This document shows positions 1 to 64,000 of a stretch of 64,000 nucleotides of DNA, in pieces. The notes beneath the pieces are model-generated. The model did not search any database and had not been told where the DNA came from. It saw only the letters and a program-made list of their open reading frames with translations. The stretch spans positions 1-64,000 of the forward strand of contig JBDRPD010000066.1 in NCBI GenBank assembly GCA_043827405.1. The letters are read 5' to 3'. This DNA is from Elusimicrobiota bacterium. Its GTDB lineage: Bacteria; Elusimicrobiota; Elusimicrobia; UBA1565. Both the position numbers and the translations under genes were made by a program. The number at the start of each line of letters is the position of its first letter. The first letter of the stretch is position 1.

Positions 1-1
1 A

Positions 2-202
2 GTACGGGTCTCACCGCATACGCTGCGGCATACCTTCGCCACCCAGTACATCCGAAACGGCGGCGATCCGTTCAGCCTTCAGGCGATCCTCGGGCACTCG
101 ACTTTGGAGATGGTCCGCAACTATGTGAATCTCGCCAGTCGTGATGTCATGGTGCAGCACCGGAAGTTTTCGCCGTTGGACCGGTTGTTTCGGATGTCGT
201 AG
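2..202 (+). CDS. Tyrosine recombinase/integrase, C-terminal part (truncated by window start)
   Basis: Frame 2 reads VRVSPHTLRHTFATQYIRNGGDPFSLQAILGHSTLEMVRNYVNL...: HxLRH, LGH and catalytic Tyr motifs; stop TAG at 200-202. Not in the ORF track. Confidence 0.9.
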   Translation, partial: VRVSPHTLRHTFATQYIRNGGDPFSLQAILGHSTLEMVRNYVNLASRDVMVQHRKFSPLDRLFRMS

Positions 203-264
203 GGGGGGACCCCCGTACCATATCCGGTGCCGTGGAGGTCTTGAAATGTTATCCTGTTCCTGCT

Positions 265-389
265 ATAGTTTATTATAATACTTATAAGACAACTAATAGT
301 ATCCGAATCTATATTATGGCAAATAGTGTATTTGTGTTATTCTCTGTGCGACAACCTAGGGTTGTCAATTTGCAATAGTTATAAACTAT
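265..389. promoter_or_regulatory. AT-rich promoter with inverted repeats (probable AbiEi operator)
   Basis: GACAACC-TAG-GGTTGTC (350-366); ATAGTT-ATA-AACTAT (375-389) overlapping the start codon; 265-293 and 361-389 form an imperfect 29-bp inverted pair. Confidence 0.6.
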
Positions 390-1173
390 GAAAAGCGAAT
401 CGTCTCGGAGCAAGCTCAATAACCTGCTAACCTGTTGGCCGAAAGGGACCGTAGCGGTTCAGGCGTGGCTGCGAAAGCAGGGCATATCCAGGCAGCTCGC
501 GGAGAAATACCGCCGCTCGAATTGGATACAGCGGATAGGGCGAGGAGCATACACCAGGGCTGGGGACAAAGCAGAGCTATTCGGAGCAGTGTACACCCTC
601 CAGTCCCAACTTAATTTGCCCGTCCATGTCGGGGCGAAGACCGCGTTGGAACTCCAGGGATACGCGCATTTTCTGCCGATGAAGGGATTGCCGCTCGTAC
701 ATCTATACGGGCGTCCCGGCCGGCCCTTGCCGGCCTGGTTTCGAGGTTGCGATTGGGATTCGCGCGTCCGCTATCATTTGGTCCAGCTCTTTCGGGGCAA
801 GCCCGATGCCGGACTGACGAGCAAGCCGCAGGGAGAATACACGGTACGCATGTCCGCTCCGGAACGGGCCGCGTTGGAGCTGGCCGAACTCGTTCCCTCC
901 GAGCAGTCATTTGAAGGAGCCCGGCTGCTGATGGAGAGTCTCACGACGCTTCGCCCCGATCTCGTTCAGGAGTTACTGGAGACTTGCCGGTCGGTCAAAG
1001 CGAAGCGGCTGTTTCTCTTTCTGGCGGAGGCCTGCGGGCATCAGTGGATGAAGCGGCTCGATCTGCAAAAAGTGGATCTCGGTCGCGGCAACCGGCTTAT
1101 AGTCCGCCACGGCCGCTTGGACTCAAAATACCAGATAACGGTGCCGGTGGAAACGCCGCAAGAGGTGCCATGA
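388..1173 (+). CDS. abiEi: Type IV TA system AbiEi-family antitoxin
   Basis: N-terminal wHTH (W..RIGRGAY), SAPERAALE and KAKRLFLFLAE..H.W motifs; ATGA-coupled to the AbiEii gene. Confidence 0.88.
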   Translation: MKSESSRSKLNNLLTCWPKGTVAVQAWLRKQGISRQLAEKYRRSNWIQRIGRGAYTRAGDKAELFGAVYTLQSQLNLPVHVGAKTALELQGYAHFLPMKGLPLVHLYGRPGRPLPAWFRGCDWDSRVRYHLVQLFRGKPDAGLTSKPQGEYTVRMSAPERAALELAELVPSEQSFEGARLLMESLTTLRPDLVQELLETCRSVKAKRLFLFLAEACGHQWMKRLDLQKVDLGRGNRLIVRHGRLDSKYQITVPVETPQEVP

Positions 1174-2078
1174 GAAGTCCTTTCCTTGAACAGTCGGTAC
1201 TGATGCTGCGCGTGATGCCGCACGTTGCCGCCGAAGAGTGCTTCGCTCTTAAAGGCGGAACGGCGATCAACTTCTTCGTCCGCGACATGCCGCGGTTGTC
1301 GGTGGATATCGACTTGACATATCTGCCCATCGAACCCCGCGAGGTGAGCCTGACCAAGATCGGGAATGCGCTGGATCGGATCAAGTCCAAGATCATCGAA
1401 ACCGTGTCCGGGACGACGGTACAGGAAGGCCGCTACGAGAACAGGACTTCGAAGCTCTTCGTGCGGGGAACTGACGGCGAGATCAAGATCGAACCGAACT
1501 TCGTGCTCCGTGGATCGGTGCATCCGCCCATCGAGCGCGACCTATGTCCGGCGGCTCAAGCTCGGTTTGAAGTCGCCGTCCGCATCCGAGTCCTTTCGGA
1601 CGCGGACCTGTACGGCGGAAAACTCTGCGCCGCCTTGGACCGCCAGCATCCGCGCGACCTCTTCGACGTGAAGGTGCTTTTAGAGGACGAGGGTATCACA
1701 CCGGAGATTCGGAAGTCCTTTCTCGTCTATCTTATCAGTCACGACAGACCCATGCACGAGGTCATCGATCCGACACGGAAGGACCAAAAGGCGGTGTTCG
1801 ACGCTGACTTCCAGGGGATGTCGGCTGAGATCGTGGAGTATCAAGAGTTGCTTGATGCCCGCGAGAGTCTTATCGAACAGCTCCATGCCGGTCTCACGGC
1901 CGACGAGAAAAACTTTCTCGTCTCGGTGAAGGAGGGCAAACCTGTCTGGCCGCTCCTTGGGCTGGATGGCGTCGAGAAGATGCCCGCAGTTCGGTGGAAG
2001 CTCCAGAATATTGCGAAGATGGATGAACGCAAGCATAAGGAGCAGCTTGATAACCTCAAGCAGAAGCTCGGGCTGTAG
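1170..2078 (+). CDS. abiEii: Type IV TA system AbiEii-family nucleotidyltransferase toxin
   Basis: FALKGGTAINFF..RLSVDIDL and GKLCAALDRQHPRDLFD motifs; start moved to ATG 1170 (ATGA overlap). Confidence 0.92.
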   Translation: MRSPFLEQSVLMLRVMPHVAAEECFALKGGTAINFFVRDMPRLSVDIDLTYLPIEPREVSLTKIGNALDRIKSKIIETVSGTTVQEGRYENRTSKLFVRGTDGEIKIEPNFVLRGSVHPPIERDLCPAAQARFEVAVRIRVLSDADLYGGKLCAALDRQHPRDLFDVKVLLEDEGITPEIRKSFLVYLISHDRPMHEVIDPTRKDQKAVFDADFQGMSAEIVEYQELLDARESLIEQLHAGLTADEKNFLVSVKEGKPVWPLLGLDGVEKMPAVRWKLQNIAKMDERKHKEQLDNLKQKLGL

Positions 2079-2115
2079 AGAGGCTGCCTGGCCTTCAAGT
2101 CATCGGCGTTGTCTA

Positions 2116-2237
2116 GCGCGGCTGAGCCGATTTTGCTGTGCTAGGTTTTGTTTGACTCCTATCGGCGGATTATCCAGCAGCGCGGTAAACTCCCCCTGAA
2201 ACGCGAGCGCAAACTGATCGCGCTCGCGCAGAAAGGC
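2116..2237 (+). repeat. Imperfect ~122-bp direct repeat, copy 1 (downstream of TA module 1)
   Basis: Shares CGATTTTGCTGTGCTAGGTTTTGTT, CCCCTGAAACGCGAGCGCAA and CTCGCGCAGAAAGGC with 3680-3801. Confidence 0.9.
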
Positions 2238-2339
2238 ATATTGTCGGCTCAGGAAGAACTGCTCCTCCACCTGGTCGGGTTCATGGTGTTTCGGATTATG
2301 CCCAGACTGCCACAAAAACTGGATGAGAGACTGGGGTAG
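2148..2339 (+). pseudogene. Truncated ORF resembling a sigma-70-type factor N-terminus (region 1.2/2.1)
   Basis: LPLKRERKLIALAQKG..SAQEELLLHLVGF resembles the L..EEE..L..AQ.G...A.E.L pattern; only 63 aa. Confidence 0.4.
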
Positions 2340-2349
2340 GGTCAGGGGC

Positions 2350-2385
2350 TTGACAAAATCTATTAATTGCATAATAATATGCAAT
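2350..2385 (+). promoter_or_regulatory. Sigma70 promoter with overlapping palindromic operator
   Basis: TTGACA at 2350-2355; ATTGCATA-ATAA-TATGCAAT (2366-2385) covers the -10 region. Confidence 0.65.
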
Positions 2386-2414
2386 ATATTGTACGTTAAT
2401 ATACAAATTGTTGT

Positions 2415-2990
2415 ATGAACAAGTATCGAGTCGATAAAGCATGGTTGTGGGCCGTTTTAGGGGAATGGGACAAGTACGTTCCCAAAAAGGTCCGCTTGGT
2501 TGCCTGCGGCGGGACGGCGCTGACGCTGCAGGATCTAAAGGAGTCCACGAAGGATATCGATTTCCTGATCCCGGATGATGATGAGTATAGGACGCTGATT
2601 CTGACGCTGCGCAAGCTCGGCTATAAGCAGGTAGGCGGGTTCAAGTGGGCGGGGAGCGACGGCTTTACGTTCGACTTCTTCTCCGGCAAGCAGATTTTCA
2701 CTACTGAGCTGCTGGAGTCGTCGCTGGAAGAAGGGAACAATATCCCCATTCGCCAGCTAAAGCGGATTTACGTGGGCGCACTCAACGACTATGACTTCAT
2801 CATCTCGAAGATGTTCCGCGGGACCGCGGTGGACGAAGAGGATTGTCTGCGGCTCATTAGGGCCAGGGGGAAGGAACTGAGTCTGGCGAGGCTGAAGGAA
2901 AGATATTTGGAGAACGCACAGTACACGTTGAAGCCAAAGGACATGGAATATAATCTCGAAAGTTTGCTGGACAAGTTGGGGGCTGGATGA
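2415..2990 (+). CDS. Nucleotidyltransferase (DUF6036/AbiEii-like), putative toxin
   Basis: ACGGTAL...TKDIDF (GG..DxD) and IISK.FRG...DEED motifs. Confidence 0.75.
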   Translation: MNKYRVDKAWLWAVLGEWDKYVPKKVRLVACGGTALTLQDLKESTKDIDFLIPDDDEYRTLILTLRKLGYKQVGGFKWAGSDGFTFDFFSGKQIFTTELLESSLEEGNNIPIRQLKRIYVGALNDYDFIISKMFRGTAVDEEDCLRLIRARGKELSLARLKERYLENAQYTLKPKDMEYNLESLLDKLGAG

Positions 2991-3673
2991 AAAGGGGGGA
3001 CGCCGCGCATCTGCTGTCCGCCTTGGCCGAGTACGGCTACTCGCTGCTTAGTCCGGAAGCGACGCCTGATCCGAACGATGTGCTGGCGCGGATGACGCGG
3101 AGTCGCGACACGCGGGTCCTCGAAGGATTTCCCGTTGTCCTGGTAAACGCATCGGACAGGCATCCGAACAGCGTGGACCTGGAGCGTGCTGAGTCGCTTT
3201 TGAAGAATGAGGTCGGGCGCGCGAAGTTCCGCCAACTGGTCATGCTGGCGGCGCTCCTTTGCGAGGGGCGTGACGAGTCCTTGGCTTGGCTGGTGAAGAA
3301 GCCGAAATGGCTGAAGGAGACCGCGCTGAAGAAGCTCCGCGGTCCGCTGGCGCGCAACGAACCGCTGGTGTTGACGGACGGCATGAAGCTCGACCCGGAG
3401 CGGCTGAAGAATACGTTTTTTGAGTATGCCCGTGGCGGCCGCGCGGCGGAACAGTCGGAGGCGGATAAGTCGCGCCTTGGCGAAGAGATGCGAAAGGAGT
3501 ATTACCTTTCCCTGCTGCTTACGCCGAGGCAGAAGGAACTGCTCCATAAGAAGCTTCGCGGCGAAAAAATGAGCAAGACGGAGCGGGAGTATTTCTCGCG
3601 CGTCGTCAAGAAGAAGCTGCGGGCCCTGGCCGATCCGGATCTCCATCGGCTGGCGCAGAAGGCGTTGCAGTAG
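2987..3673 (+). CDS. Putative partner/antitoxin with C-terminal HTH-like region
   Basis: ATGA-coupled to the NTase; C-terminal LTPRQKELL..K..GE.MSKTEREYFSRVVKKKL. Confidence 0.55.
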   Translation: MKRGDAAHLLSALAEYGYSLLSPEATPDPNDVLARMTRSRDTRVLEGFPVVLVNASDRHPNSVDLERAESLLKNEVGRAKFRQLVMLAALLCEGRDESLAWLVKKPKWLKETALKKLRGPLARNEPLVLTDGMKLDPERLKNTFFEYARGGRAAEQSEADKSRLGEEMRKEYYLSLLLTPRQKELLHKKLRGEKMSKTEREYFSRVVKKKLRALADPDLHRLAQKALQ

Positions 3674-3679
3674 GACTTG

Positions 3680-3801
3680 GCGCGGCAAAGTCGATTTTGC
3701 TGTGCTAGGTTTTGTTCGCAGCCTATCGCTGGATAATCCAAGAACGCGGCAAGCTTCCCCTGAAACGCGAGCGCAAGCTGATCTCCCTCGCGCAGAAAGG
3801 C
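3680..3801 (+). repeat. Imperfect ~122-bp direct repeat, copy 2 (downstream of TA module 2)
   Basis: Aligns without gaps to 2116-2237; encodes LFAAYRWIIQERGKLPLKRERKLISLAQKG, then an early stop. Confidence 0.9.
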
Positions 3802-4113
3802 TATTCAGGCCTATGACTTGAGATTCAAAAAACAAGTGCGGGGAGCGGCAGTCGCTGCATCTCAGCACCTGCATGTGGGAAGGAGCCTCAGGTTTGATAT
3901 TCGGCTGCGCGCGAACGCGCAAAGAGGTCTGCTTCTCGGATCTGCCGGTTCGTCAAGCGGATAAATTCATGCAGCAGTTTGGGAGAATCCCCTCATGAGT
4001 CGTCCTTGAGCTTTATTTGAGCCTCCCCTGAGCTGTGTCTCCCATACTGATACCAGGACGAGTGCGCTCCGTTTCTGACGGAAGCGTGATGCCGGTACCT
4101 CGGAGGCCGTGAG

Positions 4114-4697
4114 ATGATGGGTGTTATCTGCGATATTCTGGTCGGGTTTATTGAGAAGAATTCCGATGAGGCGACCGTCGAGAAAATCAAGAGCCGTGCC
4201 GGGATGCCGGGCAGGAGCTTCGCCTGGCATGAAATCGTCAAAGAAGAGGACTGGCAGCGGTTGCTGAAGGCCGCAGGGGAGGAGCTGGGCGTCGAGGCTT
4301 CCGTCGCTGAGCAGATGTTCGCGGAGCATTCCATCGGCATCCTAACGGACAAGTTCGGGAGCTTCTTCAGAATATCCAGTACGCCGCTCGACCTCCTGCG
4401 TAAAGTCGCCAAGATACACCTTGATTTCCCAAGCTCCATGGGTATGCGGACCCGAAAGAAGCTCGAGCTCGCGGTCGATGCGCCGGACAGGCTCATCTAC
4501 CACTACCGCTCGCCAAACCGTCTTTGCGTGTTCTTGAAAGCCCTGGCCGTCAAGGTCTTCGAGCACTATGGGGAGAACCAATACGCCATCACTGAGACCC
4601 AGTGCATGAAGGAAGGAGCTGAGTGGTGCGAGATTGTCATGAGCGTGGAGCGGGTCGCGAACCAGCGGAAGCGGCCGGAGACTCCGGCCGAGATGTC

Positions 4698-4701
<4 letters not shown>
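4114..4701 (+). CDS. H-NOX (heme NO/O2-binding)/V4R-type sensor protein
   Basis: MMG.I...L..F start, proximal His (KIHL), HYRSPNRL (YxSxR variant), C-terminal C...G...C. Confidence 0.75.
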
Positions 4702-6176
<1,475 letters not shown>

Positions 6177-6337
6177 ACTCAAAGCGTCGTTAATCCGGCT
6201 ATTTGCAGACGCGCAGGACCGCATCACGAGTTCGCTTTCCTGGCGGACTTTTTGAGGGAACTGGAAGGCAGGGCAAAAGAAAAAGTGATGAAAAAATCAG
6301 CGCTTACCTGGGGCGAAGGGGCTTAAAAACTTCTCCC

Positions 6338-6378
6338 GGTTATGAGCCTTGCGAGCTACCAGGCTGCTCTACCCCGCA
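6338..6378 (-). tRNA. tRNA-fMet(CAT) 5' half only, copy 1 (att-site fragment)
   Basis: Minus strand TGCGGGGTAGAGCAGCCTGGTAGCTCGCAAGGCTCATAACC: acceptor 5' strand, D arm and anticodon CAT; no T arm follows. Confidence 0.88.
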
Positions 6379-6382
6379 CTTC

Positions 6383-6411
6383 AGTGTAGCATGTGGGGGT
6401 TGCGATTACAA
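6383..6411 (-). promoter_or_regulatory. Sigma70 promoter of tRNA fragment 1
   Basis: TTGTAA-17 bp-TACACT with extended TG, 4 nt before tRNA position 1. Confidence 0.7.
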
Positions 6412-6648
6412 TAGTCGTCGAGAACTTCGAGAAAATAAGGAGATACGAGGAGCGAGTCAGGCGGCTTCTTTTTTCTTAGGGGACTGGGGTTGATGGGGTG
6501 ACACGGGCTCGGATTCGGATTTGTGACCAGAACGTGACCAACTCTTCTCTAGCTTGCTGGCCGCGCTCCGCAGGTGTTCGGGACCGCCTTTACCGACCCC
6601 CAAAAAAACTGGCGTGCCGCGTCTGTCTCGGTCCTGCGGGTTGGTATC

Positions 6649-7179
6649 CTACCAACTGGACCAAAGTTTGTCGGAGTACTTGTATCCCGGCCGGTACCAC
6701 CAGGGGTAGCCGTCCAAAGCGACCCGGTGAGTGCAGTCCACGAAGAACTCCCCATGGCAGAGACTGCCCGGCACCCAAATGTATCCCCAACCGCCGGTGT
6801 CCTGCAGCTTGCCGCTGTTCTCACTTGTGGGGCAGACCTCTCCGCCATAGACAACGACCTCTGAGTGCCGTCCGTGATCGAGAGTCTCGGCGCTTGGCAG
6901 GCTGTTTAGAAGGTTCTCTTGTATCAGTTGTTCGATCTGTCGGGGGTATTCTCCGTTGTGGTTCTCATTATATTGGGATAGCGCCGACCGGATGGCTCCC
7001 AGATTGCCGCTGTTTCGTGCCCGCGCACGCTTGGCCGGATGGATTTCGGATGGCGCGAACGGGTTGAAAAGCGCCGCTAATATGAGCCCGGCGGAGACCA
7101 GTAGGATCGTCGTGAGACAGCCGCACCCGCTTCGTTTCTCCGGGCCTTCCGGCTGTGTCGCGGAGTCGCGGGCGGTCAT
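6649..7179 (-). CDS. Pilin/pseudopilin-like protein without a prepilin cleavage motif
   Basis: TM segment, then GNLGAIRSAL..Y.....G.YP, DTGGWGY and VDCTH, matching the pilin at 35274. Confidence 0.65.
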   Translation of the reverse strand: MTARDSATQPEGPEKRSGCGCLTTILLVSAGLILAALFNPFAPSEIHPAKRARARNSGNLGAIRSALSQYNENHNGEYPRQIEQLIQENLLNSLPSAETLDHGRHSEVVVYGGEVCPTSENSGKLQDTGGWGYIWVPGSLCHGEFFVDCTHRVALDGYPWWYRPGYKYSDKLWSSW

Positions 7180-8654
7180 GGGTTTCTTGAAGTCCGATCG
7201 GAGCTATTTTTCTTGAGTGTCGTTGCTCCGGCCGCGGTCGTCCTGTAGCGTTGGAGGCGGCTTCGGGGTTTCTCGGGGATGGTCGGCACGATCAGTCCGG
7301 CGGTCAATAGGGGACCCAGCACCCCCTCGCGAAACTTGGTGCGGTCGGAACGCCTCAGGAGTTTCATGATTTCCACGAGCGGACGCGGATGCTTACAGAA
7401 ATCCAGAATCCTGACTTGGTGCCGACTTAGTGCCGACTTGGTGCCTTGCGAGGCACCAAGTCGCCCCGGCGGCACATGGCCGGGGGTCAGGGGCAGCGCG
7501 AAGGTCACGGAGAAAAAGAGGTCAGACTCGAACACGGGCGGCTTGAGGCGGGCTTCCGCGACGGCGGTGCGGATGCGCTGAATACCGGTTCCCGCCTTTT
7601 CCACCTCGCCGAGACGCATGAAGAGGTCGGCGATCAGGGGGTTGCGGGGCAGGCTGCGGCGGCCAAGGGTCTTGAGGCTCAGGCCGGGGACGAGGCCGCC
7701 GGGATTGCTGATCTCGAGCCGGTCTCGGAACAGCTCCACCATCACGGTGCCTCCCCGCTCGAAGTAGTCCCTATGGATGACAGCGTTGAGCAAGGCCTCG
7801 CGAGCGGCTGCCTTCGGGACGGCTGAAATCTCCTTGCGCTTGAGGCCGGTGATCTCGTAGCGAAGCGGCAGGTTGCGCTGGAGGAATGTCATGGCACCGT
7901 CGACGTTCTCCGCGATGGTGCCGTCGAAGTCTTTGCGATCGAGGATGCGGGCCTTGTCCGTCCCCTGAAAAAGAAGACAGGTGATCCGTGACTGGATATG
8001 GAACAGGCGGGGTTTCTTCGCGAAGAAAAGCACGCCGGCGTTGTTGAGACGGAGGGATTTCCCTTGGCGTCTGGCCGCTGCGATATTGACCAGCAGGTCC
8101 TCGCGCGACAGATTCGCTCTTGTGACGTTGGCCTCTGAGAGGAATTGATTAAAGGCGCGGGGGCTGAAGTCGGCGGGATACCGAAAATCCGCGCACGGAG
8201 TCTCATCGAAGCGGGCATCTCCCTGGGCCCGGACGAAGCGAAGCAGTTCGTCACGGCTCATCTTCTGGGTGTTGGGCCCCGAACGCAGGAAGTAGCCAGC
8301 CGCGCAACCGTAGGGTTTGCGGACGCCTTCGGGGACATCGACAGTCAGGAGGTCCCGTTTCTGGTGCTTGAAAGGGATCAACTCCACGGTCACGGGCGGG
8401 TCGCAGTGGCGTGCCATATCCTGGACACGGGAGAGCAGCTTGTTGTCGATCACGATTCCTTTGACGGTTTTGGCGTCCGTCACTCCGATGTAGACGCGCC
8501 CGCCCCCCGAATTGGCGAAGGCCACCAACTCGCGGGTCAGAGAATCAGAGACGGACTCCTTGAACTCGACGAATTGGCCCTCCCATGCCGCCAAGGTCAT
8601 GGCGAACTCGGAAGCGGCGGGTGGGCGTATTTTCTTTGTGCGCGCGCGGGGCAT
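7176..8654 (-). CDS. Schlafen/AlbA_2 domain + HATPase_c_4-like domain + C-terminal wHTH
   Basis: EGQFVEFKE..ELVAFANSGGGRVYIGVTD; REALLNAVIHRDY, SNPGG, RNPLIA, EKAGTG; TIPEKPRSRLQRY. Confidence 0.88.
   Translation of the reverse strand: MPRARTKKIRPPAASEFAMTLAAWEGQFVEFKESVSDSLTRELVAFANSGGGRVYIGVTDAKTVKGIVIDNKLLSRVQDMARHCDPPVTVELIPFKHQKRDLLTVDVPEGVRKPYGCAAGYFLRSGPNTQKMSRDELLRFVRAQGDARFDETPCADFRYPADFSPRAFNQFLSEANVTRANLSREDLLVNIAAARRQGKSLRLNNAGVLFFAKKPRLFHIQSRITCLLFQGTDKARILDRKDFDGTIAENVDGAMTFLQRNLPLRYEITGLKRKEISAVPKAAAREALLNAVIHRDYFERGGTVMVELFRDRLEISNPGGLVPGLSLKTLGRRSLPRNPLIADLFMRLGEVEKAGTGIQRIRTAVAEARLKPPVFESDLFFSVTFALPLTPGHVPPGRLGASQGTKSALSRHQVRILDFCKHPRPLVEIMKLLRRSDRTKFREGVLGPLLTAGLIVPTIPEKPRSRLQRYRTTAAGATTLKKNSSDRTSRNP
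7413..7463. repeat. Three tandem 11-mers plus one inverted copy inside the Schlafen gene linker
   Basis: GACTT(G/A)GTGCC x3 at 7413-7445; 13-bp perfect inverted repeat at 7434-7463. Confidence 0.85.
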
Positions 8655-8847
8655 GTTCTAACCGGTTTTAAGGCATCATATCATAATGGGTTTTCGGCCC
8701 CGAATATGGGACGGTCGACCTGTGCCCATTTTGTGCCCAACGCAGTCAATAAACAACGATCTCTGTCAAAGTTGGGGAGGGGGGAAGATGGGGTTTTATC
8801 GACGGGAACAATCTCCGTCAATGGGCATAAAAAAAGACTCATAGTGA

Positions 8848-8886
8848 TTATGAGCCTTGCGAGCTACCAGGCTACTCTACCCCGAA
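8848..8886 (-). tRNA. tRNA-fMet 5' half, copy 2 (att-site fragment, 2 substitutions)
   Basis: 39 nt matching copy 1, ending at anticodon loop CTCATAA. Confidence 0.85.
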
Positions 8887-8890
8887 CTTC

Positions 8891-8919
8891 ATAGTAGCAT
8901 TTAGCGGGGGGGGCTTCAA
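8891..8919 (-). promoter_or_regulatory. Sigma70 promoter of tRNA fragment 2
   Basis: TTGAAG-17 bp-TACTAT with extended TG; same spacing to the tRNA as in copy 1. Confidence 0.65.
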
Positions 8920-9140
8920 GCTTCGACGAGAAACGTGTGAGATTACTCGCCGAATATCTCAGCAGTTCGGGCTTCCGGTAGGCGAAAGCGTCAGAGGCGG
9001 GACTCGTTTTGGGACTCGCCCGGAATCCGCTGATCTTGACAGCCCTAGAAGGACCGATATCCTGATAAGATGCCGCGCCGGTTGCTTGCGGCCGGGAGAG
9101 AATGCGGTTAAAATAAGCGGGTTGTGATAGCTTCATTTTA

Positions 9141-9860
9141 ATGGACACTCCTGAAGATAATATTTTCGCCGAGGCCGTTCGCCGGTACAACCGGAAGCTC
9201 GTGATCTGGAACCTGCCGATCCTGCTCTACTTCGCCGCGGTCATCATCGCGTCGCGGCTGGGCTTTGACTTCGATAAGGCCGTGCAGTCCGGGAACTGGC
9301 TGCTCGCGGTTTTTATGGGAGGGGGCTTCCTTCTGGGGATCCCGGCGCTCTTCGCCTGCTGGAATATGGTCAAGTGGATCAGGCGGACGATGAACCCCGA
9401 ATGCCATCCGAGCTTCGCGCCCTTTTGGGAAGGAGGAGCGCTGGCCGGCGAGATCGCGGCGGCGAGCGCGGCGCTGGCCGATGGACCTTTTATCACCGAA
9501 TCGGATTACCTGAAGATCACCGACGAGTGGATCGGGGTGTTCGCCAAATGGGGTTTCGAGGTGTACCGCCTGGATGACGTCGTCTGGATCTACTCCACGC
9601 TGAGCTCTGAATCCGTGAACATGATCGAAGTGTCCAGCGAGGAAGGATTCGCCATGCGTACCAAGCAGGGCGGCGAGATCCCGATCACCGTCTCCTCCGG
9701 CGCCGAGGCCAAGCAGATCCTCGTCGCCATCGCTGAGCGGATCCCTTGGGTCGCGCAGGGGTACGCGCCCGAACTTGTGGAGATGTGGGAGCTGCGGCGG
9801 CAGCAGTTTCTCGGCTGGGTGGAGCGGCGGCGCGAGGACCCGGGGGCGGAGCCGGCCTAG
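9141..9860 (+). CDS. Membrane protein (2 TM + soluble domain, DUF6709-like)
   Basis: Two hydrophobic helices; DVVWIY and PWVAQGY..EL..MW motifs. Confidence 0.5.
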   Translation: MDTPEDNIFAEAVRRYNRKLVIWNLPILLYFAAVIIASRLGFDFDKAVQSGNWLLAVFMGGGFLLGIPALFACWNMVKWIRRTMNPECHPSFAPFWEGGALAGEIAAASAALADGPFITESDYLKITDEWIGVFAKWGFEVYRLDDVVWIYSTLSSESVNMIEVSSEEGFAMRTKQGGEIPITVSSGAEAKQILVAIAERIPWVAQGYAPELVEMWELRRQQFLGWVERRREDPGAEPA

Positions 9861-9864
9861 TCTG

Positions 9865-10896
9865 TCAGCGCCCTAGGCAGTTGGCGGCTTCCCGGAAGCC
9901 CTTTTCGTTGGCCTCGTTGATGGTCTTGACCTGGCCGCGGTAGAAGCTGGCGGCTTCCTTCACTTTCGCCTTGGCGCTGTCGAAGTCCTTCGTCAGCCTG
10001 CCGTTGGCGAACAGCTTTACGGCCCAGCTTCTGTTTTCCTTGTCGACCCGCTTTCTGAAGTCGTTTAGCATCTTATTGAGGTCGCAGTTTTTGTCCTCTA
10101 GGCACCGTTCGAACTCGGCGTAGTCGTGGCCCGCTTGCTCGATACGTTCCCTGTCCTTCTTCAGCCTCTCGTAGAGTTCGGCGTACTGCTGCTGGCTCTT
10201 GACGTTTTTCCAGGCGTTGTAGCTGGCGTCTTTGTACAGGTTGGCGGTGAAGCTGTATGCTTTGTTTTCAGCGGCCTTATGGGCGTCGCGGATGGTCTGC
10301 TCTGAATACTGGAGGGCGTTGGTGCAGGCTGGCGACGGCTGCCAGGTGTCCTCCAATGAGTCCAGGCCGTCGTCTTCCCAGGAGTCCAAGGCGTTGTCCA
10401 CCTTGTCATCCGCCCGCCGCTCCTTTTCGGCCTGGCCCTTGGCGTACTCCTTCGCCGCGAGCTCGCGTTCGAGGCGCTGCTGCTCGGCCGCCATATTCCG
10501 CTCGAACTCCGCGCGCTCCCGCGCCTCTTGCTTGCGGCGCTTCTTATCGGCATCGCCGCCGAACTGGCTTTGGTACCAGCCCATGGTGGTGTTCATGACG
10601 GCCGCACCCCTGGCGGCGTCGCGGGATGCGGCGCCGGAGCCGGATGAGCCGGAGCCGCGGCTTTGGGGCGCCGCGCCGTAGGCCGTGCAGGCTCCGGCGC
10701 TCCAGCCGTAGCGCTCCCTTTCCCAGGTGGCGATGGCTTTCTGGCGGTCGGCGCTGCAGGCGTTCATCGACGCATAGCAGCGGTGGTTGGCGTTTCTGAA
10801 GGCGGCGCTTTTGACGATATAGCTGAAGCAGTAGCTGGCGGCGTGGACCGGCGGGGCGGCGAGGAGTGCGGCGAGTATCGGGCCGAAGCGGCGCAT
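9865..10896 (-). CDS. Secreted hypothetical protein with coiled coil and Cys pairs
   Basis: Signal peptide MRRFGPILAALLAAPPVHA from ATG 10896; TTGCAT-17-TACACT promoter directly upstream. Confidence 0.65.
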   Translation of the reverse strand: MRRFGPILAALLAAPPVHAASYCFSYIVKSAAFRNANHRCYASMNACSADRQKAIATWERERYGWSAGACTAYGAAPQSRGSGSSGSGAASRDAARGAAVMNTTMGWYQSQFGGDADKKRRKQEARERAEFERNMAAEQQRLERELAAKEYAKGQAEKERRADDKVDNALDSWEDDGLDSLEDTWQPSPACTNALQYSEQTIRDAHKAAENKAYSFTANLYKDASYNAWKNVKSQQQYAELYERLKKDRERIEQAGHDYAEFERCLEDKNCDLNKMLNDFRKRVDKENRSWAVKLFANGRLTKDFDSAKAKVKEAASFYRGQVKTINEANEKGFREAANCLGR

Positions 10897-10988
10897 CTTA
10901 CACAGTGTAGCTCCGGAATTTTTGAGATGCAAGTATTTCCCTTGCCGTTTTAGGTAGGATAAAATGCCGGCTGTTTCGGAGGACCGAT

Positions 10989-12518
10989 ATGGCTAGATTC
11001 CTGTTTGTCCCTTTAATCGTATCCCTGGCGACCGCCGCGTTCGCCGCATCGGGCAAGGTCTACTTCGACCAGGCTTTCAAGCATATGATGAAGGGCGAGC
11101 ATCTCGATGCGATCCGGCTCTATCGTAAGGGCTTGGCTCTTGAGCCCGATAGAGAGTTCTATATCGGCTACCTCGGCGATTCGTATATGGAACTCGGTTG
11201 CTACAGCCAAGCCTTGGCGCAGTATGAAAAGCGGCTCAAGCTCGAGACGCATGAGACCATCCTGAGTCAGGTCGGGCATGCGATGACTGCGTTAAAAAGG
11301 TATTCGGAAGCTTTGGAGTATTACCGTAAGGCTGCTATGCTGGATCCGAAGAGCTATTTATATGCGTTTAGGGCGGCCGGGGCGCTCGATCACCTCGGGA
11401 GGAAGGAGGAGGCGCGCAAGGTCCTGGAGGATTTTAAGAAGACCGAAACGGGTGAGTCCAAGGTGGCCTACTACCTCGAACGGATGGATAAGGGGCAGGC
11501 GGTCGACTACTTCGATCCAGACGCCAAAAAGTGTCCCCTTCCAGCCGACGGAACCGTACCCGCAGGGATGTCTTCTGCGAGCGCGATCAAGCCGCCGCCG
11601 GATCAGCTGAAGGCTTCGCCGAAAGACGCGAAGAAGGCCGCCCAGTACTACGAGAAAGGAATGAATATCCGCAAGATCGCGATCAAGAAGAATAAGTGGA
11701 AGAAGAACAGGGACGCGGCCAAATTATTCGGCAAGGCGTTGGCGCTCGATCCCGGCAATACGACGTATCTGCGTATTCATGCGGTCACGCTCGACGACGG
11801 CGCTGAGCCCCAGGCGGCGCGTGATGCTTACGCACGGGCCCTCCCGTACTTTCAGAAGGACTTTTTCTTCCAGCAGTCCGCCGGGAAGAGTTTCCTTGAA
11901 GGGGCAAGGTACAGTTCGAAGGAGCAAAAGGAGAAGTATTCTGCTCTTGCCGCGTCGTGCTATGCGCGCGTGACCACGCTTTCCAAGGCGGGTGAGCAGG
12001 ATTACATCAATCTGGGGGTGGCGTTGGAATGGCAAGGCGAGGATCTTAACGCCTTGGAGGCGTATGAAAAGGCTTATCCTTTGTCCCGGGATCAAAGAAC
12101 CGTCGGCCAGTGGATCGACAAGCTGCGCCGCAAACTCGGGATGTCGACCCGCGCCCAGGACGCGGCCAAGGTCCGTACCGAGAAGAAGGCCGCCGCCGCC
12201 CGCCAGTCTGAAGATGCTTGCCGCCGCGTCAAGGGCTCGGGCAGCGTCTCCGCCGATGCGAGAACACGCGCCAGCCGCGCCAGGGGCTTGATGAAGGCCC
12301 GAAAGTACGATGAGGCCGACGCCATCCTCAAGGACCTGGTAAAGGAAGAGTCCGGCTACGCCAAGGCCCGCTTCTTCTACGCGGTGTTAAACGGCCGCCT
12401 CGAACGCTACGCGAAGGCCATTGAGGAGATGAGGTGCTACCTCATCCTCGAACCCGACGCCAAGAACAAGCAGGTGGCGCAGGACAATATCGACACGTGG
12501 AAGGCCGCGGCCGAATAG
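10989..12518 (+). CDS. Secreted tetratricopeptide-repeat protein
   Basis: Signal peptide ending AAFA; multiple A...Y.KAL.L.P TPR motifs. Confidence 0.8.
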   Translation: MARFLFVPLIVSLATAAFAASGKVYFDQAFKHMMKGEHLDAIRLYRKGLALEPDREFYIGYLGDSYMELGCYSQALAQYEKRLKLETHETILSQVGHAMTALKRYSEALEYYRKAAMLDPKSYLYAFRAAGALDHLGRKEEARKVLEDFKKTETGESKVAYYLERMDKGQAVDYFDPDAKKCPLPADGTVPAGMSSASAIKPPPDQLKASPKDAKKAAQYYEKGMNIRKIAIKKNKWKKNRDAAKLFGKALALDPGNTTYLRIHAVTLDDGAEPQAARDAYARALPYFQKDFFFQQSAGKSFLEGARYSSKEQKEKYSALAASCYARVTTLSKAGEQDYINLGVALEWQGEDLNALEAYEKAYPLSRDQRTVGQWIDKLRRKLGMSTRAQDAAKVRTEKKAAAARQSEDACRRVKGSGSVSADARTRASRARGLMKARKYDEADAILKDLVKEESGYAKARFFYAVLNGRLERYAKAIEEMRCYLILEPDAKNKQVAQDNIDTWKAAAE

Positions 12519-12601
12519 GTCCGCGAGTCTTTCGGGACTCGTCCCGGGACTCGCCTGCCCCCGTCCCCTCCAGACCAAAAGAAACCGGGCTAGAGTCCTG
12601 A

Positions 12602-12640
12602 TTATGAGCCTTGCGAGCTACCAGGCTGATCTACCCCGCA
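12602..12640 (-). tRNA. tRNA-fMet 5' half, copy 3 (probable original chromosomal junction, 1 substitution)
   Basis: 39 nt matching copy 1, ending at CTCATAA; lies 9 nt after the stop of the caspase-family gene. Confidence 0.85.
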
Positions 12641-12649
12641 CTGCCCGAA

Positions 12650-14599
12650 CTAGTAGCGAAGAACCAGGGGCCAATCCAGATGCGGGGAAGCTCCCGCCCG
12701 GGAAGGCATCAGCGTCGGAGTCTGGTCGCGGTTTAATTCCAATGACGCGGTTTCGGAAACATTGGAGCGTACGTACTGGAAGAGTTCAGCCAAGGAAATC
12801 GAACGGTCACGGTTCGTATCGGACGGTCCGCGCATGCCTTTGAGAAGATAATACGTGAACAGGCCGTGCTCCACCTTGTCGTAATCAGAGCTGATCTCTC
12901 TCCCCGAAGAGGCGGTTAGAATCACTAGGTCGTCTCCTTCCGGCGGCGGCATAACCGTAGTCACCAACGGCCTGCCGCCCCGTTTCGTGATGCCTCGTCC
13001 CTGCGTTCCGGAGAAGCAGCTGTCGAGCATCACCACGGTCCGCTTGGCTTTGAGTTTCTTGAGGGAGGAATAGAGGCGCTTGAGGGGGAATAGCTTGGCG
13101 GCAAAATCCGGATGCCCCTCATAGGGGACCAGATAAGCCTCTTTCCCTAGAGGGTCCGGAGCTCCGTGTCCGGCATAGTAAAAGTAAACGTTGGAGTCTT
13201 CCTTTACGCGTCTGACGAGCCAATCTTCAAGGTAGGCTTCCAGGTCGCTTTTCGTCGCCATGTCGTCGGTAAGGAGTTTGATATTGGCTTGAGGAACGCC
13301 CAGCACGTTTTCAAAGTAGCGGGCCACCGTCTCGGCGTCCCGCGTCGCGTACTTAACGGCCGGTATAAACTTTTCCCGATAGCTGCCGATGCCGACGACT
13401 AGCGCCGCATCGTTGGGCCGCGGGGTGCTCCTGCTCTTGGGCGGGATGTCATCTACGCTGATCTCGGAGAGGATGTCCTCCGCGGCCTTTACCGCGCCGG
13501 ATCGCATCGCTACTTTCAGGATCTTGGCCGCGGCCAGGACCTTCTTGTGTCCGACGAGGACCTCTATCCGGAGACTGGCGTCTTCGGCGGGGATATTTTC
13601 GGCCAGCCGCCCGCGAAAAATTACGCTGCCGGAGCCTTTAGGCGGGACGCCCCCGAGCTCCCGGCTGTCGCCGAATGCCGCCGTCAGCTCAGGTGTCCCG
13701 GAAAGTGCGATTCGAACATTCTCCGCGGCGATGCCGCCCTTATTATCAACGAATGCCTTTAGGACCACTTCCTCGCCGGCCTCCAGGATCATATCGCCGT
13801 TCGCATCTTCCAGTTGCGTGCGCAGCGCAAGAACGGGAAATTCGGAGAGTGTCTCCTCCTCCACCGTGACGAGCGGAGGCGGCGCAGGCTCGGCCGCCAC
13901 GGGAATGGGTGCGGGCTCGGGCGGCGCGGGTGGCGGGACCTGCGGCTTCGCCTTCGGCGTGGGGGCGCGGGGCGGTGGAGGCGAGAACTCCGCCCGGAGA
14001 TAGCCCCGGCCGCCGCCGAAAGTAAGACCGGCGAAGCGGGTGGCGAAATGCGCGGTGAACGACTCGTTCGCGAAGTCAAACGAATCAATGCGCATCTCAA
14101 ACTTTACGACATGAGGGACTACGAGCCAGGTACAGTAAAATTTCCCATCAAGCCGAATGTCCGTCGGTGAATGAACCTTGAGTACGGCGGTGCCGTTGGT
14201 GCAGGCATCCGGGATGAAGAGCACGGTCGACCAGGGGCGCAGTGCGAGCTTGATCTCGGATTTCTCCCGGTCGATATACAGTACGTCAGCGATGCGAAGA
14301 GAGGAAATCTTCCCCGGGAGCGGGGGTAGGCTGGTCAGGACCCAGAAGCGCACCCCGCGCCACCCTCGCGTGCGCGTCTTGGGTTTTGAACGGTAAAACT
14401 GAATTTCCGACATCTTATGCGAGCGAAAAAGCTTATAGATGCGGGTTAGGAGCTGCTCCTTGGAGCTCGCTGGCGAGCAGACTCCTTGGTCGCAAAGGGA
14501 GACCTCCGCGACCTTGACATGCTTGATGGAACATCCGGTCAAACAGAGCAGGGCCAGGAGCGGCAGGGCAAAGAAGAGAGGTGCGCGAGAACTCCGCAT
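12650..14599 (-). CDS. Lipoprotein with Pro-rich linker, CARDB-like domain and C-terminal caspase-like (C14) domain
   Basis: Lipobox LTGC after ATG 14599; YYAGHG and LDSCFSG catalytic dyad; HGLFTYYLLKG; QTP. Confidence 0.85.
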   Translation of the reverse strand: MRSSRAPLFFALPLLALLCLTGCSIKHVKVAEVSLCDQGVCSPASSKEQLLTRIYKLFRSHKMSEIQFYRSKPKTRTRGWRGVRFWVLTSLPPLPGKISSLRIADVLYIDREKSEIKLALRPWSTVLFIPDACTNGTAVLKVHSPTDIRLDGKFYCTWLVVPHVVKFEMRIDSFDFANESFTAHFATRFAGLTFGGGRGYLRAEFSPPPPRAPTPKAKPQVPPPAPPEPAPIPVAAEPAPPPLVTVEEETLSEFPVLALRTQLEDANGDMILEAGEEVVLKAFVDNKGGIAAENVRIALSGTPELTAAFGDSRELGGVPPKGSGSVIFRGRLAENIPAEDASLRIEVLVGHKKVLAAAKILKVAMRSGAVKAAEDILSEISVDDIPPKSRSTPRPNDAALVVGIGSYREKFIPAVKYATRDAETVARYFENVLGVPQANIKLLTDDMATKSDLEAYLEDWLVRRVKEDSNVYFYYAGHGAPDPLGKEAYLVPYEGHPDFAAKLFPLKRLYSSLKKLKAKRTVVMLDSCFSGTQGRGITKRGGRPLVTTVMPPPEGDDLVILTASSGREISSDYDKVEHGLFTYYLLKGMRGPSDTNRDRSISLAELFQYVRSNVSETASLELNRDQTPTLMPSRAGASPHLDWPLVLRY

Positions 14600-14696
14600 A
14601 TCAGGATGATACAAATTACTAGAGAAACCGGAATTTTGCGTTAAATCGAAGTTCCATACCCGGCCCAGAATCGCTAGAATAGTCATCTAATCAACC

Positions 14697-15962
14697 ATGG
14701 CCCAGCAACCGCCCAACGTTTTTCAGAACCCCGAGATCGTCAAGCGCCTGCTGTTAACCTTGGGCTGCGTCACGGTCTATATCATCGGCCGCAGCATCCC
14801 GCTCCCCGGCCTGCATCCCGGCTATCTCGCGGCGATACTGTCCGGCGCGTCCGAGACGCCGCTGCGCTCGGTTTCGATCTTCGGGCTCGGCGTCGCCCCG
14901 TACCTGGGCGCCGCGGTGCTGCTTTCGCTGCTGCGCGCGACCGGCCGCATCGAGGCGCTGGCGGGACGGGACGCCGAGGGGCGGCGCGGCATCTACCGGG
15001 CCGCGCGCCTGCTCGCCGCGGTCTTCGCCGTCGGCCATGCGGCGCTGCTGACGATCGGCATAGCGGGCGCGCCGGCCGCGACACTTGAGACGGGCCTGCG
15101 CTTTTTCGTGCCGGCGGCCGCGACGCTTGCCGCCGGGGCGATGCTTGTCCTCTGGCTGGCCGAGGAGATCTCGGAGAATGGGGTCGGCAGCGGCGTGCTG
15201 CTCATGCTTTTTGTCGATATCGCCGCCAAGGCCCCGGGGGGTATCGCGACGCTCAATACGCTCGTCAAAAACGAGGACATCGGGATGCCGGCCGCCCTGG
15301 GGATCGCGGCGCTGGTTCTGCTGGCCCTTTACGCCGCGGTCTTCATCGAATCGGCCCAGCGGAAGATCCCCGTGCAGTACGCCAAGCGCGTCATCGGCCG
15401 GATGATGGTCGGCGGCCAGCAGACGACCGTTCCCGTCAAGGTGAATCCCGCGGGAGTGCTGGCGCTTATCGCCGCGGCGACCGTCGCCGCCTGGCCGGCG
15501 GCGCTGTCCGCGGCGCTGCGCCATCCGGCCTTCTATTTCCCGCTGTTCGCGGCGCTCGTCGTTGTTTTCAGCCGGCTCTATCGGACTTCCGGCGTCGACC
15601 CCCGCGAGCTTACCGGCCAGATCCAGCACAACGGAGGCTTCATCCTCGGCATCCGTTCGGGCGACGCCATGGTCGGGTACTTCTCCCGGCTGCTTGAACG
15701 GCTTTCGCTGAGCAGCGCTATTCCCGTCGCCGCGGTCGCCGTCGTGCCGGCGGCCGCGCTGCGCCTGACCGGTTCCTCGGCGGCGCTCGGCGAGGTCTCG
15801 ATCTATTTGCTGGCGGCGGTGGCGCTCGATTTCGTCGGGCAGGTGCAGGCCCGCGCCATGATGCAGAACCTCGGCGGCAGCCTGCCCAAGCCCGGAAGCA
15901 TGAAAAGCGGCGGCCAGCGTCAGCGGCCGCGTTCGTCGAAGCGCCGCAAGAAGCGGCGATGA
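14697..15962 (+). CDS. secY: Divergent stand-alone SecY paralogue
   Basis: IPLPG, SIFGLGVAPY, WLAEEISENGVGSGV, QRKIPVQYAKR, PVKVNPAGV, GGFILGIRSG; no ribosomal protein genes nearby. Confidence 0.8.
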   Translation: MAQQPPNVFQNPEIVKRLLLTLGCVTVYIIGRSIPLPGLHPGYLAAILSGASETPLRSVSIFGLGVAPYLGAAVLLSLLRATGRIEALAGRDAEGRRGIYRAARLLAAVFAVGHAALLTIGIAGAPAATLETGLRFFVPAAATLAAGAMLVLWLAEEISENGVGSGVLLMLFVDIAAKAPGGIATLNTLVKNEDIGMPAALGIAALVLLALYAAVFIESAQRKIPVQYAKRVIGRMMVGGQQTTVPVKVNPAGVLALIAAATVAAWPAALSAALRHPAFYFPLFAALVVVFSRLYRTSGVDPRELTGQIQHNGGFILGIRSGDAMVGYFSRLLERLSLSSAIPVAAVAVVPAAALRLTGSSAALGEVSIYLLAAVALDFVGQVQARAMMQNLGGSLPKPGSMKSGGQRQRPRSSKRRKKRR

Positions 15963-16142
15963 GCGCCGCGTATTTTTGACGCGCCGGGCGCAATAAGGTA
16001 CTCTGTATACGACATCCGTTTCCTGCCTGCCCCATTCATTACCAAAAGGCGAAAACGCATCACCCTGGACGCGATTGTGCGCCCAATGGATGAAAGCGGG
16101 GATTGACGTTCCCTGAAGGTGCCAGTATCAGCGGAGCAGGTT

Positions 16143-16286
16143 ATGAAAATACAGTGCGAAGCTACCACCCTTGCCTCTACGTATTCGGACGCTCACCGGT
16201 GTTGCATGAAAATAGGGATTAAGAAGGTCGGGAAGAAGCATCTCTGTGTTCATCATCAGAATATGGCGGCTAGAAAGCGGCTATAA
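16143..16286 (+). CDS. 47-aa Cys/His small protein (putative zinc finger)
   Basis: MKIQCEATTLASTYSDAHRCCMKIGIKKVGKKHLCVHHQNMAARKRL; GGAG/AGG RBS upstream; below the ORF-track cutoff. Confidence 0.55.
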   Translation: MKIQCEATTLASTYSDAHRCCMKIGIKKVGKKHLCVHHQNMAARKRL

Positions 16287-16330
16287 ATTTCGTGTATTGA
16301 CGTTCTCCCGCAGTTCATCTATTCTTCCTA

Positions 16331-17251
16331 ATGGCTCGACGAACCATGCCCGTCTGGATGGCGCTTCCTCTGCGGGTGCTGCTGACCGCGCTGGGCTTAT
16401 TCGCCTCCTTCCTGCCGCGTTCCGTCGAGGTATTCTGCGGCCCCTTGCTCGGGCGCCTGGCGCTGTCGTTTGCGGGCAAGCGGCGGCGTACCGCCGAGGA
16501 GAATATCCGCCGCTGTCTCCCCGAACTGAGCGCAGGCGAGCGGCATAAGCTGTTGTGGAAGAACTGCGAGCATTGGGGGATGATCGGTTTTGAGTTTATG
16601 CACCTGTTCTCCCCGCTTCCCGGCCACTTCGCCCGCTACGTGAAGAAGAACTCCGTGCTGCACGACTTCGCGAATTGGCAGAAAGCCCATGCCAAGGGGA
16701 AGGGCGCTATCATTGTGGGCTGCCATGCCGGGAACTGGGAGGTGGCCTCGGCCGCCGGGGCATTGGCGGGAATGCCCTTCATGATCGTCACCCGATCCCT
16801 CACGCCGGAATGGCTGATGAAAAAGATCGAGTCGTCCCGCCTGCAGGCGGGCCTGCGCGCCGTGTATCAGCCGCGCACTTTGCCGGCGCTGCTCCGCGCC
16901 CTGAGGAAGGGGGAGACCGTGGGCTTTGTCATCGACCAATACGCCGCGCCCCCCATGGGCGTTAAAGCGCGCTTCTTCGGCTACAGCGTTGACACCCTCG
17001 GGGCGGTCGGACCGCTGGCGAGCCGCACGGGCGCGGCCGTGGTACCGACGCACAATTTTCGCGACGCGAAAGGCATCTTCCATGTCTACCTGGAGCCGGA
17101 GATCGAGTTCGGCGATGCGAAGGGGGATCAGCGGAAAACCACGCAGCTACTGGCCGACATGGTCGAGAAGCAGGTGAGAAACAACCCGGCGCAATGGCTG
17201 TGGGGCCACCGCCGCTTCAAGAATGTCGATTTCTCCGATCGCCGGACCTGA
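16331..17251 (+). CDS. Lipid A late acyltransferase family (LpxL/HtrB-like)
   Basis: HAGNWE, VIDQ, RFFG and PAQWLWGHRRFK motifs. Confidence 0.88.
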   Translation: MARRTMPVWMALPLRVLLTALGLFASFLPRSVEVFCGPLLGRLALSFAGKRRRTAEENIRRCLPELSAGERHKLLWKNCEHWGMIGFEFMHLFSPLPGHFARYVKKNSVLHDFANWQKAHAKGKGAIIVGCHAGNWEVASAAGALAGMPFMIVTRSLTPEWLMKKIESSRLQAGLRAVYQPRTLPALLRALRKGETVGFVIDQYAAPPMGVKARFFGYSVDTLGAVGPLASRTGAAVVPTHNFRDAKGIFHVYLEPEIEFGDAKGDQRKTTQLLADMVEKQVRNNPAQWLWGHRRFKNVDFSDRRT

Positions 17252-17253
17252 CG

Positions 17254-17955
17254 CTAGGAGGTCGGGGCCGCTGAGCGCCGGGCGAGCCATATTACATGCT
17301 CGTCTCCCGGTTCGTTGGGCGCGATGCTCACGCGTACCTGGCGCACGCCGCGAAATCCTGTCTTTTTGAGGCGCATGTAAAAAGCGGGATCGCGAAACGA
17401 CGACCACACCGTCAGGATGCCGCCGGGCTTAAGCGCCGTATGGGCGGAGTCCAGCCCTTCCTCGGTGTAGAGCCAGTCGTTGCCGCCGCGCGTCAGCCCC
17501 TCCGGCCCATTGTCGACATCGAGCAGGATCACGTCGTATTCCTCGAGCTCCGTCTGCAGCAGCCGCGCGACGTCTGTCCGCTTGACGTCTACGCGCTGGT
17601 CGTCAAGCGGGTGCCCGGCCAAATGCGCCAGCGGGCCGCGGTTCCAGGCGATGACCTCGGGTATTAATTCGGCGACGCTTATGCGTCCGCCTTCGGGAAG
17701 GCAGCGCAGCGCGGCGGCCAGGGTGTAGCCCATGCCGAGACCGCCGATCAGAACATGCGGCCGCGGGTTGAGCGCCGGGTCCTCAAGCGCCAGGCGCGCG
17801 AGCTCATCTTCGGACTCATGCGCGTGGCTGCTCATGAGTTCGGTGTTTTCGATCCAGATGGAAAACTGCTCGCCGAGCTGGTACAGCGTCAGCTTGCCGC
17901 CGCCGCTGGGCACGCGCGTGGCCGCAACGATATCCCAATCGGACATGAATCCCAT
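17254..17955 (-). CDS. Spermidine synthase-like SAM-dependent methyltransferase
   Basis: ELMSS..H.SE, VLIGGLGMGYTL, LLDVDNGP. Confidence 0.8.
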   Translation of the reverse strand: MGFMSDWDIVAATRVPSGGGKLTLYQLGEQFSIWIENTELMSSHAHESEDELARLALEDPALNPRPHVLIGGLGMGYTLAAALRCLPEGGRISVAELIPEVIAWNRGPLAHLAGHPLDDQRVDVKRTDVARLLQTELEEYDVILLDVDNGPEGLTRGGNDWLYTEEGLDSAHTALKPGGILTVWSSFRDPAFYMRLKKTGFRGVRQVRVSIAPNEPGDEHVIWLARRSAAPTS

Positions 17956-18039
17956 TAGGTGACCGCGAAATAAGGGGAAGCCGTGATTTTAAACATGGGC
18001 GACGGTTCGATCTTACAATATGCTCGAACGGAAGCGGTG

Positions 18040-18053
18040 TTGATATTAATCAA
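18040..18053. promoter_or_regulatory. FNR-family binding site
   Basis: Exact TTGAT-ATTA-ATCAA in the intergenic region upstream of the ACAD-fixABCX operon. Confidence 0.7.
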
Positions 18054-18189
18054 TTAATCTTTGATTTTCCCGCTATCCAAATCGTTCCGTCTCTGGCACA
18101 ATCAGATCAAGGCTTGCCGTCCGGGGTAGAAAGAGCGACGTACCGGACGCCGGCTTGAAGATACTCAAATACAAGAGGAGGAGAATGGC

Positions 18190-19578
18190 ATGGCAATCGA
18201 CTTTACGCTAACGCGAGAGCAGAAGGAACTCCAACGCACCGCACGGAAGTTCGCCCAAGAGGTGCTTCAGCCGGTGGTCAAAAAGGCCGACGCCTGCCGC
18301 GATCCTTTCGAGGCGTTCTGCATGACCAAAGAGGTCTATAAGAAATCCTATGAGCTGGGTCTTGCGTTCGGGTTTGTGCCCAAAAAGTATGGCGGGCTCG
18401 GCGCCTCGAATGTGGACCTGCAGATCGCGTGCGAAGAGATCTGTACGGTCGACCCAGGATTCGGCTGCACGCTCCTGGTCAACGGTTTAGGGCTTTTTCC
18501 GCTCATCTGGTGGGGCAGCGAAAAACAGAAGAAAAAGTGGCTGACCAAGGCCACGTCGGATCCGAACAAGGAATTCATCGTCGGCTGGGTGGTGAGCGAG
18601 CCGGACGGCACCGCGGGTTTCGATCATCCAGGGAAGCACCCCTGCGGCATGCAGACCACGGCGGACTACGACAAGCGGACTCAGGAATGGGTCATCAACG
18701 GACGGAAGATGTGGAATACCAACGCCAACGGCTGGGATAACAAGGGCGCGGACATCAACGTCGTGGTATGCCGTACCGACCGCGACAAGGGCGGCAAAGA
18801 GGGCCTTTCGGCCATCATCGTGCCGCGCGGCACTCCGGGCTTTACGGTGGAGGAGTCCTTGGATAAGCTCGGACACCGTCTCACCGTTCAGCCGCGTCTG
18901 CGGTTCGAGGACTGCCGGGTGCCGGCCGAGAACCTCATCGAAGGAACTCGCGGCAACGGCGACATGGCCATCACCAAGGCCTTTACCTGGTCCGGTCCCG
19001 TGGCGGGGATCGCGGCGGTCGGCGTCATGCGTGCGGCATTCGAGTTCGCCTTGGAATGGTCCAAGAACTTCACGGCCGGCGGTGAGCATCCCATCATCCA
19101 CCATCAGAACGCGGGATACATGCTCTCCAATATGAAGATGCGCATCGAGGCGGTGCGTTACCTTTCGTGGCGTGCGGCGCACTATCTGGATGCTCACGGC
19201 TACGAGGGCATGGAAGCCGGCGCCCTGTCTAAAATCTACGGCGGGGAAGTGTGCGTGGACGTTGTCAACGACGCCATGCGTCTGGTGGGGATTAACAGCT
19301 ATATCAAGGACTATCCGCTCGAGAAGCACATGCGCGATGCGTTGTGCTTCCCGATCTACGACGCGGGAAATATGGGGATGCAGCGTCGGCGGCTGCATGG
19401 GATTATCGGCGATGCGGACTACAACCCCATGGCGCTCGCCGAGAACCTGCGCCAGGAGTTCGTTAAGAAGCGGATGCACGGTTGGGACTCGGACCCCGGA
19501 CACAAGGTCGACGGCGACAAAGCCTCTCGCGAGCGCCATGTGAGGAAGCCCCGCCGGCGGGTTCCCGCGGAGGCTTGA
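18190..19578 (+). CDS. Acyl-CoA dehydrogenase-family flavoprotein, nitroalkane oxidase-like
   Basis: SEPDGTA, GWDNKGAD, AFTWSG and CFPIYDAGNMGMQRRR (Asp at the catalytic base position); strong GAGGAG RBS. Confidence 0.8.
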   Translation: MAIDFTLTREQKELQRTARKFAQEVLQPVVKKADACRDPFEAFCMTKEVYKKSYELGLAFGFVPKKYGGLGASNVDLQIACEEICTVDPGFGCTLLVNGLGLFPLIWWGSEKQKKKWLTKATSDPNKEFIVGWVVSEPDGTAGFDHPGKHPCGMQTTADYDKRTQEWVINGRKMWNTNANGWDNKGADINVVVCRTDRDKGGKEGLSAIIVPRGTPGFTVEESLDKLGHRLTVQPRLRFEDCRVPAENLIEGTRGNGDMAITKAFTWSGPVAGIAAVGVMRAAFEFALEWSKNFTAGGEHPIIHHQNAGYMLSNMKMRIEAVRYLSWRAAHYLDAHGYEGMEAGALSKIYGGEVCVDVVNDAMRLVGINSYIKDYPLEKHMRDALCFPIYDAGNMGMQRRRLHGIIGDADYNPMALAENLRQEFVKKRMHGWDSDPGHKVDGDKASRERHVRKPRRRVPAEA

Positions 19579-19588
19579 GCGCTCGCAC

Positions 19589-20353
19589 ATGAGACTCGTC
19601 GTCTGCGCTAAGCAGGTCCCGGAGACCTCCGCGGTTCTTAAGGTGTCCGCGGGCGCGCTCGATCCGCAGCCGGGAGGCTTTCTCCCGGCGATGAATCCGT
19701 ACGACGAGTTCGCGCTGGAGGCGGCGCTGCGCCTGCGTGAGGGAACGGGGTCCGGCGAGATCGTGCTGCTGACCGCCACGAGCGAACCCGTGGAAGAGAT
19801 GATCTTCCACGGGCTCGCCATGGGGGCGGATCGGGCGGTGGTCCTGGATATGCCGCCGGGCAGGCGCCCCGATCCTCTGGCGACGGGCAGACTGCTGGCG
19901 CGGGAGCTGCGGGAGCTGCGGCCGGATATCGTATTGTGCGGGGAGCGCGCAGTGGATGATGACGCGGCCCAAGTGGGCGCGGTGATCGCCGAGGAGCTGT
20001 CCTTTCCTCAGATAGCCGGCGTGGAGAGCGTTGAGCTCAACGCGGCGATGAGCGCGCTGCGCGCGCGCAGCCGCCGCGGGCCGGCGCTTCAGGTCTACGC
20101 TTGTCCTCTCCCCTGCGTCCTGACCTTCGCGCGGGGTCCGGAGCTGCCGCGCTATCCTTCTTTGGAAGCCATCCAGTCGGCTGCGGAGAAGCGTGTGGAG
20201 CGCCGTTTCTGTGATCCGGGCGAGAACGTCGTTGAACGGGTGGAACTTTTCGCCGCGGACGAAGAGCGCGGCGGAGAACTGATAAGAGGCGCAGCCGAAA
20301 AGGCGGTTGAGCTTTTGTTGGACCGGATAGATTCGCGTACCGACGTCTTATGA
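19589..20353 (+). CDS. fixA: Electron transfer flavoprotein beta subunit (FixA/EtfB)
   Basis: VCAKQVP, MNPYDEFALE, GLAMGADRA, PRYPSL. Confidence 0.9.
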   Translation: MRLVVCAKQVPETSAVLKVSAGALDPQPGGFLPAMNPYDEFALEAALRLREGTGSGEIVLLTATSEPVEEMIFHGLAMGADRAVVLDMPPGRRPDPLATGRLLARELRELRPDIVLCGERAVDDDAAQVGAVIAEELSFPQIAGVESVELNAAMSALRARSRRGPALQVYACPLPCVLTFARGPELPRYPSLEAIQSAAEKRVERRFCDPGENVVERVELFAADEERGGELIRGAAEKAVELLLDRIDSRTDVL

Positions 20354-21369
20354 AAACCTCTACGCGACGTCGTCCCCAGGCCGGACCTGTCCTGGTCATC
20401 GTGGAGCGGCGAGGAGGCTCGGTCGCTAAAGCGTCTCTGGAGGCGCTGGGCCAGGCCGCGCTGCTGGCGCAGAAGACCGGCTCGCTGGTTTGGGCCGTGG
20501 ATTTCGGCGCCCCGTCGAAGTCGGTCGCCGGATGTCTGGGCGGCTACGGGGCGCGGCGAATCAGCTGCTGCGACTACGATGAGGTCTTCACCCGGGGTGC
20601 GTCCGTATTCGTGCGCGTTATGGAAAGCGTCGTTCGCCGCATCAAGCCCTATGCGGTGGTGATGGCGGCGACCCATTGGGGCCAGGAACGGTGCGCACGT
20701 CTGGCCGCCGCGTTGGGGAAGGGCTTGGCCTCTTCGGCCGTCGCCTGGGATTGGACGCCGGGCGGTATGCGGGCGGTGCGGGCCGTATACGGCGGACGCT
20801 TGAGCGAGCAGATCGCCTTCACGGGAGACGAGCCCTATCTCCTTACTTTGCGTCCGAACCTTTTTCCGCCTATCCGCGATGCGGCTGCCCGTGCCCCCCA
20901 GACGGAAACCCTGACCTTGCCGAAGTATGACGCTGCGGCCGCCACGCTGTTGGAGGCCGTGGCGGACGCCGCGCGTGAGACGCCGTTGGCGGAGGCCGAG
21001 GTGGTCGTCACCGGCGGCGGCGGAATGGGAGGGCCCGAGAACTTCGGGATATTGTACGAGCTTGCGAATGCCCTGGGCGGCGTGGTCGGGGCTTCGCGGG
21101 CCGCCGTGGACGCGGGCTGGATGCCTTTGGAGCGGCAGGTGGGGCAGACCGGAACCGTGGTGGCGCCCAAGCTCTACGTGGCCTGCGGCGTGTCGGGCGC
21201 GGTGCAGCACCGGGCGGGAATACGCAAGGCCCGTTTTATCACGGCGATCAACAATGATCCCGCCGCGCCTATATTCCGCTACGCGGACTCGGGCATCGTC
21301 GGCGACCTTTTTGAGGTCGTGCCGCTCCTGACCCGGGCGGTGAGTCGGCGCCGCAGCGAGGTCGTATGA
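20350..21369 (+). CDS. fixB: Electron transfer flavoprotein alpha subunit (FixB/EtfA)
   Basis: GASRAAVDAGW, QVGQTG..VAPKLYVACGVSGAVQH. Confidence 0.92.
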   Translation: MKTSTRRRPQAGPVLVIVERRGGSVAKASLEALGQAALLAQKTGSLVWAVDFGAPSKSVAGCLGGYGARRISCCDYDEVFTRGASVFVRVMESVVRRIKPYAVVMAATHWGQERCARLAAALGKGLASSAVAWDWTPGGMRAVRAVYGGRLSEQIAFTGDEPYLLTLRPNLFPPIRDAAARAPQTETLTLPKYDAAAATLLEAVADAARETPLAEAEVVVTGGGGMGGPENFGILYELANALGGVVGASRAAVDAGWMPLERQVGQTGTVVAPKLYVACGVSGAVQHRAGIRKARFITAINNDPAAPIFRYADSGIVGDLFEVVPLLTRAVSRRRSEVV

Positions 21370-22787
21370 GCCGAACATACGACGTCATCGTGGTGGGCGC
21401 GGGCCTGGCGGGCTGCACGGCGGCGATCACGGCCGCACGCGCGGGCCGTTCGGTCGCGCTGATCGAACGCGGGCGGAGGCCGGGTTCCAAGAACGTTATC
21501 GGCGGCATTCTCTATACGCCGGTCCTCGACGAGCTGCTGCCTGATTTCTCCAAGACGGCTCCCGTGGAAAGACATATCATCTCACGCACATTCGGGTTCC
21601 TGACCGAGACCACCCAGGCGTCCTTCGAATTGCGCTCAGAGGAATTCGCCCGCGGCCCGTACTACAACAAAAGCTATACGGTCAAACGCACCTCTTTCGA
21701 TCCGTGGCTGGTGGAGCAGGCGAAAAAGGACGGCGCCGTACTGATCCCCGCGACGGTGGTGGAGTCCCTGCTCCATGATCGGGACAACCCGAACGCTCCG
21801 GTAACGGGCGTTCGCTGCGGGCGCAAGGGAGGCGAGCTGTACGGCTCCGTCGTCATATTGGCCGAGGGAGCCAATCCTTTACTCGCCGAGGCGGAGGACC
21901 TTCGTCCTCGAACGCGGCCCGAACAGACCATGCTCGGGGTCAAGGAATTGCTGCATCTGGATCGTGCGGCAATCGAAGATCGTTTCTCCGTCGAAGGCGG
22001 GTCGGGTCGGGCCTATGAGTTTTTCGGTGATCCGGTATTGGGGGGGTTCGGATCGGGCTTTATCTATACGAACACGGAATCCGTTTCGGTCGGAATCGCC
22101 GCCTCGGCCGCTCATCTGGCCAAACTCAAGGTGTCCCCGCATGAGTTGCTCGACCGCTTCAAAGCCCATCCCTGCATCCGGCCGCTCCTGCGCGGGGCCG
22201 CGCCGGTCGAATACTGCGCGCATATGCTTCCCATCGGGACAATGCGCGACATGCCGCAGCTGGTCAAGGACGGGCTCATCCTGGCGGGAGACGCCGCCAG
22301 GCTCGCCAATATGTCCCACTATAAAGAGCTCACTAACCTGGTGACCGCTTCGGGCGCAGCCGCGGGAGAGACGGCGGTGGAAGCTTTGGCCAAGGGCGAC
22401 CTTAGCGCGGAAGGTCTTAAGGGCTACGCGCATCGCCTGAAGTCCGGATTCGTGTTCAGCGACATAGAGAAATATGAGGGAGTCGCCGAACTTATTGAAC
22501 GATCTCCCGATATTCTCAAACGATATCCGCCGCTCATGGTTGAGGCGTTTATCGAGCACTTTAGGATATCGAAACAGCCCAAACGGGTCGTGGAGCGCGA
22601 GATTCTTCGCCGGTGGAACAAGTCCGTGAAGCCGGTGGAGCTTCGCCGTCACGCTTTGGCTGTCGTCGAAGCTTGCGGTATCTCGCTTGCTCCGCTCGCC
22701 AGAAAGATGCTCTTACCTGCGCTCAAGCCGGATTGGGGCTGGCTGGAGACGCTCAAGGCTAAGCTATCGCGCAGGAGAGAGCACTGA
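21366..22787 (+). CDS. fixC: FixC-type FAD-dependent ETF oxidoreductase
   Basis: VVGAGLAG, ERG..PGSKN..GG, GFIYTN, GDAA. Confidence 0.88.
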   Translation: MSRTYDVIVVGAGLAGCTAAITAARAGRSVALIERGRRPGSKNVIGGILYTPVLDELLPDFSKTAPVERHIISRTFGFLTETTQASFELRSEEFARGPYYNKSYTVKRTSFDPWLVEQAKKDGAVLIPATVVESLLHDRDNPNAPVTGVRCGRKGGELYGSVVILAEGANPLLAEAEDLRPRTRPEQTMLGVKELLHLDRAAIEDRFSVEGGSGRAYEFFGDPVLGGFGSGFIYTNTESVSVGIAASAAHLAKLKVSPHELLDRFKAHPCIRPLLRGAAPVEYCAHMLPIGTMRDMPQLVKDGLILAGDAARLANMSHYKELTNLVTASGAAAGETAVEALAKGDLSAEGLKGYAHRLKSGFVFSDIEKYEGVAELIERSPDILKRYPPLMVEAFIEHFRISKQPKRVVEREILRRWNKSVKPVELRRHALAVVEACGISLAPLARKMLLPALKPDWGWLETLKAKLSRRREH

Positions 22788-23080
22788 TGGATTTTACCCC
22801 CGAGCCGCTGGATGAAAAGCTCGCGCGCGTGACCTTCGTCCGGGACGCTGAACCCCACATCGTCCTGGATGCGGAGCGCTGCCGGAGATGCCGCATCGAG
22901 CGGCCGTGCATCCACTCCTGTCCGGCCGGTAACTATAAGTACGACGGGAAGTCCGGCCAGGTTTCGGTCTCGACCGAGAGCTGCATGGAATGCGGAACCT
23001 GCCGCGTGGTCTGCACCGAGGGCGCCGTGGATTGGAAATGGCCCCGGGGCGGGTTCGGAGTCTGCTATCTCCACGGGTAG
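22787..23080 (+). CDS. fixX: FixX ferredoxin
   Basis: PHI, CPAG.Y, CMECGTCRVVC, W..PRGGFGV. Confidence 0.92.
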   Translation: MDFTPEPLDEKLARVTFVRDAEPHIVLDAERCRRCRIERPCIHSCPAGNYKYDGKSGQVSVSTESCMECGTCRVVCTEGAVDWKWPRGGFGVCYLHG

Positions 23081-23115
23081 CTGCAGCGTCCGCCGTTCTC
23101 TCCCGACGGTAAAAA

Positions 23116-24489
23116 CTATTTCAGCAGCGCTTCGACCTCGTCGGCGAAGGTCGCGGCCATGGTCCGGTAGCCGGCCGTATTGCAGTGGCAGTCGTCGTCC
23201 GAGATGTACTCGCCGCGGCTCTTGTACTCCCGCTTGAAGACCGGGCGGAAATCAATATAGCGCGCGCCTTGCGCGCGCGCCGTCTCGCTGACCTCGTCGT
23301 GGGCATTGTCCGGATAGGAGGCGAAGATCACTTCGGCGTCGTATTCCCGCGCCAGGGAGATGATGCGGCGGATATCGGCGCGGAAGCTGTCGCTGATCAG
23401 ACGCGCCACGCCGGTTTCGCCCCGCGTCTCGTGCAGCCGCTTCAAGTAGCGGTGCAGCGGGTTATGCGCGACCTCGGGCGCCTCGCGCTCGACCGCGAGC
23501 GCTTTCCATACGTCGTTGCGTTCGTGGTATGTTCGCGCCATCGCCTGGTAGATGCGCTTCGACAGCGGAAACTCGGTCAGCCCCCGCCGCCAGGTTCGTA
23601 CTGCGTTTTCCGCGCTGCCGCTGCGGACATAGGCCCAGCCCAGCTCGAAGTAGGCGTTCTCCTTTTCCGGCGAGGGATTCGTCCCGATGCCTTTCTCCAA
23701 TACCGCGATCGCCTCCCGGTAGCGGTTATGGCGCAGATGGCAGGCGCCCAGGCCGGTATAGCCGAGCACGATGTCCGGATGCCGATCTATCAGCTTTTGG
23801 TAGAGGACGGCGGCTTCGTCGTATTTGCCGGCCTGCTCCAGGGCCTTGGCTTGCGTAAAGAGTACGCGGTTTACCGGCGGCAGCTTGGCGTAATCGCCGT
23901 CCTCCCGGTCATCATCGTCGTCCGGATGCGGCAGCCCGATCGCTTCCTCATTTTCTATCGCGTACAGCGCGATCTTCTCCACGTCGTTCGGGTCGGGCGC
24001 CGCGTTGTGGAAAGTCCTGTGCGACCAGCCGATGGCCATCACCTTGATGAATTTGTAGACGCGCGAGCGCAGGAGCAGGCGGTCGAGCGCCAGTTTCCCG
24101 CCGGCGGTTTCCGCCGGCGCGCTGAGGCGGATCGAGTTCCAGGAATTGTTCTCGCCCGCCAGCACGATGACCACCGCCGGCCGGTATCGGCGCAGGTGCC
24201 CTTCCAGACGGTCGGCCAGAAGCGCCGTATTGAGTCCGGGGATGCCTTTATTGACCGCATGGTAGATGCGTCCGCCGGCGCGGTCGTTGAGGATCTTCTC
24301 CAACTGCTGCGGGAAGGACTCGCCGCCGATCCCGTAGGTGAAGGAATCCCCTTCGCAGAGAATGGTGCGGCGGGCGCCCGCGACGCCTTGCGCGGGGCCG
24401 AGGAACAGCCCCAGCACGCGAAAGCCCGCCTCGAAGAGAACCAAGGTCGTCAGTATGCCGGCGCCCAGCCATAGGACTTTTCGCTTCAT
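23116..24489 (-). CDS. SGNH/GDSL hydrolase with inserted TPR domain
   Basis: GDSFTYG, NKGIPG, GENN, C-terminal DDCHCN; central TPRs; start ATG 24489. Confidence 0.8.
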   Translation of the reverse strand: MKRKVLWLGAGILTTLVLFEAGFRVLGLFLGPAQGVAGARRTILCEGDSFTYGIGGESFPQQLEKILNDRAGGRIYHAVNKGIPGLNTALLADRLEGHLRRYRPAVVIVLAGENNSWNSIRLSAPAETAGGKLALDRLLLRSRVYKFIKVMAIGWSHRTFHNAAPDPNDVEKIALYAIENEEAIGLPHPDDDDDREDGDYAKLPPVNRVLFTQAKALEQAGKYDEAAVLYQKLIDRHPDIVLGYTGLGACHLRHNRYREAIAVLEKGIGTNPSPEKENAYFELGWAYVRSGSAENAVRTWRRGLTEFPLSKRIYQAMARTYHERNDVWKALAVEREAPEVAHNPLHRYLKRLHETRGETGVARLISDSFRADIRRIISLAREYDAEVIFASYPDNAHDEVSETARAQGARYIDFRPVFKREYKSRGEYISDDDCHCNTAGYRTMAATFADEVEALLK

Positions 24490-26108
24490 AAGCCGTACAC
24501 CTTCCGCCAGCGCATGATGACCGGATCCTCGCGCCAGTTGGGGATGCGTTCGAGCTCGGAGCGTCCCGCGTCGGTGCGGCCGGATCCGAGCAGGGCCAGC
24601 GCCTTGTGCAGGCGCGCTTTGTGCAGGTCCGGGGCAAGCCGCAGCGCCTCGTCGAAGAAGGCCGCGGCCCGTTCCGGCCGGCCGCCTCGCCGGTGGACTT
24701 CGCCGACATGCGCCAGCATGGCGGGCCACCAGCGGTCGAGCTTGGCGCGATCGCCCGCGAACCAGATATTGCCGGAAAGCTCGCGCTCCAGCCATGACCG
24801 CATGCGGCCGGTATCGGAAACGGCTTCGGGGATGGACAGGTGAACGGTCTCCAGCAGCGCCAGCACCCGTTCGGAGAACAGGTGCCGGCTGTCCCGCAGC
24901 GGCTCCCACATGCGGACGCGAAACACATGCCAGGACCTGGCGGCGGTAATCCTGGCGGCGCGCGCGGAGCGGCGTATGGCGGCGCTTTGCGCCGGCGGCA
25001 GCGCCGCCTCCCATTTATGTTCCCGCGCCAGCGCTTCGACGATGGTCACGGTGGCCAGGGGATCGAAGGCGCGGTCCCAATGGACGTCGTCTTCGAATAG
25101 TTCCCGCCCCGGCAGGCCCTGCGGCGCCGCGTCAGCGAAGGCTTTTTCCAGATCGGCCAGCGGGGCGCCCTCTTCGGCCGCTACCTGCCGTACCGCGTCG
25201 TTTAGCAGCGGCAGGGGGCGGTGATTGTTCTGCGCCGCGAGGTAGAAGGTGCGCGCTTGCTCGATATCGCCCAGCCGGTCCAGGCTGCGGGCGAGGTAAT
25301 AATTCGCCAGGCCGTCGCCCTCGAAAGTGCGGACGTCTCCGTCGGCGTCCAGATAGCGGCGGAACCCCGCCGCCGCCGCTTTGAGTTCGCCCCGCTCCCA
25401 GTGCGTCCAGGCGGTGAAAAACGGTTCCGCCTCCAGCGGCAGGACGCCGCGCGGCGGCATATCGCGCAGGGCGACGGGCAAGGTCGTCAGCAGGAGCGGG
25501 ACGCTGCGCGCCCGTGCCTTATGCACCATCGCCCGCAGCGTTCTCGCGAAGGCGGCGCGGTCGCGCAGCCGGTCAACGCGGCGGCCCGCGGCTCTCGCTA
25601 CCCAGCGTTCGCAGGCGCCGCGCAGCGGGCGCATGCGGCACAGGCGCGCCTGCGTACGCGACAGCAACGGGCGGCCGCTTTCGTTGGCGCCGCTCATGAC
25701 GATGACAAGATCGGGCGCGTAGTCCAGTATCTCGTTGAGCACGAGCCCGGCCCGGGCGGCGTCGTAGGCCGACATGCCGCAGTTGATGACTTCAATCTTC
25801 TTGCCGGGCAAGGCCGCAGTCAGGGCTTCCCGCAGGCTGGGGCGCGCATCGCCGATGTCATAGAGCTGGGCGACGGAACCGCCGACGATGAAGACCCGAA
25901 AGATGTCCGCCGGCTTGACGGCGGCGAAGCGCTGCGGCTCGCGGCCCAGCGGCCGGCGGGTAGAGTATTCTGTGGTGCCGACGAAAAACGGGCGATGGAC
26001 GTCCAGATAAAAATAGGCGAAGCCGTCGGCGTCCGTGCCGGACGGAGCGCCGCAGCCGGCATGGAAAAGCAGGGCTCCGAGCAGGAGAAAACGCAAAGGT
26101 ATCTTCAT
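24486..26108 (-). CDS. SGNH-like hydrolase + TPR lipoprotein
   Basis: HAGC lipobox, VGGSVA, INCG, GANE, FEDDVH; TPRs. Confidence 0.75.
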   Translation of the reverse strand: MKIPLRFLLLGALLFHAGCGAPSGTDADGFAYFYLDVHRPFFVGTTEYSTRRPLGREPQRFAAVKPADIFRVFIVGGSVAQLYDIGDARPSLREALTAALPGKKIEVINCGMSAYDAARAGLVLNEILDYAPDLVIVMSGANESGRPLLSRTQARLCRMRPLRGACERWVARAAGRRVDRLRDRAAFARTLRAMVHKARARSVPLLLTTLPVALRDMPPRGVLPLEAEPFFTAWTHWERGELKAAAAGFRRYLDADGDVRTFEGDGLANYYLARSLDRLGDIEQARTFYLAAQNNHRPLPLLNDAVRQVAAEEGAPLADLEKAFADAAPQGLPGRELFEDDVHWDRAFDPLATVTIVEALAREHKWEAALPPAQSAAIRRSARAARITAARSWHVFRVRMWEPLRDSRHLFSERVLALLETVHLSIPEAVSDTGRMRSWLERELSGNIWFAGDRAKLDRWWPAMLAHVGEVHRRGGRPERAAAFFDEALRLAPDLHKARLHKALALLGSGRTDAGRSELERIPNWREDPVIMRWRKVYGL

Positions 26109-26195
26109 CTGGAGGACATGGACCGTAGCTATTCTAGCGAATTTGCGCCTGCCGGCCGACGGCGACGTCCGCTATCTTCTATACTAAGCAGCAGT

Positions 26196-27845
26196 ATGAA
26201 GAAAGAAGAGCTGTTTAGCAATATCGCCGATCAGTTTGCGCCGGAGTATAGCCTGGCGGGGCTGGTGGACAACCGCAACAACCGGCATGTTGAAGCGGAT
26301 CTGGACGCGCGTGCCCTGGGCGAACAGTGGCGCGCCGCTCTCGGCGAAGAGGCCAAGGGGAAAAGAAAGCGCAGCGATCTGCACTGCTATGTGCAGATCC
26401 CCTTCTGCGGCTACCGCTGCTCCTTTTGCTTTTTTTACTCCCGCGTGGCGAAGACTAAAAGCGAAATCAGCGGCTATTTGCGGTACCTGCTCGAGGAACT
26501 GGCCTTTTTTTCTCCTTTTTTTCGCGGCCGCAGCATGCAGACGCTGCATATCGGCGGCGGTACGCCCAGCTTGCTCAGCCGGCCTCAGTTGGACCGCTTT
26601 CTCGGCCGGTTGTTCTCTCTCTATGTCTTTGACAAGGACGGTGAGAAGGCTATTGAGTGTACGCCGGACAGTATTGAGCCGGATCAGCTGAACGTGCTGG
26701 CGAAGCACGGCATTAACCGCATCAGCATGGGAGTGCAGTCGATTGTCCCGGAAATCCTCGCCCGCGAAAACCGCTCGCGGCAGAAGACCTCCGACATCGT
26801 ACGCGCGATTCGCGCGATCCGCGAGTCCGGCCGCTTTATGCTGAACATCGACCTGCTGATCGGCATGCAGGGGGATACGACTGAATCGTTTTTACGCACG
26901 TTTCAGACCGTGGCTGATCTGGAGCCCGAGCAGATCATCGTCTATCGTCTCAATCCGCCGGCTCCCTACCTGCGGGCGCACTATGGCGGGAAGGCGGAGA
27001 GTTTCTATGCGAGTGTGCGTGAGCGCTACCATGACCTGCCGCGAGAGCTTCCGGTCCTCGCCACCCGGCATAGCTACGAGTATGCGACGCCGATGACGCT
27101 GGAGGACCATGCCTGGCATTTTATGCGTCGTCGACGGAAGACCGGGCGGTTTTCGGCATACTATAATGAGCTGACGGAGACGCCGACGTCGGTTTTTGGC
27201 GTGGGGCCCGCGGCACGTTCGCGCATCGCGGGAAGCCTGTATTATTGGCAGCAGACCGGAACCGATCACCGCTTCGATCCTGCGCGTCGTATATTCCGCT
27301 CCCAGGCGCTGAGCCGGCGTGATGAGATGATCAAGTACTTGCTGCTGCATGTGCAAAACGGCCGTACCGTGTCGGGGAGAGAGTTCAAAGACCTGTTCGG
27401 GAAAGGACTGCGGACGGCTTTCGCGCAGGTTAAAGACGGCGCCCGTATCGGACCGGACGACCGGCGGGGCCGGTTCTTGGCGGGACTGCGACTGTTGGAT
27501 GACGCGCGGCTGCGCGACCTTTTTATTGGAGATATGGAGCTGGTTACGCAGCGGGGTGCGCTGCGCCTGCGCATCAAGAAGATGGCGCCGGAAGAGGTCT
27601 TTACGGCGACGGCCGGCAGTTATGGCCTGCAGGTTTTAGGCGATCTGCGCGACTTTATGCCGGACGAGATCGCTTTTAAGCTGGTAAAGCTGCTGGCCGC
27701 CGCTCTGACAAGAGCGGCGGCCGCGAAGCGGAAGGCCGGCGTGCCCGGCATCGCCGCGGCGCTGCGCACGGACATGGACCGGGCGTTTAAACGCCTGCAT
27801 GATCAGGGGCGGTGGCGGGATATTTCCATAAGGAGAAATGAATGA
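26196..27845 (+). CDS. HemN-like (class C) radical SAM protein
   Basis: YVQIPFCGYRCSFC, HIGGGTPS, RISMGVQS, NIDLLIG; start ATG 26196 (the ORF-track N-terminal extension is antisense shadow). Confidence 0.85.
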   Translation: MKKEELFSNIADQFAPEYSLAGLVDNRNNRHVEADLDARALGEQWRAALGEEAKGKRKRSDLHCYVQIPFCGYRCSFCFFYSRVAKTKSEISGYLRYLLEELAFFSPFFRGRSMQTLHIGGGTPSLLSRPQLDRFLGRLFSLYVFDKDGEKAIECTPDSIEPDQLNVLAKHGINRISMGVQSIVPEILARENRSRQKTSDIVRAIRAIRESGRFMLNIDLLIGMQGDTTESFLRTFQTVADLEPEQIIVYRLNPPAPYLRAHYGGKAESFYASVRERYHDLPRELPVLATRHSYEYATPMTLEDHAWHFMRRRRKTGRFSAYYNELTETPTSVFGVGPAARSRIAGSLYYWQQTGTDHRFDPARRIFRSQALSRRDEMIKYLLLHVQNGRTVSGREFKDLFGKGLRTAFAQVKDGARIGPDDRRGRFLAGLRLLDDARLRDLFIGDMELVTQRGALRLRIKKMAPEEVFTATAGSYGLQVLGDLRDFMPDEIAFKLVKLLAAALTRAAAAKRKAGVPGIAAALRTDMDRAFKRLHDQGRWRDISIRRNE

Positions 27846-28678
27846 AGCCTCAGAAAAGAAAAATTTTTATCAGCGCCGATATCGAAGGGATCTCCGGAGT
27901 TTCCGGCAGGCATTTTACGGAAGCCAAGGCCCATGCCTGGGAGCTGGGACGGCGCTATATGGTGGAGGACGTCAACGCCGCCATCCGCGGCGTCCTGCAG
28001 GCCGCACCGGGAAGCGAGATAGTGGTGCGCGACGCGCACGGCGGCAGCGACAATATCGTTCTCGAGAAGCTGCACCCCGGCGTGCGGCTCATCTCCGGCT
28101 GGCCGCATAATATGAATATGCTGGAGGGGCTGGACCGCAGCTTTGACGCCTGCTTCTTCGTCGGCTATCATTCCCGCGGCCTGGTTCCCGGCGGCGTTCT
28201 GGCGCATACATTCAGCGGCCGGCTGCTCGGGGTTTCGATCGGCGGCAGCGATGTCGGCGAAACCGCCATCAACGCTTTTCTCGCCGGCGGCTGCGGCGTT
28301 CCGGTGGTTTTAGTTACGGGCGATGATAAGCTGCGGCGGGAAGCGCGGCCGCTCCTGCCGTGGGCTCGGTTCGTGGTGGTTAAGCGCGGCATCGCCAAGG
28401 AAACCTGCGAGATGCTGCCGCTGGATCGAGCGCGCAGCCACATTGAGAACGAGGCCCGCGAAGCGGTTCTCGGCATCGGCCGCGCCAAGCCCTATCGGCC
28501 GCGGAAAACCGATTTTCGCGTGCGCCTGAGCTTTGAGGATAAGCTGCGGGGGCTGGAGTCGCTCAGCGACTTCACGGTGCGGGTCGAGAAAGGCATTATG
28601 GACGTCGGCATCCGCGGGCGGACGCCGCAGGAAATCTACGACCGGTTCGCGCTGCTAATTCAGCTGGCGCATAGCTGA
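27842..28678 (+). CDS. dppA: D-aminopeptidase DppA (peptidase M55)
   Basis: ISADIEG, DAHG, VGYH, LAHT, GE..IN, VTGD. Confidence 0.9.
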   Translation: MKPQKRKIFISADIEGISGVSGRHFTEAKAHAWELGRRYMVEDVNAAIRGVLQAAPGSEIVVRDAHGGSDNIVLEKLHPGVRLISGWPHNMNMLEGLDRSFDACFFVGYHSRGLVPGGVLAHTFSGRLLGVSIGGSDVGETAINAFLAGGCGVPVVLVTGDDKLRREARPLLPWARFVVVKRGIAKETCEMLPLDRARSHIENEAREAVLGIGRAKPYRPRKTDFRVRLSFEDKLRGLESLSDFTVRVEKGIMDVGIRGRTPQEIYDRFALLIQLAHS

Positions 28679-30219
28679 GCCGCGCATTCGCCGGCGCGGG
28701 GCCAGTCCGCCGGGGCGGTGAGCAGCGCCAGCTCGATATCGGCGCGCGCTTCGGCGGCGGGGCGCAAGCCCGCGCGCGAGCTCAGGGCGTCCGCCAGGAG
28801 CCGCCGCGCCGGCAGCGACGCTCCGCTCTCCCATGGCTCGCCGCCGGCCGCCAGGCGTTTTTCCAGGGGGGTGATGACCGCGTCGATATCGCTGCGCGCG
28901 GAGCCCGGATCTTTCATCCCGGCATGGACGGCGCTGCGCGTCATGAGGGCGTTGGGGTCTCCCGGCGCGGCCCGTAGGCATTCATCAAGCTTACGCAGCG
29001 CGGCCGCCGCGTCGCCGGAACCGTAAGCGGCGATGGCGGCGTCCATTAATTCCTGGGGCGCTTGTGCGGGCGTCGTCGCGCCCGTTTCTACCGGCGCAGC
29101 GCTGTCTGTTGGGAGGAATTTCTCTTCGAAAAGCGCCGCCGCGCAGGTCAGCCGGCCCGCTTTATCCGCCGCGGATATTTTCAGCCGCGCGCCTTCCCGG
29201 ATCAGCATGCCCTTGCGCAGCAGCGCGTCGAATATCTCAGGAAAAGCCTCTTCCGGATAGCTTGCGAAGGCTTCGCGGAAAGCTTCGCGGTCCACATAGC
29301 CGTCCTCGCCGAGACCCGCGATCAAGCGTCCGCGCATCGCTTGGGCCTGCGACACCGGTCCGCCGGTATAGCGGAGGGCGCCGCCGCGCAGGCAGGTGCG
29401 CACATATAAGAAGAAGCCGCCCGCTTTGGCGTAGACCAGGCGCCTCCCGGCGTAGGATACGGCATGCGATCCGAGTCCGAGAATAGCGCCGCGAAGCTCC
29501 CGCATCTGGCAGAGCTGGGTATTCTTGACGGGCGGTCCATCCTTCTCGGGCGGGGATATGCCGAACGGCAGATTGACGGAGTCGGGTTTGAGCTTGGCGA
29601 CGAGCGCCGCATCCGCCTCCAGCGCCGCGCGGTCCTTCCACGGTCCTTTGAGGTCGACATCGATCGCGCGGATGCCCGCTTTCCGGCAGCGGCGAACTCC
29701 GCGCGCGAAGGCCAGGCGATCCCTTTCGTCTTCCAACAGCGGAAGCCGCGTTGTTATACGGTTCACGCCGTGACGTTTCAGCAGCGCGGCCTTTTCCTGA
29801 TCGACGAGCAGGGCGTCAATCTCGGCGGTGAACTGGTCGGACGCGCTCAGATCGAAGCGGTCATGCAGCCAGGTGAGCAGCGCATCTATCGCTTCCGCCG
29901 GCAGCGTCGTCAGCGCGCCCCGGCTGCCGCCGCCGATATAAACGTTGGCGAAGGGCGCTTCGCCGGCGGGGATAAGCCGTTGGGCCTCATGCTGCAGACA
30001 GCGCAGATAAGGATGCGTGCCGCCGGGAAGGTCCGGCTGCGGGACGCAGGCGAGCTCGGCGGGTATATGGACGTAGAGCCCCAGAGGAGCGGTTCGTTCT
30101 TCGAACGCGCTGCGCCAGGCGCCGCGGATATCGTCGGTTGAGGTTCCCTCGCGGCGGTCCAGCGGCGGGTAGACGAACAGATCGCGCTCGAACCAGTCGG
30201 GGAGAGCTAATCGATCCAC
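28660..30219 (-). CDS. Degenerate HemN-like protein lacking CxxxCxxC, with C-terminal TPR
   Basis: GLYVHIP, VYIGGG, GVNRI and LGLGSHAVSY retained; only one Cys in the cluster loop. Confidence 0.7.
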   Translation of the reverse strand: MDRLALPDWFERDLFVYPPLDRREGTSTDDIRGAWRSAFEERTAPLGLYVHIPAELACVPQPDLPGGTHPYLRCLQHEAQRLIPAGEAPFANVYIGGGSRGALTTLPAEAIDALLTWLHDRFDLSASDQFTAEIDALLVDQEKAALLKRHGVNRITTRLPLLEDERDRLAFARGVRRCRKAGIRAIDVDLKGPWKDRAALEADAALVAKLKPDSVNLPFGISPPEKDGPPVKNTQLCQMRELRGAILGLGSHAVSYAGRRLVYAKAGGFFLYVRTCLRGGALRYTGGPVSQAQAMRGRLIAGLGEDGYVDREAFREAFASYPEEAFPEIFDALLRKGMLIREGARLKISAADKAGRLTCAAALFEEKFLPTDSAAPVETGATTPAQAPQELMDAAIAAYGSGDAAAALRKLDECLRAAPGDPNALMTRSAVHAGMKDPGSARSDIDAVITPLEKRLAAGGEPWESGASLPARRLLADALSSRAGLRPAAEARADIELALLTAPADWPRAGECAAQLCAS

Positions 30220-31463
30220 TTAATATCCTTTTCTCTCTGCGCACTGCGCGGCAGGGTGACGGTGAGCGTCGTCTCCTTGCCGAGGGTCGACGTTATGGAG
30301 ATCGCGCCTTTATGGGCGTCGGCGATCTTTCGCGCTTTCCATAATCCGAGACCCATCCCCGCGATCTTGGCGTTTATTTTGTTATCGGCGCGGAAGAATG
30401 GGCTGAATGTCCGGGACAGCTCATCATGGGTCATGCCGATCCCGGCGTCCGATACCGCGAACGTATGCGACTGTTCATCCTCCCGGTAGGTGACGACGAC
30501 CTCGCCGCCGGCCGGCGAGTACTTGATGGCGTTCTCTACTAGGATGTGCAGCAGTTCCCGGAGGAAGTGCGGGTCGCCGTGCAGCGCGAACCGCTCGCCG
30601 AAGCAGTTCTTAACCAAGGATAATGATTTCTCCCGCATGGCCGCGGTATGCTTGTCGCAAACAGTATCCACCAGCTCGCGCGGGTCCATTTGAATCTGCG
30701 TCAGGTTCGGTTCCCAGTTAAGTATGCCCTCTTCGCTTGAAAGCGCGACGAATCGGGTGCGCAGACGCTTGGTCGAGCGTTCCAGCGCGTCGCGGAGAGC
30801 GGCTGGATCCGCCGAAGAAGCGAGGCTCGCATCCAGTTCCCGGTGAAAGCTTCGCAGTTTGGAGCCGACTGAGCGCAGCAGATCGTTGGCGACTTTTTCC
30901 TTAAGCTTCTCTTCGGCAAGGAGTTTGCTGGCTTGGCGCGCGCAGCCGCGGAAGCCGCGAAATACATCCTTTTCCTTCAGCACGTATAGGTCTACGATCA
31001 GCTCAATCCGGCCTCCGGTCTTTTGTGCGCCGGCCATCGGCAAAGTACAGCGGATCTGCCCGGCCCGCAGGAAAGAAACTCCCGGCGTCCCCTTCTCGCA
31101 TTTCAGGAAGTCCCAGAGCTTGCGCCCCTTGAGAAAATCGGCGTCATAACGTAGGAACTGGGCCATGGCCGTATTGATCTCAAGAACCTTCCCCTGCTCA
31201 TCCACGCGGAATACCCCGTCGTGGATCCGTTCCAGGAAGGTCTGCAGTTCGACTTCGCTGCGGAAGGCGCGCCCCTCCGAGTCCTTTACCATCTGGTCTA
31301 CTTTGCAGGCGGAGGCCAAGGCTCCAAGCAAGGTGAATAGACAGACGAGAGTTACGCCTAATAGTATCGGAGCGCTTGCGAACTTCCCCTGTCCGAAGAC
31401 GTAGGCGATCGGCAGGCTGCAGAAAGCGAAGATGGCGAGAAAAATTTTGGCGCGGAAAGTCAT
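30207..31463 (-). CDS. Membrane PAS sensor histidine kinase-like protein (degenerate H-box)
   Basis: 2 TM, PAS, ENAIKYS, DAGIG, FFRA, GMGLGL; H-box position reads VANDLLRS. Confidence 0.8.
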   Translation of the reverse strand: MTFRAKIFLAIFAFCSLPIAYVFGQGKFASAPILLGVTLVCLFTLLGALASACKVDQMVKDSEGRAFRSEVELQTFLERIHDGVFRVDEQGKVLEINTAMAQFLRYDADFLKGRKLWDFLKCEKGTPGVSFLRAGQIRCTLPMAGAQKTGGRIELIVDLYVLKEKDVFRGFRGCARQASKLLAEEKLKEKVANDLLRSVGSKLRSFHRELDASLASSADPAALRDALERSTKRLRTRFVALSSEEGILNWEPNLTQIQMDPRELVDTVCDKHTAAMREKSLSLVKNCFGERFALHGDPHFLRELLHILVENAIKYSPAGGEVVVTYREDEQSHTFAVSDAGIGMTHDELSRTFSPFFRADNKINAKIAGMGLGLWKARKIADAHKGAISITSTLGKETTLTVTLPRSAQREKDIKWID

Positions 31464-31969
31464 GGGCTGAGGCCGAAGAATGTCTTTACCCGCTCCGCCA
31501 GGGTCGTGGATGGCATGGCCGATGGGTCGAGTCCGAGCACGCGGACTCCCTTGCGCTCGGCGACGGCGAACGCCATCTTCTCGGCAAGTATCGGATTGGC
31601 TTGGACGATACGGCGCAGACTCTCTGGTCGGAGGACGAAGAGGTCGGCATCTCCGTCGGCGGTGACGGAAGCGTTGCAGACTTCACCGGTGAGAATGGAT
31701 ACCTCGCCGAAGGAGTCGTCGCCTGTGAGATCGGCGAGGTGTTCCCTGCCGTCGGGGGTTTCCGCCCAGACCGTGACGCTGCCGCTGCGGATAATGTAGA
31801 AGGCCTTGCTCCTCTGGCCTTGGCGGATGATCGTTTCCTTGTCGCCGAACTGTATTTTCTCTATGGACTGGACGAGCTCGGTAAGCTCCTCTTCCGAATG
31901 ATAGCTCAAGAAGTCCACGCTTCTGAGCTTTTCGAACAGCCATTTTACATCCGCCGCTGTTAGTTTCAT
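31460..31969 (-). CDS. Cyclic nucleotide-binding domain protein
   Basis: IIRQG..FYIIRSG.V, FGEVSIL. Confidence 0.85.
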   Translation of the reverse strand: MKLTAADVKWLFEKLRSVDFLSYHSEEELTELVQSIEKIQFGDKETIIRQGQRSKAFYIIRSGSVTVWAETPDGREHLADLTGDDSFGEVSILTGEVCNASVTADGDADLFVLRPESLRRIVQANPILAEKMAFAVAERKGVRVLGLDPSAMPSTTLAERVKTFFGLSP

Positions 31970-32033
31970 GGAGGTGCTTGCCGCCGTTTCTGAATTTCAA
32001 TTATTGTAGCAACTAAATTCGGTATTTGCGCTG

Positions 32034-32116
32034 GGGCCATGTGGTCCCTTTTGTATGGGTAACCAGGTCCGTTTTTCTCGGGTCTATTACCCTTTTGGCG
32101 TTAGGCCATGCGGTTC
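32034..32116 (+). promoter_or_regulatory. Array of four 14-bp quasi-palindromes at exact 23-bp period
   Basis: GGGCC-ATGT-GGTCC (32034), GGGTA-ACCA-GGTCC (32057), GGGTC-TATT-ACCCT (32080), AGGCC-ATGC-GGTTC (32103); TATAAT at 32140. Confidence 0.6.
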
Positions 32117-32152
32117 AGGTCGCCACACTTTGAGGTGGGTATAATTGAAATA

Positions 32153-34093
32153 ATGATCCGCGCAATGCTTTGCCTGCTGCTGCTGGGGCAGCCGATTCAA
32201 GCCGCCGTTTTGCGCGCGCCCGTGCGGATAAACGCGGGAGCCGGTGTCGCGGGCTCCGCCGGCGCGGCGGTCGGCGCACCGATTTCACCGAGCGGGCTTA
32301 CCCGGCAGACCATGCTTAATACCGCAGCGGCCTTGCCCTCGGTCGATTTGCCGAAGACGTCGGTAGCTCCGGCGATCCAAGCCAAAGTCGCAGCGAAGCA
32401 GCCCGAGGTCAAGACGGAGGCGCTGCCCAAGGCCGGCGGCGTAGAGACGGGAAGCGCGCGGACGTCGGCGGTCAGGTCCGCGGTGCGCGGCGATAAGAAA
32501 GGAGAAAAGGGCGTCCTGCCGGAGGGGGCCTTTGCGGATCATTCCGAGGAATTGACGCGGCCGCGGCCCGGGCTGCTGGGCGCGGGTTTGAAAGCGGCGG
32601 CTGATGCCGAATGGATGCGGCTTATGGGTGAGGCGCATAAGCCGCTCAATATTCTCATGGCCGCGGGCGAGGCGTATCCCTTCGTTAAGACGGGGGGGCT
32701 GGCTGATGTCGTCGATGATGTCAGCCGCGGCTTGGCCGCTCGCGGCCATCATGTCACTCTCGTGCTGCCGAAATACGCGGATATCAGCGAGGAGCAGTTC
32801 GGCATGAAGCGCCTGCCCGGCGCCTTCGGCGTTCCTGTCGGAGATCATGTCGAGACCGCGCGGCTGTGGCGGGCGGAGCATGAAGGCGTAGAGGTCTTAT
32901 TCGTTGAGAACGAGGAGTATTTCGGCCGCCGCGGCGCCTACGGGCATATGGGCTACGATTATGTGGACAATGACTCGCGCTACATTTTCCAATCGCGTGC
33001 GACGCTGGAAGCGGTGCGCTTCCTCGAGCGGCAGGTGGATGTGGTGCATGTGCACGACTGGCAGGTCGGGCTCATCCCCGCCTATCTCAAACTGATCTAC
33101 AATGCGGATCCGCTGTTCTCCGCTGCGCGTTCGGTGATGACCATCCACAATTTGGCGTATCAGGGATTTTTCCACAAGGACACTTTGCTGCGGGCGGGCT
33201 TCTCCATGAAGGACTATACGTTCGATAAGCTGGAGTATTATGGGAACTTCAGCTTCCTCAAGGCGGGCCTCGCCTTTGCCGACGCGCTCACCACGGTGAG
33301 TCCGACCTACGCTAAAGAGATTCAGACCGAGGAGTTCGGTCACGGCATGCACGGTTTGCTCAGTAATCGCAAAAAGGACCTCGTCGGGGTTCTTAACGGG
33401 ATTGATTTGGACGCTAATGATCCGCGTACCGACAAGGTGCTGGAGGAGCAGTACGGTTCCGATACGGTCGCGAGCGGGAAAGCGAAGAACAAGGCCGCGC
33501 TGCAGCAGGCGTCGGGGCTGGCGGTGGACCCGGGGGTTCCGATCTTCGGCGTCGCTTCCCGGCTGGCAGGGCAGAAGGGGATTGACCTGATCGCCGAATC
33601 GATCGACAAGATCGTCAAACTCGGCGCCCAGGTTTACATTATCGGCTCCGGCGAGTCGGACCTTGAGGACGCGATTGACCGCATGGTGCGCCGATTTCCG
33701 AAGAACGTGCACCGCCACGGCTTCGACACGGCGTTTGTGAAAATGGTTTACGCCGCGAGTGATTTTCTGCTTATGCCGTCGCGCTTCGAGCCTTGCGGGC
33801 TGTCGCAGCAGCTGGCCCAGCGTTATGGGACTTTGCCTATCGCCAGCAGGACCGGCGGTCTCGCCGATACGATAATCGACGTGAGAGATAATCCGCGGCG
33901 CGGCGACGGTTTCTTCATCCGCGACCTTACCGTTGCCGCCATCGTGGAAACGGTTAAAGACGCCATCGCACACTTCCGGAACAAGAAAGTGCTGGCCCGT
34001 TCGCGCCGCGTCGCCATGCTCAAGAACATGTCCTGGGAGAGTTCCCTGAACCGCTACGTCGACCTTTACCGCAGTCTCCTGTCCCGGGAATAA
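32153..34093 (+). CDS. glgA: Glycogen synthase with N-terminal signal peptide and low-complexity extension
   Basis: KTGGLADV, HDWQ, TIHNLAYQG, MPSRFEPCGLSQ, TGGLADT; ~160-aa extension starting MIRAMLCLLLLGQPIQA. Confidence 0.9.
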   Translation: MIRAMLCLLLLGQPIQAAVLRAPVRINAGAGVAGSAGAAVGAPISPSGLTRQTMLNTAAALPSVDLPKTSVAPAIQAKVAAKQPEVKTEALPKAGGVETGSARTSAVRSAVRGDKKGEKGVLPEGAFADHSEELTRPRPGLLGAGLKAAADAEWMRLMGEAHKPLNILMAAGEAYPFVKTGGLADVVDDVSRGLAARGHHVTLVLPKYADISEEQFGMKRLPGAFGVPVGDHVETARLWRAEHEGVEVLFVENEEYFGRRGAYGHMGYDYVDNDSRYIFQSRATLEAVRFLERQVDVVHVHDWQVGLIPAYLKLIYNADPLFSAARSVMTIHNLAYQGFFHKDTLLRAGFSMKDYTFDKLEYYGNFSFLKAGLAFADALTTVSPTYAKEIQTEEFGHGMHGLLSNRKKDLVGVLNGIDLDANDPRTDKVLEEQYGSDTVASGKAKNKAALQQASGLAVDPGVPIFGVASRLAGQKGIDLIAESIDKIVKLGAQVYIIGSGESDLEDAIDRMVRRFPKNVHRHGFDTAFVKMVYAASDFLLMPSRFEPCGLSQQLAQRYGTLPIASRTGGLADTIIDVRDNPRRGDGFFIRDLTVAAIVETVKDAIAHFRNKKVLARSRRVAMLKNMSWESSLNRYVDLYRSLLSRE

Positions 34094-34125
34094 GCGCTGA
34101 AAAATAGTATTCTCCCCTCACCACT

Positions 34126-35277
34126 GTGACGAAGCGTGTTCTACCTGTAGTCGCTCTGTTGGCGCTGGGCAGCGTGGTCGGCTTGCTGCTGCTGGAAGGC
34201 CTGCTGCGTCTTGCCGGCGTTTCCTATCCGAACTTCTACGATTACGATTATGCTCGCGGCGGGGCTTTGCGTGCGGGCGCGGCGGGCTGGTGGACGCAGG
34301 AAGGACGCGCCTATATCGAGATCAGCCGCGACGGCCGGCGCGACCATGATTATCCCGAGCAGAAGCCGGCGGGGACGCTGCGCATCGCCGTTCTCGGCGA
34401 CTCTTATGCCGAAGCCCTGCAGGTCCCCGTCGAAGAGACTTTCTGGTCTGTCCTGGGCGGGCGGCTGGGAGCCTGCGGCGCGTTCAGCGGCCGCAAGGTT
34501 GAGGTTTTGAATTTCGGCGTCTCCGGCTACGGGACGGCGCAGGAATGGATCACCTTGCAGAAGCATGCCTGGCGCTATTCTCCGGATATCGTCGTGCTCG
34601 CTTTTGCCGCCGGCAACGATGTGCGCAACAACTCCCGGCAGCTCGACGGCGATCCGGTGCGCCCGTTTTACCTTTACCGCGACGGCAAGCTGGTTCTGGA
34701 TGAATCATTTAGAGAACATTCCCGCTTCCGGCGGGGGACTTCGGGCATCCGCCCGGTTCTGGGACGGTGGCGCAACCGTCTGCGTCTGCTGCAGGTCCTA
34801 TTTCGAATCAAAGACGTCGTGCGGGTTCGCCGCGAAGTGCGCTCGGCGGCGGAAACCGCCGCCGAACGGCCGGCCTTTGAGCCGGGGTTGGACGCCGCCG
34901 TCTTCGCGCCTCCCCAGGACGAAGCGTGGCGGGAAGCCTGGCGGGTCACTGAGGGCATTATCGCGGCGATGAACCGCGAGGTCGCCGCGCGCGGCGCCGA
35001 GTTCTGGGTTATGCTTGTCACCGCCGGCATCCAGGTGCGGCCGGAAGGCGCCCAGCCGCTCGACTATCCCAATCGCCGGCTGCTCGACTTGGGCCGGCGT
35101 GAAGGCTTCCCGGTGGTCGATCTCGCGCCGCCGCTGCGGGATTATGCGGAGAAACACAAGACGTTCCTCCACGGCTTCAGGGAGCAGGAATTGGGACGCG
35201 GACACTGGAATGCGCTGGGCCATCGTCTCGCCGGGGAAGAGGTCGCCCGCCGGCTTTGCGCGCGGAAAAATAAGTGA
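34126..35277 (+). CDS. Membrane-anchored SGNH/GDSL hydrolase family protein
   Basis: LGDSY, NFGVSGYG, GND, GHWN..GH. Confidence 0.85.
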   Translation: MTKRVLPVVALLALGSVVGLLLLEGLLRLAGVSYPNFYDYDYARGGALRAGAAGWWTQEGRAYIEISRDGRRDHDYPEQKPAGTLRIAVLGDSYAEALQVPVEETFWSVLGGRLGACGAFSGRKVEVLNFGVSGYGTAQEWITLQKHAWRYSPDIVVLAFAAGNDVRNNSRQLDGDPVRPFYLYRDGKLVLDESFREHSRFRRGTSGIRPVLGRWRNRLRLLQVLFRIKDVVRVRREVRSAAETAAERPAFEPGLDAAVFAPPQDEAWREAWRVTEGIIAAMNREVAARGAEFWVMLVTAGIQVRPEGAQPLDYPNRRLLDLGRREGFPVVDLAPPLRDYAEKHKTFLHGFREQELGRGHWNALGHRLAGEEVARRLCARKNK

Positions 35278-35723
35278 TACGATACAGCGTGCGGCGGCGA
35301 GGGCGTTTGGGTTTTACCTTGATCGAGCTGATGATCGTGGTCGCGATCATCGGGATTCTCTCGCTGATCGCGCTGCCCAAGTTCGCCGATATGGTCCGCA
35401 AAGCCAAGGAGGGCGCGACCAAGGGCCGGCTCGGAGCGGTGCGCAGCGCGCTTATGATCTACTACGGCGACGCGCCGGGCTTTTTCCCGAATGATCCCTC
35501 GGTGTTGACCGCCGGAGCATCGTATCTTGACGCGTTCACCGCTGCCGAAACCCCGAACTATCACCCGAAATCGGCTGCGGTTGTGCTGGGCAGCGGTGCG
35601 GCGGCCCTCACCGATGCCGGCGGTTGGGGATATGTCAACGATGCGACGTCCCAGTGGTACGGGACCATCGTCGTGAACTGCACGCATACGGATTCCAAGG
35701 GATCCATCTGGACGGATTATTAA
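35274..35723 (+). CDS. Type IV pilin/pseudopilin
   Basis: GFTLIELMIVVAIIGIL..IALP prepilin motif. Confidence 0.92.
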   Translation: MIRYSVRRRGRLGFTLIELMIVVAIIGILSLIALPKFADMVRKAKEGATKGRLGAVRSALMIYYGDAPGFFPNDPSVLTAGASYLDAFTAAETPNYHPKSAAVVLGSGAAALTDAGGWGYVNDATSQWYGTIVVNCTHTDSKGSIWTDY

Positions 35724-35743
35724 TATATGGGAGCGGAGTACCG

Positions 35744-36721
35744 ATGACTAAATATCAAACAGCTGCTTTTGCCGTCATCCTCACGATTCTGGCTGGCGGG
35801 CGATCCTTCGCCGAGAGCCCCGCGCGCTACGGCGTGGGCGTCTATGGCGGCGCCGCGCTGCCGATTATGGGTAAGCGGATACGTGAGATCACCGACAATG
35901 GCGGCCATATCGGATTCATCGTCCGCCGCAGCATGGCGCCGCGCTGGGAGGCGGCAATCTCCGTAGAACGGCTCAACGTACAGCGGGTGGACGTCACTCC
36001 CTTCTTGTTCTCCGCTATTTATACCTTCGCGCCCGAGGCGGTCGTCACTCCCGTCGCCCGGCTGGGCTTCGGCGTGGCGCGCGTTCACGGGGTCGGCGGA
36101 CCGACGGATATGGACGAGCGGCTGGCCTTCAAGCCAGGTATCGCTTTGGAGGGACGGATCAGCCGGGATTTCCGCTTAAGCGGCTACGCTGATTTCCTGT
36201 GGTCGCCTCAGGCGTCGCATGATGATAAGATTTTCGGCGCCTTTACTCCGGGAGTGTTGCTCACCTATTTTTTCGGCGCGACCAGCGCCGCGACGGTTAA
36301 GGCGCCGCCGGAACCGGTCGTTGAAGATTCTCCAGCGGACGAATCGCCGGCCGCTCTCCCGCCTGGAGAGAAGGTGCGGATCACGCTGAACGTCGAGTTC
36401 GATACGGACAAGTCCGAGGTTAAGGAGCAGTTTCGCGGCCGCATCAAGAAGGTCGCGGACTTCATGCAGGCCTACCCCGACACGACCGCGGAAATCGAAG
36501 GCCATACCGACAATGTCGGCGACGCCGCCTACAACCGGGCGCTGTCGGGCCGCCGCGCCGAAAGCGTGATGAGCTACCTGATCGAGGAGTTCGAGATCAA
36601 AGAGGAGCGCCTGTCTGCCGTCGGCTATGGCCCGGACCAGCCGGTCGCTTCCAATGCGACCAAGGCGGGACGCAGTCAGAACCGCCGCGTCGTGGCAACG
36701 CTGAGCGCCGTAAAGGAATAG
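35744..36721 (+). CDS. OmpA family protein (beta-barrel + peptidoglycan-binding domain)
   Basis: Signal peptide from ATG 35744; IEGHTD, LS.RRA, GR..NRRV. Confidence 0.9.
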   Translation: MTKYQTAAFAVILTILAGGRSFAESPARYGVGVYGGAALPIMGKRIREITDNGGHIGFIVRRSMAPRWEAAISVERLNVQRVDVTPFLFSAIYTFAPEAVVTPVARLGFGVARVHGVGGPTDMDERLAFKPGIALEGRISRDFRLSGYADFLWSPQASHDDKIFGAFTPGVLLTYFFGATSAATVKAPPEPVVEDSPADESPAALPPGEKVRITLNVEFDTDKSEVKEQFRGRIKKVADFMQAYPDTTAEIEGHTDNVGDAAYNRALSGRRAESVMSYLIEEFEIKEERLSAVGYGPDQPVASNATKAGRSQNRRVVATLSAVKE

Positions 36722-36727
36722 CCGGAG

Positions 36728-37234
36728 CTACCGCCGCCGCAGGCGGCTCCTGGATATTCGGGGGCGCTTGCGAGTCAGCACCATGAAGGTGTGGGGCAGG
36801 GGCTCGGCGAATCTCTTCTGCTCGGTTACCGTATAGTCCGTCGGTTGGAACTCCGGGAAATATGCGTCGCCGATGAGTTCGTCGTGGATCAGGGTGAGGT
36901 ATATCCGGTCGGCGCGCTGGATGGCTCGCCGGTAGATTTCCTCGCCGCCGATGACAAAAACTTCGTCGCCTTTGGAGCGGCGGATGGCTTCATCAAAGGA
37001 ATGGACAACGACGGCGCCCTCCCGTTCGTATTTCCGGTCCCGCGTCATGATGATATTGGTGCGGTTGGGCAGCAGTTGGCCGATCGATTCGTAGGTTTTT
37101 CTCCCCATAATCACGGCATGTCCGGTCGTAATCCGCTTGAAGCGCTTCAAGTCCTCGCTGATATGCCAGGGGAGCCGGTTGTCCCGGCCGATCACGCGGT
37201 TTTCCGACATGGCGACGATGATGGATACGATCAT
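36728..37234 (-). CDS. folA: Dihydrofolate reductase
   Basis: VIG.DN.LPW, IMGRKTYESI, IGG, GDAYFP. Confidence 0.96.
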   Translation of the reverse strand: MIVSIIVAMSENRVIGRDNRLPWHISEDLKRFKRITTGHAVIMGRKTYESIGQLLPNRTNIIMTRDRKYEREGAVVVHSFDEAIRRSKGDEVFVIGGEEIYRRAIQRADRIYLTLIHDELIGDAYFPEFQPTDYTVTEQKRFAEPLPHTFMVLTRKRPRISRSRLRRR

Positions 37235-37236
37235 GC

Positions 37237-38031
37237 TCAGACCGCGATGGGCGCCTTGATGGCGGGATGGGGGGAGTAGCCGCTGATTTCCACGTCTTCG
37301 TATTTAAAGTGGGAAATATCGCGCACGTCAGGGTTGAGCCGGAGCGTCGGCGGCGTGCGCGGCTCGCGCGTGAGCTGGAGGCGCGCCTGTTCGAGGTGGT
37401 TGGAATACAGATGCGCATCGCCCAGCGTATGGACAAACTCTCCGGGCGTCAGGTCCGTCACCTGTGCGATCATCGCCGTTAGGAGAGCGTAGCTGGCGAT
37501 GTTGAAAGGAACGCCTAAAAAAACGTCGGCCGAGCGCTGATACAGCTGACAGGAAAGGCGGCCGTTCGCGACATAGAACTGGAACAGGGCATGGCATGGC
37601 GGCAGCGCCATCTTATCGAGCTCGGCCACGTTCCAGGCGGAGACGATGTGCCGGCGGGAATGCGGGTCCCGGCGGAGGCCGTCGACAACTCCCGCGATCT
37701 GGTCGATGGCGCCGCCGCCCGGCGCCGGCCAAGCGCGCCACTGACGGCCGTATACCGGGCCCAATTCGCCGTCGGCATCCGCCCATTCGTCCCAGATGGA
37801 GACCTGGTTGTCGCGCAGATATGCGATATTCGTGTCGCCGCGCAGAAACCAGATCAGCTCGTGGATGATCGAGCGGATATGACATTTTTTTGTGGTGACC
37901 AGCGGGAAGCCCGCGGCGAGATCGAAGCGCATTTGACAGCCGAATACGCCGCGCGTGCCGGTCCCCGTGCGGTCGGACTTCTCCGTACCGTGCGCCAGGA
38001 CATGCTGGAGCAGCTCAAGGTAGGGACGCAT
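37237..38031 (-). CDS. thyA: Thymidylate synthase
   Basis: [28 protein letters not shown]. Confidence 0.97.
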
Positions 38032-38040
38032 GATCGCAAA

Positions 38041-39597
38041 TTATAGCTTAAGCGGAAGCGTCTCAATATTGCGCTGGATAAAGAGCACGCTCTCCGCCCC
38101 CAGCGGACGGCTGATGATGCGCTCAAACAGGCCGCGTAAGAGCTGGCCCGCGAAGCGCGCTCCGGCCTCGCCCTTGTCGACGGCCGCGCTTTCCCGCACC
38201 ACCGGCTCGTTCGCTTCCCACAGGAAGCTCTTTGTTCCGGTCTCCCACAGCGACAGCTTGCCGCCCACCTGGCGCTTGCCGTAAGCCCCGAGCATGATCT
38301 CCTCGAACTCCGTTATATGCCCGAACATCAGGCGCTGGGCGCCCAGCCATTGCGCGTACCTAACCTTTTGGCCTCCTTTGAGCTGTCCGCCCTGGGATAT
38401 CCCGTGCCCCCGCAGTTCTCTGTCGACCGCGTCCAGGTCGAGCATATTGTAGCCGCCGGCATGGAGCGATTTGTGCATGAGCTCCCTGAGGATGTCCGGT
38501 CCCTCGACGCTCGAGGTGACGTCCGAAAACGGCATGACCGCGGTGGGGGCGGCGAACCATTCAATGGCGGCTTGGGACCGCCGTCCCACGGCATCGAGCG
38601 CGCCCGCGAGCTCCTCGAGGATGCTCTGCCAATTTATTTCGCCGGCCGCCGGATCGCCGGCGGCGCTTTCCTGCGCTTTCCGGTACAGCCGATCGGCCTC
38701 CGCGAACTCCCGCCGCTTCTCCGCGGCGACGGCCAAGTTCATAAGGTCGCGCCAGCCGCCCTTGCCGGATTCCAGCCTTTCAGCCCAGAGTTCCGAGGCA
38801 CGTTCCCAGTCGCCGGCGAAGGCGGCTGAGCGCGCGGCAGCGGACAGGGGCTCCTCTTTGTCGGCGTTGATCATGCGTTTGCGCTCGATGACGGGCGTGC
38901 GCCCCAGTCCCTTGGCAATCTCCTGGGCGGCACGGGACAGGACCTGGCCCTCGATCTTGCGGTACCACTCGTCAGCCGAGGGTTTCTTTTGGGAGGTTTT
39001 ATATGAGGTGTCCGCCCCGGTAACGGTATGCGTTGATTCGTGGAGAACGCCGCCTCCAGGATGGACGACGAGGCGGGTTCGCAGCGTCAGGTGTGCGGTC
39101 AGCTTCCATTGCGTAGTCGTGCGCTTCTCGTATTTGCCTTCCTTGTTCTTGACCTGGGTTTCCGTCGATTCCTCTTTGATAGCGGTATGGAGCCGGGTAA
39201 AATCAACGCGCAGGATACCGGAAGGGCGCAGGCGTTCGAGAAACGGATCCGGGCCCGCGACGGAGGAAGGCATCGCCCGGTAGGCGATCAGATGCGCGCC
39301 GCGGCTGTCCAGCGTCTTGCCCAGCGCGCGCGCGAAATGTCCGGCGTCCACCCCGAACGAGATGCGCGCGCCCTGTCCGACTATGTCCTGAGCCTTGCTG
39401 AGGGCGCCGCCGATGAGGCTGCCGCTCAAGAGCGGGGGGCGGCCGACAACCAGGTACAGGTTCCCCAGTGAGCGGGACAGCTCGCGTCCCTGCGGCGTCT
39501 GCGGCTGCGGATAGGCGACGCGTACGCCGCTCGCCGCACAGCCGCATAGCAGGGCACCGCTCAGAACCGCCGGGACGGCGCGAAGGAAAGGGCTCAC
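38041..39597 (-). CDS. Lipoprotein with TPR and GNA1162/CsgG-like C-terminal domain
   Basis: LLCGC lipobox; AVMPF.D, L..GGY, GI..GGQL. Confidence 0.6.
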   Translation of the reverse strand: MSPFLRAVPAVLSGALLCGCAASGVRVAYPQPQTPQGRELSRSLGNLYLVVGRPPLLSGSLIGGALSKAQDIVGQGARISFGVDAGHFARALGKTLDSRGAHLIAYRAMPSSVAGPDPFLERLRPSGILRVDFTRLHTAIKEESTETQVKNKEGKYEKRTTTQWKLTAHLTLRTRLVVHPGGGVLHESTHTVTGADTSYKTSQKKPSADEWYRKIEGQVLSRAAQEIAKGLGRTPVIERKRMINADKEEPLSAAARSAAFAGDWERASELWAERLESGKGGWRDLMNLAVAAEKRREFAEADRLYRKAQESAAGDPAAGEINWQSILEELAGALDAVGRRSQAAIEWFAAPTAVMPFSDVTSSVEGPDILRELMHKSLHAGGYNMLDLDAVDRELRGHGISQGGQLKGGQKVRYAQWLGAQRLMFGHITEFEEIMLGAYGKRQVGGKLSLWETGTKSFLWEANEPVVRESAAVDKGEAGARFAGQLLRGLFERIISRPLGAESVLFIQRNIETLPLKL

Positions 39598-39624
39598 AAG
39601 GTTATTTCATACAATCTACCTCCC

Positions 39625-40593
39625 ATGGTCAAGCTCGCCCGCACCGACGGTCCCTCCTGGGCGCAGATTCTCGCCGCCAAGGAGCGCATCGGGTCCTGGA
39701 TTCATAAGACTCCGGTACTGACCTGCTCGGCGCTCGACCGCATGACCGGGGCGCGGCTGTACTTCAAGGCGGAAAACCTGCAGCGGACAGGCTCCTTCAA
39801 ATTTCGCGGCGCGTCCAACGCGGTGCTTAGTCTGGACGAGAAAGAGGCGAGGACCGGGGTCGCGACGCATTCCTCGGGCAACTTCGCGCAGGCGCTGGCT
39901 TTGGCTGCCAGGCTGCGGGGACTGCCCGCGTATATCGTCATGCCCGGCGACGCGCCCGCGACCAAGCGTGAGGCGGTCGAGGCATACGGCGGGATCGTGA
40001 CCGAGTGCGCTGCGAATCCGTTTTCCCGCGAGACGACGCTGGCGGCAGTCGTGCGGCGGACGGGCGCGGTATTCGTGCATCCTTACGATGATCCGGTGGT
40101 CATCGCCGGCCAGGGTACGGCGGCGCTGGAGCTGGTCAAGGAGATCCCGGATATGGACATGCTGGTCGCGCCGCTGGGCGGCGGCGGGCTGCTGTCCGGC
40201 ACCGCGATCGCCGCCAAGGGGCTGCGGCCGGACCTGCGGGTATTCGGCGCCGAGCCGGAGACGGCCGACGACGCGTATCAGTCCCTGGCGACGGGGCGGC
40301 TGGCGCCGCCGCGTCCCGGACGGACGGTAGCGGACGGGCTGCGAACGGGGCTGAGCGAGCGAACCTTCGCGATACTGCGTCGCGACCTCTCCGCGATTTG
40401 CCGGGTTTCGGACCGCGAGATCCTGCAGGCGATGCGGCTGCTCTGGGAGCGCGCAAAGACGGTGGTGGAGCCGTCCGGCGCCGCGGGGCTCGCCGCGGTA
40501 CTGCGGGAACGCGATACTTTCGCGGGAAGGAAAATCGGTATAATCCTGAGCGGTGGAAATATGGATTTTAAGCAGTTAAAGGACTGTCCCTGA
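39625..40593 (+). CDS. PLP-dependent threonine/serine dehydratase (serine racemase family)
   Basis: ENLQRTGSFKFRGA, SSGN, GGGGL, VEPSG, LSGGN. Confidence 0.92.
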   Translation: MVKLARTDGPSWAQILAAKERIGSWIHKTPVLTCSALDRMTGARLYFKAENLQRTGSFKFRGASNAVLSLDEKEARTGVATHSSGNFAQALALAARLRGLPAYIVMPGDAPATKREAVEAYGGIVTECAANPFSRETTLAAVVRRTGAVFVHPYDDPVVIAGQGTAALELVKEIPDMDMLVAPLGGGGLLSGTAIAAKGLRPDLRVFGAEPETADDAYQSLATGRLAPPRPGRTVADGLRTGLSERTFAILRRDLSAICRVSDREILQAMRLLWERAKTVVEPSGAAGLAAVLRERDTFAGRKIGIILSGGNMDFKQLKDCP

Positions 40594-40601
40594 GGTGCAA
40601 A

Positions 40602-42464
40602 ATGACCGATACGGTTGAGAAGATCGAGTTCGCGGCGGAAGTGCAGAAGGTGCTCGATATTGTTATTCATTCGCTTTACCAGCATCGCGAAATCTTCCTG
40701 CGCGAGCTGATCTCGAATGCGTCGGACGCGCTCGACAAGCGGCGCTATGAGGCGCTGACGGACGCGGAGCTTCTTCCCGAAGGCGAGGAGCTCGCGGTGA
40801 CGATCACGGCGGATAAAGAGAAACGCGAGCTGACGATTTGCGACAGCGGCATCGGGATGAACCGCCAGGATCTCATCGAGAATATCGGAACGATCGCCAA
40901 GTCCGGGACCAAGAGCTTCCTCGATGCTTTGAAGGAGCGGGGCAAGGAGGGGGCGCCGGAGCTGATCGGTCAATTCGGTGTAGGATTCTATTCGTCGTTT
41001 ATGGCAGCGGATTCGGTCACCGTGCGTACGCGGCGGGCGGGGCAGAAGAAGACATTTCTCTGGCGTTCGGAGGGCGCGGGCGGTTATACCGTTGAAGAGG
41101 CGGACGAGGCTCCCGTTGGTACTTTGATCACGCTGTGCCTGAAGAGGCCGGAGGAGGGAGAGATCGATTTTACGGACGAGGAACAGCTTAAGAGCATCAT
41201 TAAGAAGTACTCGGATTTTGTGACCTATCCCATCACGGTGGGAGCGGGCAAGGAGCCTGTCAACTCGATGAAGGCCATTTGGACCAAGCCCGCCAAGGAT
41301 ATTACCACCGACGAGCATGACGAGTTTTACAAGCACCTGACGCATGACTGGAACGACCCGTTGGAAGCGATCCGTTTTACCGCCGAAGCGGCAACGCTCA
41401 GCTTCGACGCGCTGCTGTATGTTCCGACGGAGGCGCTGATGGACCACTTCCATCCGCAGCGCAAGGGCGGGCTATGCCTCTATGTGAAACGGATCCTGGT
41501 TATGGATGAATGCCGCGACCTAACGCCCGACTATCTGCGTTTTGTGCGCGGCGTCGTCGACTGTCCCGATATTCCGCTTAATATCTCGCGCGAGACGATG
41601 CAGCATAATCCGCGCATAGTCCAGATGCGCAAAAGCATCATCAAGAAGGTCTTTGACGCCCTGGAGGCGATGAAGAACGACAAGCGGCTCAAATACGAAG
41701 ACTTCTGGCGGGCTTTCGGCAAGATTCTGAAAGAGGGACTATATTCCGATAAGGAGATTCAGGATCGGACAAAGAATCTGGTTCTTTTTGAGAGCTCAGG
41801 TAAGGATAAAGGCAAGCTGTCCTCGTTTAAGGAATATGTGGAGCGCATGAAAGAGGGGCAAAATGAGATCTATTACATCACCGGCGAATCGCGCGCGGCG
41901 GTGGAGAACTCGCCCTATCTCGAGGCGCTGCGGGCTAAGGGCTATGAGGTCATCTTCTTTACCGATCCCGTCGACGAGGTCGTGATCGAGAATATCGCGG
42001 ATGTCGAAGGGAAGAAGCTGCAGCCGGCCGGCAAAGGCGATATTAAGCTCGAGGACGATGCCGCCAAGAAGGAGGACAAGGAACGCAAGGAAAAGGACTA
42101 TAAATCGCTGCTGGAGTTCCTCAAGGGCAAGCTCGAGAAGCACGTTATCGAGGTCCGTTTTTCCGATCGGCTGACCGAAAGCGCGGTTTGTCTGGTCGCC
42201 CAGGAAGGGGGCTTGAGCGCGCGGCTGGAAAAGCTTATGCGCGAGAACCAGCGTCCCCTGCCCGCCAATAAGCGCATTATGGAACTCAATCCGGGCCACC
42301 CGGTCGTCGAGAAGATGAAGGCGATGTATGACAGCGACAAGGACGATCCGCTCCTGTCGGATTTCGCAGACCTGCTCTACGGCCAGGGCGCCTTGTCGGA
42401 AGGGTCGCCCTTGCCCGATCCCGCCGGCTATGCCAAGCTCGTCGCCAAGCTGATGGCGTCTTAG
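40602..42464 (+). CDS. htpG: Chaperone HtpG (Hsp90)
   Basis: FLRELISNASDALDK, IGQFGVGFYS, LNISRE. Confidence 0.97.
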   Translation: MTDTVEKIEFAAEVQKVLDIVIHSLYQHREIFLRELISNASDALDKRRYEALTDAELLPEGEELAVTITADKEKRELTICDSGIGMNRQDLIENIGTIAKSGTKSFLDALKERGKEGAPELIGQFGVGFYSSFMAADSVTVRTRRAGQKKTFLWRSEGAGGYTVEEADEAPVGTLITLCLKRPEEGEIDFTDEEQLKSIIKKYSDFVTYPITVGAGKEPVNSMKAIWTKPAKDITTDEHDEFYKHLTHDWNDPLEAIRFTAEAATLSFDALLYVPTEALMDHFHPQRKGGLCLYVKRILVMDECRDLTPDYLRFVRGVVDCPDIPLNISRETMQHNPRIVQMRKSIIKKVFDALEAMKNDKRLKYEDFWRAFGKILKEGLYSDKEIQDRTKNLVLFESSGKDKGKLSSFKEYVERMKEGQNEIYYITGESRAAVENSPYLEALRAKGYEVIFFTDPVDEVVIENIADVEGKKLQPAGKGDIKLEDDAAKKEDKERKEKDYKSLLEFLKGKLEKHVIEVRFSDRLTESAVCLVAQEGGLSARLEKLMRENQRPLPANKRIMELNPGHPVVEKMKAMYDSDKDDPLLSDFADLLYGQGALSEGSPLPDPAGYAKLVAKLMAS

Positions 42465-43657
42465 TCGATCACCCGCAGGCGGATGGTTTCGCGGACGGCG
42501 CGCAGTGCCGCAACCACGTCCGAGTCGGATTTTTTGACGATATCCGTAATCACGTAGCCGACGTTATCGGTGGTCTTCAGGTACTGGCCCACGATATTGA
42601 TGCCGTGACTCGCCAGCAGGGTCGTGACCTGAGACATCACCCCGGGAACGTTCCGGTGGATGTGCAGCAGGCGGTGCGCCTTCTTGCGCACGGGCAGGCT
42701 CACGGGCGGCAGATTGACATTGTAATAGGTGTCTCCTGTGCGCACGTACTTGCCGAGATTGTCCGCGACATAAGCGGCGATCTCCTTCTGCGCTTCCAGC
42801 GTGCTGCCGCCGATATGAGGGGTGAGGATGACGTTCGGAAGTCCCTGCAGATTGCTGCGGAAGCGCTGCTGGCCGCTCTTCGGCTCCTGGGGATAGACGT
42901 CGACAGCGGCGCCCGCGAGACGGCCGTTACGGAGGTGCCTGGCCAGGGCGGCGAGATCCACGACCTTGCCCCTGCTCATATTGAGCAGAAACGAGCCGGA
43001 ACGCATCACCTTGAGTTCCCGGTCACCGATCAGGCCGACGTTCTGGGGGGAGTCGTCGACGTGCAGGCTGACCACGTCCGCTTTCCTTAGCAGTTCCCGC
43101 ATGGAGCGGCAGCGCCGTGCATTGCCCAGGTTGAGCTTCTCCAGAATGTCGTAGTAATAGACCTCCATGCCCAACGCCTCCGCGAGGAGGCTGACCTGCC
43201 CGCCGATATTGCCGAAACCGATGATGCCTAGCCGCTTGCCGCGGATTTCGTGCGCCCCTTGGGCGCTCTTGTCCCAGATACCGGCATGAACGGCTTTGGA
43301 CTTCTCGAAGATCCTCCGGAAGAGCATGATGATCTCGCCGATGACGAGCTCGGCGACGCTTCGGGTGCTGCTGTAGGGGGCGTTGAAGACGGCGATGCCG
43401 CTTGCGGCCGCCGCCTCGAGATCCACGTTTTTCGTTCCTACGCAGAAACAGCCGACCGCCAGCAGGGAGTCGGCTTCCTTGAGGATGTCGGCGGTCAGCG
43501 CGGTCCGTGAGCGCACTCCCAGCAGAGAGATGCCTTTAAGGCTCGCGCGCAGCTTCTTTTCGCTTAAGGCGCCGCTGAGGGTGCTGGCGCTGAAGCCGGC
43601 TTCTTTCAGCCGTTTCTCGGCGAAGGGATGAATGTTTTCTAGCAGGAGTGCTCTCAT
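42461..43657 (-). CDS. serA: D-3-phosphoglycerate dehydrogenase
   Basis: LLLENIH, GIIGFGNIG, TPHIGGST.EAQ, C-terminal ACT domain. Confidence 0.93.
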   Translation of the reverse strand: MRALLLENIHPFAEKRLKEAGFSASTLSGALSEKKLRASLKGISLLGVRSRTALTADILKEADSLLAVGCFCVGTKNVDLEAAAASGIAVFNAPYSSTRSVAELVIGEIIMLFRRIFEKSKAVHAGIWDKSAQGAHEIRGKRLGIIGFGNIGGQVSLLAEALGMEVYYYDILEKLNLGNARRCRSMRELLRKADVVSLHVDDSPQNVGLIGDRELKVMRSGSFLLNMSRGKVVDLAALARHLRNGRLAGAAVDVYPQEPKSGQQRFRSNLQGLPNVILTPHIGGSTLEAQKEIAAYVADNLGKYVRTGDTYYNVNLPPVSLPVRKKAHRLLHIHRNVPGVMSQVTTLLASHGINIVGQYLKTTDNVGYVITDIVKKSDSDVVAALRAVRETIRLRVID

Positions 43658-43740
43658 AGGCGGTTATTCTACAAGATTGATTGGGAGGGTCGGTCCGCAA
43701 AACGCTAGAATAGCCGCTGTCGCATCGCAAACCGGAGGGT

Positions 43741-44949
43741 ATGATGATCTTCAGCAGGCAGACGCTCGAAAAGTACGCCGATGTGATGCTTTGGGGGCTT
43801 GAGACCGCGCGTAAAGGCGGTCGGCTTAATCCCTATGAGGCGGTCATGCTGCGTTATGATCCCGCGGCCCTGCCGCTCGCCGAAGCCGTGCACCGCCGGC
43901 TGCTGAAGCGGCGGCTGAACGTGGTCCTGCGCGCCGGCGCGAGCCCCGATATGGAGAAGGATTTTTATCAGCTGGCGGACAACCGGCAGCTCGCATTTGT
44001 TGATAAAGGGCAGAAGGAACTGGTCGAGAGCCTCAATGGATATATCGCGCTGATCGCTCCGACTTCTCTGACCCACCTGAAGGGTGTCGAGCCCCGGAAG
44101 TTCGGGGTGAGCGCTCTGGCGCGCAAGTTCCTGAAAGATATCTTTGATAAGAGGGAGGCGGCGGGACGCTTCAGCTGGACTCTCTGCATGTATCCGACCG
44201 AGGAACTCGCCCGGCAGGCGGGCATCTCCATCCGCAAGTTCGCCGAGCAGGTGGAGTGCGCCACTTTCATCGATCAGCCTCGTCCAGTGGAGAAATGGAA
44301 GCTGATCTTCCGGCAGAGCGCGCGGATCAAGAAAGGGCTCAACTCGCTGCCGATCGAGACGCTGCATATCCGCTCAAGGAATATCGACCTGAAAGTCCGA
44401 CTCGGAGAGAAACGGCGCTTCGTCGGCATCAGCGGCCATAATATCCCTTCGTTCGAGATATTCACTTCACCGGATTGGCGGGGGACGGAGGGCGTGTACT
44501 ATTCGGACCTGCCGTCCTTCCGGACCGGCAACCTCGTCAAAGGTGTGCGGCTGCACTTCAGGAAGGGACGCGTCGTCAAAGTCACCGCGACGAAAGGCCA
44601 GGAGTACGTGCGCAAGACGCTGAAGACCGATTCCGGCGCCTGCCAGCTAGGAGAGTTCTCTCTGACCGACCGCCGCTTCTCGCGGATCAGCCGGTTTATG
44701 GCCAATACTTTATTCGACGAGAACTTCGGCGGGCGCAACGGCAACTGCCATCTCGCCGTGGGCAGCGCCTATGCGGAGACCTTTACCGGGAGTTCCAAGA
44801 CGCTTACGCCGGCGCTGAGGAAGCGCCTCGGCTTCAACGACTCCTCCGTGCACTGGGACCTCGTCAACACCGAGGATAAGGTCGTAACCGCAGTACTCAA
44901 AGGCGGAGAGACTGTTACGCTCTACGAAAAGGGGCAGTTTAGAGTCTAG
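43741..44949 (+). CDS. Aminopeptidase, M29 (AmpS/AmpT) family
   Basis: NIPSFEIFTSP, GEF, LFDEN, HLAVG, SSVHWD. Confidence 0.9.
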   Translation: MMIFSRQTLEKYADVMLWGLETARKGGRLNPYEAVMLRYDPAALPLAEAVHRRLLKRRLNVVLRAGASPDMEKDFYQLADNRQLAFVDKGQKELVESLNGYIALIAPTSLTHLKGVEPRKFGVSALARKFLKDIFDKREAAGRFSWTLCMYPTEELARQAGISIRKFAEQVECATFIDQPRPVEKWKLIFRQSARIKKGLNSLPIETLHIRSRNIDLKVRLGEKRRFVGISGHNIPSFEIFTSPDWRGTEGVYYSDLPSFRTGNLVKGVRLHFRKGRVVKVTATKGQEYVRKTLKTDSGACQLGEFSLTDRRFSRISRFMANTLFDENFGGRNGNCHLAVGSAYAETFTGSSKTLTPALRKRLGFNDSSVHWDLVNTEDKVVTAVLKGGETVTLYEKGQFRV

Positions 44950-46976
44950 CGTCCGGCGCCGGTGTAGATATCCCGGCGGATTTGGGCCAGTAGTTCCTTG
45001 TAGTGCTGCTGCAGGGGGTCCGGCTTGTCCAGCAAGCGATCGAGCAGCTTCTGCGGGCCCGCATACGTCGTTCCCTCCGCGTCGATCACATAAGCCCGGG
45101 TCGCCGGATCCGAGTCGGTATGCCCGATCATGATATTGTCGGCGATATGCACATCCTCGGGCACCTTAATGCGCAGCTTGACCAGCTTGGCAAAGAGGGA
45201 TTTTACGAGCTCCAAGTCGGCGCTTGAGACGTTGCGCAGCGTCTTCCCGCGCACCCGTTCCTGCACGAGATAAGAAGTGTTCCACTCAATCCCGTTCTGG
45301 TCGCGCAGCAGCATGCGGCCCGCGCTCAGCGGCATGGGTGCGGTCATCTTATGCGGCAGCAGCAGCTTGCGGCCGTCAAGCTCGCCTTTCCGCGTCAAAC
45401 GGCTGACCGCCGTCGCCTCCGATATCTCCGCTGCCTGTTGGGCCTTGGTCAGGTATTTGAAGTTTTTTGGGCTTTTCTTGGGGAATATCGTAAGCAGGTA
45501 ATTCGGGAAGTTGGGATGCACGAAGAGCATCTTCGAACCGCTGCCGTCGAAGTATTCGAGAGGACGCCCTGCAAAGTAATATCCCTCCGTATGTCCGGGG
45601 CCTCTATGCTCCACATGGCCGACGAGAAGCGGATCGTCCGCTGGATTCATTGCCGGAGGGGCGCGGCTGCGTCCATCCTTCTGCGCGCCGGGTGAAGGGA
45701 CGCCCTTGCGCGCGGCGAAGCGGCGGTAGACGTCGCGGAAATTCGCCTGGAGATCGGAGGGCAGCAGAGCAAAGTGCGCGTTATCCATCAAGGGCTTAAG
45801 GAAGCCGGCCGTACCGTCGAGGATCATCTCGTCCGTGGGATTCTCCGATTTGGCGGCCGTGCGCAGCTCGTTGGCCAAGCCGCGTACCGCGCGCTCGGCA
45901 AAATCTCCCGTATCCAGATACATCGCCGTCTGGTCGGTATAGGCCAGGAGCCTGCCCAGCGCGATCCACTTGGGGGCGAGATCGGCGCCAAAGTGCGTTC
46001 TCGCCATAGCTTCGGCCTCGTTTTGCATCTTGGCCATCTCGTCCTTATTCAAGCTGAAATCGGTGAATTTGATAAGAGTCTTGAGCTGCCCGCGGCCGCG
46101 CTCGCCCAGGCCCAGTTGCGCCAGGAGGGCGCCGATATCCGGATCCTTGTCGATGTTCCGCAAGGTCGCCGTAACGCGCGCCGGGGTATTGGGCGCGCGC
46201 TGGGGATCGATATCGTGCAGCGCCCCGGCGACCAGAAGCAAAGCCTTTTCCGCCGGGGTGAGCTTCAGCGCGGCGCCGGCGGGGCTGTCGATGATCGCCG
46301 CCAAAGTGTTGGGTACGCGTACGGAATGGCTCGCGTTGTGATAGATATTCTTCTGGCTTCCGGGGTGCGTCACCTTCATGATATTGAGCAGGCGCGTGAG
46401 CGGTACGCGGCCGACGCCGTAGCCCATAAGGGAGCGGGCGAAGCTGCGCTGGCCGCCGCCGTTGGCCGCTCCGCCGCCGAAGCCCGAGGGAGCAATACCG
46501 CTTTCCAGGGCGGTCACGCCGCCGGTCTTCCCCTCGCGCAGATCTCCGCCGTCAAAGAGCTTATGACTGACGGCGGCGGACTTCTCGCTGCCGCCCTTTT
46601 TTTCGGCCTTAATCCTGCCGGTGCCGTCCTGAACAGTTTTTAAACCCCGTTGGAATTGCGCACTGCCGATCTTGAGTTCAGCGGGAGCGGTTTTTAGTTT
46701 CTGCCCTGCCGCGTTGATCGCCATGTCCTTGGGCGCGTTGAGCTGCGTATTGATCCCGCCCACGGAAGGCAGCCGCCCGCCGTCAAGCGTCGGAATCCCG
46801 AGACCGCCCGGCGTGTTGAGCGCCGTATTCGGCGTAGTCAACGCAGCGCCGGCGCCGCCGGCGCCGCCGATATTCGCTTTGGGGACAGGGACTTCAAGAA
46901 CGATAGCGGCTTGCAGGGATAGAGGAAAAACCAGGGGCAGGAACAGGCTGATTAGAGGCGGTGTTCGAGATATCAT
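44946..46976 (-). CDS. Secreted-type protein: leader + HD domain + kinase-like C-terminal region
   Basis: Signal peptide from ATG 46976 with GGAG RBS; YHNASH, ALHDID; later YLVQERV.G, DVHIADNIM, YVID. Confidence 0.6.
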   Translation of the reverse strand: MISRTPPLISLFLPLVFPLSLQAAIVLEVPVPKANIGGAGGAGAALTTPNTALNTPGGLGIPTLDGGRLPSVGGINTQLNAPKDMAINAAGQKLKTAPAELKIGSAQFQRGLKTVQDGTGRIKAEKKGGSEKSAAVSHKLFDGGDLREGKTGGVTALESGIAPSGFGGGAANGGGQRSFARSLMGYGVGRVPLTRLLNIMKVTHPGSQKNIYHNASHSVRVPNTLAAIIDSPAGAALKLTPAEKALLLVAGALHDIDPQRAPNTPARVTATLRNIDKDPDIGALLAQLGLGERGRGQLKTLIKFTDFSLNKDEMAKMQNEAEAMARTHFGADLAPKWIALGRLLAYTDQTAMYLDTGDFAERAVRGLANELRTAAKSENPTDEMILDGTAGFLKPLMDNAHFALLPSDLQANFRDVYRRFAARKGVPSPGAQKDGRSRAPPAMNPADDPLLVGHVEHRGPGHTEGYYFAGRPLEYFDGSGSKMLFVHPNFPNYLLTIFPKKSPKNFKYLTKAQQAAEISEATAVSRLTRKGELDGRKLLLPHKMTAPMPLSAGRMLLRDQNGIEWNTSYLVQERVRGKTLRNVSSADLELVKSLFAKLVKLRIKVPEDVHIADNIMIGHTDSDPATRAYVIDAEGTTYAGPQKLLDRLLDKPDPLQQHYKELLAQIRRDIYTGAGR

Positions 46977-47062
46977 ACAACCACTCCAACCACGGTGCGT
47001 TTGCGACCGCGCCGCGCCACCTCCGGATACCGTTAGTGTAGCTCCGGAATGCGCATATTTCA

Positions 47063-47095
47063 AGCCCGGAAGCAGCCCGGAAGCAGCCCGGAAGC
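47063..47095. repeat. Tandem 11-mer AGCCCGGAAGC x3
   Basis: Three exact copies abutting the -35 box of a TTGAAA-17-TACACT promoter (minus strand). Confidence 0.85.
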
Positions 47096-47098
47096 AGT

Positions 47099-47434
47099 TC
47101 AGCCGCCGATGCGCTTTACCTTATATCCTTCCGCGATGAACTCGCTCTCCAGGAAATCGCGGCGGTCTCCCTGCAGCTCCAAAACCCCGTTTTTGATGGT
47201 TCCGCCGCAGCCTAAGCTCTTCTTGAGCCGGCTGAGGAGTTTTTCCTTGAGACGGGGATGCATGTTAAGACGTTCGACGCGGGTTACTCCCTTGCCTTTG
47301 CCGCCGCGCTGAAAGGACAGGCGGAGAGGCTCGGGCTGGCGGCGAGCCGATTTTTCCCGACAGCCGCAGGGCGTGCGCCCGCAGCTGGAGCAGAAGTCTG
47401 GATCGGTCGAATAGACCAAGGGATCGCCGCTCAT
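47099..47434 (-). CDS. yciH: Translation initiation factor SUI1/YciH family
   Basis: LVYSTD, GKGVT, LKK..GCGGT, LQGD. Confidence 0.9.
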   Translation of the reverse strand: MSGDPLVYSTDPDFCSSCGRTPCGCREKSARRQPEPLRLSFQRGGKGKGVTRVERLNMHPRLKEKLLSRLKKSLGCGGTIKNGVLELQGDRRDFLESEFIAEGYKVKRIGG

Positions 47435-47910
47435 CTCAGGTCCCGCGGGGCGCCCGCCGGTGTTCGTCGAGCACCGCGGACATGTTCCTTTACCAGGTCG
47501 GGGTTTCCGACGCCGTCAAAGCAAACTTCTATCCCGTCGCCGCCCGCGGATGATAGGCCGACGTCGCCGATGCCGATGAGGCGCTGGAAGAAAGTCTGTT
47601 CCAGCGTGATGTTCCTGATATCGCAGATTTCCACTTCGTCGAGGCGTCGTGCCAGCAGCCCGCGGCGGGTTATCGCCCGGTGATTGGTTAGAAGATAGCT
47701 GCTGCCGAGCCGGAGGATCGCGACGCCCGAGTACAGGAAAACAGCGCCGGCGAGGGAATAGGCGGCGTAGTCGTCGCGACGCGTCCACCATAATGCCGCC
47801 GCCAGGATGATAAGCAGGTCGGCGGTAAGCAGAGAGGCCCACCAATTCCACAATGAGGGCCGTCCCCGCCAGAGAGTCTTTTCGTTATGTGGGGGGGGAG
47901 TCGTCATCAT
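47431..47910 (-). CDS. Membrane protein with bacterial PH (bPH_2) domain
   Basis: W.GRPS, 2 TM, Y.LTN.R, Q...QRL.GIGDV. Confidence 0.8.
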   Translation of the reverse strand: MMTTPPPHNEKTLWRGRPSLWNWWASLLTADLLIILAAALWWTRRDDYAAYSLAGAVFLYSGVAILRLGSSYLLTNHRAITRRGLLARRLDEVEICDIRNITLEQTFFQRLIGIGDVGLSSAGGDGIEVCFDGVGNPDLVKEHVRGARRTPAGAPRDLR

Positions 47911-48562
47911 CTTTCTTGCCGGCCTTGTCGTGGCGGCGGCGGTTGCGTCGGACTTGCAGCCAAAATTGTACATCTTCCCAGTGCCGGCGCCCAAAGAACA
48001 GAGCGTAATTTATGAGGCCCGCGATGAGCGCTATGCGGGTGATCCAGCTTCCGCCAAGGAAACTGAGCACGATGCCGCCCCAGGCGAAGTAAGCGAGCCA
48101 TTTCACCTTTACCGGCAGGATGAAGAAGAGCAGCAGTTCGAAGTCGGGGTAAAGAGCGGCAAAGGCAAGAAAGATGCCGGTGTTCAGCGTCATGTTCGAG
48201 AGCCCGACTCTCAGCAGCAAGGAAGCGGCGATGGTCGCCGCGGCACCTATGCCATAGTACAGGTTGAAGCGGAAATCTCCCCATTCCCGTTCCAGGGCCT
48301 GGGCGTAAATAAAAAGCAGGTAAAGCCAGAAGAGCATCCACAGGGGGGATACCATCGGCGGGATGAATAAAAACGTGAGGGTGCGCCATACCTCTCCCCG
48401 CAGGATTAGTGCGGGGTCGAGTTCAAGCATGCGCCGGAATTCGGGCCTGATGACGCAGAGGATGTACACCGCCGCGTTCATCCCCACGATAAAAAGCGCC
48501 AGCTGCGGAAGATGCCAGTCCTCGAATCTCCGCTCAAGACGGTCGATCCAGTCGCTTGCCAT
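47885..48562 (-). CDS. Rhomboid/Der1-like integral membrane protein
   Basis: GEVWR..TF.F.P, ALE..WG..RFNLYY, PVKVKW. Confidence 0.7.
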   Translation of the reverse strand: MASDWIDRLERRFEDWHLPQLALFIVGMNAAVYILCVIRPEFRRMLELDPALILRGEVWRTLTFLFIPPMVSPLWMLFWLYLLFIYAQALEREWGDFRFNLYYGIGAAATIAASLLLRVGLSNMTLNTGIFLAFAALYPDFELLLFFILPVKVKWLAYFAWGGIVLSFLGGSWITRIALIAGLINYALFFGRRHWEDVQFWLQVRRNRRRHDKAGKKDDDDSPPT

Positions 48563-48631
48563 AGCACCTATTCTACTTACCCGCAGGGAGGCTGTCTAAT
48601 TCGCGGCGTTCATCTTTGATAGAATTATGCG

Positions 48632-49180
48632 ATGAAGGACCCCGGAAACATGTTCTGGATGGACTTGGAGATGACGGGTCTCGATCCGGAAACGGATACG
48701 ATCATGGAGATCGCCACGATCGTGACCGACGCTCGTTTGCGCACGATCGCCGAGGGGCCGGTGCTGGCGATCCGTCATTCCCGCGAACAGCTTGAGTCAA
48801 TGGACCCTTGGTGCATCAAGCATCACGGCGACTCGGGTCTGTCGCAGCGGTGTCTTGAGTCAACGACCACCTTGCGGGAGGCCGAAGAACTGACGCTGCA
48901 GTTCGCCAGGAAGTACTGTCCGGAAAATCAGATCCCGTTATGCGGCAACTCGATCCATCAGGACCGGCGCTTCGTCGTGCGATACATGCCGCGCCTGAAC
49001 GATTTTCTCCACTACCGGATTATCGACGTCAGTACGATCAAGGAGCTCGTTGAGCGCTGGTATCCGGGGCAGTACCGGCGGTTCAAGAAGCTCGGCAACC
49101 ACGAGGCGCATGGCGATGTTCTTGAGTCGATCGCCGAGCTGGCCGAGTACCGGCAGTTGTTTTTCCGGGAACCGGACTAA
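48632..49180 (+). CDS. orn: Oligoribonuclease
   Basis: WMDLEMTGLD, GNSIHQDR.F, HYRIIDVSTIKEL. Confidence 0.95.
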   Translation: MKDPGNMFWMDLEMTGLDPETDTIMEIATIVTDARLRTIAEGPVLAIRHSREQLESMDPWCIKHHGDSGLSQRCLESTTTLREAEELTLQFARKYCPENQIPLCGNSIHQDRRFVVRYMPRLNDFLHYRIIDVSTIKELVERWYPGQYRRFKKLGNHEAHGDVLESIAELAEYRQLFFREPD

Positions 49181-49186
49181 AACGCG

Positions 49187-49516
49187 CTAGTTGTTTTTGC
49201 TGCGTTTGCCCGGATGTTTGTCGATGCCCTCGCATTGGCACCAATCCGGATGCGGCATTCCTTCCCGCCAACCCTTCTCTTCCAGATTGGTTTTTACCCA
49301 GCACGGATAGCACAGCATTAGGCGGTTGATCGGTTTGTTTTCTCCGCAACGGCGGCAGAGGCCTCGCTTTGGGGGGGCCGTTTTGCGGATTTTAGTGAGG
49401 TCCGGTTCCTCTTCTTCAAGCGCTTCTTGTTCAAGTTCCGTATCGGCGGCTGTCGCTTCGCCGATAATTTCCTCCAGCAATTGATCACCGCTAGGTATCG
49501 TGGTCGTGGGCATCAT
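49187..49516 (-). CDS. Small acidic protein with Cys/His zinc-binding motifs
   Basis: CRRC..LCYPC and HPDWCQC. Confidence 0.6.
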   Translation of the reverse strand: MMPTTTIPSGDQLLEEIIGEATAADTELEQEALEEEEPDLTKIRKTAPPKRGLCRRCGENKPINRLMLCYPCWVKTNLEEKGWREGMPHPDWCQCEGIDKHPGKRSKNN

Positions 49517-49683
49517 TCCTCGTCTAATTTCGGCAGGATAAATATTTTGAAAATAAAAAATGCTTAATAATTATAGCAAAAACAGCATGTCGGGTGTGAC
49601 TAAAATTTAACAATTCTGTACTTGAAAATACATTAAATTGGACTCACAATTATAAACGGTGAGGTATCTTCAGGGGCAGCGGC

Positions 49684-50277
49684 ATGACAGACCATAAATC
49701 TGTTTCAAAAGCAGTATTTTTACTCCGTAAGGCCGCCATCGTATTAAGTGCGGCCGCCTTTGTCGCCGGGGTGGGCGAGATCCTCCGGGTGGCGGCGAGC
49801 GACCGCCCGCGCCTTATTGGGCCTCCGTTTACTATTGTCGCATCGAGCTTTGTCGCAGGTGGCGGGGATTTGCAGCCTGCCGGTTCAGGGCGCACTCTCT
49901 TGAGTTCGATCGGTGGAACAGGCATCCCCAAGATGGAGGGAGGGGATTTTAAGATCGGCACCGGGATTATCGGCGGCGTCGGGACTTCCGGCATCAATAT
50001 CGACAATGCGCACGCTTTCCCCAACCCCTACATCCCTTCCCAGGGGCATGCCGGCATTACGTTTTCTCAGCTGACGCAGGAAGCGACCGTGCTGATCTAT
50101 ACGCTTACGGGTGAACTCGTGCAGGAACTGTTCAAGACGGATGAGGCGACTGACCGCCTGGCGTGGTTTCCGGTTACCAATAAGCGCGGCAACGATATCG
50201 CTAGTGGAGTTTATCTCATCGTTATTAAGTCGGGCGACGGCCAGATCAAGACCGGTAAATTAATGGTGATCAAGTAA
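49684..50277 (+). CDS. Small exported protein with T9SS-like C-terminal sorting domain
   Basis: AFPNP...IYTLTGELV...ASGVYLIVI...KLMVIK terminus; preceded by a GGG..SG..L.SSIG...GG.F.I.TG segment. Confidence 0.75.
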   Translation: MTDHKSVSKAVFLLRKAAIVLSAAAFVAGVGEILRVAASDRPRLIGPPFTIVASSFVAGGGDLQPAGSGRTLLSSIGGTGIPKMEGGDFKIGTGIIGGVGTSGINIDNAHAFPNPYIPSQGHAGITFSQLTQEATVLIYTLTGELVQELFKTDEATDRLAWFPVTNKRGNDIASGVYLIVIKSGDGQIKTGKLMVIK

Positions 50278-51303
50278 GTGAGACATCCTCTGCCGTTGTT
50301 TCTGCTGGCTGCCATGCTGGTCGTTCCGCGGGCTCATGCCCAGGAGGGACCGGGCACGACCGGGGCCAACTTCCTGAAGATCGGTGTGGGTGCACGGCAG
50401 GTCGCGATGGGCGAGGCTGTCGTGGGCATCGCCGATGATGTTAATTCTATGTTCTACAACCCTGCGGGGCTTGGGATGCTGACGCGAAAGGAAGTCTCCG
50501 TGATGCACAACAGCTATATCGAAGGTCTGCGTCAGGAGGTCGGCGCGATGGCGTTTCCGACGCGGCACTTCGGGACCCTCGGCCTCGGTCTCAATATGCT
50601 CAAGGTGGAGGAGTTCGATTCGTACGACACTTTGGATCAGAAAGTCGGCTCTATCGATGCGCAGGATATGGCAGCCAATGTCTCCTATGCCATTGAGATT
50701 GGCCGGCTGCGGCGGGTCTCGGTCGGCGGAACAGCGAGGTTCTTGCGCTCGCGTCTCGATACCTATACGGCGAGCGCCACTATGTTCGATATAGGCATTT
50801 TGGCACGCTACGGTCTCGAGGGGGCGTACGAGAAGCGCTACCGTCTTGGCGCTTCGGTTCGAAATTTGGGCCAAGACCAGAAGTTCATCGGCCAGCCTTT
50901 TAAGCTCCCCCAGAGCCTGCATGTCGGCGGCAGCCGCGACGCCCCGCTGCCCCACCCTTTCGAGGATATGCGCAACATCATCTCGCTGGAAATGGTAGTG
51001 CCCAACGACGACATCCCTTATGTCGCTACGGGCCTGGAGTTGCGCATCGTCAAAGAGTTCGCGATCCGGGTGGGCTACCGCACGGGGCAGGATTTGGGAT
51101 TCGGCTTGACCGTGGGGTTCGGCTTCACCTCGCTGCACCGGGGCTTTGTCCCCAAATGGGTGCCCGAGGTTTCTATGGACTACGCTTTGGTAGACTATGG
51201 GCTGCTGGAGCAGGCGCACCGCATCGGTTTCTCGATGCGGTTCGGCAGCGACAAGTACATGCTGGATGAATTCGACTCTTTATTCGACCCGACGCAGGAT
51301 TAG
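50278..51303 (+). CDS. PorV/PorQ-family outer-membrane beta-barrel
   Basis: FLKIGVGARQVAMGEA..D....YNPAGL; amphipathic strands; DYA..G....HR. Confidence 0.85.
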   Translation: MRHPLPLFLLAAMLVVPRAHAQEGPGTTGANFLKIGVGARQVAMGEAVVGIADDVNSMFYNPAGLGMLTRKEVSVMHNSYIEGLRQEVGAMAFPTRHFGTLGLGLNMLKVEEFDSYDTLDQKVGSIDAQDMAANVSYAIEIGRLRRVSVGGTARFLRSRLDTYTASATMFDIGILARYGLEGAYEKRYRLGASVRNLGQDQKFIGQPFKLPQSLHVGGSRDAPLPHPFEDMRNIISLEMVVPNDDIPYVATGLELRIVKEFAIRVGYRTGQDLGFGLTVGFGFTSLHRGFVPKWVPEVSMDYALVDYGLLEQAHRIGFSMRFGSDKYMLDEFDSLFDPTQD

Positions 51304-51312
51304 AGGCAGGTT

Positions 51313-53604
51313 ATGAGCAAACGCATATGCATGGTGCTGTGGGCGATACCTATACTACTAGCGTTGTGCGGTCGCGCACACGCGCTTTTCACGCCCGCCG
51401 CCACGGCTTCGTCGGGGACCGTGCCGTCGGGACTAATATACCAGGGTCGCTTGGAGGACGCCGGCGTGCCGGCCGCAGGCCTTAAGAATATGGTCTTTCG
51501 TCTATACGACACGGCTTCCGGCGGCACGCCGCTTTGGGACAGCGGGACGCAATCGGTGAGCGTTAATGGCGGCGTTTTCGGGGTCGTGCTGGATATTCCT
51601 CTGGGCGCGCTTGCGGGCAAGAAGCAACGGTACATTGAGCTTATTATTGAGGGTATTACGCTAACGCCGCGCGACCCGCTGCAGAGCGTGCCCTACGCCA
51701 AGATCGCGCAATCGGTTGAGGGGTCGATTGAGATCACCGGGGGCGGCTTCACGCTGTCGAACGCCGATGGCCCGATCCTGCATGTCGATTCGGCCACGGC
51801 GCAGGTCGGCATAGGTACGGATACCTTTTCCGGGGCGGGGATCAAGCTGCAGACGCATGGCGGCGACGTCGTTATCGGCAGCCCGGCGATGGTGGGCGGC
51901 ACCAGCGATGACGATTTGTTTGTCGAGGGCAACCTCAGCGTCGACGGTCAGGTGTCCTTCCAGGGCGCGAGCTTCGCCGACTTGGGGGTCGCGACGAATA
52001 CCAATACCGGGGAACTGTTTAAGGTAGGAGAAGGGACTTTTACGGTGCTCACTACGGGCCGCGTCGGTATCGGCACGAACAACCCCGGGGGGACCCTCGA
52101 TGTGGACGCCGGCGACGTGCCGGGCATCCTGCTCCAGCATGCGACCCGGCCGCAGATCAAGCTGCAGGCCAATCATGTGGATAAGCTGGTGCTGGAGCAT
52201 GATGGTTCGGTAGGACGCGTTAACGCCCTGACTTCGGATCTCGTGCTGGAGACCAACAGCAGCGAGGTCATGCGTCTTGAATCCGGCGGCAATGTCGGCA
52301 TCGGCGGCGCTCCCGGGGCCTTTAAGCTGGATGTGACGGGAAGCGTCAATATTTCGGGCGGGCTTACTCTGGGAACGGATCTGCCGCTCGGGTCCGGCGG
52401 GACAGGGGCTTCGAGCGCGGGGGCGGCGCAGACAAATCTCGACGTGCCGTCGCGCAGCGGCCAGAACGCCTCCGGCAGCTGGACCATCAATATCGTCGAT
52501 GTCGGCGGAGGCACCACCGGCAATGCCGCCAAGGCCGCGGCGCTGAGCGCCGCGCCGGCGACCTGCCTGGTCTCGGGACAGTTCGCCAAGGGCATTCAGG
52601 CCGACGGCGACGCCATCTGCGTCGACGTCGCCAGCGAAATCCCGGAGACCGGCATCGAGGATATTATCTACGACAATGACAACAATCTGACGACGATCGG
52701 CGGCCCTTGGGGAGTCGAGGCGTCGGGTACCAATGATATCAACTTCGACAAGACCGATAATACGTTCTTTATTGATGTGAGCCAGAATTATGTCGGCATC
52801 GGCACCAACCTGCCGAACGATAAGCTTGATGTACAGGGCGGGGACATCAATACCAGCGGCAAGATTCGCGAGGGCGGCAATGAGCTGGTGCCGGCGGGGA
52901 TGATTTTATTCTTCAATCTCGCTTCTTGTCCCGCCGGCTGGACCGAGCTCGCGGTGGCCAGCGGCCGGGCCATCGTCGGCAAGGTGCCGGCGGGGACGCT
53001 GCTCGGGGTGCCGCCGGGCATAGCGCCTTATACAAACCTGGAGGACCGTGCGCATACGCATGATATGCAGAACCATAAGCATACGGTGGACCCGGATAAC
53101 GGGACGCCGCATTCCCATGGCCCCGGAACCCATACCCATTCGGTCGATCCCGGCGGAAACCATAATCATACGGTCGCCGATCATAACCATTCCGTGGATC
53201 TAGGCAATCATAACCATACAGGACCGAACCATCAGCATGGATTCGATGTTCCCGGGTCTTGGTCTGGCGGGCCTAGTGGGAATGTGAATGTCGGTGGTGG
53301 TGGTACCGATGTCGGTAGTGGTAGCCATGGCCATTGGGTCGACCCAGGTGCGGGGACTTCGGGTTGGGGCGGCAACGGGAATACCAGCAATCACAACCCC
53401 GATCCGGTTACTAGCGGTGATGCCGGTTCGGGTAATACAGGAGATTATAATCCAGGAAGCGTGGCTAGTGGCGCCCCGAGCGCAAACAATACAACAACAA
53501 CCGACTTGGCACCGGTGCAGTCGGGCAATCCGAGCACGAATACGACGGGCTCGACCAGCCATACCCTGCCGTACATACAACTGCTGGTATGCGAGAAGAC
53601 TTGA
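51313..53604 (+). CDS. Secreted fibre adhesin with phage tail collar domain and HxH needle (paralogue 1)
   Basis: Signal peptide; YQGRL...LW...PR..L.SVPYA N-domain; VGIGT repeats; collar PAGMILFF...CPAGW; 9 HxH motifs; LPYIQLLVCEKT end. Confidence 0.75.
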   Translation: MSKRICMVLWAIPILLALCGRAHALFTPAATASSGTVPSGLIYQGRLEDAGVPAAGLKNMVFRLYDTASGGTPLWDSGTQSVSVNGGVFGVVLDIPLGALAGKKQRYIELIIEGITLTPRDPLQSVPYAKIAQSVEGSIEITGGGFTLSNADGPILHVDSATAQVGIGTDTFSGAGIKLQTHGGDVVIGSPAMVGGTSDDDLFVEGNLSVDGQVSFQGASFADLGVATNTNTGELFKVGEGTFTVLTTGRVGIGTNNPGGTLDVDAGDVPGILLQHATRPQIKLQANHVDKLVLEHDGSVGRVNALTSDLVLETNSSEVMRLESGGNVGIGGAPGAFKLDVTGSVNISGGLTLGTDLPLGSGGTGASSAGAAQTNLDVPSRSGQNASGSWTINIVDVGGGTTGNAAKAAALSAAPATCLVSGQFAKGIQADGDAICVDVASEIPETGIEDIIYDNDNNLTTIGGPWGVEASGTNDINFDKTDNTFFIDVSQNYVGIGTNLPNDKLDVQGGDINTSGKIREGGNELVPAGMILFFNLASCPAGWTELAVASGRAIVGKVPAGTLLGVPPGIAPYTNLEDRAHTHDMQNHKHTVDPDNGTPHSHGPGTHTHSVDPGGNHNHTVADHNHSVDLGNHNHTGPNHQHGFDVPGSWSGGPSGNVNVGGGGTDVGSGSHGHWVDPGAGTSGWGGNGNTSNHNPDPVTSGDAGSGNTGDYNPGSVASGAPSANNTTTTDLAPVQSGNPSTNTTGSTSHTLPYIQLLVCEKT

Positions 53605-53621
53605 TTAGGTAGATCGAGATA

Positions 53622-55967
53622 ATGAAGCGTGTCGGACATATTCTAATTCTGCTGAGCGCGGCCCTGATATGCGCCGGGGCGGTCCGGTATGCCGCGGCCA
53701 ATTACCGTCCGAGCATGACCTACGATACCGGGACCGTGCCCGGCGGCATCAACTTCCAGGGGCGCCTGGCGAATGACGGCACGGCGGTTACCGGTCAGCG
53801 CAATCTCGTGTTTCGGCTTTACGATGCGGCCGAGGGAGGCACCTTGCTGTGGCAGAGCCTGCTGCTTTCGACTCAGTTCGAAGAGGGTATTTTCGGCGTC
53901 ACGCTCGATATCCCCACCGACGCGCTTATGGGCGCGGGCATGAAGTATCTCGAGTTCGAGGTTAACAATATTATCCTGCTGCCGCGCGAGCCGCTGCGCC
54001 CCGTCCCCTATGCCCGTATCGCCGAGGTCGTCGAAGGCTCGATCGATATTTCCAGCGGCAGCCTGGCGGTATCTACCGCCGCTTTGGACGGCAATGCCAT
54101 CTACGCCTCTTCGGCCGCCGGGTCGGTCGGCTTCGGCACTACGCAGACGCAAGCCGGACAGATTATGCGGGTGGATGCCGGGGATTGGTCCGTGGGTTAT
54201 CCGACGAACAGTAATCCCTCGGCCCAAGAGGATATTTTCATTGAGGGGAATATCGTTATCGGCGGCATCCTGATCGGCGGTCCGGGATTCAGCAACCGGG
54301 TGGAGCTGCTCGTGGTCTCGACCGAGACCAATTCCGGCGAGCGTGCCAAGATCGGCGAAGGCTATCTCACCGTGCTCGACAGCGGCCGGGTCGGGATCAG
54401 TTCAATCACGCCGGGCGCGCCGCTGGGCATCGACGCCAATACGGTGCCGGCGGTGCAGCTTAATCATGCGACGCAGTCCCAGCTTCGCCTCACCCGAGCC
54501 GGCAGCTCCCGTCTGGTCGCGGAAGGCGGTGTTTCGATTTCGACGCTGGGCACGGTCGCGGCCGATGATCTGATCCTGGAAGCGAACAGCGTCGAGGTGC
54601 TGCGGGTCACCTCCGGCGGACGCGTCGGGATTAGCTCGGCGGTTCCCACCGCCGCCCTCGGGGTCGAGGGCAGCGCTAATGTCTCCCTGGGGGCGACTCT
54701 GGGAACGCCGCTGGCGGTCGTCAACGGCGGCACCGGCGGCGCGACCGCGGCGGCCGCCCGGACGGCCTTGGACCTCCCGTCGCGTACCGGGAGCGACGCC
54801 TCCGGCAGTTGGGCGATCGATATCGTCGCGGGGACCGCGGGAACCGGGTCCGCGGCGACCTTCGACGCCTATGTCGCCGCTCCGAGCGTATGCGCGACGG
54901 CCTCCTACTTCTCGACCGGCATCGCGGCCAACGGCGACGCGGTGGGATGCGCCTACAGCGCGGAGAGCGCCGATCTTTCGGAGGCCAGCGTGGAGCCGGT
55001 GATCTACGATAATGACAATATCCTGCGCAGCCCCTGGGAGGTCGCCTCCGCGGGAGCCTATGATATCTTTTTCGACTCCCCGACCTTCTATATCGACGTC
55101 TCGGCCAACCGGGTCGGCATAAGCACGCGGGTGCCGCCCTATACTTTGCATGTCGAGGACGGCGATATCGATACCAGCGGCAAAATCCAGGAAGACAACG
55201 CCGATCTGATCCCCGCCGGCGCGATCACCTTCTCGACGATCCCGGCGGGCTGTCCGTCCGGCTGGTCGGAGTTTACGGCGGCGCGCGGTTTTATGATCGC
55301 CGGCCTGCCCGGTATGGTCGTGGGCTCGCCCGCCACCGGTACGCCGGGTGGGGCGGTCGGCGTTGCGTTGGGAGATCAGGCGACCTTGACCACGCATGCG
55401 CATGATCTCTCGAATCATACCCATACCTTCGATACCCCGGCGCACTCTCATACTCCGGGCGTCCATTCGCATCAGTGGAGCGCAGGCGTTAGCCATAACC
55501 ATACCATTAGCGATCATCAGCATTGGTCGGATCCTATTGGGAACCATCAGCATAGTGGGCCTAGTCACACGCATTCTATGGATCCTCCATGGGATGATCT
55601 TCCAGACAATGATGATACCTTTCGCGTGGGAGGCAGTGCGTGTAGCCCGGCAAACTGCCCAGTAGTAATTAGTGATCACTGGCACGGTTATGATGCAAGT
55701 AGTTTGACTTCAGATGCCGGAGGAACAGGTAATACCGGGTTGACCGATCCGGGCGGCGCAAATTCCAGCTCGGACGGATCGGTCGGTACCGGCAACTCCA
55801 ACTACATCCCCGGCATCGCCACTTCAGGCGCGCCGAGCGCGAACAGTACCGATACTGAAACGATGAGCGGGACTTCCGGCGGGCCGGATGGGGGGCTTAA
55901 CACCACGAGCACGGACAATAATCCGACCGCTCCCTACCTGCAGCTTTGGGTCTGCCAAAAGACCTAA
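53622..55967 (+). CDS. Secreted fibre adhesin with phage tail collar domain and HxH needle (paralogue 2)
   Basis: Colinear with paralogue 1: FQGRL..VPYA, VGIS repeats, PAGAITF...CPSGW, 9 HxH motifs, APYLQLWVCQKT end. Confidence 0.75.
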   Translation: MKRVGHILILLSAALICAGAVRYAAANYRPSMTYDTGTVPGGINFQGRLANDGTAVTGQRNLVFRLYDAAEGGTLLWQSLLLSTQFEEGIFGVTLDIPTDALMGAGMKYLEFEVNNIILLPREPLRPVPYARIAEVVEGSIDISSGSLAVSTAALDGNAIYASSAAGSVGFGTTQTQAGQIMRVDAGDWSVGYPTNSNPSAQEDIFIEGNIVIGGILIGGPGFSNRVELLVVSTETNSGERAKIGEGYLTVLDSGRVGISSITPGAPLGIDANTVPAVQLNHATQSQLRLTRAGSSRLVAEGGVSISTLGTVAADDLILEANSVEVLRVTSGGRVGISSAVPTAALGVEGSANVSLGATLGTPLAVVNGGTGGATAAAARTALDLPSRTGSDASGSWAIDIVAGTAGTGSAATFDAYVAAPSVCATASYFSTGIAANGDAVGCAYSAESADLSEASVEPVIYDNDNILRSPWEVASAGAYDIFFDSPTFYIDVSANRVGISTRVPPYTLHVEDGDIDTSGKIQEDNADLIPAGAITFSTIPAGCPSGWSEFTAARGFMIAGLPGMVVGSPATGTPGGAVGVALGDQATLTTHAHDLSNHTHTFDTPAHSHTPGVHSHQWSAGVSHNHTISDHQHWSDPIGNHQHSGPSHTHSMDPPWDDLPDNDDTFRVGGSACSPANCPVVISDHWHGYDASSLTSDAGGTGNTGLTDPGGANSSSDGSVGTGNSNYIPGIATSGAPSANSTDTETMSGTSGGPDGGLNTTSTDNNPTAPYLQLWVCQKT

Positions 55968-56012
55968 CAGCCGGGGCGGTCGTTACCGCCAAGAGATTGA
56001 TATAATCCCCGC

Positions 56013-56171
56013 ATGGAGACCGCTCTTCTTACTATCGGCGTGATGGCCCTATGCTTCGTGGGGCTGGGGATCGGTCTCATCCTGTCCAAGAAGATCTGCA
56101 TCAAGGGTTCCTGCGGCGGCGCCAATAAGGACCCTAACAGCGCCTGCCCGGACTGCAGCCGCAGAAAATAA
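56013..56171 (+). CDS. nqrM: Na+-NQR maturation factor NqrM (52 aa)
   Basis: METALLTIGVMALCFVGLGIGLILSKKICIKGSCGGANKDPNSACPDCSRRK: TM + IKGSCGG + CxxC; next to apbE/nqr; not in the ORF track. Confidence 0.8.
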   Translation: METALLTIGVMALCFVGLGIGLILSKKICIKGSCGGANKDPNSACPDCSRRK

Positions 56172-56180
56172 GAGGACGGT

Positions 56181-57236
56181 CTAGCCGCCGCTCGCGCGCG
56201 GAAAGCCCGGCGTCGAAGTCACCGTAAATCCGCCCTTTTCATCGGCGGAGATGAAAAGCGCCTCCCAGCCGGGATGCTCTTCGATAAAGCCTCTCCCGCG
56301 CTCGGCGCCCAGCACCATGACGGCGGTGGCGGCCGCGTCGGCTTCCATGCATGTCGGGGCGGTAATCGATACGCTGGCCAGGCCGTGTTCGACGGGCCGG
56401 CCGGTGCGGGGGTCGATGAAATGGGCGTAGCGGCGGCCGTCGCGGGTATAGAAGTTGCGGTAGCCGCCCGAGGTCGCCAGCGCCGCGTTATGCAGGCTTA
56501 CGAAGGCGCTGAACTGTCCGCCCGGCGGAGCCCCGTCATGCGGGGTATCGATGCCGATTCTCCAGGGGCGCCCCCTGGGGTTTTTGCCCTGCGCGAAGAC
56601 TTCACCGCCTATTTCGACCATGAAGTTCTGGTGTCCGCGCGCCTTAATCAGGCGGGCAACCGCATCGACTCCGTAGCCTTTGGCTATGGCGCTGAGGTCC
56701 ACGCGCAGACTGGAGATATCTTTGCCTAAAGCGGGGGGGGTATCCCAGGTCTTGAGACGACGGTAGCCGGTATGGCTGCGCGCGGCGGCGATCGCCGTAT
56801 CGCCGGGGAGCTCCTTGCTCCGCGCCGCCGGACCGAAGCCCCATAGATCGACCAGCGGGCCGATCGTCGGATCGAAAGCCCCCCGGGTCTCCTCGGCGAT
56901 GCGCCGCGCCGTGCGTACGACATCGAGCGTTTCCGGAGAAACAGAGAATGGCTGCCGGCTTATTGAGCGGTTGAAGCGCGACAGCTCGCTCTCAGGGTCA
57001 TAGGTCGACATCTTCTTATTGATCGCCGCCAAGAGTATATCGATATCGCTTTTCAGCCTCCCCTGCCGGTCCGGAGGCATGGTTTCCGCGAGCGTGATGT
57101 GGTAAGAGGTCCCCATGGTGCGCCCTTCGAGCTTGACGGCTGTCGGCGCAGGCTGGGCGCAGGCAAGCGCCGCGGCGGCGAGGAGGGGGGTAAAACAGCA
57201 GGGCCTCTTGTTTAGAGGCCCTGCATCAGAACTCAT
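56181..57236 (-). CDS. apbE: FAD:protein FMN transferase ApbE
   Basis: TMGT, SELSRFN, DLSAIAKGYGVD, EIGGE, ATSG.Y, H.IDPRTG. Confidence 0.95.
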   Translation of the reverse strand: MSSDAGPLNKRPCCFTPLLAAAALACAQPAPTAVKLEGRTMGTSYHITLAETMPPDRQGRLKSDIDILLAAINKKMSTYDPESELSRFNRSISRQPFSVSPETLDVVRTARRIAEETRGAFDPTIGPLVDLWGFGPAARSKELPGDTAIAAARSHTGYRRLKTWDTPPALGKDISSLRVDLSAIAKGYGVDAVARLIKARGHQNFMVEIGGEVFAQGKNPRGRPWRIGIDTPHDGAPPGGQFSAFVSLHNAALATSGGYRNFYTRDGRRYAHFIDPRTGRPVEHGLASVSITAPTCMEADAAATAVMVLGAERGRGFIEEHPGWEALFISADEKGGFTVTSTPGFPRASGG

Positions 57237-58458
57237 CGTACGCGATCATGTCCTTCTCGACGCCCAGATCGTAGAGCATCTTATTGACCGCGCTGTTCAT
57301 TAGCGGCGGGCCGCACATGTAGTATTCGATTTCGGTCGGGTCCGCATGGTCTTTCAGATAGTGTTCGTAGACGACTTGATGGATGAACCCCTTGGGCCCG
57401 GTCCAGTTGTCCTCGGGGAGCGGCTCCGAGAGCCCGACGTTGTAGGAGAAATTCGGGAAGTCGTTGGCAATCTGCCGGAAATCGTCGTCGTAAAACATTT
57501 CGCGCAGCGAGCGCGCGCCGTACCAGAAGGACACCTTGCGCTTGGTCTTAAGCGTCCTGAACAGGTGCAGGATATGCGAGCGCATCGGCGCCATGCCCGC
57601 GCCGCCGCCCACATACATCATCTCGCGGTCGGTGTCCTTGATGAAGAACTCGCCGTAGGGGCCGCTGACGGTCACTTTGTCACCCGCCTTGAGGTTGAAA
57701 ATCCAGGATGAGGCGATCCCCGGCGGAATGCCCGTGGTCCGCGGAGGAGGGGTGGCGATGCGGACGTTGAGCATTACAATATTGCCCTCGGCGGGGTGGT
57801 TGGCCATCGAGTAGGCGCGGATGACGGGTTCGTCGCTCTTGGCGACGTAGTCCCAGACCTTAAACTTGTCCCAGTCGCCGCGGTACTGCTGCTCGACGTC
57901 GAACTCGGTGAACTTGAGCGGGCCGTAAGCGGGGATTTCGATCTGGATGTAGCCGCCGGACTGGAAGTCGATGGACTCGCCGCCGCCGATCTCCAGGACA
58001 AGCTCCTTGATGAATGTCGCGACGTTGTCATTCGAGCGGACCGTGCAGTCGTACTTTTTAATGCTGAAAATTTCATCTGGGACCTTGATCTTCATGGCCT
58101 TGCGGACCTTGACCTGGCAGGCGAGCCGCCAGTGCTCCTTTTGCTGCGGGCGGGTCAAATGGCCGGTCTCGGTCGGCAGCACGTCGCCGCCTCCTTCGAG
58201 GACCTGACATCTGCACATGGCGCAGGTGCCGCCGCCGCCGCAGGCCGAAGGGATGAATATCTTCTGGCTCGACAGCGCGCTTAAGAGCGTTTGGCCGGTC
58301 GAGACTTGGGGGCTCTTCTCGGGGTCGTCGTTTATGAGGAGCTGGACATCGCCGGTCTGGACGAGATACTTCTCCGAGACGGAAACGAGGATGACCATGA
58401 GCAGGATTGTCCCGGTGAAGACGAGGACGCTGAGCAGAACGAAGCCGGTGATTCCCAT
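57226..58458 (-). CDS. nqrF: Na+-NQR subunit F
   Basis: SACGGGGTCAMC, RAYSMAN, GGGAGMAPMRSH, YMCGPP. Confidence 0.96.
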   Translation of the reverse strand: MGITGFVLLSVLVFTGTILLMVILVSVSEKYLVQTGDVQLLINDDPEKSPQVSTGQTLLSALSSQKIFIPSACGGGGTCAMCRCQVLEGGGDVLPTETGHLTRPQQKEHWRLACQVKVRKAMKIKVPDEIFSIKKYDCTVRSNDNVATFIKELVLEIGGGESIDFQSGGYIQIEIPAYGPLKFTEFDVEQQYRGDWDKFKVWDYVAKSDEPVIRAYSMANHPAEGNIVMLNVRIATPPPRTTGIPPGIASSWIFNLKAGDKVTVSGPYGEFFIKDTDREMMYVGGGAGMAPMRSHILHLFRTLKTKRKVSFWYGARSLREMFYDDDFRQIANDFPNFSYNVGLSEPLPEDNWTGPKGFIHQVVYEHYLKDHADPTEIEYYMCGPPLMNSAVNKMLYDLGVEKDMIAYDEF

Positions 58459-59069
58459 TAGAGGCTGATCCCCGAGAACGCCATGAAGGCCATTGCCATG
58501 AGTCCCGTGATAACGAATGTCATCCCCAGGCCGCGCAGGCCCTGCGGGATGTTTGAGTAGCGGGTCTTGTAGCGGATAGCGGCCATGACGGTGATGGCCA
58601 TGGCCCAGCCGATGCCGGAGCCCAGGCCGAAGACGACGGATTCCCCGAGCGTATAGTTGCGCTCAACGAGAAAAAGCGAGGCGCCAAGAATAGCGCAGTT
58701 GACCGCGATAAGCGGCAGGAAGATGCCGAGTGCGGCGTAGAGCTTCTGGCTGAAGCTGTCGATGGCCATCTCGACGATCTGCACCATGGCGGCGATGACC
58801 GCGATGAAGGTTACAAATGACAGAAAGCTGAGGTCGACGTTCGGCAGACCCGCCCAAGCCAGAGCTCCCGGGGCCAGCAGGTAATGGAAGATCAGCCAGT
58901 TAACCGGCGCCGTAAAGCCGAGGACGAAGGTTACCGCGGTACCGAGGCCGATGGCGGTTTCGACCTTCTTGGAACAGGCCAAAAACGAGCACATGCCCAG
59001 GAAGTAGGCGAGAATGATATTCTCGACGAATATGGATTTGACGGCGAGCGAGAGATAGTGCTCAATCAT
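58458..59069 (-). CDS. nqrE: Na+-NQR subunit E
   Basis: [19 protein letters not shown]. Confidence 0.95.
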
Positions 59070-59685
59070 CCTTCGTCACTCCCATTGCGGTGCGTTGGGC
59101 CCAGGTGAGGAGCCCGACGATGATGAAGGCGGCGGGCGCCAAAACCATGAGCCCGTTGTTGACATAGCCGAGGTCATAGAGCGCGGATGGGACGATCTTG
59201 ATCCCGAATACTGAGCCGCTGCCGAGAATTTCGCGAATGGTCGCCACCGCCATCAATAGGATGCTGTAGCCGATTCCGTTGCCGACGCCGTCGATGAACG
59301 ATTCCTTCGGCGGGTTGGCCATGGCGAAGCCTTCGCCGCGCCCCAGTATGATGCAGTTGGTGATAATAAGACCAACAAAGACGCTCAGCTGCTTGCTGAT
59401 GTCGTAAACGTAGGCTTTGAGGATCTGGTCCACGACGATAACGAGCGACGCAACCACCGCAAGCATTACGATGATGCGGATCTTCGACGGGATGTAATTG
59501 CGCAGGAGCGAGATGATGACGTTCGAGCCGATGAGAACAACGGTGAGCGCGATGCTCATGACGAGCGCTGTGTTCATCTGCACGGTCACAGCCAGGGCCG
59601 AGCAGACGCCGAGTACCTGGAAGGTTATGGGGTTGTTTTCCCAGACCGGCTCCTTAAAAAGCTTCTTATCCTTGCGGGAGAGCAT
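59062..59685 (-). CDS. nqrD: Na+-NQR subunit D
   Basis: [28 protein letters not shown]. Confidence 0.95.
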
Positions 59686-60395
59686 TATTGCTTCCTCCCT
59701 TTGGCCCGGTGCTGTCGGAAGAACCCGTCATAGTGCTTGAGGTCCGCGGCGAGGAATTTCATGACGCCTTTGCCGGTCAGCGTGGCGCCGCTGACGCCGT
59801 CAACCGCGTGGAACTGGTCGCCGGCGGGCACGGCTTCGGACGCTTTACCTTTGGCGACGATGATCGGGGCAAGGCCGCCCCGGTCGTCGACGATACGCTT
59901 GTTCTTGAAATTGTCAAGGAACCAGCTTTTTTCGATCTCGCCGCCCAGTCCCGGCGTTTCGCCATGCTGGTAGAAAGTGACGCCTTTGACGGTTACGCAG
60001 TCGGGCTCAAGCGCCATGTAGCCGTATATCGTCGACCATAGCCCCTTGCCCGAGACGGGGAAAGCGTAGGCTTCGATCTTCTCGCCGTCCTTGCGTACGA
60101 ATAGCGGCAGCAGGCCCGGGTCCTTTTTGGGGTCGAGATCCGCAGGCTTCTTATCCGCGACGGCATTGCCACCGGCGTCGATGACGCGTTCCTCGATGCG
60201 GGCGGCATAGAGCGCGGTGATTTTTTCGGGGATGGTCTCGTCGAAGCCGACCGAACGCAGAATATTCTTCTGGATGTCCAAGCGGACGTTGGCGGCCTGC
60301 TTGTCGCGCAGCAAGGTCGCGGCGCTCGATACAACGAGGCTGCAGGCGATGCAGACAGCGGCGGCGAAGCCGAAGGTGTAGCCCGTGCTACGCAT
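59685..60395 (-). CDS. nqrC: Na+-NQR subunit C
   Basis: [25 protein letters not shown] flavinylation motif. Confidence 0.95.
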
Positions 60396-61590
60396 GCAGC
60401 CTCCGGGCGGTGCGGCGCGCGGCGCGTGATTTGAAGTGGGTCTGAATGACGAGATAGTCGATCAGCGGCGCCGTCACGTTCATGAACAGGATGGCCAGCA
60501 TCATGCCTTCAGGGTATGCCGGGTTGATGGTGCGCACGAGGATGCAGATGACGCCGATGAGGATGCCGTATACCCATTGGCCGAACTTGGTGCCGGCGGC
60601 GGATACGGGATCGGTGGCCATGAAGACAGTCCCGAACATGAAGCCGCCGAGACAGAGATGCCAGGTGTAGGGCAAGGACATCAGCGCCGAGGATTCCGGG
60701 CCGGCGAGATTCGCGACCAAAGACGACATGCCGATCGCGCCGATGACGCAAGCGGCCATAATGCGCCAGCTGCCGATTCCGGTGATGATGAGGATCGCGG
60801 CGCCGATGAGGCACCCAAGGGTGGAGACCTCGCCGATCGAACCTGGGATGCGGCCGATAAATGCGTCCCGCAGCGTGAAGCCGGCCGCCTCGAGCGTCTC
60901 GATAGCGCGGGGGCCTACGGCGTTGGAAGCCGCGAGCAGCGGCGTGGCGCCGGAGAAGCCGTCGATGAGCTTGTCCTTCGCCGGCTGGATATAGGTCCAG
61001 ACCTTGTCGCCGGAAATGCTTGCCGGGTAGGCGAAGAACACAAAAGCGCGCGCCGTCAGCGCGGGGTTCAGAATGTTCATCCCGGTGCCGCCGAAGACTT
61101 CCTTGCCGATGACGACGCCGAAGGATATGCCGACGGCCACCATCCACAGCGGGATCGTCGGGGGGAGCGTCAAGGGGAACAGCAGCCCCGTTACCAGGAA
61201 GCCCTCATTGATCTCGTGTTTGCGTACGATCGAGAACAATACCTCCCAGGCACCGCCGACCGCGTAGGAGACGATGATGATGGGCAGAATCGAGCGCAGG
61301 CCCGTCAGGATGCAGGAGACGACGTCCGCCGGCAGGCCCTTCGCCGTCAGCGCCTGGAAGCCGATATTGTAGGTGCCGAAGAGCAGACAGGGGACGAGCG
61401 CCAACACAACGACCGACATCAGTCGCTTCATGTCAAGGGCGTCGCGGACATGCGGCCCCTTCTTGGTTAGGTCCGGGGGCGAGAACAGGAAGGTCTCATT
61501 GGCCTCGTAAAGCGGATAGAACTTTTCAAACGGGCCTCCCTTCTCGAACTTCGGCCGCATCTCCTCGAGCTTTTCCAGTATGAACTTCAC
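60388..61590 (-). CDS. nqrB: Na+-NQR subunit B
   Basis: HVRD..D.KR.M, KEVFGGTGMNILNPAL, SGATPL, FMATDPVS. Confidence 0.95.
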   Translation of the reverse strand: MKFILEKLEEMRPKFEKGGPFEKFYPLYEANETFLFSPPDLTKKGPHVRDALDMKRLMSVVVLALVPCLLFGTYNIGFQALTAKGLPADVVSCILTGLRSILPIIIVSYAVGGAWEVLFSIVRKHEINEGFLVTGLLFPLTLPPTIPLWMVAVGISFGVVIGKEVFGGTGMNILNPALTARAFVFFAYPASISGDKVWTYIQPAKDKLIDGFSGATPLLAASNAVGPRAIETLEAAGFTLRDAFIGRIPGSIGEVSTLGCLIGAAILIITGIGSWRIMAACVIGAIGMSSLVANLAGPESSALMSLPYTWHLCLGGFMFGTVFMATDPVSAAGTKFGQWVYGILIGVICILVRTINPAYPEGMMLAILFMNVTAPLIDYLVIQTHFKSRAARRTARRLHA

Positions 61591-61591
61591 T

Positions 61592-62938
61592 CTAGCCTTC
61601 CTTCATGAGCGCGTTCAGCCCTCGGCTGATGATCTCGCCGATCTCAATCTTCGACGGACAGACGAAGGTGCATAGACCGCATTCTGCGCAGTCGAGAATG
61701 CCGTGCTTTTCTGTCTCTTCGATATCGCCGGCGAGTATTGACTTGGCCAAGTACTGGGGGAGTATGTCCACGGGACAAAGGTCCTCGTAGATGCCGTTCA
61801 TCACGAAGTTGCGGATGCTCCCGCGCAGGGTGGTATCCAGCGCCCACGAGCCGCCGGGAACAAGCGATGACATGAACGTTCGCGATAGACTGAACTTATC
61901 GAATCCGGGACGCACAAAACTGAGCAGTTCGCGCTCGCCGCCTTCCTTTATTACGTAAAGAACCGTATCGTAATAGCCGATAAAGCCGTTTTTGTCTATC
62001 CGGCGTCCGGTCAGGATGCCGCCGGAGACATGCCGCAGTTCGCCGGGTTCTACCTTCCCCTGTGTCAGACTGTCAACGGAAGCGCCGACGCGGGAGCGGA
62101 AGTAAAAGCGTTCTTTAGCCGCCGCGCCGCAGACGGAGATTATGCGCTCTATCGGGTAGCGGCCGGTGGTGAAAAAACGGGCGATCGCCACGGCGTTCTG
62201 TGCCGACACGTACCAGGCGGTCTCTCGGGCCTGCGGGGGAGCGACATAGTAAATCTGTACGGCGGGGCTGCCCACCGGATAAGGGCCGGAAAAACGATGG
62301 ACTTCGCAGTTGCGCGCATTGACCAGCGGTTTGGCTGAAGCGCCGCCCCCGATGCAGAGATGTACGCCTCCGTCCGTGAGCTTGCCGAGGAGGTCGATAC
62401 CGAGCTGAAGCATATCACCCTGCTCGGCGATAATGGCGTTGGGATCGACGTCAAAAGGATCTTCCGCCATCGCATTCACAAAGACCGTTTTGGGCGCGAC
62501 GTCCGGCTGGGCGATCCGCGAGAAGGGCCGTTGGCGTATCATGGGCCACAGGCCGGCTGCAAGCAGGCGCTCGCTGATCTGCGCGCGCTCAAGCTTGCGG
62601 GCCGCCTCGGAGGTTAACTTCTCAAACTCTTCGTACTTCTCATCCTTATCGGTCTCGATGATGATTTCCAGAGGCTTGCGGCGCTCGCCGTAGCGAATCT
62701 GCACGACTTTGCCGCCGCCGGGCGAGACGAAGCGAATCCGGGTGTCGTCCTTGTCCTCCATCAAGACGGTCCCGACTTTAACCGAGTCGCCCTCGCGGAC
62801 CTTCAGGCGGGGACGCAGATAGCGGAAGTCCGGGGGCTGCAGCGCGACACGCGTCGTGCTGGGGCCGTCCATAACTTGGGGTTCGGGCCTGCCGGCGAGA
62901 GGGAGGGTTAGGCCGTTGTCGATTTCGATGTGCGTCAT
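61592..62938 (-). CDS. nqrA: Na+-NQR subunit A
   Basis: GL.LPLAG.P, SPGGGKV, RQRPFS, SGGILTG; C-terminal CAECGLCTFVCPSK; start ATG 62938. Confidence 0.9.
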   Translation of the reverse strand: MTHIEIDNGLTLPLAGRPEPQVMDGPSTTRVALQPPDFRYLRPRLKVREGDSVKVGTVLMEDKDDTRIRFVSPGGGKVVQIRYGERRKPLEIIIETDKDEKYEEFEKLTSEAARKLERAQISERLLAAGLWPMIRQRPFSRIAQPDVAPKTVFVNAMAEDPFDVDPNAIIAEQGDMLQLGIDLLGKLTDGGVHLCIGGGASAKPLVNARNCEVHRFSGPYPVGSPAVQIYYVAPPQARETAWYVSAQNAVAIARFFTTGRYPIERIISVCGAAAKERFYFRSRVGASVDSLTQGKVEPGELRHVSGGILTGRRIDKNGFIGYYDTVLYVIKEGGERELLSFVRPGFDKFSLSRTFMSSLVPGGSWALDTTLRGSIRNFVMNGIYEDLCPVDILPQYLAKSILAGDIEETEKHGILDCAECGLCTFVCPSKIEIGEIISRGLNALMKEG

Positions 62939-63001
62939 GGTGTTTAGCTGGCTTATTATAAGAAAAACAAATTTAAAAATCAAAACCTAAGTGAAAGAAA
63001 C

Positions 63002-63027
63002 GGCCCTCCGTCAACGGACGGAGGGCC
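63002..63027 (-). terminator. Rho-independent terminator of the 63048-63854 gene
   Basis: 11-bp stem GGCCCTCCGTC/GACGGAGGGCC followed on the minus strand by GTTTCTTT. Confidence 0.75.
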
Positions 63028-63047
63028 AGGACGGATGTCTGTTTGTG

Positions 63048-63854
63048 TCAGCCTACGGGGAACTCGCGAATCGAGTCGGGGCTGGTGTAGATGTACCTCT
63101 TGTCGTGCCCGTCGTCGCGCAGCTTGAAGAGGAAGTCTCCGCTGCCGGTTCGCGTCGCCAGGATGGAGCGGTTTTTTCCTCCTCGCAGGTAGGCCGCCAT
63201 TTCCGCCGCCGCGGAGGATTTGTTCTCCGTTTGCTCATTCAGTTTCGCCGCGATACCCTGCAGCGCCGGGTGTTCGAGAAGCATGCCGAATGCGGACGGC
63301 TCGAGGATCAGCGCTTCCTTAAGGACACCCTTCTCGTGCTCGAGGATCCCGGCGGTAGATTCGATGGCCTCGAGATCCGGCGAAAGGCGGCGCACAACGA
63401 CCGCTCCCGTGCGCGGATCCCCGTAGGCCGCCATGAGCCCGTCATCGCGGACCTCCAGGGCGCTGCGTGCGAGCTTCGCCTCGCCGTATTCAATAGTCGC
63501 CGAGATGGGAACATAGTAGACTCCCTCGGTTTTGGGATCATAAAATGTGTAATGTGCCGCGTCACGGGCGGGGTCGCGCAGGATGAGCCAGCCGGCGCGC
63601 AACCCGTCCAGCATGCTGCCGACGTTCTTGCTGCCCATCTTGGCGGTTCTCAGGTACTCGCTGACCGATTTTGCGCTGAACCCCGCATCCCGCAGGTGCC
63701 AGAATAAGACGGCGTCTTCGCCTTCGAAGATGCCGAGCACGGCGTTGGGGTCCTGCCGGGTCCCCGCCTGAGCGCCCGGTATCTCGGCGCACAAGGGCTG
63801 GATGCTCAGGATGAGCGCCGTCAGCGCTCCGCAGAGTATTCTAAATCTTCCCAT
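63048..63854 (-). CDS. Secreted hypothetical protein
   Basis: GGAGGT RBS; signal peptide MGRFRILCGALTALILSIQPLCA. Confidence 0.7.
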   Translation of the reverse strand: MGRFRILCGALTALILSIQPLCAEIPGAQAGTRQDPNAVLGIFEGEDAVLFWHLRDAGFSAKSVSEYLRTAKMGSKNVGSMLDGLRAGWLILRDPARDAAHYTFYDPKTEGVYYVPISATIEYGEAKLARSALEVRDDGLMAAYGDPRTGAVVVRRLSPDLEAIESTAGILEHEKGVLKEALILEPSAFGMLLEHPALQGIAAKLNEQTENKSSAAAEMAAYLRGGKNRSILATRTGSGDFLFKLRDDGHDKRYIYTSPDSIREFPVG

Positions 63855-63898
63855 GTCCCACCTCCATCGAAAGGCCCAGCCTCTCTAGGACTAGTATG

Positions 63899-63959
63899 GG
63901 ACCGAACAGCCCCTTCTCCCAGGGCAGAAGGGCCTTGGCGGCATTGGGCCATAGGTCCC
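63899..63959 (-). promoter_or_regulatory. Array of three 14-bp quasi-palindromes at 23-24-bp period
   Basis: Minus strand GGGAC-CTAT-GGCCC, AGGCC-CTTC-TGCCC, GGGCT-GTTC-GGTCC; same pattern as 32034-32116. Confidence 0.55.
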
Positions 63960-64000
63960 ATCCCCCGATTCATTGAATAACGCCGCCATTCAGTTTATAC

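Follow-up and report, generated by a model that had tools for sequence, protein, structure and literature searches.

This locus raises the question of how partial copies of an initiator-tRNA gene came to stand in a row, and whether the segments between them are cassettes of an integron-like system; integrons combine one integrase with an adjoining ordered row of integrase-less segments. A sequence-only reading of the window (the whole stretch of DNA that was analysed, 64,000 nt) had reported three minus-strand 5′ halves of tRNA-Met(CAT), broken at or just after the anticodon loop, and had predicted an intact minus-strand tRNA-fMet to the left of the window, past the integrase. All three copies were recovered where that reading had placed them:

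6338–6378, minus strand: tRNA-fMet 5′ half, copy 1 (41/41 identical to the intact gene)
6346–6340, minus strand: crossover loop of copy 1 (anticodon loop)
8848–8886, minus strand: tRNA-fMet 5′ half, copy 2 (tRNA positions 1–39, 2 substitutions)
12602–12640, minus strand: tRNA-fMet 5′ half, copy 3 (tRNA positions 1–39, 1 substitution)

The copies all stop at CTCATAA (copy 1 runs 2 nt past it), and every crossover maps to the anticodon loop, as had been proposed. With blastn against the 4.33-Mb genome, copies 1, 2 and 3 gave E-values of 7e-17, 4e-12 and 2e-13, respectively; successive halves are spaced by 2508 and 3754 nt.

The prediction of an intact gene was borne out on contig C39, the end of which has 141 identical nt in common with the window start; C39 is the sole 141-nt partner for either end of the window's contig. 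After this join, tRNA-fMet (C39 c166777–166852; window −911..−836, minus strand) lies 836–911 nt left of the window start, head-to-head with a complete 309-aa tyrosine integrase, and is the one initiator-tRNA gene found in the 4.33-Mb assembly. A displaced 3′ fragment of the same tRNA lies on C39, 4 kb downstream of the intact gene. Within the window, no tRNA was returned by ARAGORN, and an Rfam scan of positions 1–20000 gave three matches, all at chance level. Run X1, possibly the source sample, has contigs that reach 866 nt past position 1 on the left and tile positions 1–17500 at a depth of 14–17. The stretch is present in one DNA run, its possible source, and to a small extent in two more; no RNA run among those listed contains it. 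The order from the tRNA outward is unit 1 (7.2 kb, with the integrase), unit 2 (2.5 kb) and unit 3 (3.75 kb).

The array likely arose from three tyrosine-integrase elements that were acquired one by one and came to stand in tandem at the tRNA-fMet loop, the outer two likely being relics stripped of their integrase. The intact gene, the divergent integrase, the three halves ending at the loop and the unit-specific arm repeats were observed directly. In the mechanism proposed, the attP of a circular element would consist of a promoter plus a tRNA 5′ half, and crossover in the 7-nt loop would rebuild the tRNA gene under the element's promoter and push the previous promoter and 5′ half outward. 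Since the previous half would be displaced outward each time, the order would run from newest (unit 1) to oldest (unit 3). The promoter arm of the innermost unit would drive the only initiator-tRNA gene found; that arm could not be lost, and the integrase could. Its loss would lock the cargo in place and leave a tidy integrase-less segment with both arms, and once the next element had inserted, the old half could drift (copies 1–3 carry 0, 2 and 1 substitutions).

Unit 1 comprises the following features within the window:

2–202, plus strand: 3′ end of the 309-aa tyrosine integrase gene (SAM-like and PF00589 domains)
388–2078, plus strand: cargo, AbiEi/AbiEii type IV toxin–antitoxin pair (Pfam, PADLOC)
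2415–3673, plus strand: cargo, DUF6036 nucleotidyltransferase and 228-aa partner
4114–6176, plus strand: cargo, HNOB/V4R sensor and hybrid histidine kinase
6228–6339, minus strand: distal (P′) arm, with junction CCGGGAGAA, AAGCGCTG at +41 and AAAGCGAACT at +108 from the loop

The integrase starts at C39 166961, about 108 nt from the divergent tRNA-fMet, scores 125 bits against PF00589 and carries R157, K181, H249-x-x-R252, H275 and Y284. It falls below the XerC, XerD and IntI cut-offs (IntI profile TIGR02249: 63.8 bits vs. a cut-off of 265) and groups with tRNA-adjacent integrases, separately from two Xer-like proteins of the genome. Unit 1 can be classed as a 5′-fragment island: the intact tRNA has a displaced 5′ fragment upstream in the same orientation (6338–6378), and the tyrosine integrase inside the interval is neither host XerC/D nor IntI. 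The register of the distal arm is that of related elements, and AAAGCGAACT was found at +107/108 in nine of the 12 displaced halves examined in relatives as well as in unit 1, not in units 2 and 3; the terminator hairpin of the related distal arms is degraded in unit 1. The DUF6036 gene and its 228-aa partner recur (59%/49%) behind a deleted integrase upstream of tRNA-fMet in a relative (L004). Neither a circle of unit 1 nor a restored empty site appeared among the joints and loose ends listed for the contigs of four runs, a listing that leaves out 151 loose ends, and contigs drop rare forms; unit 1 is predicted to have kept its ability to excise.

Units 2 and 3 and the stretch beyond them are laid out as follows:

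6379–6430, minus strand: predicted promoter arm of unit 2 (TTGTAA ... TGCTACACT, TCGWCGAGA motif; by eye)
6523–6540, minus strand: proximal arm-type repeat pair of unit 2, TGGTCAC-N4-TGGTCAC
6649–8654, minus strand: cargo of unit 2, a 176-aa ORF without family match and a 492-aa Schlafen/AlbA_2-RecG_C-Fic-like_C protein
8721–8739, minus strand: distal arm-type repeat pair of unit 2, TGGGCAC-N4-TGGGCAC
8834–8858, minus strand: terminator-like 10-bp hairpin and T run spanning the junction of copy 2 and the unit 2 arm (z −2.25)
8887–8935, minus strand: predicted promoter arm of unit 3 (TTGAAG ... TGCTACTAT, TCGWCGAGA motif; by eye)
8999–9018, minus strand: proximal arm-type repeat pair of unit 3, CGAGTCCC-N4-CGAGTCCC
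9141–12518: cargo of unit 3, a DUF6709 protein (plus), a 355-aa ORF without family match (minus) and a TPR protein (plus)
12534–12553, minus strand: distal arm-type repeat pair of unit 3, CGAGTCCC-N4-CGAGTCCC
12650–15962: caspase-domain gene and an extra secY, divergent from the copy on C60 (33%)

Replacement promoters had been postulated, and σ70-like −35/−10 elements were indeed read by eye before the C39, 6378 and 8886 copies; the two in-window promoters (before 6378 and 8886) are absent from the list of a promoter scanner. The promoters and the terminator of the array are predictions from sequence, and the 8834–8858 hairpin is predicted to terminate transcription that runs on from the displaced promoter. 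Copy 3 has no clear promoter in front, and the stop codon of the caspase ORF is 10 nt away, so the original host flank is not kept there. The caspase/secY stretch is likely older island material past the last half; both genes are missing between the tRNA and lpxL in a relative (G003).

The view that both intervening segments encode only cargo agreed with the ORFs and with a Pfam scan of the five main ORFs. No integrase remnant was detected in units 2 and 3 or out to 20 kb of the window (six-frame hmmsearch --max, tyrosine-recombinase profile, E≤1). Both units thus resemble cis-mobilisable elements of the CIME class in that they are flanked by att sites (halves and paired arm repeats at both ends), stand in tandem with an integrase-bearing element and lack recombination and transfer genes in the Pfam scan and the six-frame integrase search. 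As to the origin of CIMEs by deletion, a deletion series was seen for unit-1-type elements, and no parent of units 2 and 3 was found. The conserved attachment arms of unit 1 are absent from units 2 and 3, the arm repeats of which (TGGNCAC and CGAGTCCC, respectively) are unlike each other and unlike those of unit 1. These differing arm sequences argue against cis mobilisation of units 2 and 3 by unit 1; both units are predicted to stem from a different, arm-binding type of integrase and to be immobile by the unit 1 enzyme. The 4.33-Mb genome contains eight TGGNCAC-N4-TGGNCAC pairs, each no more than 170 nt from a tRNA 5′ end or 5′ half; unit 2 accounts for two, and others belong to elements with an integrase in tRNA-Met(e) and tRNA-Thr(TGT). 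The genome holds two CGAGTCCC pairs, both in unit 3. With at most one mismatch, this arm pair occurs in six of 101 genomes; perfect pairs outside this genome number three and are situated beside an fMet gene (G006), beside an fMet 5′ fragment (G016) and with no tRNA fragment near (G003).

At a related locus (L175), xis and a 377-aa integrase point at an fMet 5′ half, and the promoter end TGCTA..TGAAGT is as in units 2 and 3; the arm-type integrase of this locus gave no match in 101 genomes at E≤1e-40, a strict threshold used without a positive control. The unit 2/3 junction pattern had no metagenome matches, and the exact junction occurred in none of 100 other genomes (101 of the order were scanned, and it is present in this genome alone). 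Among the listed joints and loose ends in contigs of four runs, neither circles nor empty sites of any unit were seen, and no contig joint skipped a unit; rare forms are dropped from contigs.

The region had been expected to vary among relatives, and it does: the gap between the tRNA and the lpxL orthologue is 3.4 kb in G003 and 17.2 kb here. Because no genome of the same genus was among those searched, no true empty site was available. No conserved host gene was found upstream of tRNA-fMet across relatives; in G003 and G016 the locus can be recognised by lpxL and speE, but both have paralogues here and may represent old cargo. In every case where the contig includes tRNA-fMet, integrases at least 60% identical to the 309-aa protein lie upstream of it and divergent. 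Behind 18 distinct promoter arms with the conserved leader RAGTTCGCAAG, the integrase is intact in six cases, frameshifted or interrupted in three and deleted in nine (unit-1-type arms before a deleted or frameshifted integrase: 12/18 in relatives). The breakpoints fall before the start, after about seven codons, at residues ~54–120 and near the last 35 codons.

The notion of integron-like cassettes finds no support, whereas the ordered stack of successive insertions suggested with it is likely. A resident 309-aa integrase that stays by the tRNA and gathers integrase-less cassettes with one recombination site would account for one integrase, several att-bounded segments without one and a single orientation. 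This model is nevertheless very improbable and largely refuted: the integrase lies within the innermost unit, between that unit's own two arms, and a new insertion at the tRNA would push it outward; it is not of the IntI family; the boundaries are tRNA halves with three arm types, units 2 and 3 lacking the unit 1 arms and carrying two others; and relatives lose the integrase piecemeal, the gene being absent, deleted or frameshifted in most. The array likewise differs from integrons in having no IntI, attC, fixed attI platform or common cassette site. Local duplication or misassembly instead of site-specific integration is more improbable still. Longer host-like upstream repeats in two other units (45 nt in L034; ~270 nt at tRNA-Leu in this genome) mean that duplication does act on such loci, but the sequences past the anticodon loop, where all three copies stop, are unrelated, arms and an integrase are present, and copy 2 is spanned in an independent assembly by one 5.2-kb contig of even depth.

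Units 2 and 3 might also be maintained, non-autonomous satellite cassettes moved in trans by arm-binding integrases, such as those of the TGGNCAC family at tRNA-Met(e) and tRNA-Thr, which we regard as unlikely. In its favour, both arms are complete in these units without an integrase trace, the unit 2 arm motif is common to two intact integrases of the same genome, and eight of the 11 fMet 5′ units with both ends seen have no integrase (three have an intact one), several being innermost and not outermost (L034, L032, L175, L246 and L250); a 743-bp unit is present twice in G016. Against it, the TGGNCAC integrases are found at different tRNAs, where the core sequences differ, neither this genome nor 99 family loci yielded an integrase with CGAGTCCC arms, and the scattered deletion breakpoints of type-1 units are typical of decay. 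At the ~4% drift of the halves, 32 arm bases would stay unchanged about one quarter of the time, so intact arms are no sign of selection. Since the repeated G016 unit takes in the adjoining, diverged half, duplication by homologous recombination is the better fit. The preferred reading, that of integrase-stripped relics, has points against it as well: no integrase stump was detected in units 2 and 3, nor did the genomes and metagenomes searched yield a parent that has an integrase and the exact junction, so that the case for decay comes from other units; a working non-autonomous element would equally have both arms and every cargo ORF intact, as these units do; the substitutions do not rise steadily outward; and the innermost integrase-less units and the repeated 743-bp unit of relatives weigh on the same side.

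The array matches a known pattern in which relics without an integrase (CIMEs) lie behind an active element, here on the 5′ side, which is the rarer one. Streptococcal CIMEs of 1.2–13 kb are described as farthest from the target gene, in the order CIME–CIME–IME–target gene (PMC7563491); they are likewise small, cargo-only units with both att sites, stacked behind an integrase-bearing element, with the most reduced unit farthest from the target, and the units here fall within their size range. The Islander 5′-fragment islands (PMC4383910) likewise have a tyrosine integrase, an anticodon-centred crossover and a displaced 5′ fragment upstream of the intact gene; Islander demands an integrase of every tandem member and gives only four tandems of at least three, whereas two of the three members here are without one and most displaced fragments of this genome are 5′ ones. 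The archaeal pTN3-like elements also use a tRNA 5′ half as attB and rebuild the tRNA under an element-borne promoter, an arrangement seldom seen in bacteria according to a review (PMC8371274), but their att lies within the integrase gene, whereas unit 1 has an intact integrase that diverges from the tRNA. The Dehalococcoides ssrA islands (PMC3146451) and Prochlorococcus tycheposons (bioRxiv 10.1101/2020.12.28.424599) are similar as polar stacks at one stable-RNA gene in which newer elements push older ones outward and many members lack integration genes; the ssrA islands differ in lying downstream of the gene and using serine recombinases, and the relevant passages on both systems contain no promoter replacement.

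Of the 16 displaced tRNA fragments in this genome, 11 are 5′ halves (a doubtful Ser-like 5′ match, C50:47381, was excluded from the 11), and family integrases lie just upstream of a tRNA in 12 cases vs. downstream in four. Sister integrase clades with ~50–57% identity enter the same tRNA-fMet anticodon loop from opposite sides, sometimes within a single genome. Bacterial elements usually rebuild the tRNA 3′ end and keep the host promoter in place. This rule looks reversed in the present lineage, and mirror-image (5′-side) stacking appears unusually common in this bacterial family; in the Islander figures, 96% of islands fit the 3′-end rule and 159 of 3919 (~4%) have a 5′ fragment (PMC4383910). 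No report of 5′-side islands in Elusimicrobiota was found in the openly accessible articles covered. It is conceivable, though doubtful, that 5′-side promoter swapping is the family's default tRNA route and that the integrase-less units are minimal cassettes (promoter, 5′ half, arms and cargo) moved in trans by arm-binding integrases with the same arm motif, as a form of distributed, tRNA-based gene capture; with each insertion the new cassette would supply an essential tRNA with its promoter and so become indispensable.

The stack follows a known accretion pattern, and the side bias of the lineage and the opposite-side clades matter more. Given the apparent reversal of the 3′-end rule, tools that search downstream only or require an integrase will miss most islands of this lineage. 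With the opposite-side sister clades, one could ask in a compact setting what determines the side of integration, and whether cargo that brings an essential gene's promoter is stabilised without a toxin.

The TCGWCGAGA motif of the promoter arms was considered as a LexA box and rejected, being absent upstream of recA. The region upstream of recA has a TGTACA palindrome, and the same palindrome occurs before one lexA.

The three 5′ halves of tRNA-fMet described in the sequence-only reading are present and all stop at the anticodon loop when compared with the intact gene, from which halves 1 to 3 differ by 0, 2, and 1 substitutions, respectively (E-values against the genome of 7e-17 to 4e-12). 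The order away from the intact tRNA is as follows:

Unit 1, 7.2 kb: predicted promoter, integrase, AbiEi/AbiEii, nucleotidyltransferase pair, HNOB sensor and kinase
6338–6378, minus strand: half 1
Unit 2, 2.5 kb
8848–8886, minus strand: half 2
Unit 3, 3.75 kb
12602–12640, minus strand: half 3

The two segments between the halves carry cargo only, as had been claimed: their five main ORFs include 0 recombinases or relaxases (Pfam), and no integrase remnant was found in them by six-frame search with an integrase profile (E≤1). No intact tRNA was found in the window, which is the start of contig C66 (assembly of 4.33 Mb, 98% complete). The end of contig C39 is identical over 141 nt to the first 141 nt of the window, and neither end has another such partner. 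Joined, the two contigs encode a complete 309-aa tyrosine integrase, whose closest relatives are in Elusimicrobia/Elusimicrobiota records. The intact gene predicted to the left, past the integrase, was located there as tRNA-Met(CAT), 836–911 nt left of position 1 on the minus strand and head-to-head with the integrase. Contigs of sequencing run X1, a separate assembly but possibly of the source sample and hence not independent biology, reach into the tRNA, 866 nt beyond the left edge of the window, and cover 1–17500 at a depth of 14–17; a single contig spans 7416–12659, and four places differ from the window. Among the three CAT tRNAs of the genome, we take the one at the stack to be that with initiator features (A11:U24, fMet-like 5′ sequence); it has two G:C pairs above the loop, not three. 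On its 3′ side lies a 4-kb integrase-less unit (C39:162760–166777) ending in a 27-nt 3′ fragment.

A −35/extended −10 arrangement, recognised by eye and taken as a predicted promoter, precedes the intact gene as well as halves 1 and 2; the two in the window, at the halves, were not listed by a consensus promoter scanner. Because no such arrangement precedes half 3 and the caspase gene ends 10 nt from it, the island likely extends to about 16 kb. In a relative (G003, lpxL 85% identical), tRNA, integrase, and lpxL all lie within 3.4 kb, as against 17.2 kb here from tRNA to lpxL; content at the locus is therefore variable among relatives. A second, divergent secY (14697–15962, 33% to the C60 copy) lies within the probable older island, and a 122-nt direct repeat (84%) occurs in unit 1 after the AbiE pair (2116–2237) and after the nucleotidyltransferase pair (3680–3801).

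The main weight of the finding lies in an apparent lineage-wide 5′ bias and in two-sided sister integrases. Across the genome, 11 displaced 5′ halves (nine tRNA genes; one doubtful match excluded) stand against five 3′ fragments. The eight further 5′ halves are:

C84:1424, Met-e
C25:38541, Ser-TGA
C50:174837, Val-CAC
C107:24077, Leu-TAA
C66:91085, Thr-CGT
C50:6940, Thr-TGT
C39:1000, Tyr
C99:16317, Ser-GCT

Most of their units have paired arm repeats at both ends, and all five integrases upstream of a tRNA in this genome have a matching displaced 5′ half. An fMet 5′ match was found in 234 of 301 genomes of the class, with at least two copies in 13 (some, as in G085 and G108, being a second intact gene) and at least three in two; the present genome has the most, four. 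In the 16 other genomes of the family, 119 PF00589 hits gave 99 loci, and three further hits fell in loci already collected (one on the 5′ side, one on the 3′ side, and one with no tRNA). A tRNA or fragment was nearby in 20 of the 99; judged from geometry only, the integrase overlaps the 5′ end or is no more than about 160 nt from it in 12 of these, is at most 170 nt from the 3′ end in four, and is farther away or ambiguous in four. The Islander catalogue of tRNA-targeted islands, compiled by a different method from a different taxon sample, is reported to hold 159 islands with a 5′ fragment among 3919, and four tandems of three or more (PMC4383910). No report of 5′-side islands in Elusimicrobiota was found in the literature searched.

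In a 40-row integrase tree, seven upstream-type fMet integrases, one of them of unknown context, form a group (support 91/99) whose sister is a group of 20 downstream-type integrases (support 100/99), the node uniting the two having support of 96/95; no direction of side change is claimed because the root is a midpoint and frameshifted copies were excluded. Both types flank one tRNA-fMet at loci L041 and L052. Related integrases of a third clade are found within the fMet 5′ islands but have no tRNA fragment beside them (L036, L038, L042, L077, L172). [quoted passage not shown] Circularisation of the element is predicted to lengthen the ORF by 21 residues, a feature reminiscent of att-within-int enzymes, and the T4SS-like genes behind it suggest that the element is an ICE. 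Such ORF/tRNA overlap also occurs in L320, L334, and L335.

Units 1, 2, and 3 differ in make. Members of the unit 1 family share a leader, RAGTTCGCAAG, and a distal arm, AAAGCGAACT. The arm is 107–108 nt away from the loop both in unit 1 and in nine of 12 relatives' displaced halves examined (exceptions: two G016 copies and one variant in G237), usually follows an AAGCGCT hairpin and its T run, and is absent from units 2 and 3. Both ends of unit 2 carry TGGNCAC-N4-TGGNCAC; none of the eight such pairs in the genome is more than 170 nt from the 5′ end of a tRNA or from a 5′ half, and some belong to elements at tRNA-Met(e) and tRNA-Thr(TGT) whose integrases are intact. Both ends of unit 3 carry CGAGTCCC-N4-CGAGTCCC, found only there in the genome. 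By their position and by analogy with the lambda-type att structure, the pairs of units 2 and 3 are putative arm-type integrase sites. Locus L175 at fMet, with a xis-like gene, a 377-aa integrase facing a 5′ half, and a TGCTA..TGAAGT promoter end as in units 2 and 3, likely represents the parent layout. Many tRNA promoters and att junctions have a palindromic TCTCGWCGAGA motif 40–50 nt away (6412–6424, 8920–8932, C39:166889–166901, and other att arms). Nine of its 195 sites fall close to tRNAs or fragments, in regions that make up 0.6% of the genome; it was rejected as a LexA box and is possibly a host architectural factor site. TGTACA-containing palindromes overlapping the promoters of recA (C7) and lexA (C87) are candidate LexA boxes of this lineage.

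Integrase loss is the rule at fMet promoter arms with the unit 1 leader: in the 18 distinct arms from all loci collected, the integrase is intact in six, frameshifted or interrupted in three, and deleted in nine (one with just 400 nt of flank), in a set that leans toward intact cases because many loci were found via the integrase, and in which frameshifts may partly be assembly errors. Deletion breakpoints vary case by case. An intact integrase is present in three of 11 fMet 5′ units with both ends seen (three here, two in G016, one each in G049, G034, G046, G241, G252, and L175); elsewhere in this genome, the 5′ unit at tRNA-Ser(TGA) has a truncated integrase and those at tRNA-Val, -Leu, and -Thr(CGT) have none. 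In the simplest reading, a promoter arm would be protected while driving the tRNA, the integrase being unprotected. The locus is read as likely a stack whose members are decayed elements belonging to different types of integrase; the earlier mechanism of successive elements displacing tRNA 5′ halves largely stands, and the integron-like cassette system is given up, an integron having been ruled out.

Less probably, the integrase-less units are satellites mobilised in trans: counting against the decay reading, units 2 and 3 yielded no integrase stump or parent, several integrase-less units sit innermost, and a 743-bp unit is present twice in G016. Contigs of four runs showed neither a circle nor an empty site, a weak test. 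The stack fits the pattern described for CIMEs, which are att-bounded, integrase-less, 1.2–13 kb long, and farthest from the target (PMC7563491), and resembles the Dehalococcoides ssrA stacks, with 15 islands reported without integration modules (PMC3146451); tycheposons are described as stacking in like manner (bioRxiv 10.1101/2020.12.28.424599). For pTN3-like archaeal integrases, a review describes elements that use the 5′ half and bring their own promoter, which it says is seldom seen in bacteria (PMC8371274). In two integrase-less 5′ units, the promoter region repeats outer upstream sequence (L034:10015–11807, 45 nt; C107/C55 tRNA-Leu unit, about 270 nt), which points to duplication or conversion acting in addition to site-specific insertion.
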